Assembly: GCA_050084985.1 (NCBI GenBank)
Contig: JBITNC010000001.1
Span: 86,986,001 to 87,050,000 of the forward strand
Source: Nageia nagi
Taxonomy: Eukaryota; Plantae; Pinophyta
DNA: 64,000 nt
Reading direction: 5' to 3'
Shown here: positions 1-64,000 of the stretch, piece after piece
Layout: each line of letters begins with the position of its first letter
Numbering within the stretch: the stretch's first letter is position 1
Program-made: the position numbers and the translations under genes
Notes under the pieces: generated by a model
Seen by the model: only the letters and a program-made list of their open reading frames with translations
Databases searched by the model: none
Told to the model about the DNA's origin: nothing

Positions 1-1306
1 CCTTCTATTTTGCACTGGAAGGATATAAAAAGAATACTAAGATATATGCATGGAATAATCAATTTTCACATCCATTATTCTCATTATTAGAAGTTGGAGT
101 GATTAGTTATAATGAATCAAATTTGGGTAGCAACTTAGATGATAAAGAGTCTACTTTTGGAAACTATTTCTCACTTAGATCAAGGATGGTTATTTGGAGT
201 TCAAGGAAGTAAGGATAATTTGCACTCTCTTCCATTGAGGCTGAGTACATTACAATCACTCCAACATGAGCATAAGCCTTATGGATTTGTAAGGTGTTGG
301 AGAAGATTGGTGAGAAGTAAGATTATTTAGTTTTGAGGATTTTGTAGGAACAATAGTTCTATGCCAAGAAGTCAAAATGTGAGTTTGGGATGGTCAAAGT
401 TTTGTACTTAGGGCATGTGATCAACTAGGAGGGAGTTTAAGTGGATGATAAAAAGATCCTTGTCATTAAAGAATGGTCCACACCCACCACACTCATGCAC
501 CTAAGGGGATTTTTGGGACTATGCAACTACTATCAAAGATTTATCCAGGAATTTTCACATTTGGTGACACCTTTGACATAATTGACTAAGAAGGATGCAT
601 TTATTTAGAGTGAGGAGGCTCAAAAGATTTTGAGGTGCTCATGAGAGTAATGTGCACTTGTCCTTGTAAAACAATTCCTAAATTTTCTATTCCATTTACT
701 ATTGAATGTGATGCATCTAACTATGGGGTAGGGGCTGTACTCATGCAAAAGGGTTAACCAATTGCTTTTGAAAGTAGGAAACTCACCCCTATAAAATAAA
801 ATATCAATATGTACGATAGAGATATATTAGAAGTCCTGCATACATAGGCTAGATTCAAGCAATTTTTGGTGTGTGAATGATTTGTGGTAAAGTTTAATCA
901 TAACAACATGAAATATTTTCTTGAGAAATATAATATATGTGACAAGTAAAAAAAATGGGTAAGCAAATTGTAGTATTATGATTTTAAGATTGAGTATATC
1001 AAGGGTAATAAAAATATGAATGATATACTCATGTAACAATTCTTTTAATTATCTTTATATCATTAATGTGATTGGAAAATGCCAATTATAACTTAATATG
1101 CTAATGATAAATTGGCTACTAACATTCTTGAAGGAAACCTAAAAGATTACATGTTTAGAGTTAGAGAAGGGATGATCTTATAGAAAAATAAAATTCACCT
1201 TGTATCATGATAAAAAATGAAAGAGAAGGTCATTATAACCATGCATGATACACCATTAGTGGGACATCCAAGAATAGTAAAAATATACAAAGCTATGAGA
1301 GAGAGA
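1..1306 (+). mobile_element. Degenerate chromoviral Ty3/gypsy element A, pol part 1 (RT C-term, RNase H, integrase Zn-finger start)
   Basis: Manual translation gives IECDASNYGVGAVLMQKG*PIAFESRKL from 701 (gypsy RNase H) and MHDTPLVGHPRIVKIYKAMRER at 1241-1306 (HH of integrase HHCC). Many stops and frameshifts. Confidence 0.9.
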
Positions 1307-2770
1307 TGTTAACCTACAATGTTGTAATTATTACCAAAGGAGATTAAGACAATGTTATTATTGCCAATAATGCAAATAACTCATAGTAAGAAAGAATTTT
1401 TTATTGAAAAACATATTTTATTAGAGTTTTGGCAATATTTACATTATGAATTTAGAAGGACCCATTAAAACTAAATATAAATAAAATAATATTGTTCCAA
1501 CAAAATTAATTGGACATACTTTGAATTGAATGGATAGAATTCAAATCTCTCAATCAGAACACTTCCTATGGTTAATATGACTCTAATTCACCATGATGTA
1601 TGATTAACCACCACCGATAAGACATGTATTAAGCAAAATGAAGTTGTTTGATTTGTTTGCTATTCTGATGGAATTTGGTCTACTCCCCTTTTCCATATCT
1701 CCAACAAAATCAAATGATCTGCAAAATATTCAAAAATGGCTAAGCATAATGTTATTTTATTTAATTGCTATTCTAATAAAGTTTTTTTCATTACAATGCT
1801 ATGAATCCTTAAATGCTTATACATAGAAGGAAGAGCCTATGCAATCATAGAAAGTTTTATTTTGGGTGAATCTATTATGCATATGTAATATCTTGACATC
1901 ATACTTTTCTGTAATGCAAATTTCCTTTGTATTGTTGTATTTTTTAGGTACGAAGAAACCTTATGACATCAATGCTCTCTAAAGTGTGAATTTCCTTTGT
2001 ATTATTTTATTTTTAGGATACAAAGAAATATTGTAACATAAACATTCTTTGAAGTGTAAGGCTTATGTGAATCTCTTAGGTCCTATGTGAACAGAGACAA
2101 GCTTGTGTGGAGAGATACTGAAGGTGGTCGAAGGTGATATGCAATAGTAAACAAGCTTGTGTGAAGAAAAATGACCTTGTACAAACAATTCAAAGCTTAT
2201 GCAGAGAGAAAGAGCCTTATATAGAGACATAAAGTGTTATGCAAAAATCTAGAGTCTTATGCAGAGGATCAATATCTTATGCAGAGAATTATTTTTCCCA
2301 AATTGCAGTTATGAGAATGTTTGTAAAATAGCTATGAAGTTTTAATTGCTTTTGGAAACATGTATCGTAGCTCAAACATGATTGTATCTTCTTGAATTCT
2401 CAATTCTTATAACTAAAATTGATAAGATTTTAACCAAATGAAAAGAATAGAGAGGATAATTACAATGTGGATTAACTATAGAGAAAATAATATACACAAA
2501 ATATGGTGGCAAAGTATGTATAGTTGAATATAGTGAAAGATATAAAAATTCTAAGAGTAGAGAGTTGGAACATTTTTCTTGATGTATATAATATTTTTGA
2601 TATTTTGAAGGTGCAGTGTAATAATGTCAAGATATGTTAGTGTCCTGTTGATTAGGATTGTGTAATATATGCACCGCGAACAATCTTAACCAAAGTAAAT
2701 CAAGAACAGACTATGGTGACAGTCTGATCTCTAGAGAAGGCCAGTTCCTTATACATTAGGTGTAGGAGAA

Positions 2771-2895
2771 GTAACAAGAAAGAAAATAAAAAAGAGGAGA
2801 GTGCAAGGAATTTAAGCAAAAGGGTTAGGGTAGCAGGAAAGAAAATAAAAAAGAGTAGAGTGCGAGGAATTTAAGCAAAAAGGCTTAGGGTAACA
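2771..2895. repeat. ~59-bp tandem duplication in LTR (U5 side)
   Basis: GAAAGAAAATAAAAAAGAG.AGAGTGC.AGGAATTTAAGCAAAA occurs twice; also present at ~14573-14697. Confidence 0.85.
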
Positions 2896-3501
2896 AGAGA
2901 GAAAGCAAAGGTGGATCACTAGTTCAGCACGGGCTTTCACAGTGTGTGAAACCTTGGTTTGAATCTAGTGTAGCAGCTACGGTACAAGCTCTCACTCTCT
3001 AATAGTTTCCCAGCTTTACTCTACCATATAGCAGACATAGTTATACTAGAAGCTCATGATTATCATTCAAGAAACAAGCCAAAGCTGCCACAATGTAACC
3101 AAATTAAGAATGACAATTACAAGTGCTAGACAAGAAAGGTCAAGATGGTATCATATTACTGATAAAAACTACAGGTCTTCAAGAACAAATGTAAAGAGCA
3201 ATACTAGGGCTTTCGACCCTTCTTTCACTTTATTTTCATATACTTATACTGAAGCAACAACAGTTACAAGAATTGCAGAATAGAAATGTTTACAAAATGG
3301 CTTCAAGATTCTAGCCTTCTTTTAATTGATACTACCTACATACGCCACTTGGTAGAATATTACAAAACTAGGTAGATTGCAGATGATACGACTTCTTGAT
3401 GATTGTGATATGACTTCTCGCTATCCTCATCTCTTTTGGGATATTCTATTTACTGGCTCTGGCTATTTGATCTCTCTTTGCTGTTCTCATCTCTACATTT
3501 C

Positions 3502-4140
3502 GAAATGCTCTATTCACTGGCTCCAGCTATTTGATCACTCCTTGCTGACCTCATCACTTCCAAGACCCAGTTTCATTCAAAAATGTGAACATCACTCTCC
3601 CCATGATGTCATCTTCATACTTTTAGAATGCTCTACTCACTGGCTCCGACTATTCGATCACTCCTTGCTGACCTCATCACTTTCGAGACCCAGTTTCATT
3701 CAAAAATGTGAACATCGCTCTCCCCATGACATCATCTTCATACTTTTGGAATGCTCTACTCACCGGCTCCAACTATTCGATCACTCTTTGCTGACCTCAT
3801 CACTTTTGGGACCCAATTTCATTAAAAAATGTGAACATTATTCTCCCCATGATGTCATCTTCATACTTCTAGAATGCTCTACTCACTTTCTTTGGAACCT
3901 AGGCTTTTCCACAACTGAGCTTTTATCATTTCATTTCGAAATGCTTTATCTACTGACTCTGGCCCTTTTAATCATCGCTTGCTGACATCATCATCTTCGA
4001 AACTCGATCTTTACCAAAATGCAACTATCTTATCCTCTATGACATCATCATCTTATTCCAGAATGCTTTACTTATGGAACACTTAATTTATAGGCTCCGA
4101 CTTCTTTGATTATCTCTTGTTGACCTCATCACTTTTGGGA
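3502..4140. repeat. 123-bp tandem repeats in LTR U3 (3 full units plus degenerate ones; copy at ~15303-15950)
   Basis: AATGCTCTA unit starts at ~3502, 3625, 3748 and 3871 (period 123). Each unit carries TGACCTCA and TGATGTCA/TGACATCA. Confidence 0.92.
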
Positions 4141-4362
4141 CCCAGTTTTGGGTTAAGGCCTGAAATCGTTGATGTCATCTCTTTCAGAACCCAGGTTACT
4201 CAACATTAACTTTGAGGGGCTTTTCTTCTTTCATAATGAAGTAATTACTTTCAAAAACTATTCTTAAAACCCATTGTGATTATGCTTAGCTTATGTCACC
4301 TCCAGAAGTGATCATACTTTCAAAAAAACCTTGGAGTAGTGATTATGTATTAATATACATTT

Positions 4363-4380
4363 TGGTGACATCTGTGGGAA
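4363..4380 (+). promoter_or_regulatory. PBS-like tRNA-complementary site at the position where element C's PPT should be
   Basis: TGGTGACATCTGTGGGAA, 3 nt (TTT) from the LTR end. Element-sense reading is TCCCACAGATGTCACCA-AAA-TGTA, resembling plant tRNA-Leu(UAG) 3' end TCCCACAGCTGTCACCA (recalled); weaker match to tRNA-Lys(UUU). Confidence 0.75.
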
Positions 4381-4447
4381 AATTTCACCAATTACAAAGA
4401 AATTTTAGAACCCAGAATCTTATTTGAATGAATCAATGAATTAGACT

Positions 4448-7400
4448 TCAATTCTGTATACTCAAGAGTTGCTGAACCTTACTCCAGTCTGTGGAGATCC
4501 CAGAAAAATCCTTTAGCCTTGCATGGGCTAAAGCTGTAGTGTTCAAAATTTCATAAGACACATGAGCATATTTTATCAATAATTGCTGAATGTGAAAGCC
4601 ACCGTCTGCCAAAGAATCAAAGAATTTTATCAAATTGGTTTCATCAAATGAAACCAGGAGCATATCAACGTCATTACTGCTTTGAATCCTGCTCTGTAAA
4701 CCACTCAAAAACTCAGCTTCAGGGATAAGTGAACCGTCGCTTCTCCATAACTCTAGGATTTTGGATGCATTTAATCCCTGAATCTCTAACTTCATGCTTT
4801 CCATTTCTTGTGTTCGGCATGGGATATTACTCTTGATCTCCTGATAAACCCATTTCCCCCTCACTGGGTAGTCAATTGCTAACATGAGCTCCACTTAATC
4901 ACCGATATTATAAGACTGTAGCTTTTCATTCGAGAGGCTGTTCAACATCTTATTTGCTTGCTTGGCCTATTCTGAGATGGGATTCAAAATATTCTCACAT
5001 CTGGTGACCTCAACCTTGAGCCTTTTGAGCTCTGATAAACATGATTCTACATGGTCTCTCAGATGAATCAAATCTTTGATTTCCTGTGCCCTCAGCTCCG
5101 AAAATCATTTCTTTATATTTAACAAAAAGGATTTGTCTACCTTATTCACATTCATACTTAATTAGAGTTACGCTATGTTGGCATTCAAACCGCTAATCTT
5201 CGCTACTCTGGCTGCTATCTTAGCATCTCTCTGAGATATGATGGCATCTTTCTGGCTCAAAGTGTCTGCTATAGGAGCTATCACTAAACTAGCCTTCAAA
5301 ATTGATATATTATTTTTAGTAGCTTTCAATTTTAATTTTTGAGTGTCTAACTGCTACTTCACAGCTTCATGGGCCTTTTGCAACTTATTGTACTTGACCT
5401 CCAATTTTGTCAGCTCTGATATGTTGAGGTCTACTGTAGTTTGCAAGAGCTCATTTTTATCACTCCGAGATATGCTTCGTGTGTCGATTTTTACCCGAGT
5501 GTTCATAGAGGAGAGATCACTTTTCCCTTCTTGGGGGTCTTAGGCAATAGCCATTTCAATCACCTTATGCTTTAGATCCATTAAAGTTCGAAGCTTTACC
5601 AGATTATCTAGAACTGGGAGCTTCTTGATTTGCTTCTGCATCCATGCATCTCGTCCCTGTTTCATCTATTGGTACTGCTGCATGATGCCATCCATAGATA
5701 CTTATTACCCAGATATCATAATGAATGGAGATTCGATGCTCAACTCCTAAGAGGAGGAGGCCACGATCTGCTATGCTGGTGTCACAGGGCTAGCTTGACT
5801 GGGCCCAAGGACACTACTACTGGATGGATCCATGGTAGGAAGAGCTAGAATGGATGGAGGAGAGGATGATGGAGGTGGAGATGGCAAAGGTGATGATGGT
5901 ATTGTAGTGACGCTAATGATGGGGGAACTTGTGGGCTAGATGTGAGGGGAAGGGAGCTTTGCCATTGAATAGGTGGTGGTGGTGTTATGAGAGATTGGAT
6001 GGGTGAAGCTGGAATAGCTGCTAGAATTTGTGGAAGTGAACTTGGAATGGAAATGGGCATGGTAGAAATAGACAGAGTAGGAGTAAGAGAAATAGGGGAA
6101 GAAGGAGTAGAGAGTGTACCTGATGGAGTAGGGCTCCTTCTTCTTCTCTTTAGCGATGGTGGGAGCGGTGCCATCTCCTTTTGGACTTTTCTTTTAACAG
6201 TATACACCCTCCCGGGCCTCCTAATTGCTATTTCCATGGAAACCTCCCTGGTTCCTCCCTCGGGTTGCTCCTCCTAAGCTGATGCTTGGGACATTGCAGG
6301 TCCCTGCTCTCCCTCCTCATCACTATCATCCAAACCTTTGCTTGCAAGGATGTCTGTAGGATGTTCTATTCTCCACATCTCCTCAAATTCCTCATCTAAA
6401 TCAGAATCTAGAGGGGTATTCTAATTTTCAGACTCAATCCGGTACTGGGTAAAGGTAGCTATTTTTTCTTCACTCCATCTCTGATCTCTTAAGGTTTTCA
6501 AAGACTTTTTGGAGATGGAGTCTATTTTTGGGTCAAAATTTATCTTTTTGCTATAAAAACTCAACCATGGTGGTAATAAATCTTTAGTAATCAAGGTAGT
6601 GGGCATTACCTTATCTTCATGTTCTGGGTTTCACCACCTAAGTAGCTCCGACCTGGATTTAGCTCTGAAACTCAGGGGGTTGGGCTAGCCCCTCAACCTC
6701 TTACCAAAGATATCCTTCAGATCATATAACAAATACTGACTAAGTTCTTTCAATTTTAAATTCAATAATTTACCTTTTAATTATTCATTTTCTCCCCTGC
6801 TTTGAAGCACCAAGTCGTGCACTTTATGAGGAAGGGCATAAACTATCCTCTTCTTTGCTGCAGCTCCATATTTAGAATCTATATAATCCATTTATCTGGC
6901 GTATTCCATGCTGAAAACCTTATCTGTTACATGGACTGGTAGTAAGAAAGGAGCCCCAGAAAACCCATAAAGCCTGATGAAAGTCCCCTCCTCTGTGAAG
7001 AACCAGTCCCCAGTCTCTCCATGTGGCATCCAGAGGTAAAGCTTAGAAGCTATTGATAATCTTGGAACTACAAGGGTAAATAAACTCATTACGAGAACCA
7101 AAAAGCTTTCTACAAAGAAGTAATAATCCGTTGAAGACCTCACCTCCTCAGTCCATTGGTCCATCGGCTTCTGAGAACCTCTTTCATTAGTCCGAACCAA
7201 GGTTAAATTCTTAAAAACATCAGCATTCTGATGAATCATCATCCAAACAATGTGTGACACATATGTAAAATGGGATCCCTCACTAATCTTTTCTAGCTGT
7301 TCAGACATTCCATCTGAAAGGGCAATGGCCCAGTCATACATTATAGGAGAGTTTGGATGGGAAATCTGGTATACAATAGCTAATTTTGATGAAAAGACAT

Positions 7401-8040
7401 ACCTATCTATCTCTTTGACCGTTGCTATGGTCAACATGGATAATAATAATTACAGATGTGTAGAAAAATTGGAGAGCGGGAGCTCAGAATTGGGAAACTC
7501 CATAAATTTTACAGTCCTAGCTGCATTTTTATTTAGCCAGGCCGTGATATTTGCTCTTAGATTGGAACTGGGGGTCATATACCAATTAATGTGCACAAGG
7601 GAACACATAGGGGAGGGTGGATTAAAAGCCTTTACTACTGAAATGGAATCCAAATTTAAGATAGTTCTACCTTGCAAGTCTCTGACTATCCTGGTTGTAG
7701 GATCAAATGCCCCCTTTATAAACTCTATCAACTCAGGAGCAGGAAAGCATCTATGGGGGATGAAATACATGAGACCCGACCCCATTGGTGAATGTGCTAT
7801 ATGATTAAAATTGAAGTTTGGGCATTTACCTTCAGCGGTGCCCTTCAGGTTCTTATTTTGGGCTATTATTTCAGTATCCCACAATAATTCCATGGAATCT
7901 GTTATTTTCCTTATTGTCTTCACCAATGATCCTAAGCTCATTTCTGTTTGCTTATGCTACGCTTATCAACTCTTCTTGTCTCACTTATGTCACCCCTAAC
8001 CAACACTTTGCTTTACTCGGATTCTTCTGCTATATTCCAT
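4448..8040 (-). pseudogene. Disrupted ~3.6-kb extra ORF of element C downstream of integrase (same sense as pol), function unknown
   Basis: Collinear ORF pieces 7450-7941, 6892-7437, 6421-6606, 5845-6237 and 4448-4894: globular N-term, acidic stretch, basic KRRRR, Pro/Ser-rich linker, coiled-coil-like C-term. Confidence 0.75.
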
Positions 8041-8439
8041 AGCTCCTGGCAATGCGCAGTAGATACTAGTTTTGCAAATTTGTAAGCGAATACTTCTTAT
8101 GAATTTTGGAATTTAGGTATTTTTACGAGTAGTGCTCTTGGTACTTTTATAGCTCCTTTCGTTGATTGATGCACAATCTCTTGGAATGTGCACAATATCC
8201 TCACAGATGGTAGTATTAATAACCAATTTGATATTATGCACTCTTTTCGGGAACTCCAAGATTTGATTTTTTATACCCTTTTGGAAACTTCAATTCTACC
8301 AGCACAAAAGTATAACTACCACTAAGTTACTAATAAATAACTGACAACCATAACGATAACTTGAAATAAATGCAAACGGCACACTATTTACAATATGTGT
8401 ACAAAATCATATTTTTTCAAAAAAATCACTGTCCCGTGC

Positions 8440-9600
8440 TTGCGGTCTTATATCGCTTTAGGTACTATCCATTAACTGAAATCGGCAATTTGCACCCATT
8501 TAATTTTGCCAGCTCAAAGGCATTTTTCCCAACACATTTAGCTACTACATAGGGTTTGGACCACATGGATTCAAATTTTTTGTGTTTCCCCGGTTTAGCT
8601 CTATCCTCATCTCATTTCATTACTAAATCTCCTTCTCTGAAAGTATCTGGAGTTGATTTTTGACCATCAAACCATCTTTTTACTATTTCATTTCTTCTTT
8701 GGAGGTCTTCATATGATTGATTCCAGAGCTCTTCTAGATGCAACAGTTCATTCATCTGAACCTCGAGAGATTCAAAATCCTCACCATATTCCTGCAAAAC
8801 TTTTAAAACTGGAAGCTCGGAATGACTTGGTAATACCACCCTTTTACCGTATACCAATGTATATGGGCTGGTTTTAATGGCTAACTTTACTGTGATCCTA
8901 TCTGCCCATAATGCCCAATTGAGCTTTTCGTGCCAAGTTCGGGGATTATCCTCCACTTTTCTTTTGAGAATCCGAATCAAATTTTTGTTTGTGGACTCAA
9001 CCAAACCATTACCCTGGGGGTAATAATTTGAGGAAGTTTTCCAATAGATACCTAATCTCATAGCAAAATCAATAACTTCAGCTCTTACAAATGCTAAACC
9101 ATTATCCGAAATTATCATTTGAGGAACACCATACCTGGTAATTAACTTTTCTACAAATCTTAGAATAGTCTTCTGATTTGCCTCTTTTACCACCTTTGCT
9201 TCCACCCATCTGGTAAAAAAGTCTATGGCAGTAAGGATGAATTTGTGTCCAGAAGAGGAGTTTGGATTGATGACTCTGATAAAATCTAGCCCCCACTGTT
9301 GGAAGGGTTCTTCTACTTAGATTGGTTCCAATGGTAATGCCACATTTCTCTTTCTTCCCACATACCTCTGACACTTCTCATAATTTTGTGCCTTTGCAAA
9401 AGCCTCTTTGAACATAGTGGGCTAGTAATATCCCACCTGAATGATCTTACCCACTATCGTGTATTCGGAGTAATGACCTCCAGACTCTTCGGAATGAAAC
9501 TCTTCAATGAGTTTAGCTGACTTTGTCACCGATATGCATCTTAGCAAAATGCCATCATGATTTCTCCTATAAAGTATCTGATCTACCTTCGTGTAATTCT
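8440..9600 (-). pseudogene. Integrase of element C (disrupted)
   Basis: ORF 8612-9205: ITRYGVPQMIISDNG...SSNYYPQGNGLVESTNK...FREGDLV (DDE core), with the Zn-finger upstream. Confidence 0.93.
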
Positions 9601-9616
9601 AGGCGTGTATCTTGAA

Positions 9617-11200
9617 TCACCTTCTTTGGGATGCATTCATGTTTCCTGGCAGTTTTTTGGTCTCAAAATATTTGCTTAATTGCTCCATCCAATCCTTTAT
9701 CGTATCTCCGGGTATGGATTTCGGGGTTTCTTGTTCAACAAAGCATACCATCTCCTTTTTTGGTATCGTAGGTTTTGCAAGTTGCTCACAAAGTGCTCTT
9801 CCTTTTATGAGCTTGGTGGGCCGAATTTCCACATTGTATTTTAGAATTTTTGAAATCCACCTGGGTCTTCCTTCTCCCAATTCTCCCTACATAACATAAG
9901 ACCTAACATCTGGTTGTATAGTTAGAATCAAAATCCTGCTCTGAGAAATGTAATGTTTTAACTTACCAAGTGCTTTCACAATAGCTAGTACCTATTTTTC
10001 AATGAAAGTGTATTTTTCCTCACAACTGTTCATAGTCTGGCTGAAAAATGCGACTGGATATTCTTCATTTCTTTCGTACTTCTGGGTTAAAATGGCTACA
10101 ACACTAGTATCTGAACCATATGCGTACATAATAAATTCTTTGCTAAAATCTAGATTTCTCAGTACAGGAGCTTTTGTAATTGATACCTTAATTTTCTGAA
10201 AAGCTTCTTTACCTTCCTCAGTCCATACAAAAGGAGTATCTTTTTTTAGCATCCGGGTGATAGGTTTGATAATGTTTGAGAAATCCTGAATAAATCTTCC
10301 GACAAAGTTACTCTGACCCAGAAAAGATTGCAGAGACTTCTTATTAGATGGGAGAGACAAGTCATTTATAGCTTTAACTCTATCCGGATCAATAGCCCAT
10401 CCCTCTTTTGAAATGACATGGCCCAATAATTTACCCTCATCTACTGCGAAGATAGACTTCTTAGGATTTAGGGATATACCATACCTCTTACATTTGATGA
10501 AGGCTTGCTCCAGATGTTGAACATGCATGTTTCTATCGTGAGAGAAAATAGTAATATCATCAAGGTATACCAACAGACTCTTATTTACCAGCTCTCCAAA
10601 CGCATAATCCATAGCTCTCTGAAAGGTAGCCCCTTCATTGGATAGTCCAAACGACATTCTCTGAAAAGTAAATGTGCCCCATTTAGTTGTAAAAGCTATT
10701 TTGAACTGATCTTCATTCCGGACCCAAATCTAATTGTACCTGGAGAAACCATCTATCAAAGAGAACTTTTCAGCTCTGGCTATAGTATTTAGTATTTGTT
10801 CCATTGGAGGTAAGGGGTAATGATCCTTCAATGATACTCTATTCAAACCCCAGAAATCTACACACAATCTTATCTCACCATTTTTCTTCCGGATAGGCAC
10901 AAGATTGGCTACCCAAGTGGAATGCTTGATGGGATAAATTATCTAAGCCTTGTATAGTTTCAACACCTCCTACTTCATGGCAACTTCGATCTTGGGGTTT
11001 ACTGGTCTTTGTTTTTATCTTACTGGTTTAGCATCATCTATCAACTCAATTGTATGCTGTATCACTGATTTGTCAAAAACCTTTAAATCATCATAAGACC
11101 AAGCGATAACATCAACATACGTTTTGCATAACTGTACAATTTCCTGAATCTATTCCAGAGTATTAGATATACCAATTTTTAATGACTTACCTAGAAAAAC
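9617..11200 (-). pseudogene. Reverse transcriptase and degenerate native RNase H of element C
   Basis: MSFGLSNEGATFQRAM...LVYLDDITIF. The RH region reads EFIMYAYGSD, lacking the usual DAS catalytic Asp, as is typical of Tat elements. Confidence 0.93.
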
Positions 11201-11422
11201 TTCATGTTCTTTATAGTTATCTGGGTTTATATTCATACCCCTTCTTTTTACCTGGTCACTCCTGTCAAACAATCCTTCGAATGGAATCAAATCTTTAGGG
11301 AGTTTATTGTTATTTAGCTGAATTATGTCTTATTCCTAGAAAACTTTAGAGTCCTCTTCTCCTACTGCATGACATACCACTTGTAATAAAAATTGATTAA
11401 TTTGAGCTTCATCCTAGAAAAC

Positions 11423-12658
11423 CTACCAAAAGGAATCATTATCCGAAACTGATGGCCTAAAAATGAGCTGAACACCCTTTCTCTGGAACCAGTCATTTGT
11501 GGGATCAAAACTGGCTCCCATTTGTACTAATGCATCAACTTCTTGGTTGAATTTCCTTGGAATAGACTGAATATGCAATGCTTCGAAATGCTCAAACAGA
11601 TCCCAGACCTGATTCCTATAGGCTTTCAAATAATGATGTTTGATTGAACATTTACCTGTCACTTGTTTCACGATCAAATCTGAATCCCCTTTGATCTTTA
11701 GACACTGAATTTTCATTTTGATAGCTTGTTCTAGTCCTAGGCAAAGAGCTTCATATTTTGCCATGTTATTTGAACATAACCAGGTGAGTCTGAAAGAAAA
11801 TCTATGTACCTTACCAATTGGGTTGGTCAGGATAATCCCAGCTTCGGATCCATTTTTGGATCTTGCCCCATCAAAAGACATCTCCCACATTTCATTTCTC
11901 CTGAAATCTTCCCTTGTGAGTTTCGAGATGAAAGATTCTAGCTCTATTAAATAATAATTTCCAAACTCCACATTGTAGATGGTGTTGAGCATACTCATAC
12001 TACAAGGGTCTTCAGTTTGCAGCTCTTCCAGTAATTCATCTGATTCTTCCAATTCACCAAAGTTTACGCAAACCTCCTCCTTTTTCTCTACGTGAAAATC
12101 AAAAATTTCCTCATTATTCAGTATTACCCTCTTATTCCCACAAGGGATCAAATAATGGGTGTAATCCATTGCTAGATAACCCCCTATCTTAGCTGTAAAC
12201 TCTCTAGACAGACATAGCCCGAACAAAGGGGGCAGCTCAACAACTACAACTTCTTGAATAATAATTACAAAGGGACACTTATGTATTTTCAGCACTACAT
12301 CCTTGATTACTCCTACTATTTTGATAGGTGTGGAATCTAGTTGTAATACTCTGATGGATGTTCTTATCATAGGAAACCCCATTACATCGCACACTACTTT
12401 AGGCATCATAGTAGTAGCTGCCCCAGAATCAACCAAACAATTATGGAGTACATATCCTTCAATTTCCAGAGTCATGTAAAAAGCTGGAGGTTTGTTCTTT
12501 CCCGTCCCCAGATATTTTGATGTTTCAAAAAGATTAAGCACTCTTTCCATTCCTTCATTCAATGCTATAAGAGATGTTTTCAGTAAATCAATTTGTTTAG
12601 GAATTTTTAGAGCTTCAAACAAGGACACTCTCGCTAGAGTTCTCTTTAGCTCTGCCAT
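11423..12658 (-). pseudogene. Aspartic protease followed by archaeal-type RNase H (aRH) of element C
   Basis: CLVDSGAATTMM (protease), then WEMSFDGARSKNGSEAGIIL...SNNMAKYEAL...IKGDSDLIVKQV...PRKFNQEVDAL (RNase HI), all upstream of RT. Confidence 0.93.
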
Positions 12659-12724
12659 AATGTTGAACTCTAGGATAGTCGGAGGTTCACCAATTTTGTT
12701 TCTGAATCTGTCAATAAATTTTCC

Positions 12725-14299
12725 CTAAAGCTGTAGAGTATCATCTTTTCTCTGGTGCTTGGTAAGTGAAGGGAACCTTAACCTCCAGAGATTTTGATCA
12801 CTGGCTTTGGGTGTTGGTTTGGTTTCTGGAAATGGGAATTTTTGGGAAACCATTTCCTTTTCTAGGATCTTTTCCTTAGAACCATGAACTACATCTTGCC
12901 TTTTAGGAAACACTACTCCGAAACTCTTTTGGGGTTCAACTTTTATTTCCGGAATGCTGGAGACTAGGGGACTTTTTCCTGATCTTGTTTCCATAGCAAA
13001 AACTCCTATATCTACCGGTACAAAATTCATCAGGTTCACATTTTGGTTCATGTCATTAGCTACATCGGGTAGAGGAATACCCCCACTTCTTGATAGATAC
13101 TCTTGGTACTGATAAACAAGGCATGTGGTTTGTTCATAAGCATCATTGCAGGCCAAACACAAACCTGTGGCTGACCCAAAAGGGGAAGCTTGGCCTACAT
13201 CCTCGTTTAACACATGCTGAGCTTTTTCTATAGCAGGATAAGGATATCTTCTTGCATTATTTTATCTGCTTAGAATGGTAATCTAGTTTGCCATATTTCT
13301 ACACAAGTTTCAAAGTTCCTGAATCTCCGTCGATGAAGCTACCCCTTGATTCATATTAGGTTGATAAGGGGTTGGTAAAGCTAAGGGAGCTCTAGGGACT
13401 AGCAAGGTTGATGGCCACTCTTGAACAGGGGTGGGGATACTGGCCAGTGGTGGAGCCAAACTAATTGCTTGAGGTCTCAAAATTTGCTATTGGGTGGTTA
13501 TTGGAAAATAAGGCATTGACATGTGACTTGGCAATTTTCCAACTACAATAAGATAGGATTCAGCATATACTGCTTGTCTATAGACCTTTGAGAAAGTATT
13601 TACTCCAGAATTTTGGATTTGTAGAGAGAGATCCGGAGGAAAGGCTCTCAGGTAATACATTAAGGCTTGAAATTGTTGAGGCCTGACTGGCATTGGGACT
13701 CTCATCCAAGTTTTTTGGAATCTAATATTGAAATCAGGGATATTTTTTTGCTCATATCCTTTGATTGAAGTGAACTGTGTTAACAAGGAAAAAGGATCTC
13801 CTAATTCATTAAATTCCAAGATAAAGGGCTCTACCAGTTGAGCCCAAGTGGTTATAGATCCATTAGGAAGGCCCCTGTACCAACATAGGACCTTTCCCTT
13901 AAAAGACTGAGCCAGTAATCTCACCATGACATCTTCATGCTAGATATTGTGAATCTTAGCTAGGCCAACTACATCAACACAATGCTCATAAGCCATTTTC
14001 TCTGAAGTCGCATCAAACTCCAGAAGGGTTTTGAAAACATTTGCTGGGATGTCATGCAACACCGCCAGGGCTATTGGTACCCCATTGTCCCATTCTGGAT
14101 AAATATTCTGAGCTAGATTAGCCATTTTAGGAGAGGTATTTCTAGTGTGAAGATTGGATGATTCTAGCTTGGTAAAGGATTTTAGGGAGCTGATACTATT
14201 CAGAGACTTAGACTTGATCAGCGTCTTTCTCTTAGGAGTATCTAACATTCTAAAATCCAGTGCTTCTTTTGCTGCTCTAGTTTTAGATCTTGTCCACAT
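12725..14299 (-). pseudogene. gag of element C (fragmented)
   Basis: ORFs 13940-14299, 13487-13927 (RLLAQSFKGKVLCWYRGLPNGSITTWAQL, retrotransposon gag) and 12725-13213 (CLACNDAYEQTTC knuckle remnant). Confidence 0.88.
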
Positions 14300-14390
14300 A
14301 AACTCTAGGTTGCAAAAGAAAGTGACAGGTTCAAAAGCACATATAATATTTATAAATAATTTGCTTTAATACATACCATAGATAGTGCTT

Positions 14391-14404
14391 CAGCAGAGTC
14401 GCCA
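14391..14404 (-). promoter_or_regulatory. Second PBS-like site, tRNA-Arg(ACG)-like
   Basis: Minus strand TGGCGACTCTGCTG, the first 14 nt of the Ogre-type PBS TGGCGACTCTGCTGGGGA. Confidence 0.7.
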
Positions 14405-14418
14405 ATAAGTTTCTTCGT

Positions 14419-14436
14419 GTCCCATCAGGTGTGCCA
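14419..14436 (-). promoter_or_regulatory. Primer binding site, tRNA-Arg(UCU)-like
   Basis: Minus strand TGGCACACCTGATGGGAC versus recalled TGGCACACCCGGTGGGAC (2 transitions); 11 nt from the 5' LTR. Confidence 0.8.
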
Positions 14437-14447
14437 AAAAGAAATAC

Positions 14448-16160
14448 TGTTGATTAGGAGTGTGTAATATATGCACCGTGAACAATCTTAACCAAAGTAA
14501 ATCAAGAATAGACTATGGTAACAGTCTGATCTCCGGAGAAGGCCGGTTCCTTATACATTGGGTGTAGGAGAAGTAATAGGAAAGAAAATAAAAAGGAGTA
14601 GAGTGCAAGGAATTTAAGAAAAAGGGTTAGGGTAGCAGGAAAGAAAATAAAAAAGAGTAGAGTGCAAGGAATTTAAGCAAAAAGGCTTAGGGTAACAAGA
14701 GAGAAAGCAAAGGTGGATCACTAGTTCAGCGTGGGCTTTCACAGTGTGTGAAACCTTGGTCTGAATCTAGTGTAGCATATACGGTACAAGCTCTCACTCT
14801 CTAATAGTTTCCCAGCTTTACTCTACCATATAGCAAACATAGTTATACTAGCAGCTCACGATTATCATTCAGGAAATAAGCCAAAGCTGCCACGATGTAA
14901 CAAATTAAGAATGACAATTACAAGTGCTAGATAAGAAAGGTCAAGATGGTATCATATTACTGATAAAAACTACATGTCTTCGAGAACAAATGTAAAGAGC
15001 AATACTAGGGCTTTCGACCCTTCTTTCATTTTATTTTCATATACTTATACTGAAGCAACAACAGTTATAAGAATTGCAGAATAGAAATGTTTACAAAACG
15101 GCTTCAAGATTCTAGCCTTCTTTTAACTGATACTACCTACATATGCCACTTGGTAGAATATTACAAAACTGGGTAGATTGCAGATGATACGGCTTCTTGA
15201 TGACTGTGATCTGACTTCTTGCTATCCTCATCTCTTTTGGGATATTTTATTTACTGGCTTCGACTATTTGATCTCTCTTTGCTATTCTCATCTCTACATT
15301 CTAGAATGCTCTATTCATTGGCTCTGACTATTTGATCACTCCTTGCTGACCTCATCACTTTTGGCACCCAATTTCATTAAAAAATGTGAAGATCGTTCTC
15401 CCCATGACATCATCTTCATACTTTCAGAATGCTCTACTCACTGGCTCTGGCTATTCGATCACTCCTTGCTGACCTCATCACTTCTGGGACCTGGTTTCAT
15501 TAAAAAATGTGAACATTGCTCTCCTTGTGACATCATATTCATACTTCTAGAATGCTCTACTCACCGGCTCTAGCTATTTGATCACTCTTTGCTGACCTCA
15601 TCACTTCTGGGACCCGATTTCATTCAAAAATGTGAACATTATTCTCCCCGTGATGTCATCTTCATACTTTCAGAATGCTCTACTCACTTTCTCTGGAACC
15701 TGGGCTTTTCCACAACTAAGCTTTTATCATTTCATTCCGGAATGCTTTATCTACTGACTCCAGCCCTTTTAATCACTGCTTGCTGACCTCATCATCTCTG
15801 GAACCCAATCTTTACCAAAATGCGACTATCTTATCCTCTATGATGTCATCATCTTATTCCGGAATGCTTTACTTTTGGAACACTTAATTTACGGGCTCTG
15901 ACTTCTTCGATTATCTCTTGCTGACCTCATCACTTTCGGGACCTAGTTTCGGGTTAAGCCCTGAAATTGCTGATGTCATCTCTTTTGGAACCCGGGTTAC
16001 TCAACATTAACTTCGAGGGGCTTTTCTTCTTTCATAATGAAGCAATTACTTTCGAAAATTGTTCTTAAAACCCATTGTGATTATGCTTAGCTTACGTCAC
16101 CTTCGTAAGTGATCATACTTTCAAAAAAACCTTGGAGTAGTGATTATGTATTAATATACA
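14448..16160 (-). repeat. 5' LTR of element C
   Basis: Direct repeat of 2646-4359, upstream of gag on the minus strand. Confidence 0.97.
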
Positions 16161-16787
16161 TGTCCTATAGTTGAAAAAGGATCTACAAACATATGAGTTG
16201 AAAGGCATTAAGGTGAAAATGTATGAGTAGACTACCATTGATAATAAAATGATATTAGATTGGAAATGAGAGTAGAAAAATGGCTATAGAGATTGATTGC
16301 ATATTTCTTATAGAGATAATTGGATGATAATTTTGATGAGCTAAAGATCAGAGAAGGATTTGTGAATAGAGAAGACATTTTTATATCAAACCTTTAAACA
16401 AGATTTGAAGTCCAAGTTGGTGCTTGGCAAGAGGGGTTGGTGCTCCTTGCAATGGGTGTTGTAGATCTTAGGAGTTGGTGCTCCTTTTAGTTGAAGCTAA
16501 TAAATTATAGGAGTTAGTGATCCTTCTAGTTGATGTTGGTAAACTAAGTGTAAAGATGGTGCTTTGCAATGGCTAGATTTGGACCATGATCTAAGCAGTC
16601 TTATCTGAAGATGTAGCTACATTTGTGAATATCATTATATCTTATGTTGTGTGATGCTCTTTTATGGTGTATTCTTTACTTAGTTTTATATTTGTGCTAT
16701 TATGTTTTACATGGTAAAGTTACAAATTTAAGTTTAAATAAATCACACTGATTCACCCCCCCTCTCAGTGTCACTTGGAGTTCAACA

Positions 16788-17963
16788 ATTTCACATGGAA
16801 AGGGCTTAACAAGGATATCTTTAAGTCTATGAGGGAGTATACCAAATGTCAAGAAGATAAGGTAGATAATATATATCCATCAAGACTATTAAAACCTTTA
16901 TTAATACCCACAAAAAATGAGAGAGCATTTCCATGGACTTCTCTACATGATTTTCTCAGATGCAAGGAAAGGATTGCATCTTTGTTGTGGTAGAAAAATT
17001 AATAAAATATGCTTGCTTATTTACCATTATCATCACCTACATGATTATAAAAGTATCTAAACTATTTTTCAAAGAGGTATTTAAATTGCATAGGTTACCA
17101 AAATAATTTATAAGTGATAAGGATAAAAAATTCATGAGCATGTTTTGGCACGAACTCTTCAAATTGAGTGGGAAAAATTTAACACTAAGCACTAGTTATC
17201 ATCCCAAAATGAATAGATAAATGGAAGTGGTAAATATATGACTAAACCAATACTTAACACACTATGTAACATGGAAACACAAAGCATGGATCAAGTGGTT
17301 ACATCTAGGAGAATACTATTACAATACTACTCATCATATCTCAATACAAATATTATCATTTATGGTATTATATGGATATGAGGCTCTCAACTTTGTAGAT
17401 ATATTTTTTGAAGATGGAAGGGATCCCAAAGCTTAGGAATTTTTGTTGGATAACCAAGATATCATGAGGAAAATCAAGGCAAAGTAATGTTTGTTAACCA
17501 AAATAGGACTAAAGGCACATTTGAGGAAGGATACATGGTGTATTTAAGGTTGCATTCTTACAAATAATCCACACTCAAAAAGAGGGGGGAAAATAAAATC
17601 TAGCCAAGATTTTTTGGACCCTAGAAGGTCTTGCACAAAAAAGGAAAGGAGGCATATGAACTAGATCTACCCATCGACCATAAGATAGAAAACATCTTCC
17701 ATGTCTCATGCTTGGAAAAGGAACTTGGACAACATATACGTCCCTTACTGGATCTACCTCCACTGGTTGAATAAGGGAAGTTAATCTTAATTTTAGAGCA
17801 TATATTGAACACAAGGGAGAGGAAGAGGAGATATAAAATTATCAAGGAGAACTTGGTCAAATGAAAATATCTATCTAAATAAGACATCACATAAGAGGGA
17901 TAAAAGATACTTACGCATACAACTTTGCATTACTTGGGGTTAAGCAATTTCGGAGGGGAAGAG
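16788..17963 (+). mobile_element. Element A pol part 2: integrase core, GPY/F region, chromodomain remnant, PPT
   Basis: FTWKGL...TKCQ, FKLHRLPK*FISDKD, STSYHPK; chromodomain-like ILNTRERK...ENLVK*K...DIT*E at ~17781-17900; PPT GGAGGGGAAGA at 17952-17962. Confidence 0.88.
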
Positions 17964-18099
17964 TGTGATGTTGTTTTTTAAAAGTTATTCATTTTTAGGT
18001 GTGATTTAATAGGTAATAGTACTTTAATGTATCTTAGGCATGATTATAATCTTATTATAGGAGATTTAAGGGTCCAAGGGACATATTGTGAGCCCCTAT

Positions 18100-19294
18100 T
18101 GTGAACACCTCAAAACCCTAACACCTAAAACATTCAAGCCATCTATGAGCACTTTAAAGATTTTAAGTTGTTCAATCCTATCTTTCTTATGTTGTGATAT
18201 AAAAATAATGATAAAAGCATGGTTTAGAAATGGTCCTTAGTCTTCAATGATGTTAAATAGTGCTCAAATTTGAAAGGAAACAATAATGATTAAAAGGGAT
18301 CTCAAATCATAAGTCCTTTGGATCTTATGATTTTTCAAAATGAGGTAGAACCCCAACTCTACAAGGTTGTAGATCCCCTTAATCCATAGTCAAATGGAAA
18401 TTCATAAAGATATCAATGCCTATAATGCAAATGTATTAAAGATTGATAAAGATCAATGCTATATTCTTGAACAAGGATAATTGATAATTGTAGATGATAA
18501 AACTATGCTAAATTGAAAAATGATATTAAATATTTGAAAAAATGCAATGTGTATTCAAAGATCCAATTAGATGACAATGTATGACAAGAATGGTTACAAA
18601 TTCAAAGCTAAGAATGGTAGATCCAAGCTAAGAATGCAACTAAATCAATAAATATGTGACAACCATAGGGTTTGGACCTTATCCTTAACCCTAGGATGTA
18701 ATTAGCGTAGACCAATGCCTATATATCACACAAATGCATGCATATTTTTAAATAAAGGATACAAGTTTTAATCAACAATGATTTGATATGCCAAATATGT
18801 AAATGATAGTGAAAGCCAATATTAATGTCTCAAGCAAACCCCAAATAGTCAAAGAGTACCTCAATCCATGTAAAATGGAGAACTATACTCAAAGAGTGAA
18901 TATGAATGCTCTTAACGTGATGTATCCTTCATAATGATCTCATAAAGCTTAGGTAAAAGAGCTAGAAAATATGCAAAGTCACAAAGTTCATATGTGTCAG
19001 AGTGTAAAAATCAAAGAAGCTCAAAATTTGTGCCATTTGAATTTTATAATGCTAAGTCAAAATCATCTAGGTGACTATGATGTCTCATGGATTTTTCAAG
19101 TGAATTACAAGTCATTTGGACAACTGGAACTAAAGGTGTTAGCAAAAATATAAGGTCAAGACTAAGTTGATTAGTTTAGTCAAAGAAACTATAAAATATA
19201 CATCAGTCCAACATGATAATATAACACATGATATATGTCAAAATATCAATGTAACCCATTCAACAAAGCAAGATGCATTTTTAAGTTATTTATA
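18100..19294 (-). repeat. 3' LTR of element D
   Basis: Aligns with ~36274-37458 (e.g. CCATCTATGAGCACTT...AAGATTTTAAGTTGTTCAAT); adjacent to PPT AAAAAGGGGAAAC on the minus strand. Confidence 0.9.
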
Positions 19295-19664
19295 GTTTCC
19301 CCTTTTTGTGATGAGCTTCGAACCTATGAGAAGCTTAGTACAAAAATATGTAAAATGATAATTGATAATGATAAATGATAAATTATGATAAAATGACCAG
19401 GATGAGAGCTAGTTTCAGTGCATGACATGCCGTATAAGATCATCCTAATCACTCAACACTAATATGATTTCAGACATAACAAGTCACATAAGACATAATT
19501 GAGCACCATGAGAATCTAATGAAGTCTGGTTTTGGCACATGATAGGTTGTATAGGATGGGATTGGATCTCATTATAATGGACCTATGAAAAAAGTTTGAC
19601 ATGTAGATGAAGTAGCCATTGGACAATAAAGAAAAAATTTAATCTAATTTAAACTAAACTAATC

Positions 19665-20100
19665 TAAGCGTTGAAAGGGAAATGATATCTACTTTGCCCT
19701 AATATTTGAAGAGAATGACCTTTGCTTTGCTCCAACAGCTGAAGGGTGTTTGACTCTACTTTTTGCCAACATTCAAAGGGAAATGATCATAGGTATGTAG
19801 ACCTACCAAGCATGAGACCATAACATTTAGGAATATGACACTTGCATAATAGTGACTAAGCTGAGCATGATGACATCTGAATATGTTGATCTCCAATCAA
19901 TCATGTCATGCTAAGCTAACAATTCTAAACATGGTGATGTTAGAATGTGTTTATTACCAATCCACCATGATGAAGTGCAATGATCTTTTTAAACATGATG
20001 ATGTTATAATATGATGATTGCCAATCCATCATGCCAAACTAATAATCATCTAGTAAACATTCATAATGCAAAAAGCATTGACCATGCATCCAACATGCCT
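19665..20100. repeat. Degenerate tandem arrays (~35 bp and ~62 bp) in the 3' UTR of element D
   Basis: Recurring GAA.GG.AATGA..CT.CTTTG units, then AAACATGATGATGTT...CCAATCCA.CATG units. Confidence 0.6.
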
Positions 20101-21539
20101 CTTATGAAGTTCATGATGAACCTACTAAAAATCAAAAGTTTGATTAGTTTGAAATTATGTGTGAATCTCTCCCCCTCAAATGGGAAGGTGTGATGGATGA
20201 AAAAATAAGATGCTTGACTATTTGACTAAATGAAGCAAGAAATGATGATCATGATCAAAGATTTACAAAGTGTGATATGGACTAAGCAAATCATCCTGAT
20301 GACTACAGGTCATCTAGATGACTAGGAAAAATCAAGTCATATAGGTGATTAGGGATCATTCAGATGATCCAATTAGGGAAAAAAAGGAAAAAATAAAAAG
20401 TAAAATCAACGATTTGGTTATCTTATGTTGAATTGATACTTTTGTTGACCATTATTACTAAGCGACTGTGTTGTTTGAGATAATGACTTGCGATGACCTG
20501 CAAGGGAAGCAACTAGTGGAGAAAGTGACATGAATTACCTTTGTTTGACCAATGCACAATGACCAAAGGACCTCAACATGGTAGTTATGGGTCTAGGGGG
20601 AGGGCCACTTGGAGGGGATGAGCCATAGCCAAAAATGATTAGTGCCTAACCCTCAAAACCCTATTTTTTAGTTATTTACTATGTGTGTGTGTTGTGATTA
20701 AATGGTAGGTTTGTTGTTGGTTTACAAGCTTAAAAGAGTGGTTTTAAACAATGACATATGATTTAATTGTTGTATTGAATATAAACCAAAAATGGATTGT
20801 ATTGTTTAGTGTAAGTTAGACACTTGCAGTTTAAACTTGGTGAGTAACATAAGTTAAAATCCTACAAAACATAAGACAATGAAATATGATAATGAATATC
20901 ATAAAAAAAATCATATAGCCAAGGTGTTAATAAAGCTCCTTTATAGCAACTATAAATCACAGGATCCACACACTATCAAGCTTAACACTAGGAAATAAAT
21001 ATAGTAATAAATGACTCCACCCATATTGAACACACAACATGGCCACAACCATTGATTGTGTAATTAATTAAACAAGGCAAGAAAGTTTGTTAAATTTGAT
21101 AGATGTTGACACATTATAGTATTAGAATGTATAAAGTTTGCATGTTATTTTTTATTTTTTGTTTTATGATATACATGTTATTTTTTTTTCATTTTTAAGA
21201 CTCTACAAATCATCTTAATCTTGAATGATCCAATTTGGGGGTCTCCCATGTGAAGGACTATTAGAAAAATCATTTGGATAAATTACCAAGTCATTTGAAA
21301 CCTAGATGACTAGGGTAAACCTAGTTGCCCTTCATGAAGATAATTTTTACCAAAAGAGAACACACTAAAAAATGAAAAATGCAAACTTAGATAAAATTCA
21401 AATATGCATCCTAGGGGACACATAGGACTAACATAGACATAGAGACCACTAACTTTAGAAATAGATATAATAAATTAACTAAAAAACATTGACATCTCAA
21501 TATTTATGCTAAATGAATGTCCAACATAAGTTTCAACCT

Positions 21540-23780
21540 CTATGGAAAGAGGTACAGGCAATGCTGACATAGATAAAATGTGATTGGCTAGAGGTTTGGG
21601 GGCTCATAGGAGTCACAAGGATTCTCCCCATCATAGAATACACCTCATATATGATTACAATCAGGGAGTGATTTGATCCAAACTAATGCATATTCCTATT
21701 CCTGATAGGGAAGATGATAGTGATGCTAGAGGATGACTATTGTATATTCAAACTAGTGCTCAAGGATGACCAGATCATAGTAGCCATCAATAGGGTGATC
21801 ATCAGACCATATGTAGGAAAAAAATTTAGGACATGGGATCTTGTCAATGGTGGGGTACTCATTGACCCACTAATATTATCACTAGAGCCACCTTGAACAA
21901 AGAGAGGTGATGGCTATGCTACTTATATCATTATTTATACTACTTGATTCCTTAAGACCTAGGTTACCTTGGAACATGTTTGAGATTGTTAATCAGATGG
22001 TCCAGGAGAGGATAGTTTTTGCATGGGGCCCAGTGCTACTAGTGCAAACCTACAAGGAGCTAGCAGTAGCAGCTAGAGGAAGGTGAGGAGTTAGCACTAC
22101 ATTACTACTCCAAGTGTGAGCTAAAGATGATGGGGGACATCCCCCAAATGGTAGGTGTAGAGCTTCCATGCACTCATCACTAGGAGCATGAGTAGTAGAG
22201 GTAAAGGAGACACCCTCATGAGGGAAACATTGAATGGTACAAGGCCATGCTAATGATCCTACAATAATAAGATGTTATCTACCAACCATACTAGGGAAGG
22301 TTGATATGGGTAGAGAATGCAGTGAAACTGGCTCATGCCTATAGGGCATGACATGTCAAGGACCACCACATCAGGGACATGGAGATGTTTAGTTTTAAGA
22401 GAGTCCAACACTAGCACAAGTTGGTATAGGATGTCCTTCTTGACCTAATGCTGTATGGGAGAGTGGATGGGGAGGCACTAATGTGGTTAAGACTAACATA
22501 TGTAGAGCTCAACATATAACCAGATGCACCAATGGATAGATCAGTAATAGATGATGTGAGCACCATGCCTGATTATGAATCATAGTGGGCACCATAGTGG
22601 GATCTACTCCCAATATGGCTGATCATGTAGACATAATGAGGTACCCCATCCATAGACCATTGGATCCCAAAGGGGGTAGTTGGCCTAAGGGTTAAGGAGG
22701 AAGTGATCAAGGAGGTTAGAGAGGAGGATATGAATGGTGAGTATGATGCCTAGGGTGAGGGGAATGATGAGGGTGATGGTGCCCCTAAGGATGTTGAGGG
22801 ACATAATTCCTAAGAGATGGACATAGAATTCCTAGAGCTACCATCTCAAGAGGAGGTGGAGAGGCCTAGGATCCCATGATTCCATCTTGGAGAGCTCAAC
22901 CCTCATATGGTTAATCTACAGGTATAGAAGGATGGATTACAAGCCCAGGTGAAAGAGCTATAGGAATAGTTAATCGTAGGGAAGGTAACGAGGAGTGCAA
23001 TAGTGGTAGCTTAGGCGATAGTTGAGGTAATACTTGTAGTGGTAGTAGGGTTGATTAACATCCTTTAGAGTTAGCTGGAGGTAGATCATACCATAAGGTC
23101 AATAGTAGAGGGATGCGGAGAGGGGATGCAAGGAGACATGCAAATCCTCCTTATTTTTATGGCAATGGCCAAGGAGAGAGATTCACTTAAAGCATAGGTA
23201 GAGGTGGGTGTGGGTCCCAATGTTGAGGTTAGCACAAAGATAGAGGTGCTACTAATAGGCCTTGATGATAAGGTAGGGATACTTATAGATGTAGCAATCT
23301 AGATAGACCCATTAGAGATAAGGCCCTTGTCAACATTGAGTGACATGTCTAGATAATTAAGCTAGGCATTGGATGAGGTGGATAGGGCCATCATGAGGGC
23401 ATTGGCATGGAAGAGATAGCTAATAGAGGTAGGATTAGTCCCTATTGATCTAGAGGATTCCAAGACCACCTCCATAGCTTATATTATGTCCCAAAACATG
23501 GTGAGGAGCCATTGTAGTGAGGGGCACTTAGTTTGATAGCTAACACCATATAAAGTAATGACTATAAAGACCACTACAAAAAGGGCTAAGATAAAAGAAG
23601 AGATGGGGAGAGGGACTGGTGGGCTTGTTAGGTGAGCCATATCACAAGTGGAAGGATGATTCTTTAGATCATCCCCTTAATTTGGGTAGAGTGGCATGGT
23701 TAGAGAGAGCAACCTGATAGGGGAGCATATAGAGGGGTAGGGGGAGATGAGTACTCCCCTAATCAATGTCGATGATAGGA
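21540..23780 (+). pseudogene. Antisense extra ORF of element D with plant mobile domain (PMD, aminotransferase-like) remnant
   Basis: Manual translation: IRE*FDPN*CIFLFLIGKMIVMLEDDYCIFKL (cf. ERW.PET.TFHLP.GEMTVTLEDV..IL.L), FAWGPVLLVQTYKEL, LLLQV*A; then acidic and coiled-coil-like remnants. Confidence 0.75.
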
Positions 23781-26519
23781 TGATCCCACACCTTAAAGGT
23801 GTGGATTTTGATAGGATTATGTACTATTTTTGGCTCTAGAGCATAGGAAATGATGTATATGTATTTTGAAATGGACCTCTTATATTTAGACATGTATATG
23901 TATATTGACCTAGATGATATATATATATATATATGATTCCTATTTTGACTTCATATGTGTACTTAATGCTATGAATGAATGCATGTATGTACTTTTATTT
24001 AGTTTACATGAGATGGATGCAAATTTACACTATGGATGTATGCAACCCCATATAGACCTAAGTATACATAAAATGAACCTTAAAAGGAACATAAAATGAA
24101 ATTTTGGAAGACACTTAAAATGGATACTATTAAAAGACTTATAAATTAACTTAAAATGAATGCTAAAATGGATTTGAAATGAACTAAAATGAACCTTTAA
24201 AATAACCCATAAAATACCTAAGAAAAATTTAAAATGAACGTAAAGGACCACTTAAAATGGACCTAAAAGGACTTAAAATGAACCTGCATGTTTAAACACA
24301 TCATAGGGAAAATGAACTTGTATGTCTAAATAGACAAGGAAGAACAAAGAGATAAACTCAAAGTAATGACAAATGATTGATTACAAGCAATAACAATAAG
24401 GACAATAAATGATAATTATAAAATAATAAGACCAAATGCCAAAACATACCCAAAAGATATAACATGATAGACATTAGAAAAAGATATAAAAAGACCCACC
24501 TAAAACATAAATGACCTAAATAATAAGCTAACAACATAGTATGGTAATAAACACAACTCAAAATCAATAAAAATAAGCCAAAATGCTATTAGAATGTCGA
24601 TCATGATAAACATACCATTAAGACACCCCCTGAAATACTCGATTTATGTCGATCATGATAAACACAATGATAAACATGATCAAAACATTACCACTACATG
24701 ACCAAATTGGGCCAAAATTGAACCAAAGTAAAATGATACTTTTGAAAAGTGAAATATTACAAAATTCAATGGACCATAACAAATGACCACATTGAATATT
24801 AGATGAACTATCTTGATGATATGATAGATGGTTATACGGTCTAAATGCAGGATTAAATGGTTCAAAAAATGGAGGTCATTTTACCTACTTTTGAAAGCAA
24901 CATAGAAGGCTACCCAAAGGAGGGTGACAACCTTTTAGTGCTCATTGAAAGTGTGTTGTTACTAGTAGCTCCAAGAATGACTTGCAAAAATTGATCAAAT
25001 GATGAACCTAGGCTATGAAACTTGACATGACAATTGTGTTTACATTGATGAAGGACTAGGAAAAGATAGATCTAAAAATGGATCTTATTTGATGCATCAA
25101 AATGTAAAATCAAATATCCTATTTTTACAAGGGTCAGATTTCATGACATTCATCCCTAAAATAAAATGGGTGATGAAATGACTTGAAATAGTACAAAATG
25201 AAATGATAGGATTGAATGAGGTGAAATATAATCAAATTATAGATCAACATGACAATGTGACCTAGGTTGATATGGGAAGGTGTTCACTCACGTAGGAAGG
25301 AAGGTCTAACTTCAAACTCTAAGTAAATAGGTAAGAAGTAATCAAAAATGAATGAAATTGACTTCCTAATGACACTTGAATGAGTGTGAAACTAGTGAAC
25401 ATGATCATTAGTCAAATCTTCAACATTATACTTAGTTATAAAGGACAAACAAAACTAAATTTTGATAAAATGATAAATGATGAAACATGACAAAAATGCA
25501 CAAAATGCAACAAAAGCATAAATGCTAATGCAAAGGACCTCAAAATCATCATAATAGAGATAAATAAAGATAACACAAAGGCCCACATTACTAAATTGAC
25601 ATAATTCCATCAAGGTCACAAGTCACAAAAGGTCATAGAATATTTACCTTAGAACACATGATAGTTTGCAGACTATGATCAATCCCAAGGGAATGATTTG
25701 TCAAGAAAACTCAATATGGTGACTGAGACCCAATTGGTTGTATCCTCATCAAGAATTCATGGATCATGTATGGTGATAATTGACATAGATAGATACGTGA
25801 AAATGCTAGGGATGATGTCTTTGCATAAGTAGAATACAAAGGACTCAACACAACAAAGAAGATAAAGGAAAGACAACAAGGCAATATGAATAAACTAAAT
25901 TGCCAATGAAAGCAAACAAATTGGTCCCACTAAGTTATTTTGGGGTTGACTTCCATGCATGTCCAATACTATTCTTTCTTTTTCATAGAATAAAAATAAT
26001 GTTTAATAGCCCCAACTCAGATGAGGATAAAGAGTAGGGAAACAAAAATAATAAATGCAAGATGATGATAAGAGATAGAAACAACAAAATGATACAAGGA
26101 CTAACATGTGATGGAGAAATGAGTGACTGGTGGCCTTCATGCACCCAAAAATGGTAGGATGACACTAAAAAGTGGAGAACCAAGTAAGTATCAACTCCCA
26201 ACAATATGATCAAAAAGAAAATAAAAGGGTGAAATAAAAGAATTGATACACACACCTAGGCTCAAAGAAATGGTTGCACGTAAACCATCCCTTGAAACCT
26301 AGGGTAGATAAACGAGTGACTAGAATAGGATAACATACTATGGAAAATAAAACCAAGATGACAAAGATAAGATGCAAGCATAAATGAACTAAGCTGAAAA
26401 ATGAAAGACAAATACATAATAATAGACAAGGGCAAATTGAGTGAAGTAAACTAAATGTAGAATGGACAAAGATGGAGGATATTAATCGGCTCCATCTCTT
26501 CACAACCCTCTAGATATGC

Positions 26520-29500
26520 CAAATGATAAGCATCTATGTTGAATTTATTCTTAATAATATAAATCCCTTACGAATTGGGTGCAAAATTATCTCTAAGCAG
26601 CCTCTCAAGATGTGCTTATTGCTAGTTTTCCTTAAGTTCTAAGTCACCAATTTCAAATTCTCTAGGTCAAACCTTTTTATTGTATAGCCGCTTCAATTGC
26701 TCTTGATAAACCTTATGATTTTGGATGAAATTGACTCCTCACTCATCAATAAGGGTTAGATGATCTAATCAAGCTTGGTTTGCTTCTTCATTAGTAATGA
26801 GGCCTCACAATTGAACTCTAAGGGACATAATTTCTAGCACAAGTGGCATGACTACTTCAGCACCATAGACTAATGAGAATAGAGTGGCTCTTATGGACAT
26901 CCTAATGCTAGTGTGGGAATAAAACAAAGCATAAGGGAGATACTCATGCTAGTTTGTATGATTTTCATTGACCATCTCCTTCAAAATTATAATAATGGTT
27001 TTGTTGGATGTTTCTGCTTGCCTATTACCTTGGGGGTAGTTTGACATAGATAAGGAATGTTGAATATTGTAACCATTGCATAATGCCCTAATATGCTAAT
27101 TCTTGAAAGGTGGCCCATTTTTTGAGATAATATTATGGGGTATACCAAATCTATAAATGATGTTAGTATCGATAAAATTGGTAATCTTAGGACTGATAGT
27201 AGACATAAGGTATTTTGTATCAACCCACTTGGTAAAGTACATAGTTGTGATGATTATGAACTTATGTCCACCTGAGGAAGGAGATTCAAACTGACCTATG
27301 AGATCAAACCCCCATTGAGCAAAAGGCCATAAATACTAAATGGGATTAAGTTCCTAAGCAGGAAGATGCTATAAATTGGAATATTGCTAACACTTAATAG
27401 ATTTTTGAATGTAATCTTGACAATCATTGTCCATAGTCAACCAATAATACCCCATATTGAGAATGCATTTAGTAATGGCCATTCCATTGAAATGTCCACC
27501 ATAGATACCATCATGACAACTTTGAGTTATTATCTAGTTGTCACAAAGCTCTAGGCATCGAAGGAAGACACCATCATAAGACCACTTGTAAACCATGTTT
27601 CCTAATATAGCATAACAAGAGGCTTTTTACTTAAAAGTTCATTTCTCACTGGCTAAAGGTTGGGAGGTGTGGCATTCCACTTAAGATACTCATTTAACTG
27701 CTTATACCATAAGTCTCGATGCTCTATTATGATCTCATTGATTGAAGCTGAATCTAAACCATGGGGTAAAGTTGAGTTAAGTGTAGAATACTTCAATGTT
27801 ACAATCTCAACATGTTGAATATGTTGATGAGGGTTAAGAGGAATAAGGGACCCTAAGGATTCCATGGTTTCTATAAATTGATTAGATGACCTTGAATCCA
27901 TCTCAATCTTATAAGATTTAAATAATTTTAGCAACTATAATGCCAAATATCTATAATTCCTTAAAAGCTCATTATGACATTGGTAAGTGACCAAGATTTG
28001 ATAATGATCAACTATGAGTCATCATAAATAAGTAGGCATTCAAACTTGAGTGAGAGAGCTACCTTAAGACCCAAAATTAGTGCCTCATACTTTGCATTAT
28101 TGTTCATGCATGGGAAATCAAGCTTGAATGAATATAGAATAGGAACACTCTAGGGATTGAAGAAGATAACTCTGACCCCTCCCCATTGTTCATACTTTAA
28201 TTCATAAAAGTACATAGTGATATCATAGTCTTCCTGAGTGTCAATTGCCTCTTCGATCTCATCAACCTTAAAAACATCCTCATTAGGGAGGGTGATATTA
28301 AGAGGGGTAGTTGTTTAAATAGAAGCTTCTGCTAGTTGATTGGCTATGATTTAACCCTTAATATACTTTTGATTGATAAAGATGAGGTCAAATTCTACTA
28401 GGAACATGATCCATTTGGTGGTACACATATTGTGATATGCCTTGCTCATCATGTTCTTTAATGGATCAACCTTAGATATGAAATAGGTAGTATTATTAAA
28501 ATATAATGTCTCAACTTCTTGGTAGCAAAGACTAGGGTGAGATATAATTTCTTAATATAGACATACCTAAGCTCATAGTTGATGAGTGTACAATTGATGT
28601 AATATATAGCTTGCTCCTTGATCTGATCATTTTTTTATGCAAGCATGAATCCAACGGTGAAGTCAGTGGATGAAAGATATAAGTGAAAGGGGAAACCATC
28701 CATATGTGGAATGAGAATGAGAGGATTGAGCAAATATTATTTAATATCATTAAAGGCTTTTTGAAAACCCTCATTCTAGTTGAATTTCTCCTCCTTTTTT
28801 AGGAGTGCATTAAATGGATGACACTTGTCATAAAACTAAGCTATAAATCATCTGTTAGCTTGAATTTTCCCCTAAAGACTCCTTAAAGTCTTGATATCAT
28901 GAGTCAGAGGCATACTAGTGATAGCTATGACTTTCTTGGGATCAAATTTTATGCCTTGTTTTGAAATAATGAATCCTAACAATTTTCCTGATGTGATACA
29001 TAATACATACTTTATAGGATTTAGTCTAACATTATGCTTAAGTAACCTCTAGAAGACTTTATCTAATACCTCCCAATGCTGATATCTTTTTCTATATTTA
29101 GCTAATAAATCATTCATATAGTTCTCCATGATTTCATGCATCATATCATGGAAAACGTAAGTCATAGCTCTATGATAGGTGGCACCAGCATTCTTGAGAA
29201 TGAAATACATGACCTTGTAGTAATACGTACCCCAAGGATGGTGAATATAATCATATGTTAATCATTAAAGGCAACCCAAATCTAATTATACCCAGAGAAG
29301 CCATACATAAAGGATAACATCTCATATTTGATCATATTATCAACTAGGGCATCTATGTTAGATAAAAAAAAGTCATCCTCAAACAAGTTGCATTACAATA
29401 TCTAGTTCATGTAGAATCTAAGGGGACCTTACAATTTTTTTATAGGGACCATGTTATACACCCATCAAGGATAGTCTATGGAATGCATAAACTTGGTATC

Positions 29501-29720
29501 TGACAACTTCTGGATTTACTCCTTAATCTAAATAGACTTTATGAGATCAACCCTCATAGGTTTTTGCTTAATAGGTTTCACATTTGGACAAGTAACAATA
29601 TTATAGATCACAACATTGGGATCCATACCTAGCATGTCCATGTAATTTTAAGTGAAGAACTTACCATATTTCTTCAATAGTTCTATACCCGTTTCCCTTT
29701 TTGACTCTTTAAGACATCTA
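26520..29720 (-). pseudogene. RT-RH-aRH-INT of element D (heavily degenerate)
   Basis: LSFMYGFSGYN*I (RT); SFKLDFPCMNNNAKYEAL at ~28080-28135 (aRH after RH); WPFAQWGFDLIG at ~27295-27330 (INT). Confidence 0.85.
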
Positions 29721-30224
29721 CCAAGTAGATCATCTTAGGGTTTGTAGGATCATCATTGATATTGACCTCAGCTAACTTTCTAATGTGCATATGGGATCCA
29801 TAATCTAAATATTTGAAAATAGGAATGTAATCATAATCATACTCATCTATACTATTGATAAAGGAATCCAAATTAGATGAGTCAACTTTGTCAAAGCAAT
29901 TAGAAGGAAAAGAGATATTATGCAAACCAAAAGATAAAACTGACAAAGGTAAAGAGAGATATACAGATAAATGACTAATATAATTGTATAAGTCATAATA
30001 TAAGAGAGGGAAAAATGATGATGGACCATCAACAAAGACCATAAAAACATACAAGGAAGGACCAACTGATGATTCATGGAATAAATTATGTGCGATGGAA
30101 CACTCTGAAGCTTGAGGACTAGATGGATCAAAATACAATTGGATGTTATGTTCATCATCATGTTACACCTCCCTTAATAGAAGATTAATATCAATAAATT
30201 GTTCTTCCAAAGGTTTAAGTTTAG

Positions 30225-30360
30225 AGCCATAAAACCCTAGATCATGCTTATCTCATCTGGATTGAAATGGAATGGAAAAAGCATGAACCATTCCCTGCTC
30301 ATATTTTTCTAGGTTATACCCTTGTCACTTCCATTTGGCAAAGAGTTTACATAGCAATTC
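30225..30360 (-). pseudogene. G-patch domain remnant between protease and RT of element D
   Basis: KLFAKWK*QGYNLEKYEQGMV...HDLGF resembles the G-patch consensus. Confidence 0.55.
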
Positions 30361-31049
30361 AAGATATGAAAGATATTATATTTTGGTGCAAAATATTTCA
30401 TTGAGATAATGTTCAAGGGGAATATCCTGGGGTGAATCCAAACTCATTTAAATAAAGAAAGATAGGTTCGAACATAATCCTAGTAGGATGAGAGAGCCAA
30501 GAGAAAGTGAGGATTCTAAATGTCTCCCCAAGTCTTTTTTATAGAAGGAATATTAAAAATCACATCATCAATACAATATTTCCCCTTTCTAATACATTCA
30601 TACTTAATGACCTTAGAAGGTGGTGAAATGACCAAGCTGATAGGATGTTGGTCAAGAGGATCAAGACCAACTTGAGAGGAAGAGGGCTTAACTTCCTATG
30701 ATGAATCAGAAATTAGAAAAAGGAAGACACATGGAATTTTATGGGTGGAGGGAGACAATGATATAATGGTCAATCACTTCTAAAGATGGGTGCAAAATGG
30801 ATCTAAAGACTATAAGAAGGTCGCATAAAATCCTCAGGTGACTTACCCTCATAGCATATAAAGGGATCCATGCTCGAGGGAGATGAAGAGGATTGTTATG
30901 AGGACAAAGCAAGTGGAACAAGATATAAAGATAAATATGAAGGTTCTTTTGAACAAGATGACACTAGATTAGGATGTTTGTTCATAAGAATGGTGATAGG
31001 AAAAATACACCCAAATGGTATGTGAGGGGAATCAAGGGAAAAAGCTGAG

Positions 31050-34000
31050 TTGCAATGACTAAAAGGGTTTTGATCACCTATTATACAATGGACCATTACA
31101 TTATCTAATTACTTTATACACTTATGTAAAGTTAATGAAACTGCCTCCATATATTCTATCCATGGGTGGACTAAGAGTAAATTATATTACATTTTCCCTC
31201 TACCACATGACATGTCATTACGATCTCTCTAACCCCAATCTTCCTTGGAAGGATAATTATGGCCATTATCATTGCTAAAGTGTTGTTAAAGGCTTTGATG
31301 GTGAGTGTAGGAGCATTTAAGAACTTAATAGGGGCCTTTAATCTCTTAAGTAGCATAGATGATATAACATTAATGGTGAACCCATTATCCATTAACACTC
31401 TTTTGGATGGACAAGAATCCACATAAGCAACAATATACAAAGTGAGATGCTTTAGCTTATTAAGATCAAAATGTTGGATTTCATCTTGGAAGAAAGTGAT
31501 GCTAGGCCTAGTGGCACTCTGAGCAACCCCTATAAAATCTTTGAAATAATTAGGGTTGTTTCCATCTAACTCAATAGCTCTTAGAATATTATTCAAGGTA
31601 TTTTTGTGTTTGACTGATTGATGTAATAGACCATATAAGGAAAACTTTATCTATGTATTCTAAAGTTGCTATTCCAATTGAGTCTGGATAGTTATAGGGG
31701 CTCTAGGATTTGTTTCTAAATATGTGCTCAAGGTTGGGGTAATGTTTGTTGAATTCTTGCATCTTGAGGGGGAGGAGGAGGTGCTTCATTAGTACCTCCA
31801 CTCATCTTGGTAGTGACCCCTATCATGTTGCTATCATGGATCTCTATAATTTGGTATTTTGAAGGTGGATCCATGACACCCATAAAGTTAAAATTTGGGG
31901 TTATATCAATATCTTTAACAAAAGGAAAATATGAATTTGTATCAATGAAGCCCACAAACTCATTATTCTATCTTGGATTGTAGTCATGTACTATTTGCTA
32001 CATTGGTTTTGATGAGATATGATTAACATTATTATTATGCCTTGAAAAAGGATTTTAAAATACACCCAAATTTTAGTTGGGTTGGGACACATGGTTACCT
32101 TTTGATACCTACCCACTATTAATCAATATCTGAATGGTATTCCTTAATTAGTTGTACTTATTCCTATCATATCCCTTTTATCTATGATAAATGTAGTATT
32201 TGTTAGCCTTATACCAAGCGAGCTTCTCTACATTTGAATCTTCTAGTCTGACTTCTAGGAGAGTGACTAGTTGTGCATTTAAGAGCCTTTTCAAGATGTC
32301 CTCAATAGGTTTGGCAAAAGGTGTCTAAGGTTTGTGTGGCCCTTGCTACCAAGGTTGCCTAGGCCTACAAGGGCCTTGTTGATTATTTTGCTCATTGTTG
32401 GGCCTATGTATTTCCTAATTTTGTGTTTGAGATGGTGCACTAGCCATGGTGGAGCTATTTGAATAACTGGTTGATTTTGAGAAACCTCATGAGAGACCTA
32501 ATTGCTTTATGATTTTTGGTATGAAATACTAGGATTATTTCCATTATTTTTGTACTTTTGATAATTATTCTATTTCTTTCTTAACTTAACATCACCATCT
32601 TGAATCTTAGCTTCTTCAATTAATTTGGCTTGAGCTAAAGACTCCTCAAGAGTTTATTGTTGTTTTATTCTAAGTATAGATAGGATGTGCTTATTAGAAC
32701 TTATAGAGAACAACTTTACTATCTCTTCTTATGGTAAAGTGTAAGGCATATCCATAATAATTTCCCACCATTTACATATGTAATTAGATATCAACTCATG
32801 CTCAAATTATGAGAGTTTTCCCAAGTTTGTGATTGAATCTCACTTACGTATATTGATGGTAAACTGATCTAAGAATCTATCAATCAATTATTCAAATGAA
32901 TATATATTGTATTATAGGAGGTTATTATACCAATCTAGAGCTTGGCCTACTAATATGTAGCATGAATACTTAAACTAATGAAGGTGTTCTTTTAGATCTT
33001 CCTTACCCTTGAATTTGTAAATATTAGGTACTTCAAATTTGTATGGAAAGGTTTTGGTTGGTACAATAGGATGAATTAGCTTATTATAAATGGAAGTGTA
33101 TGATAATTTTACATTTCCATGCTCATTAAATTTAAGCTCCATATCCTCCGACCTCTTTAAAATTTGATCATTCACTATGAGAGGTTGCATGTTAACTATA
33201 GCCTATGATTTTGGTACTATGTTGATATGATGGTCCTCATATTGATCATATGGGTCATACTAATCATCATAATATACATATTGATCCTATTTGTATGACT
33301 TTCCATAACTAGGTTGTGTATCAAATGTCACCTTAGGTACAAGGTTTGTAGGATTTGACCTAAAACCCTTCTAGTCAATGGATGTTGCAACTCATGATGA
33401 CTAAGAAATTCAGTGGGCCCATGTGAAGAGGCTTGGACTTATTGATATGATTCATCATACCTAAGATCAAAATGGGGTACAAGGGATATAGGATGATCAT
33501 ACACATGATGAGGATATATAGCCTGATGTACATATGGCTATTGGGATGGTGCCACCACATAAGAAGAAGATAAATAATGCAATTATGATGGAGGATAGAT
33601 CAAGTGTGAGGAGAGCCAATGTCCTAAATGTACTCTAGACTAATTACTGACATGGTGAGTAGGTTGGGAATCATATACAAGATGAGACATGACTTGATAA
33701 TTAGGTTAGTTTGTAATATGGGTATCTTGACAATAATATCAAACCCAATCATCAGGAGGAGATGGATGAGTCTTATGGTATGTAAAGAAATGAGGCTTGG
33801 TGCTGATGGGATAGAAAGGTGGAGGCTTAGGTGGTACACCTGAAGGAGGGTGTGAGGGACCCTGAGAAGACCTAATGGTGGTTAGCCTAGGATGAAAAGG
33901 GGATTGATCATGTGATGCTCCAACATATTGGGCTGACATAGGATGTAACAAAGGCTCCTCATGATATGAAGTCTCTATGGGTTCATTGATAACATATCAT

Positions 34001-34500
34001 ATTATTGGATGAAGAGGATTTGACCTAGTGTCTAGGGATGAAGAGGTGTCCTCTATGTGACCATCTAATGTCTCTCCATCATATTGGAAAATTATAGGAT
34101 GAGAAGTCTCTATACCATGAGGTGGATGAGGTGATGGTTATCTATCAATAAGATATATAAGATAACCTTGGTCCTCCTAAAAATATCTATATAAACCTTG
34201 GTTCATGGGATCACTCAAAAACATCTCATGTGAGGATACATGAGGCTTGGTAGGATGGAGGGGAAGATGGATAGAATTGGGTTGATGTCTAGGTGATCAA
34301 GAATCATAATCATGATGTTGAATGAGATGAGGATCATCTTAAGGAGGATATAATTGATGGTAGGTTGAAGGTCTCTCTATAAGGAGGTGATCCTCTATCC
34401 TAGATAGGCTAGCCCTATGGGGCATTGCACAATCTCTCCCCTCTTGCTAAGGGGTAGCCTCTAAGAATTGAAAACTCTCTAATGTCTAGCTAAATGAAAT
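31050..34500 (-). pseudogene. gag and protease of element D
   Basis: ORF 31171-31596 KRVLMDNGFTINVIS (protease); ORF 32975-33190 FPYKFEVPNIYKFKGKEDLKEHL (Ogre-type gag); Pro/His-rich N-terminal region. Confidence 0.8.
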
Positions 34501-36253
34501 ACATCGTGAAGCCTATGTGTAATTGTGTGGAAGTGGATAATGCAATGTATGATACCTACTATATGAGTCTTGGAAGAGGGGAAGAGGATTTGATTGATTG
34601 ACTAGATTAGCACATTCCTCTTTATCTCTAGCTTAACAGACCATAGATTTTCATTCCTAGAAGGTGCACATGACATGGTAAAAAGAGGATAGACAAAACA
34701 TAATGAAAAGGAGGGAATCGATAGATCAAACATGAGCTATAAACAAAGTCTCCAGTGTAGAATACAAAATGAAATAATGCTAAAGTGATAAATCAACAAG
34801 CAACAAGCCTAGAATTTTGTTAAAGATCTTGTTTAATGTATATGCAATTAACACCAAAGAGCCTAAATGATCACTTCAAAGATAATATAAATGATAAGAA
34901 GTAGTAGTGATAGATAGCAATGATGTTTATCTAATTTAGCCACTTCTTTTTCAATTTAGGAATTATCTTTTAATAAGTAAATTTTGGATGCAAGTGTTAA
35001 TCTAACTCTTTTTAGTTTTCCTAGAGATGTATCTAGTTAAGCACTTTTAGGTAAGGCTCAATATCTAGGGGAGTAGATAATTTTATAGGGTATTTTAGGT
35101 ATCTCTATTGATTTCTCACCAATAGAGGGCGGCTCCCAATGTTGGTGATGAAATCCAAGTATAAGTTAAGCCATGGTGATGAAATCCATGTACCCTAGTC
35201 ACTCCCTAGGCTTGTGATGGAATTTTAATTCAAGGAAGCAAATATGAGATGCAATACTATATGATAATGCAATGCAATTACACCTCCCAAATACTTGCTT
35301 TTTAAAATAAATTCCAATACACTCACAACACCAAGGAGGCTAAAGCAATGGAATTTTCCTTTTTCTTTTGAAATAAGAGAAAGTGCAAAGATAACAATTC
35401 TTTTAAATGCACCAAACAATAAGTAAATAAGCCCTAAAATTGAAAGGAAACCCTTGTTCAAGATGTTAACTTTAAGTACCAAATGATATTTCCAATGTGT
35501 AATTCACCATTGCCCCCAAAATGCAATGTAATATCACTAAAGGAAGTGGAAATCCTATGTGAAAAGAGCAACTAAACAATATTGACTAGGTACAAAAAAG
35601 AATCCAAAAACTCACTCAGCCTAAGAATGTTCCCTCCTACTCCAAGCTAGTCAATTAAATAAAATTTACAACACTCTACCATAGGATTGTCCACTATAAG
35701 ATGATTGTGGTAACAGTGCCAATCACCCTGGCAATCAGAAATCATCTAAATGACCATAGGTGCACTTAGAGATAAAATTAAAAAGCTAAAATAAATGATA
35801 CAAAACCTTGTGACAAGGGTAACTGATGTGTTCTATGATAAGGACACCAAAAATTATACAGATAAACCTAGGAGTGGCCTACTATCCCTAGTATAAATGA
35901 TACCCAGGAACAAAAATGCTAAAATAGTAAAATCACTAATTCTATAGTCAAAATTGCCCCTCTTTGTGGTGATTGTAGGAATCGTTTGGATGACCTTAGG
36001 GTCATCCCTATCAAGGATGATTTATAGTTAGGATTGGATGGAAGAAGGATGATTTGTTCGATGTTTATAATAGGAATTCAAGGTTTTTCAGATTCAATTT
36101 TTTCCATGCCCAGTAAGGTACTTTGCAAGTTATAGCCAAAAATTAGTTCCACACAGTCTCTGAATTGTAAGAACTATCCAAAATTTGAAACCACCAAAAC
36201 AAGATAAAAGGCTTAGGTAATCCTATTTTTTCTTAGGTCTTAGGACCAATAGG

Positions 36254-36271
36254 GTCCCACCATGATTGCCA
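36254..36271 (-). promoter_or_regulatory. PBS of element D, tRNA-Arg(CCG)-like
   Basis: Minus strand TGGCAATCATGGTGGGAC, consistent with CpG decay of TGGCGATCACGGTGGGAC. Confidence 0.65.
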
Positions 36272-36273
36272 TT

Positions 36274-37458
36274 TATGATAAAAACCTATCACTTGAAACA
36301 CTCAATCCATCTATGAGCACTTCAAAGATTTTAAGTTGTTCAATTCTAAATTTCCTATGTTGTGATATGAAAATAATGATAAAAACATGGTTTAGAAATG
36401 GTACTTAGTCTTCAATGATGTCAAATAGTGCTCAAATATTAAAGGAAACAAAATAATTAAAAGAGACCTCAAATCATAAGTCCTTTAGACCTTGTGATTT
36501 TCCAAAATGAGGTAGAAACCCAACACTACAAGGTTGTAGATCCCATTAATCCATAGTCAAATGGACACTCACAAAGTTATCAATGCCTATAAGGAAAATG
36601 TATTCAATATTCATAAAGATCAATTCTAAATGTTTGAACAAGGATAATTGAAAAGTGTAGATGAAAAAGCTATACTAAATTGACAAATAATATTAAAGAT
36701 TTGACAAAATGCAATGTGTATTCAAAGATCTAATTGAATGAAAATGTATGATAAGAATGGTTACAAATTCAAAACTAATAATGGTATATCCAAGCTAATA
36801 ATACAAGTAAATCAATAAATATGTGACAACCCTAGGGTTCGAATGTTAATGGTCAAACCCTAGCCTAAATGCTAGGATTTAGTTAGCCTAGACAAATATC
36901 TATATGTCGCACAAATGCAAGTATGTTTTTAAAGAAAGGATACAAATTTTAATAAAAAATGCTTTGACCTACCAAATCTATAAATAATAGTGAAATATAA
37001 CATTAATATATCAAACAAACCTCAAATAGTTAAAGAGTACCTTAATCCATGTAAAATGGAGAAGTGTGCTTAAGGAGTGAAGAGGAATGCTCTTGATGTG
37101 ATGTATCCTTCACAATGATCTCGCAAAGCTTAGGTACAAGTGCTAGAAAATATGAAAATTCATAGAGTTTGTATGTGTTAGAGTGCAAAAATCAAAGAAT
37201 AAGCTCAAAATGTGCACCATTTGAATTTTATAATGCTTAGTTAGAATCATTAAAGTGATTATGATGTTTGCAGGATCATTTGAGAGACTGGAACCAAAGG
37301 TGTTAGCAAAAATAAAAGGTCAAGACTAAGTTGATTAGTTTAGTTGAAGAACCTACAAAACACACATTAGTAAAACATGCTAATATAACACATGATATAT
37401 GTCAAAACATTAATGTGACCCATTCAATGAATAAAAATGCATTTTTAAGGTGTTTGCA
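36274..37458 (-). repeat. 5' LTR of element D
   Basis: Direct repeat of 18100-19294; left boundary approximate. Confidence 0.85.
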
Positions 37459-38119
37459 CCAATGTGGGACATCTCCCACCTTGAGCTAGTTAGGAGTGTA
37501 ATTTGTATGTAAGTATGATTATGGGGATCCCAAGATCCCAACATAGGTGAGCACATTATTTATAAGGATCCCAAGGTTAATTCATGACCATGGAGTGAGG
37601 TGCCACATCCTTGTGGATCCCTAGGCATGATCTATGTGTCCATAATGAGGTGTTACCTATATATTGGCCTGACACAACATGGAGAAGATATAATTAAGCA
37701 TATTTGACATTTTATATCTTCAAAGTGTGGCATGGATTCAATTCTTGGGCCTCTTATTGGATGGAAAACTAACAAGGAAAGGGTTTAGTGGGAAAAAACC
37801 CTCACTAGATCTTAGTCTGCATCTCAAATATGGGGGTTTAAGGCCCTAGTAGTGTGACATTACCTTCCTTGTTAAATATTGAGTTTATTATGCCCTATAT
37901 TTGGTCCCTTAATCCAAAAATCAATCCCATTAGGTCATATTCACCTTGTACTTGCTCCATCATTAATATAATTTGATGCATTAGCACTTGATTTCATATT
38001 TTGCTTGTATTATGTTAAGATATTTTTGGCATTTTTTACTAATTTCTTAGTCATTTTCTATTTCATTGCATTATTGGCTAATAATTTGGAATAAGAAAAA
38101 TTTGGGAATATCATAATTT

Positions 38120-40660
38120 TCCTTCATCTCTCACAAGATCACATCATATCCATTGGATTTGAATTTGATCTCCAACATTTGGTACTTATAAGTCACATAA
38201 CCTAATGAGTAGAACCATTGTAACGCAAGAACCACGTGCAACATTCCTCCCATTGGAAACACATAAAAATTATCCACCACCTCATAGTATCCTAAAGTTA
38301 CCTTAAATTATTTCACCAATTTGGTGCAAGGCGAAATGTATTCTTTCCCATCATCACATTGAACCTAAAAAATGATTCTATCATGAGTCTCTTTCTTGCC
38401 ACAAATCTCTTATCAATGAAGTTATGGGTTTCCCCACCATCAACCAAAATAAGCACTTTATCTTATACCACTTCTCTTAGCACCTTAATGGTGAGAAAAT
38501 AAGGTACACTACTTAGGGTAGCCAATGTGCTACCTCCCCCATACACTATCTCTTAGGATATTTCCTTAAATAATTGCATGTAGCCTCGTCTAGCCTTTTT
38601 GTCAAAGGTGCAAGTGGAAAGGTCCTATGGGGATGGAATGTTGGACTATAATCATGCTTTCCTCCCTTTTGAAAATTCATGGAGGACTCTCCATGCTCAA
38701 ATTTAGGCTTTTCTAATCCATATATAGGTGTTACTCTAGATATGAGTGTTGATGGTTCAAACATCAATGCTCTTCTAATTATCTCTTGTAGTGTGGACGG
38801 TGCAAGAACCTTCACCAAACCTCCAAAATACTCAAGGATATCCTCAATGAAGAGGAAACTAATCCTCTTATTTGAAATATTGATGAACATCAAACAAATC
38901 TTATGAAAACTAACAACATAAGATTCTATAGTAGTTTTCTACCTTAAGGAAGCCAAAACTAAAAAATACTTTTCCTCATCCTTTTGCTCAAATCGATCTG
39001 ATACTCTTTGATTGAATTTATCAAAGGTGCAAATTGTTTCATGGCCTTGTGTGATAATATCATAATTACACTAATCATATACAATACCATCTATGTAAGG
39101 AATCACAAATTGCATAACATCCTCCTCCATCATAGGGCTAAGAGTGAAGTATGTACATGCAATTTTTGTAGGCAACCTATAACTGACATTTGTACCTCAC
39201 AATCAAATATAGGCACTTCATCTTCTTATAAAAGCTATTTTTTTAATCAAATATATTTCTTATCTAATTACTAATCACATTTTTCTCTAATATCTTGAAA
39301 TATAACTGAAAGGAAAAACCTTATTTGAAATATTAAAATCTAGCTTGATACTCCTAATATAGGGCTTCCATCTCCTCTAGTGAAATATAACTTGGATATG
39401 CTTCTTTCCTTGTAAGAAATATGGGATTTGCTAGACTAGTCAAAGGCATGGAATGGTAGGATGTATATGACTCTCTTTATGAACTCCTTGAGGGCCTCCT
39501 TGATTTATTTACTCACCAACTGACTCAACACATCAATCATGGTATCAAACTTATTTTCAATCCTTGTATTAGGATTGGTGGATCTCTATTTTGCCTTACA
39601 TATTTCTCCTTCCTCATACTTATCTCCCATTGGGTCCCTTATCTCTTCTAGATGGTTCTCAAGGTCAAAATTTGATTTATTTCTCCTCAAATAATATCAT
39701 TGAGTGTTAAACTACATCTATTTATCTTCACATTTTGGTAGGAAATCTATCTTTGATAGCATTGTAAAGTGCCCAAGTTTGGAAATATAGTAAATTACTC
39801 AAAATACACTCAATTTATTTCACATATGAATTATTTTCTTAAAAATAAATGTAAAATTATAACAAAAAGTTGTATATCTAACTCAAATACAAATATATTA
39901 TAGAAAAGGCCTTCAAATTAAAAAACTCATTACTCTCAAAGTGGTATGTTCATTAGGCAAGCTACGAAACATAGATCTAAAATTTAGAACTAAATTATGA
40001 TAGTAAAAGGTTAGGCATCTCACTCTTGGGTTCCAAACCCGTAGATATGATGCAAAAAATATCAATGAAGCATAAGTATGAATCTTGAATAGATCTACCA
40101 ATGGAGAACTTAAGGGTTTCCATATTCAAGCCTTAAAGCCTAGAGGGTTTTCATCCTTAAGGCCTCTCTTGGAGGTTTTCATCCCAAGAGGAATTATCTA
40201 AAGATAAATTCATATCAAATTCAATTAGAAAATAAAGCCTCAATGGGAAGCGATATCCCTATTTATAGAATCAGAAAATAGAATGTTTAAGACTTTAAGA
40301 GATCTAGAAAAGCATAGTATTCCCATAGAATTAGGAAAAACATAAATGAAGTTTGTCAAAAAGAAATGAACATCCATATAACTTGTGCATTTATGAAATA
40401 TCATATCAGATTGTGAGCATTAAGAGCTCAACTACAGACATTTAAAGGAAATAAATATTGATAGGTGAAGAATAATTCACCACATAAAATTGTTGGAGAG
40501 GATGTGTGAATGCGAGAGGTGAATCTAAAATGGAATTCAAACTATGGAACATTAAATCCTTCACTAACAAACTCTAAAAATGGGATGTACCACTCCAAGT
40601 GATAAATTTAAATATTACAATGTAACAAATGAGTGGGATCCTTAATTTTGGGCCATTACA
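38120..40660 (-). mobile_element. 5' half of chromoviral-type gypsy element E: 5' LTR 39763-40660, PBS-Met, gag, protease
   Basis: LTR TGTAAAGTGCCC...GGGCCATTACA; degenerate PBS TGCTATCAAAGA at 39750-39761; protease KVLILVDGGETHNFID at ~38415-38460. Confidence 0.75.
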
Positions 40661-42930
40661 AAAATATTGACACATTTTACCATCTTTTGATGTACTAGAT
40701 ATTACATTTTGGTGTGTTTTTAGGTAGTTGTAGGGTCTTTCTCTTCATTTTGTATTTTGGAATGATTCATCTTCATTTGACTTGTACATAGTGTGTTTAT
40801 TTTATTCTTATTGAGAGAATTGGTACATTGGATCTAATGTTATATTGTTAAAGTGAATATAGAACTTTATTGTAGTCCATTATTGTTGGTTCATTGCTTG
40901 TTATCATGGATCCATTTCATTTATGTTTGATTATTTTTTGGTTGTAAAACTTCATGGTCATGTATAAGAAGGTTATACTAAGACATTTGGATAAATTAAA
41001 AGACCAAGATTATGTAAATAATACTTGGAGCAGGAATAGGCACCAAAGATAGGTATCTTACAAGATTGGGTAATATGTTTCTCAAGTTTGAGCAAGTTTA
41101 TGGAAACATAGAAGTAATTTTCATTTTATTATAAAAAATACTACAAATCTAAATTTAAAATGTAAACTAATTCAAATAATCATTCTTTTGGAATCTATCA
41201 AACAAAAGTAATCGATATCATTGTTTTGTAGCTAAACACCATCTTGTTGTACTACATAGAAGTTAAATAAGAGAATATAAATATAAATACTAGAGGTAGG
41301 GAGGGAGGCAGGGAGAAAGAGGGATAAATATCCACATCCATTTAAAGTCTATATTTTAATTTAGGCTACTTTGCACAACTAGCTCATATCTTTAACTAAA
41401 TTGCATCTTTGAATGCGATAATAAATAGATTGTAAATCAATAATAGTATGAGGAATCTAATTTGAATTGTACTTTAGAAGATAAATTATTGGAACATACT
41501 TATTTTTAGATTAAACCCAACAAACAAATAAATTAAATTTTAAAAATCATAAACATGGGATTTTTTTTATAAAGATAAATATTTTTTCTTCCTTACACTT
41601 TATGATAAGATATGTAGCAAATATAAAATATTGACTTACACAATTGAAAATTTTACATAAAGGAAACATTTGATATCTTTAAAAGTAACAAAAATAAAGT
41701 ACACTATATTAAATCCATATATGATAACCCATGAATGAATGCTGTCTTTTAGTATCCTTTAAACACAATGGTTTGTAGAAATTATTCAAATTTATCTAAG
41801 ATAAAAAATTATATATCATGTATGTATTCAAATAATTATTTATAACATAAGATCCATAATAAAATTTCCAAGCTTTATTTGGTTATCTTGGTTTAGGAAT
41901 TCATGAATTAGATTGTGATTATAAATATCATTATAAATTTTTCTAATATTTGTGTAAAATGGAAGAAAATGATTCTTATGTTTTATGATATTTAGGTTAT
42001 AAAACTTATAAATTATTTATGCCATGGTATTTTAGGTTTTATCCATCTACCTCTCTCACTATGCAATTCATGTGAATTAGATCTTAATTTTGTAAAATAT
42101 TAGCCAAACTTCTTCATATTCAAAATCCCTTTTATCTAAAAAATGTAGGAAAATAAATATTTTGGTTGATTCATGCTTGGTGGTACAAGTAATAATTGGA
42201 TATAGTTTCTCCATTCAATATGGTGAGAATGTTCATGATTGTTGTACTTTGACATGTAATCCTCATAATATTTGGATACGTATTCAATATTGCATAGAAC
42301 TCCAAACATTATGTGTATTTCAATGTTTAACACATTTTGAGCTTCATCATATTTATCACATTTTTTTTCTTTTAATGTGACAACTAGAATTGAGAGTGAA
42401 GAAGAATAGTTGATTAAGTTGTTGAACATGACAAGTGAGGATGAGTTATTGTTAGTGGTTATTTGTGATTTTTGTAGAATGGGTAAAGAAACTCTAGTCA
42501 CTTTTGTAGTTGTTATATTAAATTTGGATGGTTATAACTAAGTGAGGATTAAATTGGATAATGAAATGAGAAAATAATTAGTTGAACATTAGCATGCATA
42601 AATTATTCAAAAGTAATATTGAAAGATGTATTTCTTAGGGATATAATAAAATTTATATGATTTAATTGATCATGGAATGATATGAATGATTTTGTACAAT
42701 TGTTAACTTCAAATAATGGATAAGAATTAGCCAAAATAATTTATGAGTATACATGATCATGTCTTAGTTGTTTGAAGTGTTGATTCCATAAATTTTACAA
42801 CTTAGTCAACAATCATTTTGTATCACCCATAAATATTGAAATTAAAATATCCATCTTGAATACAATATATCAAATGATTATTGAAGGAGTATATCTTGAT
42901 TACAGTTTCTTCTATTAAGGAAATAACAAC

Positions 42931-43654
42931 CATAGTTACCCAGTTCGGTAAGGTTGATTTAAACAAAAGATAAGAAAAAGTTTGAAAGTTCAAGATTTTG
43001 AAAAGGGTTCAATTTGATTTAAAAAAATACAAATAATTAAATATATATAAATATTTATTTTAAATAAAATTTATCTTATAGATAAATTAATAAATACATA
43101 AAATTGAAATATTATTACATTAAAATACAAATCAAAATACTATTTAAATACATTAAATTATTATATTAAAGCACACTAGATTAATAAATACATTCAATTT
43201 AAAAGAATTTATATGTTAAAATAGGGTCTCAATGAGGTTGTGCATTTGGTGTGTAATATTCATGACTTTGTAAAATCCTTTGCATATGTCTATATCTTGT
43301 AGTGATACATTCAAAAGAAAGCATTGCACCAGGGAAAGCATGTATATGCTTTCATTCACAATAAACCAAGCTTTATAAAGATGTATTTTTTGCACAATAC
43401 CCTTCCCAAAATATATGTTAATTATGACAGTCTTTTTGATGCTTGTGGCATTTTTGACATAGTGATTGATAGAGATGTTTCTTGGAATGTAATGGTTGCA
43501 ACCTATAGAAAATAAGGGCTTTATGAGGTAGCATTAGGAAATATAAGTTTTTGAGAATGACTAGTTTTTTTTATAGTTTTGATTAGTAATGAACTGAATT
43601 AAATCAATTGTTTGATCGAACCTTGGACCAGTTCGATCGAACCTAGTAACTATG
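42931..43654. mobile_element. Non-autonomous hAT-like DNA transposon (724 bp) with captured gene fragment
   Basis: TIRs CATAGTTACCCAGTTCG / CGAACCTAGTAACTATG; imperfect 8-bp TSD ATAACAAC/ACAACAAA; subterminal GTTCG/CGAAC motifs. Confidence 0.75.
43260..43530 (+). pseudogene. PLS-class pentatricopeptide repeat (PPR) gene fragment
   Basis: AYVYIL**YIQKKALHQGKHVYAFI...FLHNTLPKIYVNYDSLFDACGIFDIVIDRDVSWNVMVATYRK*G matches L-S-P motif consensus (GK.VH...N.LI.MY.KCGSL.DAR.VFD.M..RDV.SWN.MI..Y). Confidence 0.8.
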
Positions 43655-44869
43655 ACAACAAAAGATAATACATGAAAATATGTTAAAAATGTTGGATAGT
43701 ATAATTTTAGTATTTAAATATGAATTCAAGGATATGCATGTAGAGATATAATGAATGAAATAGAAGTCATTTTTAATACACTATATAATTAATTTTTGCT
43801 TCTAATTATTTTTTTTCTATATATATCAAATGCATTCATAAAAAATAAGTAAATCAAGTAAGGAATGATAAGATATAAAAAATAAAACTTAAGTTTACAT
43901 CTCCTCTAGCTAGTGTTCAAGCTCATCAATTTTCCCTTATCTTCCAACAAGGATCATTTGTGTTCTTTCAAGGGATTCACCCACCATGGATTGCATCTTC
44001 AATACCAAATTTAGAACTTTTTTCATGGATTTATTTTATTTCAATAATTTGAAAGTATATCATTGCCAAATACTTTTAGGGTCCATCCCCACCTTGGTTA
44101 TGTCTACCTCCCTCATCGAGCTTTGGATATGATGGGGAACTTCACCTCCATGAATGATTTCCTCCTCGCTTTTAGAGATCTCCATAAGCTCGCTTCCATA
44201 GCTCTCAATATTCTTCAATATCACCTTTCCTTTTCAATATCATGCATTATTGAGATATTTTTAACATCCCATTCCCTCAATCTCAAAATGGATTAGAATT
44301 AGCTTTCTATATTTATTTTCATTAATGTTTGTCTTTATGATAAAGAAAAATAGGTGAATAAGCAATTTCAAATAAGTTAAAATACACCTCTCAAGAAAAC
44401 TAAAAATTATATTAATGATCTAATTGTTATATCTTGTTTGAAAACTATAGAAAAGTATTTAAAGTATGATAGTGGATCATTGATTTTTCATCTACCTACG
44501 TAATTACTCAGCCAATGATAAAAATGAATATAAGAAGGAATAATATCATTGGCTAGAATATGAGGCACAATGAGACCTATATATAGAAAGGATAAAAGAG
44601 AGATGTGTTTTCCATAAAAGACTTCCATGTAGTATGTGTTGCATGGCTCATATAAGATTTGTAGGATAATTGTCTTGTATTTAGTAATAGTGTAATCAAC
44701 AATCGAATCTATGATATAAGTAGATCGAATGGCTTACAAGGTTTAAGGAAAAAAATGAAATATTTATGATGTGAAAGATAATTCATATATGGATTGAGAC
44801 CTAATATTAGACGAGTCATGGAGAAAATTTAAGATCTATATTGATGTACTACAAGAACAAATTGAAATT

Positions 44870-47800
44870 AAATCACAACCCTAGTGATCTGAAGGTTTGA
44901 ATTTTAAAATTTTACAACAATTAGAAGAACTTACCAAATAAATTACTAATATATCAATCTATAAAATACTATAAGTACCCTTGATTAAGAGGGAAATATG
45001 GTGCCAATTTTGTTTTGAAGAGGCACATGTTGGTAATGAATGACCCACTTTACGAAAACTTGTTGAAAATTTTATTAGGCCTATCAAACTATGGGAACCA
45101 TTCCATTCAAAACTATATAGTAACAAGCTTAAGGAAAACAAGGATGCCAAGACCAAATTATTAAACTTATAAGTAAGATAATCATTGGACTAACCAATGT
45201 TGAGAAAAATAATTCATCGAGGACATTGAAAAAGATCTTAGAGAACATCCAAGAGCATATGATAGTTACACACATCCTAAACTAATATATAGACCCATTG
45301 AAACGTTAGAACCTACCCCATACATAAATGAAATCGATATTACATATGTTCCCCTAGTAGTAACAATATAAGATCAACCAAAAGTTGATGATAGAAACTA
45401 TAAAAAGAAAAAGAGGGATGCAAAGACCAAATTGTTAAACTCATGGATAAGATAATTATTGGACTAACTAATATCAAGGAAAAAAATTCCTAGAGGACAT
45501 CAAAAAAGACCTTAGAGAACATCTAAGAGCATATGTTAGTTACACATATCCTCCACTAGTATTTAAACCCATTGAAAGGCCAAGCCCTACCCCATACATA
45601 AATGAAATTGGTATCAACTATGTTTCCCTATTAGTAATGGTATAAGCCCAAACAAAATATGAAAATAGAAACTATAACAACCTTTTGCACAATTGATATT
45701 AAGACTATAATCATAGATATAATAACTAAGGTTTCAACAACTAAGGATGGTGCACATGAGGATGTTGTGGGGGATATAGTTTAATCAAGGCTAAGGACAT
45801 GGGTAGATGGTTGACATGCTTTAATTATAGTGAATATTTTCACTGATAATATGATTTCTACCATATCAATATTGTCAAAAAATTATGAAAAACCATTGTT
45901 ATTAATATTATCCCAAACTATTAAATGATATATTTAAAAAATAAAAGGAAAGAATGCTATGAACTAGACACCTCCAAATGTTAACCTTCCAAGGCAAGTT
46001 TTGTTTATTATCTATGTTTCCCTAAAGGGGCATCTAAATCTAATCCATGGGAAAAGAAGGAAATGAGATAGATGAAAATTGATAATGAAAATCCATTTGG
46101 TTGTTACATTCAAAAATCAATGCCTGTAGTACAATTTATGATTAGATCTAGGATAAAAAGTGGATTCAAATGAACCAATTATCCAAAAACTACATCCGAA
46201 AAAGAAATATAATGATCTTAACAAATACAAGGAAATCACTAAAATATCACAAGAAATAATTAAAATACAATAGAAGCAAGTCATAGTACCCAATAAAGAG
46301 GGTACCCCATAATTCACTAAAAAATAAATACAACTCTTGAAAGAATTCAACTAACTCCTAAACATTGTTGACATGGTGATTGAGTTAAAAAAATAATCAC
46401 CAAATATTGGAACAAAAATGTAATAATAAAAAAGAAAGAATTGAAAAAGGAATTCCATCATAATACATGCTATGATAAACAAAAGAATGGATAAAAATAT
46501 TATGATAGATTTTAAGGCTAATGTAAATATATTACCTTTAGCAATTTTGTGATAACTTGGCTATCCACCCCTTTAACCACCCAAGTATCACATCACTCTT
46601 GCTAATGTAACTCTCACTAAATCACTTAAAATCCTTAAAAATGTAACCTATTTTATATGGGGATTGACTTTTAGGTACATTTTGAATTAATCAACATGCA
46701 ACCAATAATATGACTGCCTACAATGCATTATCAAAATTGGAATGGTTTTTCAACAATAATGGGATTTTAAAAATTAATAATTAAGAGATTATAAAATCAA
46801 ATTAGAAGTTTTAAATACATCTCCACTTAAACAAAGGCATAGAGAATGCGTATGCTAATTTTCCATACACTAGTAGTGGCAATAATAGTTTTAATAAAAT
46901 TGATTCATTAAGACTTAAGGATCTATACTCCATGATAACTCAAAAAGAATCGAATGGGTTTTGAGATCATATATAACCATGATGGGTAATTAAAATTTCA
47001 TAATGGAGATTATGAAGAAGAATTTGAAACCATTGACCTACTCTAGAATTTAAGAGACATCGGAATAATGAATAGAAGGGCCTACCAAATCACTCAGTAC
47101 AAAAGACTTTTTAAGATCAATCAAGGATTTTTACCAAATTTTAATGAATTGAAATTGTTGGATACATTTTTATAATAGATGGAAATTATGTTCATAAACG
47201 AAATCAACCAAATTGAAGCCTTAGATAAAAATTTGGTTTCTACTCCATCCAAATATGGGGAACCCATAAATACTATTTCCAAAATTGGGAGGAAATTGAG
47301 AGACATCTAAAACTTTGATTTGAACCACTAGATCTAGTTAAAATTCATACAAAACTATGTTCAAGATAATATAGCCTATTAAATCATGTACAATATTGCA
47401 AAAGTACTTGGCTAAATTAGGGCATAAGTAAAACTTTGGCATGGGTTCAAGTTTTTCATTGGAATTTAGTTAGCCTCCCTAAAGCATGGTATATTCACAA
47501 AGAGCTAAGAAGAAGGATGAATTATTGGAACATCCTCCAAAATAAATTTATCATGAATTTTTCTTTTTATAGTACTAACATAAATATCCAAAAAGGATGA
47601 ATACAAATTAAGAGATTTCTATTTCCATAATTGGAGAAGACTCAGAAAAATTTCTCTACTCCTCCCATACCCAATTTACTTGAATTCCCATAAACAATAC
47701 TAACAAATACCTTAGTAAAATTATGAAGAAATAAAACTTAAAACCAAAAGGTCCAAAGGAAAAAATAGAAAACTTAAATATGAAATTGAGGAAGGAGAAC

Positions 47801-49258
47801 AAGAAGTAATCACAAAAAAGATCACTAGGACACCTTATGATTCATAATTTCAAGCTAAGAAAATCAATATCAAAACTCCTTTAGAACCCAAGATAAAAAA
47901 CATTGATGACTATTGGATAGAAAAATAAGTGAACAAAATCATTAAAATTCTAATTGATTACAAAGATCTATTTCCTAAAGACTACATAAAATTAAAAGGA
48001 ATAGAAGAGAGTTCGAAAAGGTGTATATCCGATTGAAACCTGAATATAAATTAAGAAAAAAAAGTTATTTAAACCCAAATTTGAAAGCTAGAGTCAAGGG
48101 AGCCATCAATAAAATAATTTTTGCTGGCATTATATCACCAATTGAGAATACTAATTGGATTAGTCCTATGGTCATTTAGTATAAGAAACCTAGTAATATT
48201 AGAATTTATGTTGATTTTAGGAAACTAAATAAAGCATGTGAATACAAGGCATTCCATACTTTATTTACTAAAGAAATATTGAATATCATCATCATAGAAG
48301 AAGTGTATTCTTTCATAGATGGATTTTTAGGGTACCATCAAGTTAAAATCATTAAAGAAGATTGACTTAAAATATCTTTTTTCTATTGAATGGGGATCTT
48401 ATATGTATAACGCCATACTGTTTGGGCTTAAAAATGCACTAATAATTTTATCATCTTATGGTTAACACCTTCAAAGTATTTATACATAATTTACTATAAG
48501 TGTATATTAACGAATGGACTATATTTGATATATTAAAATACTACATATAAACACTATGATCAATGTTTGAGCAATGCTAATAGTTAGAAATTACCTTGAA
48601 CCTTAAGAAATGGTTATTTGCTACTCTTTATGGTGTATTATTGGATATATTATATGTAAGGAAGTATTAATGTTTGATCTAGTGAAAGCAATGATACTCT
48701 TGAATATCCCACCACCCAAGATGGTTAAAGAGATTAAGCAATTTTTAAGATCAATAGGTTACTGTAGAAATTTCATAAAAATTATGCAATGATAGTAACA
48801 TAAATTGACTATTTGATGAAAAAGAGTATACCATTATATTGGTTTCTGGAATGCAATGAAAAATTTGATTTATTAAAGTTAAAAACTTTTCAAATCCCTA
48901 ATACTAATATTTCTAGATTGGACTAAAGAGTTTCATGTCCACATCGATGCTAGTGGTATTGAAATTAAAGTTGAACTTTCTCAACTTAGTGATAGAAATA
49001 TAGACCATTTTTCCAATAGGAAGATAACAATAATAGAAAAAAATTATACTATAACAAAGCAAAAAGCACTAGCAATGGTTTATGCTTTACAAAATTTTTG
49101 ACATTACTTGTTAGCAAGAATATTCATATTTTTTATAGACCATGAAGCTTTATGATATTTATTAAATAAACTATTGATCCAAGGACAAATCTACTAAAGA
49201 CTATTACTTTTTGAAGAATTCTATTTTAAAGTTATGTTTAAACTTAAAAACCTCAATA
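44870..49258 (+). mobile_element. Old non-chromoviral gypsy element F, part 1 (gag knuckle, PR, RT, RH)
   Basis: IWCQFCFEEAHVGNE*P; WISPMVI*YKK...IRIYVDFRKLNKAC; YSFIDGFLGYHQV; DWTKEFHVHIDASG (intact DAS, no aRH seen). Confidence 0.85.
45142..45677. repeat. ~274-bp tandem duplication
   Basis: GGATGC.AAGACCAAATT.TTAAACT... starts at 45142 and 45416; both copies end in ATAGAAACTATAA. Confidence 0.85.
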
Positions 49259-52200
49259 GTTTTGTGCATACATGCAAGCAAGTATTTTAGGATTTTTTCT
49301 CCCTCTATCATACCACATTAATCCTTGGATTTTTTGTAGGATATCTCTATCCTAACATGTTTATGTATTTATACCACCTTTGGTGGTGCACTATCCTTTA
49401 AGTATGGCCACCTCTCTTAATGGCACTTTATTGTTGCATGAAGTGACTAGAGAGGAGGATGGTGCCCGATAAGCACCCCTGCAAGTTTCTACCAAAAGTC
49501 GAGCATGAAGTAATGCCATTGTTCCTCAAGTTTTTATTCTTGTAGAAGAATTTCATAATACATATTATTGGTTTGAATCACATACCCTTGTGGGCTATTT
49601 CCTTGGTTTTATCCCTAATGACACCCTTCTACGTACTTGGGTAAGTCAAGTTTAGAGTTTGTATGGTGTTAAAGTAGAAAATATGTAGAACCTTACCAAA
49701 GGCTTTTTCCTTTTCTAGTTCTTTGATCATGTGCATGCCTAGAAAGTTCTTAGTAAGGGTCCTTGGATAGTAACTCTCTCCTTTTCCTTTAGCCTTATAT
49801 GCTAGGATTTAATGTTGAGAATGAAGGTACCATATATGTCCCTATTTGGGTGGAATTCCCTAGACTTCCCATTCTCCAATGGAAGTTTTTGAAGTATTTA
49901 GGTAAGTCCATTGGTTAATTCATCTATTTTGAACTTGAGAGATTTTTTTAGCTTAGCCTTCTTTGAGAGTTTGTTTTATGGTGGATTTAACTCTTGACCT
50001 CCCCAAGTTCATAAACATTAATATTGGTGAAGAGGGTTTGCGTAAAAGGGTGGAGTTCATTAGTCTCCCAAATACCTGTTATCATTACTAATCTTATGAC
50101 CATAATATTCATGATTTCCCATTGATGGTGGCTATATTCAAGGAAAAACCCTCTATTACCCCTCCATCATCTTCTCACTCAACACCTTCTAACAAAGGTA
50201 AGAAGGATGAATGGACCACAATTAATAATCATCATAATCATTGCTCTATTATGAAAGAGCTAACTACTGTATCTCTACCTTAAGCTTCTAGTTCTATGAC
50301 TATGGTTATCTCATATATTCAACCCTATTAGGTTGTTAATATTGCTCAAACACCTTTGATTGTCACCTCAACTTCATTGTTTGCCCTGTTGTCAATTTTT
50401 GACCCTCTATTAAGCTATATTTGGTTTGACCCATCATTTGCATCCTTTACGACTACACCTTTTATTCTTGGGATGGAGGATAGTTTGAGAGGAAAAATTC
50501 TTTGATCATGTAGTTCATAAAGAGGTATGCCTTCTGGGCCTATTGAAAAATACTATTAAGTGGGAGCTTTGTAAGGTGCAAGTAACTCTTCTAAGTCCCT
50601 GTAAATTTTAGGGGATTTAGAAGATGCCATGGAGCTTCTCAACCATGATGGTTCTCAATGATTTACTTTTCTTGGAATGTAAGAGGGTTGACGTACTAAA
50701 CTTGTAAGTACACAGTTTGAGGTAAGCTTGATGATATCACTCACTCTTATGGAATATATAATTTTATCTATTTACAAGAATTTAAAATTAATAATTTTAT
50801 TTACCAATGTACTCACTCTTTTCTCTGGCCATGGGTTCATTTTTTTCATACTAATCATTTGATTGGGAAAGGTGGTTCCATCACTTTTATTTCTTTTAAT
50901 TGGAAATAAAATATGGTTTCTTTGGGGATTGACCCTTCACATCAAGTCATATGGGTGTTGCTTGAAATATTAGGAAAGCCTTTTGGTATCATCAATATTT
51001 ATGTTTCAAATGATGCTCATGATAGAAGAGATTTATGGCATTAACTTTCCATCTCTCTTCCCTTTATGACATGGGTCATCTATGGTGACTTTAACATGGT
51101 GGAAAAAATTTATGACAAGAAAATTCAAAACCCCATGTGGTGGAATCTGGGAGAAAGAGAGGCTTAATTTTTTTTATGAAAAATAAGCTTAGTCTATTTG
51201 ATCCTAATGCTGGCTTTTTTCCTACTAATTTTTTGGAGGCTCATTAGTTTACCTAGCATAACTTCAAGCTGAGACTACCTGATTTCTTAAAGGCTTGATA
51301 GGGCTCTACTATCTGAGAGTGATTTTTCTCAATTTGATAGAAATTCCCTTTGCCCTTCCTTTTCTTTTTTTGGTCCGTGATACCACCTTGTGTGATCATG
51401 CTCATGTTCTCTTTGATTAGGCTCCTATCTAATTTTTTAGCTCTCAATTCTACTTAAATACCTCATATTTATAGTCTCACTCTATAATAGCTCATATCAG
51501 CCATATTTGAAATTTAATTCTAAGATCCTTTGGCCCTTTTGGTTGGATCTAGTGGTGGAACAACTTTATCCTTCATACTACTAAGGTTCTTTGTACCCTT
51601 GGTGTTGAGTTTGCTAAATGAAGGTGAAAGTAATTAGATTCTCAAATCTAAGCTTGCTTAGACCACCCAAAACTTTGAAGCTAAACCTTTTTCTGGCCCT
51701 GCTCAAGTGCATGTGGTAACCCTTCATCATGAAATAAGGAAAGATGATCTTTATGAGGTTAAGGGTGCTCATCTTCATGCCTATATTAATTGGCTTAATG
51801 TTGGGATAAAGTTTCTAAAGAATTATTTAGACACCTTCATCCTCTTATTCATGTGTCTTAGTTCACTGCTATTTAGTTTGATGGAGTTCACCTCACCTCC
51901 CTTCCTGAGATTATCTCCACCTTTATTTATTATTATCAGAAGATTGTTTCTTCCCAACCTCTCTCCCCAATTCATCAATGATATTTGGAGGATTATTTTG
52001 CTATCATACCTCATAAGCTCTCCCAAGATTAGAGGGATTTTTGTGACACACCCCTTACATTAAATGATTTGAATATTGCTCTTTTGTAGATGTCTAATGA
52101 TAAAACCCCTATTATTGATGGATTTCCATATAAATTTTATAAAGAGTTTTGGGACATGCTATGGCTAGACCTTTTTTAGGTTTACAAAGAAACTCTCTCT

Positions 52201-52654
52201 ATAGGTTCCTTGGGCCCCATGCTCAATAAAGGTAACATTAAGTTTATACCTAATCCTGGTGATCAATAATGCATCACTAATTTATGTACAATTACCCTAT
52301 TGAATGTTAGTTACAAAATTATTGCCAAGGCTTTAGCCCTCAAGCATCGACCTCTTTTACCTCTTATCATTTGTCTAGAATAAATAAGGTTTGTTAAAGG
52401 CATATATATTTTAGATAATGTCATTGCTATTTGGGAAGGTATAGAATTTGCTTGTTCTTTAGATCATGATGATTTATTTATCAAGATTTATTTTGAAAAG
52501 GCCTATGTTCAAATTGAATTGTATTTTATCACTGCCATGCTTATAGCTCTTGGATTTATTCCTTCTTTTACCTCCTCTATCAAGATGCTTTTTAGGGATG
52601 CTTCTACTATGCTTATAATGAATGGCTCTCAATATGAAAATATTTTCCTTGCTC

Positions 52655-55600
52655 TATAATGCATCCACTTATTTCCATCAATAAGAACCCTAAAATTTAA
52701 ACTTATTTTTTTTGATTTGGTTTAACACTCGATATTCTAGGAATGAACCAGGTGATCCCACATGAGCTTGGTAATGCTACTAGCTAGTTCAGCACTCACA
52801 TGGAAAGATTTATCAAGAACCCTTAACACTCCTGTTATTGAGAATATGCCTCAAAAGTAACCTCACCATTCCTATTCCATGTCCCATGTGCAATAGGCTT
52901 TCTGGTCACAATGTAGTGGTTTTGTACTTGAGGCCTATACCACCAGAGAGATTGCACTTCCACTAAGTTATCATCGCCACTTAATGATAACTCTCCATCT
53001 CATAAGAGCACTTAGTTTTTCCTAGGCAAACTTCCATATGAATGGGTAGCGTCACCTATGGAACAATTGTCATACCCCTATTTGCTAATTGTAAGTGGTA
53101 TGACTAATAACTACCCTCACTTCATAATAGTGGTTTTTTTGATTACTATCCCCACTTGGCTCATCTATCAGAGGATATGAGTACTAACCTACCCATAACT
53201 ATTAGCTAGTCCCACCATGTGGTTCAACATCCTCGTGCCCATAACTTGGGGAGCCATGGATATTAAATAATATCCTCGAGTGGTTGTTTAGTCTAATTTA
53301 TTTTTTAAATTTATTGACAAAAAGAACCACCTATGTCCTACTGACCATAGACTAATATTTTCAAACAATGAAGTGGGTATGAGATAAGTCCAAGGTTTAA
53401 CACCATTCATCTTTGTTGAAAGTTTTGATTTTAGGCTTACTCAAGAAGTCACTTAGTTTTATTTATCCCATATGCATTATATCACATACATGAATATACT
53501 TTTTAAAAAATCTCTTGCATACATAAAGTAGCAAGTTATGAGAAAAGATCTGGCCACTATTGTTACAAAAGTAATGTGATGCTGAGTGGTCCTCATGCAA
53601 GGACTATTACTTTTATTTGTTATCTAGAAAGGTAGGTTTAATTGATAAAGTTTTCCCATTATTTTTCTTATATTCATCCAAAAAGATCCAAATGATTCAA
53701 TTTATCCCATTAGGTCCTATTGATAACCAATTTGATTCCAAGGGTCCCTAAGATATGCCAAATGCTCTCAAATTATCACTTGGAACTTTAACTCTAGTTT
53801 AGGGTTGATTCTAAGTTGTTGGGATAAGTTTGGATTTGTCAAGATTAACAACCTAATACATCTATGAATATTACCTAACAAGTATTAATTCTTACTCCTA
53901 TTTATCAAAACATAAAAATTAACATGTAATAAGAGAAAACAAATTCATATACCTTTTATTTATCATTCAATATACTATTAAGAGATACATACAACATAAT
54001 CCTCATTAGGTATTTCTAAGTTAATAATCAATTACAAGAAGTTTGAATATATCTCATAACTCCATTTATCAACATCTAGGATAATAACATAGCTTCCATA
54101 AACTTATTACAAGACATTAATGTGTCATAAGGCTAATACAATTTATTATTACTTAGTAAGTCATTCCATGCCTTGTTGTGGAAACACTTCCATACATCTG
54201 CAAACATCAAACATCGAGCATTGAATATCTCCATTGATATTTGAGCATCGAACATAGAACATTTCCTTGGAACTTGGTGGTTGGATTGAGTACTAGGATG
54301 GAAGAAGATTAGGACATCCATTTTCTTAATTGACCATGATCTATGCAATGTACTCTTTCCTAGACCTCAGGAGGAATTTAGGTCCTTTTAGGATTACCTC
54401 CTTTCCTTTGTCATTAATTCATAATTTAGTATCTTATTTTGAATAATTTATTTCATATTCCATATTAATATCTTGGATATATTTAGTATTATTTGAAATA
54501 TCTTACTAAACATTATACTTTAAACATTATACCAATAATATCAAGCCAAAACAAATTCTAATGAATCCTTAACATAACCATTTCATCTTATAATCAATAA
54601 GCACTTGTTAATAATAACAATCACCTTTATGGCTTTAATCTTAGTTTCTTTCTCTACTATATGTTCAAAAATCACTTCATTATTTTCTTGATAAATTCTT
54701 ACATTATTAAAGTATACTATACTTACTATTTATCCAATCTTTATTTCAATTACCAAGACTCTAAACTTTGTTAGAGATTTATTGTAATAGTATATCATAC
54801 ACCATTTCTCCATACTAACTTAACCTATATATGAAATTCCTTACTAAAGTATTATATTCATTTTGGGAAAAATCAAGGATAGTTATTTGAGTATTTAACA
54901 CACCTCAATATTTTATTTAGTTATGGTTTTCTTTCAACTAAACTTGACCATGCTGTAATGAATTCTTCATAGGGAAGAATGACTACATATTGAGATGGGA
55001 AAGGGCATTAACTTCTAGCTTGAAACCTCATACTTATCAACAAGCTTGTGAGAAAATAGAGAGAGAGAGTCAGATAAGAGACTAAATACATTTTTCAGGA
55101 TCATATAATGATTTGAGAATCATACGAACTCAAAGGCTTCCTTTGAGAAAGGAGGATCCAATCTGCAATCTTCACCAACATTGTATGTCATCATGGAAGA
55201 TTCAAAAGATTGAAGGCCCACTAAGAGTAACTTTGGATTCTTTTCATTTGATGTGGAGGACATGAATGCCTCAATATACATGTATGATAGATTCAAGAAA
55301 TGGCAAGGTACTCAAGCTTTGTTTCAAAATAGGTGGATTTATACAAGTGATTGTTCAAATTTGGTAATCTTTACCCACATTTTCCCAATGTAAGCCACTA
55401 CAGAAACTTTATGCTAGATATGGTGATGCCTTATATAAGAAACAAAACAAATGATAGGGTCATATGGGTGTGATCCATACATGCATAGTTTGAGAAAGAT
55501 TTATCAATATAGTAATTTATGTACCAACAAACTTTCAAAGGATGGAAGCTATGAATCCATATTTTATTCTACCATACATTAAAAGTAGTCTTTTGCAACA

Positions 55601-57045
55601 AACATTTACATATATGCCTTGAAAAATAATTAAAAATAAAATATCCTTGTAAAAATAAAAATAAGATACTCTATTTAATACAAGAATGCACATGGATTAA
55701 AGGAGAAAGAGAAAGAGCTCTTTACAGGTTCCAAAAGGAGATAAGGTAACTTAGTTACTTAGAGATTATTTATTTTATTAGAAGTAGAAACTATGTGACT
55801 AGTTTCATCAAAATATCATTAAATATTTTTGTACTTGGAACTTTCCATCCTTATATATAAATAAAGAAAAACTAATAATATCCCATCCCTTTACTTTTAA
55901 AGAAAAAGACATGCTACCAACCATTCACATGCAACATGTCAACCAATATGTCTCTTCAAAGGATACAAGATTTTGAAAAACAATTAATCCAATGAAACTT
56001 TATCAAATATTACTTTCATAAAAATCATAAAATATATCAAAATATAACTACTTTAGTTTAGTTATTTTAGAAATGTAAAGGATGCACCTTGACTTGGGGA
56101 AGGAAGAGGGACTTCTTTTCTTCATGTAATCCAAGCTTGAGAATAACCAAAACAAAATGAAAAATAGCAAGAGATAGTAGGTAGTATTTTTATAATGCTC
56201 TACACCTTTATTTATAGTTAAAGGGGTTAATTTATGTCCAAATGGAAATCTTCTCACACCTTCAATAAGTTTTGGTTAGGTTTGCTTAAAGTTGTAAATG
56301 ATGGTAATGGCATTTAATACTTTAGAACCTTTTTTATTAGCAGACAATTTAGTGCCAACTCTTATCCATACCTAACACAAGAAAACAAAATTAAGTAGGA
56401 TCATTAATCTATTATTTTTCTAGCTATAAAATATTTTTTAATACCACAAGGAAACCTTAGAGTCTATTTAATAGTGTTTTTACTATTAGCCCTATGTGGC
56501 AATAATATGGGCACTCATTTTCAAATTTTACCCCATTAAAGTCATGTTTCTAACCTTATATAAATTTTCAAATTTAAATAAGGTATATTTCCTTTTTCCT
56601 TCCATTTCAAAATTTGAATTTCAAAAATACAAAATAAGAGAAACACACCTTTACCTATGATGGTCACCTCATCCTATAGAGTAAGTTTAATCCATACATT
56701 TTTGCATACACAATTCCATCAAGAAATCAACTATCATAATAATTATCCTACTTGCATTTACATGATTTACAATAGTCATAGGGTGTGTTAGCAAATAAAT
56801 GCTAATCATTTCCTCCTCTTACCTTTATGTTTCCATCATCAATTCACCTTCAATCCATAGGGTATTTGGATCGCTTCTCCACTCTATAACATATGTCAAA
56901 ACATATCAAAGCCAACATCAAATTGTCACAAATGATACATATTCCCCTATCAATCTTGTTGTTACCATAACATTATTCAAACATAATCCATTCAAATCCT
57001 CAATGATACTCAAGTTCAAATAGTGTGTTAAGGTGGATCATGACA
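52655..57045. mobile_element. 4.39-kb insertion, probably a long solo LTR, inside the LINE RT
   Basis: Perfect 5-bp TSD TGCTC (52650-52654 and 57046-57050); imperfect inverted termini TATAATGCATCCACTT...AAGGTGGATCATGACA; LINE RT motifs continue across it; no pol motifs recognised inside. Confidence 0.8.
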
Positions 57046-57714
57046 TGCTCACTTTGTTCACCAAGGTTATCCTCTTGCTCCCTCCTTATTCATCCTATTT
57101 GAAGAAACTTTTAGTTACCTTTTATCCCATCAAGCCTCTCAAGGTCTTATTCAAGGCATCTCCCGCCCCAATTCTTTGGTGTAATTTTTGAATGACCATT
57201 TTGCTGATGACTCATTTCTCACTTTGCAAGATGATGAATAATTTGTTAAAACTACCTTGAAATGCTTGGATAATTTTTGTCTTATCTCTGGGTCCAACAT
57301 CTAGTTGCAAAAAACTTCTTGCTACAAATAATCCATGCACCCCATCCCTAAATAAATTTCTCAATTTCCTTGGAAATGGATTCAAAATGGAGAAATGTTT
57401 AGATTCCTTAGAATTTCTTTTCCTTTTCAGGCCTCCTCTACTAAGCTATGGAATTTTTTGGTTCAAAATGTTGAGAAAAAGTTGAGTTACTAGACCATCA
57501 AGAAATTATCTGTAGCTGGAAAATTTCAAATTTGTTATAATATTATCACTTCCACTCATGTTTAATATTCTTATTGTTGGGTGCCGTCAAAATATTGTTA
57601 TCAAAAGCTAGATAAATTCTTAAGGATTTTCTATGGGCTTCTGATGTCCATAAATGAGGATTTCACATAGTGGCATGGGAAACTTTTTGTATTCCTTAGA
57701 TAGTTGGTGGCATG

Positions 57715-58202
57715 TGAGATAATTGAACTATAACAAGAAAAACTCTAAACTCCTAATATCACATGAAATCTCACTATTCACATCTAACAAACTCACAAAG
57801 CAATCTCACAACACAACACAAGATGTAAGTGGTTCCTCCAACTAGGAGTACATCCACTAATTAGATCTTTACTTCAATCACAAATGCAACTCTCTTACAA
57901 TCCTCCTAATATCAACTCTTAAGTACTATAATATAGCATAACTTTAGTCCACAATTGGTGTGTAATCACAAAGAAGGATCCTTTTATTTATAGGCCAAAG
58001 TCTTTCTTTGGATGACCCTTTTATCCATTGTACAAAAGCATGACATGCACATCCTTTTACCCAAGGGGCATGCTCATGACATGGAGTGTAGGACAAGTAA
58101 CATTATCGTATTCACTTAAACACTTAAGGTATCAAATGATACATTAACTTTCATAGAATATTATTACATAACTTTTACAATGATGCATTATACATTCCAA
58201 CA
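57715..58202 (-). mobile_element. Ty1/copia solo LTR (488 bp) inside LINE ORF2
   Basis: TG...CCAACA ends; TSD GCATG/ACATG splitting GGM|G; minus-strand CCTATAAATA and U5-type GTGGATGTAC...GAACCAC motif. Confidence 0.82.
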
Positions 58203-60107
58203 ACATGGGTATTTTTGATTGTAATTCTCATGGTTGTGCTTTATGTGCAAAATTGATTTTGCAAGCTTTGGAGGGGAATGAAGCTTGGAAGCTTCTAGTT
58301 CACCATTGCATTTCTTAGGGGATTCGTTTTAGTAAAAAAGCTTAGAATTTAGATCCTCCTCACTCCTCCTATTACTATTAGAATTCTAGATTCTTTTATA
58401 ATTAAGAGCATTTGGAAAGCTTAGGAATCCCTTAAACCTTGGCTTAATTAACATATTTTAAGTAAGTTCGAGGTGCTTCTTTGGATTTTCTCAATATTTG
58501 ATGGTCCAAAGCTTTTCTTATGAGATTCTTCTTCTTGCTCAAGTTCAATAGGTTTGAGTTTTGAGATTTTATAGGAAGGGAATTGGGTCCATTCTTCAAC
58601 TTTTTAATTCCCATACCAAAAACTATCATTCATGGGATGCATCTTGGTACATTTTCCATATTAAAGTAGATGATATATCTACTTTTCATTTGGTTGTACA
58701 CCTAACTCCATTTTCCATCTAGAGGAAGCTTGGTCTCTATTTTCAAAACCAATGGTGGTCAAATTAGTTTTGGCCTTAGTATATAGGTTTTGTTAAGTAT
58801 AAGCCTCATCATGGTTATTCTTAGCTTTCTCCCAGTTTCCCTATGTATCATACATTTAAATTTACATGGGATCTTGTTTCTTTCCAATCCTACTAGTATC
58901 TACTTTTTCTATTATCTGGGCTAAGTATATTAAAACTAAGAAGAGTTTTTTCATTTGGAGTCTTATGCATTAGGGTATTCCTATTAGGCATTAATGTACA
59001 TATTTGGGTATGGTTAACTCTACTTATCCTTGTTGTAAATATTATGAAGAATTTCCCCATGTTTTTTGGTCATGCACTAAGGCCAAGTAGGCTTAGGACT
59101 AGATTATTTCCTTTTTAAATCCTTTCTTAGTGTCTCCTTACTCTTAGGTTTGATGCTATTCTTGGGGATCCTCTTCACTTCTAATATCCCTTAGGCAAAG
59201 TTTGGCATATTTTTAGAATCAATATTCTCTACCATATATGGAAAATAAGAAATAATATTGTATTTTTTTGGTAAGACCCCTAGACCACCTTCTCTCTTTT
59301 TGATAAATATGATATTTTTTATGATTGTTGGTTGTAGATTATGGTTTAAGTGTAAAATGTTTATGTGGAGGTTCAACACTTATGCAATTTACTTAAAAAT
59401 TGGGGGAATACTCCTTGCACTATTAGTCAAGTTTCACATGATGAGTTTTCTCCTTTCTAGGCATAGTCTCATGGAGCCCCCTAATGTCAATCATGTAGTC
59501 ACACCCTTGCTCCATTGCAATGTTTATCTATTGGTGTCACTCTTGCAAATTTTCCTTGACATTGGTCAAAACCTCTGCCTAACCCCAAATACATATAGTT
59601 TATAGAGCCTACTACTTCTCATTACTAGAGTGGATGGGATGTTTGGTTGGAAATTTCTACCCCAATTATGGGATAGAGAGATGTTTCAAATCCCTCCCCC
59701 TAACCAGATCATGATATTAATATGTATGCCAATGCTAGTGGAAGTAATTATAATGATAGCTAGAATATTATTGCTACTAAGGGTGGTGGTTGGGAACATA
59801 TACAATTTGTTGATAACTTCCACCCTTTTTCTTCTCATCATTAATGAGGTATTTTATTCTATTAGTTGTTAAGCTTCAAGGATTGTGATTTTGATTTTTG
59901 TTGTGGACTATGGTGGTTCATTGGTGGTCATTATTAGACTTTGGTGCGATCTTTTTGATACAAGGTTTTTTATAGTCATTCCTAACTACGAAGTAGTTAG
60001 TTTGTTGTTGTGATCTTCCATGGGTTATGCTCAATCCCATCCACCCTCTTTTGTATAGAAAATATTTTAGTAATATAAAAGCCTTTTTCTTAAAAAAAAC
60101 CTCAATA

Positions 60108-60883
60108 ACATATTAGATATGCTCTCTCAAATAGAAATGCGGAGACTTACAAAATTGAACATGACTTACCAAAAGATCACTTATTTTGAATTGAGGTTGT
60201 CCCTAATGATTTATAAGAAATCATTGCATTACTTACTTCAAATACATTTTTTGATTAAATTTTCCTAAAAGATAGATGGAAAATATTGATTAAAGAAATG
60301 TGTTATACTATAATCATTGGTGAAATATATAAAATTGGTATGGATGAAGTTATTAGAAGGGTCACTTTATAATAAAAATGCTAAGATATATTGCATGAAG
60401 CTCACAAAGGAATTGCAAGAGGATATTTATCTATGGTGGCCTTCCCTTCACTTTGATACTAAGATCTTCATTAAACATTTTGATCTATATTAATGAATAG
60501 GTAAACCTTTAATGAGAGAAAAATTACCTTTATAACCATTCTTACCAATGTTCCCATTTGAGAAATAGGTGATCAACTTCATTGGACCTATATCACTACC
60601 TGTAAGATGGACATGTACTAAATACATAATTAGAGGAGTATAATACCAAATAATATAGGTAGAAGCAATAACAACCAAATATTATACCATAAAGATAACA
60701 ATCAAATTTATTTACAAAAATGTTATTACATATTTTGGTTATCTTAAAGAAATCATCAATGACTAAGGAAAATACTTAACTATACTATTAAAAAAATCCT
60801 TCTTAAATTCATGATCTAACATTGAATAAATTTATCATATTATCTTAAAGTGAATGGAACTATATAATTCATTAATAAGATAT
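60108..60883 (+). mobile_element. Element F part 2 (integrase)
   Basis: LHEAHKGIARG, PFEK*VINFIGPI, SYYLKVNG...INKI; continues from 49258 across the LINE. Confidence 0.82.
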
Positions 60884-60997
60884 TGATGAGGAATAATCAT
60901 AATAATGATAAATATATTAATACAATACCTTTTTAAAGGTATCTAATATTCTCTACCAATAATCAATGCATGTACTGCATTATATCATTTGTAATAC

Positions 60998-61090
60998 TAA
61001 TACCATGTGCCTTCTCCTATGGTTTTAGTAATACCATGTGCCTTCTCCCATGGTTTTACTAATACCATATGCCTTCTCCCATGGTATTTT
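60998..61090. repeat. 3 x 31-bp palindromic tandem repeats in the LTR of G (copy at ~63868-63960)
   Basis: Unit TAATACCATGTGCCTTCTCCCATGGTTTTAC, just upstream of TATA-like CCTATTTAAAGG. Confidence 0.9.
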
Positions 61091-61160
61091 GGATTGTAAT
61101 TGGCCTATTTAAAGGCTTATTCTATTAATGCAATTCATCCATATCTTGATTCTACATCAT

Positions 61161-61172
61161 TGGTATCAGAGC
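61161..61172 (+). promoter_or_regulatory. PBS tRNA-iMet of element G
   Basis: TGGTATCAGAGC, 1 nt after the LTR end. Confidence 0.95.
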
Positions 61173-64000
61173 TCTCATTCAGCTCTCCTTGTAGACCTAG
61201 ATCATATTTGCATTCTTTTTCATTTATCTAGTATCCTATCAATCTCTTGGAAAGAGTAACTCTAATAAAGAGGCCATTGACCCAAGGTTTAGTGAGTGCA
61301 TATCCATCCACTAGCATTTGAAGATTGTGTTTGTGCTTGCCATGTGTTCCAAATATGTTTTGGTACAAGTGAAAAATGAAGGTCCTTTATTACTCCAAAT
61401 AGGAAAAAAACTTTGTATGTAAATTCTACATATCTATAAATTTCTAATGATATAAAGAATGTAAAAATTAGAGCCTTGGATAAAAAGGTATGACTTCTAC
61501 AAGTTGACTATTTTTTAGGGACTATAACTACATTTTTTAAGGGTTTCTGTAATTAATTCAATATCTTGCTCATACTAACTCGAATTTCAAATCCATAAAA
61601 AGTGTTGGTTTCATGATTTTGTGCTAAATATTTTGAGCAAGCTCACCTATTTTTTTGGTAGGTTTTTTCTATGCAATTATGACATTCTTATACCATGGAA
61701 ACTGCCTCTTTAGTTGATTGAGTTACTGATTTGGCTCATCTCATTGACACCTTGGTTGAAAAAATCAATGGGAAACCCAATCTGTGAAAAGCCAAATGTG
61801 AAGTTCCCATATAAAATGGAGCTGAAAATGCTAATGTACTCAATTCTTATATTGTGTACATGGAGACATGGTTTGCATTCACTGAAACAAAGGACAAGGA
61901 TCAAGTTCCTTTAGCTCTTCTTAAACTTTTTGGCATTGCCAAGATGGTCGTGTTGGAGTATGATTTCAAATATTGGGATGCACTTGTGGAGTTCCTTAGG
62001 AATACATTCTATCCTCCAAATCATAAGTTGGATTTGCAAGTGCAATAGATCCATCTCCATCAACTACGTCAATAATCAATGCATGAATTCATCGCTCAAT
62101 TCAATCGCTTGAGAAGTTTACTATCGCATGAAGATTCCATAGAGGATTTGATTCTCAAGTTTAAATGTGGCTTGAATGCCCCCCTATACCTAAGGTCAAG
62201 TTTTAGGAAGCTAAATAGTTGATGTTACTTTTAGTCAAGCTATGCTTACTAAAGAGAAAATCAATACTTCTAAACCTCCTCTAAAGAAAGATTCTTCTTC
62301 TTCTTGTGATAATTCTTCTTTGTTCCAACTTAATAATGGTTCACAACATCATTCTAATAATGGTTCTCATTCTTCTTATTATTCTTCTCAAGTACTTTAT
62401 AGCACATATTGTAAAGGTCCAAGGCATAACAAATATCATAGTCCGAAGAAGAAGTAAAACTCTCTTATTGTAACAACTGATGAAGGAGCACAAGATGCCC
62501 TCATCGAGTTCACTAGTGAAGATACAACTTATGAATAATTGCATGGTCATATCAATAATGTTATATTTATGCATCACACTATCTTACTAAAAAATTATGA
62601 CAGTTTGTTTTTCACTAGAGCACATCTTACACTTGAATTTCATGTTGATTATATCATCGAAAATGGTTCATAGAAGAATCTAACTATGAGATCCCTAGTT
62701 GATAAGTTGAAGCTATCTCTTAAACCACATCCTCATCCATATTCACATGTATGGAAGGATACTAGTTCCTCCTCAAAGATCACATGCACTTGCACCATGT
62801 ATTTTGCTTTGGGTCCTCATTTTATGCGTGAGTTCACTTGTGATGTGACCATTTTGGATTGTTGTGGATTTTTGTTAGGTAAGCCATATCAGTATGATAG
62901 GAAAGCCTTTTATGATGCATTTAATAACACATATCAATTATAACAAGATAACAAAAAGTATCTAATTTGTAGTACTCAATTTTCTCAACACATAAAGAAT
63001 TTAGTAGTTAGTTATCACTAAGATTAAAATTTTTTCCATAATGCCCACTATAAATCACCTCGATCTCACATGTCAAAGTTGAAATTTAAGAACTTCCTAA
63101 CTATCAAGAAGTGTTCTATTCATCTTCATCACTTCCTTTGATTTACCTTCTCCTACTCCTATTTAGAGAGATCTAGATAAGGTTAATGCCTTTTTTCACC
63201 ATCTTCAACATCTTCACTCCATTATGGTCAATACTCTTGAGCATACACTGGTGGTGCAACCAATTTTGATGGATAAACATCAAGTTCCTCACTCTTTTCA
63301 AGTTGGTGATCATGTTTTGCTTCATATTGATAAACATAGGTTCAAGGATAAGGCTTTCAATAAACTCTAACCCATTCATTCTAGTCCTTAAACTATTATT
63401 CAACATGTATCTAATAATACTTTTTGGCTTGACCTTCCAACACATGTCAATATTCATGATGTTGTTAATATTTCTTTTCTCAAACATTATCATGATTCCA
63501 CCTTAGAGATAGAGGTTTAACCCAGTAATACTCTTGATGTGATTCCTAATTATTAGTATCTACTTTTTTAAGATCATATTTTTGACACCAAGACATGACA
63601 CACACATCAATGATCTACAACTTCCTACCTTGTAGCTATGTAAGGTCAATTTCCTCATCAAGCTTATTGGGTTCCACATCATCGCATGGTTCAAGATTTT
63701 CCTTCTCTTGTGAATGCATTGGGGACCAATGCTTCCTTTGTTAGGAGGAATGATGAGGAATATTCATAATAATTATAAATTTAATAATAAAATACCTTTT
63801 TAAAGGTATCTAAGATTCTCCACCAATAATCAATGCATGTGTCACATTTTACCATTTGCAATAAATGTAATACCATAAGCCTTCTCCCATGGTTTTAATA
63901 ATACTTTTTTCCTTCTCCCATGGTTTTATTAATACCATGTACCTTCTTCCATGGTATTTTTTAATGTAATTGGCCTATTTAAAGGCTTATTATGTTAATG

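Follow-up and report, generated by a model that had tools for sequence, protein, structure and literature searches.

The DNA analysed here (the window) is a stretch of 64,000 nt of the Nageia nagi genome (assembly GCA_050084985.1, contig JBITNC010000001.1, positions 86,986,001-87,050,000 of the forward strand). When its first 20 kb are compared with themselves, one pair of direct repeats appears, the LTRs of a single insertion of 13,515 bp at 2646-16160, designated element C. The two LTRs are 92.4% identical over 1717 aligned columns, and on the plus strand both start with TGTTGATTAGG and end with TTAATATACA (TG...CA termini). No large inverted duplication was found within element C. All the long reading frames of the element are on the minus strand, and its parts are named in the sense of these genes:

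2641..2645, no strand: left copy of the target site duplication (TSD) TGTCC; the same 5 bases abut both outer LTR ends
2646..4359, minus strand: 3' LTR (gene sense), with its start TGTATATTAATACA... at 4359 and its end ...CTAATCAACA at 2646
4451..7956, minus strand (gene sense): ORF fragments lacking Pfam matches, in the region that separates the integrase from the 3' LTR
8615..13939, minus strand: coding region for gag, protease (DSGA), aRNase H, RT/RNase H and integrase, interrupted by stops and frameshifts
in 8615-9316, minus strand: rve (integrase), Pfam
in 9995-10729, minus strand: RVT_1 and RT_RNaseH_2, Pfam
in ORF 11426-12724, minus strand: RVT_3 (archaeal-type RNase H), Pfam, E = 9e-19
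13490-13939, minus strand: Retrotrans_gag, Pfam
14448..16160, minus strand: 5' LTR (gene sense), the repeat of 2646-4359
16161..16165, no strand: right copy of the TSD TGTCC, adjoining the outer LTR end

An earlier note on this DNA had described element C in the same terms, and rightly so: the borders are exact, with the TSD TGTCC, and all the domains are on the minus strand. The protease motif LVDSGAA is found in the same ORF as RVT_3 (11426-12724), upstream of the RT (9995-10729), so that the element combines the LTR/TSD structure and an RT preceding the integrase with an extra RVT_3 domain, the aRH, between protease and RT. The order protease, aRH, RT, RH, integrase is that of the TatI and TatII clades according to Neumann et al. 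(2019, PMC6317226). From domain order and structure we have assigned element C to the Tat lineage of Ty3/gypsy, as an element of TatI/TatII type. With these elements (PMC6317226; Ustyantsev et al. 2015, PMC4408406) it shares the TG...CA LTRs, the 5-bp TSD, the length of 13.5 kb, the arrangement gag-PROT-aRH-RT-RH-INT and the sense ORFs located 3' of the integrase. The latter form a sense extra-ORF region of ~3.5 kb (4451-7956, minus strand), like that reported for one quarter of TatII elements. The last ORF fragment stops 91 nt before the 3' LTR.

It is at this 3' end that element C departs from what would be expected of an LTR retrotransposon. In gene sense, the internal region ends with ...TTTTCCCACAGATGTCACCA-AAA|TGTATATT (over a longer stretch, ...GGTGAAATTTTCCCACAGATGTCACCA-AAA followed by the TGTATATT of the 3' LTR). 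On the plus strand, the left LTR ends in ...ATACA at 4359 and is followed by TTT (4360-4362) and then by TGGTGACATCTGTGGGA (4363-4379). Three parts can be told apart here:

4360..4362, minus strand: 3-nt spacer AAA (gene sense), from the CCA to the TG of the 3' LTR; TAA, likewise 3 nt, in the related copy L010 (see below)
4363..4379, minus strand: 17-mer resembling a tRNA 3' end, TCCCACAGATGTCACCA (gene sense; TGGTGACATCTGTGGGA on the plus strand), occupying the position of the polypurine tract (PPT)
4380..4415, minus strand: remainder of the conserved block, including the hairpin arm TTGGTGA (gene sense); aligns well with L010, ~74%

The last ORF fragment stops 71 nt before the 17-mer, and with 3 or fewer mismatches the 17-mer has no second occurrence in the window. 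A purine run of about 8 nt or more just upstream of the 3' LTR, as a PPT would require, is found neither in the window nor in L010. The last 30 nt before the 3' LTR (gene sense) are 53% purine, with a longest purine run of 4 (5 in the last 30 nt of L010). No purine run of at least 10 nt lies within ~490 nt of the 3' LTR in either copy, the nearest one in the window being located at 4853-4862, ~490 nt from the LTR. The purine tract that the earlier note had found missing is therefore indeed absent. The PBS-like layout that it had seen on the other strand, LTR-TTT-TGGTGACATCTGTGGGA, is there as well, a TGG being found within 0-5 nt of the LTR on the plus strand both in the window (LTR-TTT-TGGTGAC...) and in L010 (LTR-TTA-TGGTAAC...). 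The motif starts as the complement of CCA (plus strand) and its length is about that of the 18-nt tRNA stretch used at a PBS. Only the strand complementary to the RNA gives it the form of a PBS; on the genomic RNA it is located upstream of the 3' LTR and not downstream of the 5' LTR.

Since this mirror-image layout looks canonical on the plus strand (LTR-TTT-PBS at the left, AAAAAGAAATAC-LTR at the right), the polarity of the LTR itself was tested. If the replicated RNA were antisense to the genes, the 17-mer would be nothing but an ordinary PBS; the mirror-image layout is real, as is the conservation of the A-rich 11-mer that precedes the right LTR. We have compared eight LTR copies belonging to six subfamilies. 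The 650-750 nt at the gene-sense 3' end of the LTR could be aligned, the other half being too diverged, and this pattern is readily interpreted as the usual variable U3 followed by a conserved R-U5, in gene sense. The conserved signals in the 5' LTR and the leader are the following:

14387..14404, minus strand: second TGG-led leader motif TGGCGACTCTGCTGAAGC (gene sense), conserved as TTGG(T/C)GACTCTG... and partly like the complement of the 3' motif
14419..14436, minus strand: putative 5' PBS TGGCACACCTGATGGGAC (gene sense), TGGCA.......TGGGAC, in six subfamilies
14437..14447, minus strand: T-rich 11-nt spacer GTATTTCTTTT (gene sense) from the 5' LTR to the PBS, 10-12 nt in all six subfamilies
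15041..15052 (5' LTR) and 3240-3251 (3' LTR), minus strand: TATA-like box CAGTATAAGTAT, invariant in the 8 LTR copies of 6 subfamilies

The TATA-like box is located ~600 nt before the gene-sense end of the LTR, as expected for a TATA box, and it is the only invariant one; a TATA-like stretch near the plus-strand start of the LTR is not conserved among the eight copies. The copies of the putative 5' PBS differ mainly by changes of the CG-to-TG or CG-to-CA type in the middle. The T-rich spacer is also found at L002:8275-8285, L019:4177-4187, L006:3553-3562 and L013 ~5960-5975. The leader thus carries two conserved TGG-led motifs in tandem (14387-14436, minus strand). Because of the invariant TATA-like box and the conserved gene-sense leader, gene sense is the replicative sense, and the 17-mer is truly at the PPT position and not a mis-oriented ordinary PBS. 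With the variable half of the LTR where a gene-sense U3 belongs, and the gene-sense PBS kept in six subfamilies, an antisense genome appears very improbable; we know of no retroelement that copies RNA antisense to its genes. Judging from the leader sequences, element C has an ordinary minus-strand PBS, although an unusually distant one, 10-12 nt (and not 0-5 nt) inside the 5' LTR. The distance, together with the conservation of the spacer, implies an unusually long trimming of the U5 end by the integrase.

A second Tat-like element in the window (18112-37449, minus strand) provides a comparison within the same genome. It is older than element C, with LTRs (~18112-19285 and 36280-37449) that are ~84% identical. 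A TGG-led PBS-like sequence, TGGCAATCATGGTGGGAC, is located 4 nt inward of the 5' LTR, and ~12 nt inward of the 3' LTR there is an ordinary purine run, AAAAAGGGGAAA. Its domains are in the order RT, aRH, integrase, different from that of element C, and two aRH arrangements thus coexist in one genome. Near the start of the window, at 408-635 on the plus strand, there is part of the RT of another gypsy-like element, 39% identical to that of element C.

A metagenome scan with the protease-aRH alignment gave 19 related loci, among which only L010 reaches the 3' junction (in L002 and L003 the upstream LTR start falls in 711 nt of contig outside the locus), and the 3' junctions read base by base are those of the window and of L010 (n=2). 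L010, a metagenome contig ~77% identical to element C, has TCCCCTAGAAGTTACCA-TAA|TGTATATT at the homologous site and no purine tract. Over L010:8178-8197 it reads AAAATTTTCCCCTAGAAGTTACCA-TAA, followed by TGTATATTCATATA, the homologue of the 17-mer being L010:8178-8194. This site retains TCCC at its start and ACCA at its end, as well as the 3-nt spacer and the beginning of the LTR, and 4/17 positions differ (13/17 identical, 76%, against 77% for the surrounding 300 nt). Between the two copies, the last ~55 nt before the LTR make up a conserved island, and the preceding ~45 nt align poorly. The motif could have been private to the window copy, with an ordinary PPT in its sisters, an outcome that the earlier note had considered fatal to its proposal. 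This is not the case, as L010 has a CCA-ended 17-mer and a 3-nt spacer in the place of a PPT.

A broader view of the family comes from four DNA sequencing runs, including two air metagenomes, whose Logan contigs could be aligned in their thousands to 3700-5200 at 80% likeness. The family of element C is very abundant in the four runs, and contig depth is unbroken across the LTR/internal junction; in run X1 the summed depth is ~2,200-4,000 along the internal part and ~3,500-6,700 over the final 200 nt of the LTR. None of the best-supported 40 of 269 differences, which are mostly sites where the family majority departs from the window copy, is located at 4295-4441, and for this reason we take the 17-mer of the window to be the majority form in the family; within these best 40 of 269, the sisters do not depart from the motif either. 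Six contigs of one run match the window through the end of the LTR and the motif as far as 4389, beyond which they run into other sequence, as expected if the first 30 nt inside the LTR were a cis signal common to derivatives.

Some further observations concern the distribution and structure of the family. It is present in several air metagenomes (runs X2, X3 and X6-X9), as would be expected if the host were wind-pollinated and its pollen contributed DNA to air samples. No relatives came up in viral contigs, whether these were scanned with the last ORF or with the protease-aRH alignment, and a search for the LTR start in contigs of bacterial and archaeal genomes found nothing. The variable (U3) half of both LTRs contains 123-bp tandem repeats (3498-3886 and 15299-15687), over which contig depth is 5-20x that of the internal region. 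Copies of the family are also nested in opposite orientation (L005, L013/L015 and L016), for example a 5' LTR with 100 nt of leader inside another copy. A reversed LTR in L013/L015, a candidate for another 3' junction, is in fact a truncated copy of the 5' LTR together with its leader.

How closely the 17-mer is related to tRNA has to be judged within a very short stretch. We take the 3' end of plant tRNA-Leu(UAG) to be TCCCACAGCTGTCA followed by CCA, which would match the 17-mer at 16/17 positions; the 3' end of tRNA-Lys(UUU) presumably matches at 15/18. The layout of the motif (the T-stem strand TCCCAC, seven acceptor bases, the discriminator A and CCA) is that of known 18-nt 3' tRNA fragments. 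The resemblance is confined to 17 nt, the span that a PBS would cover. No match to tRNA or TLS was obtained from Rfam for 4250-4650 at E up to 10, nor is there a full cloverleaf-like fold ending in CCA, of the kind seen in the 3' tRNA-like structures of plant RNA viruses and retroplasmids. With ARAGORN, tRNA genes were predicted neither in the window nor in any of the 19 related loci. Searching bacterial and archaeal genomes with the tRNA-type pattern gave 120 bacterial matches attributable to chance, 0 of them inside a predicted tRNA. In the literature, the motif strings matched unrelated PCR primers; the one outside trace, at best an indirect one, is a PCR primer containing TGACGGCTGTGGGATTTGAA, which is the complement of a T-loop plus TCCCACAGCCGTCA, in a paper on an Allium satellite (PMC13116747). 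Whether the 17-mer exceeds what chance would give has to be judged from its PBS-like layout and its presence in sister copies, the match to tRNA being a presumed one.

The reading that we rank first, although tentatively and with considerable doubt, is that the 17-mer is a second, inverted PBS, at which a host tRNA primes the plus strand. In such a scheme the genomic RNA, devoid of a PPT, would carry a 17-nt copy of a tRNA 3' end, CCA included, 3 nt before U3. Once the minus strand had been made and RNase H had digested the RNA, this strand would expose a sequence with the form and the spacing of a PBS. A host tRNA (Leu-like, on the assumption made above) could then anneal there and be extended via AAA into U3-R-U5, giving the plus-strand strong-stop DNA. 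Plus-strand synthesis would start at the 17-mer and the primer would be the tRNA, not a fragment of the genomic RNA. Priming of the minus strand would take place elsewhere, at the conserved PBS located 11 nt inward of the 5' LTR, and the integrase would trim 3 nt and 11 nt past the terminal CA at the two ends. Since the conserved 11-nt 5' spacer means that the integrase must anyway remove long extensions, a precisely cut PPT would be less needed, and the loss of the PPT may be linked both to the new position of the archaeal-type RNase H and to the trimming of long extensions by the integrase at the two DNA ends.

Priming by a host tRNA has been placed first because no other model explains at once why the resemblance stops at 17 nt, why it ends in CCA and why it lies 3 nt from the LTR. 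The exact borders with their TSD, the minus-strand genes and the lack of a PPT argue in its favour, as do the CCA, the 3 nt and the TGTATATT recurring in a 77%-identical subfamily, the gene-sense TATA-like box, the abundance of the family, the long 5' spacer and the ordinary purine run of the second Tat-like element. Against it, the match to tRNA is a presumed one, and the family majority retains one mismatch to the assumed end of tRNA-Leu(UAG). The L010 site, different at 4/17 positions and no better conserved than its flanks, would pair poorly with the same tRNA, the primer being paired over only 4 consecutive bases at its 3' end; moreover, a tRNA paired to DNA is itself a substrate of RNase H. 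The same anatomy would result if the primer were a piece of the genomic RNA, an oligoribonucleotide ending in ...GUCACCA that stays annealed to the minus-strand DNA when RNase H cuts after CCA, as it does where tRNA joins DNA, and that acts as a sequence-defined substitute for the PPT. Such a primer would need no second tRNA in the particle, the better conservation of the ~55 nt next to the LTR than of the 45 nt before them fits it well, and the extra archaeal-type RNase H could have altered primer selection (RNase H and the preservation of the PPT are discussed in PMC4408406). Nothing in it, however, requires a likeness to a tRNA end, a stop at 17 nt or a terminal CCA, and the mimic differs from the partner of the element's own 5' PBS (14/18 with gaps). 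The earlier note had offered, as its own alternative, a local hairpin leaving a tRNA-like RNA primer. Its arms do exist, TTGGTGA at 4362-4368 and TCACCAA at 4385-4391, but the fold (-9.1 kcal/mol, z = -1.7) is not significant and is absent from L010, and we have discarded the hairpin as an explanation. A primer cut from the genomic RNA seems to us unlikely on balance, and we give the same standing, second after the host tRNA, to the 17-mer being a functionless relic, for instance of an old template switch or recombination involving a tRNA- or PBS-derived piece, with a plus-strand priming that is not visible in the sequence. The conservation of the motif at 13/17, no better than that of the surrounding 300 nt (77%), is what a relic would show. 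It is harder to reconcile with a very abundant family in which most copies have the motif (going by the best 40 of 269 differences), with the 3-nt spacing and the CCA kept in both subfamilies, and with the conserved island of the last ~55 nt.

Next in our ranking, and less likely still, comes a role of the 17-mer in RNA cyclisation: it would pair at long range with the leader, around the PBS, as the 3' half of a 5'-3' interaction similar to CYC5-CYC3 of yeast Ty1, in which case the plus-strand primer would be another, imprecise one. The motif would then be tRNA-like only through its complementarity to PBS-type sequences. Interactions between 5' and 3' ends are known in Ty1 and Ty3 (PMC7969010, PMC5371799). 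When the 200-nt leader is paired with the terminal 45 nt, the best duplex (-22.4 kcal/mol) does join the motif to the spacer and PBS, but shuffled sequences gave -18.0 +/- 3.2 and 48/500 of them were as good. By local alignment with six leaders, the complement of the motif resembles the second TGG-led leader motif of L016 (the best score, with 0/300 shuffles as good); the window's own leader is a weak match (16/300 shuffles as good), and the 3' end of L010 is similar to none of the six. A cyclisation pair of the Ty1 kind may thus exist but is not supported by these comparisons, and it would leave the missing purine tract unexplained.

The site shares features with several known systems. The PBS types reported for TatII elements are tRNA-Asp, tRNA-Asn or undetermined (PMC6317226; PMC4408406), and the supplementary tables of PMC6317226 contain PBS types and no PBS sequences. 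In the text searched, the TatII/TatI papers are silent on a missing PPT or a tRNA-like 3' end such as those of element C, and a PBS or PPT at the 3' end is not a subject of the Tat and aRH papers. A full-text literature search gave no report of tRNA-primed plus strands or of Tat elements devoid of a PPT, in agreement with the earlier note, whose author knew of no such description. With PPT-primed synthesis (e.g. Ty3, PMC5371799) the site shares its position directly upstream of U3, where the 3' end of the primer sets the left DNA end; element C differs in lacking the purine tract and in having the PBS form on minus-strand DNA. The start as the complement of CCA, the ~17-18 nt and the 3 nt from the LTR edge are those of the tRNA PBS used for the minus strand, but the 17-mer is located at the 3' end of the internal region and on the opposite strand, so that a tRNA could bind only the minus-strand DNA and would prime the plus strand. 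The bipartite PBS of Ty3 and CYC5-CYC3 of Ty1 (PMC5371799, PMC7969010) also rely on a cis-acting sequence beside the 3' LTR, one related to the 5' tRNA/PBS region. The 3' segment of Ty3 is, however, complementary to the T and D arms of the tRNA, whereas the 17-mer of element C has tRNA sense, being the sense of the 3' strand of the acceptor and T-stem; unlike in Ty1 and Ty3, complementarity to the leader is not significant. A defined, non-purine primer is used by hepadnaviruses, whose plus strand is primed by a translocated RNA oligomer chosen by sequence identity. These belong to another class of elements, and have neither LTRs nor any likeness to tRNA at this site.

To our knowledge, an RNase H-resistant polypurine tract is regarded as the plus-strand primer of all retroviruses and LTR retrotransposons, and a PPT is demanded by annotation tools. 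The antisense reading of element C looks canonical, so annotation based on PBS and PPT would give such elements the wrong strand. It is conceivable, though we would not count on it, that host tRNAs prime both strands of element C, which would make it the first LTR retroelement known to give up the PPT. For the mapping of cDNA ends, the 17-mer provides a concrete sequence. If our reading is true, a successful family in which a tRNA-type site replaces the PPT would mean that the second primer is evolvable, and the choice of primer would be tied to the repeated replacements of RNase H in the Tat lineage and in retroviruses.
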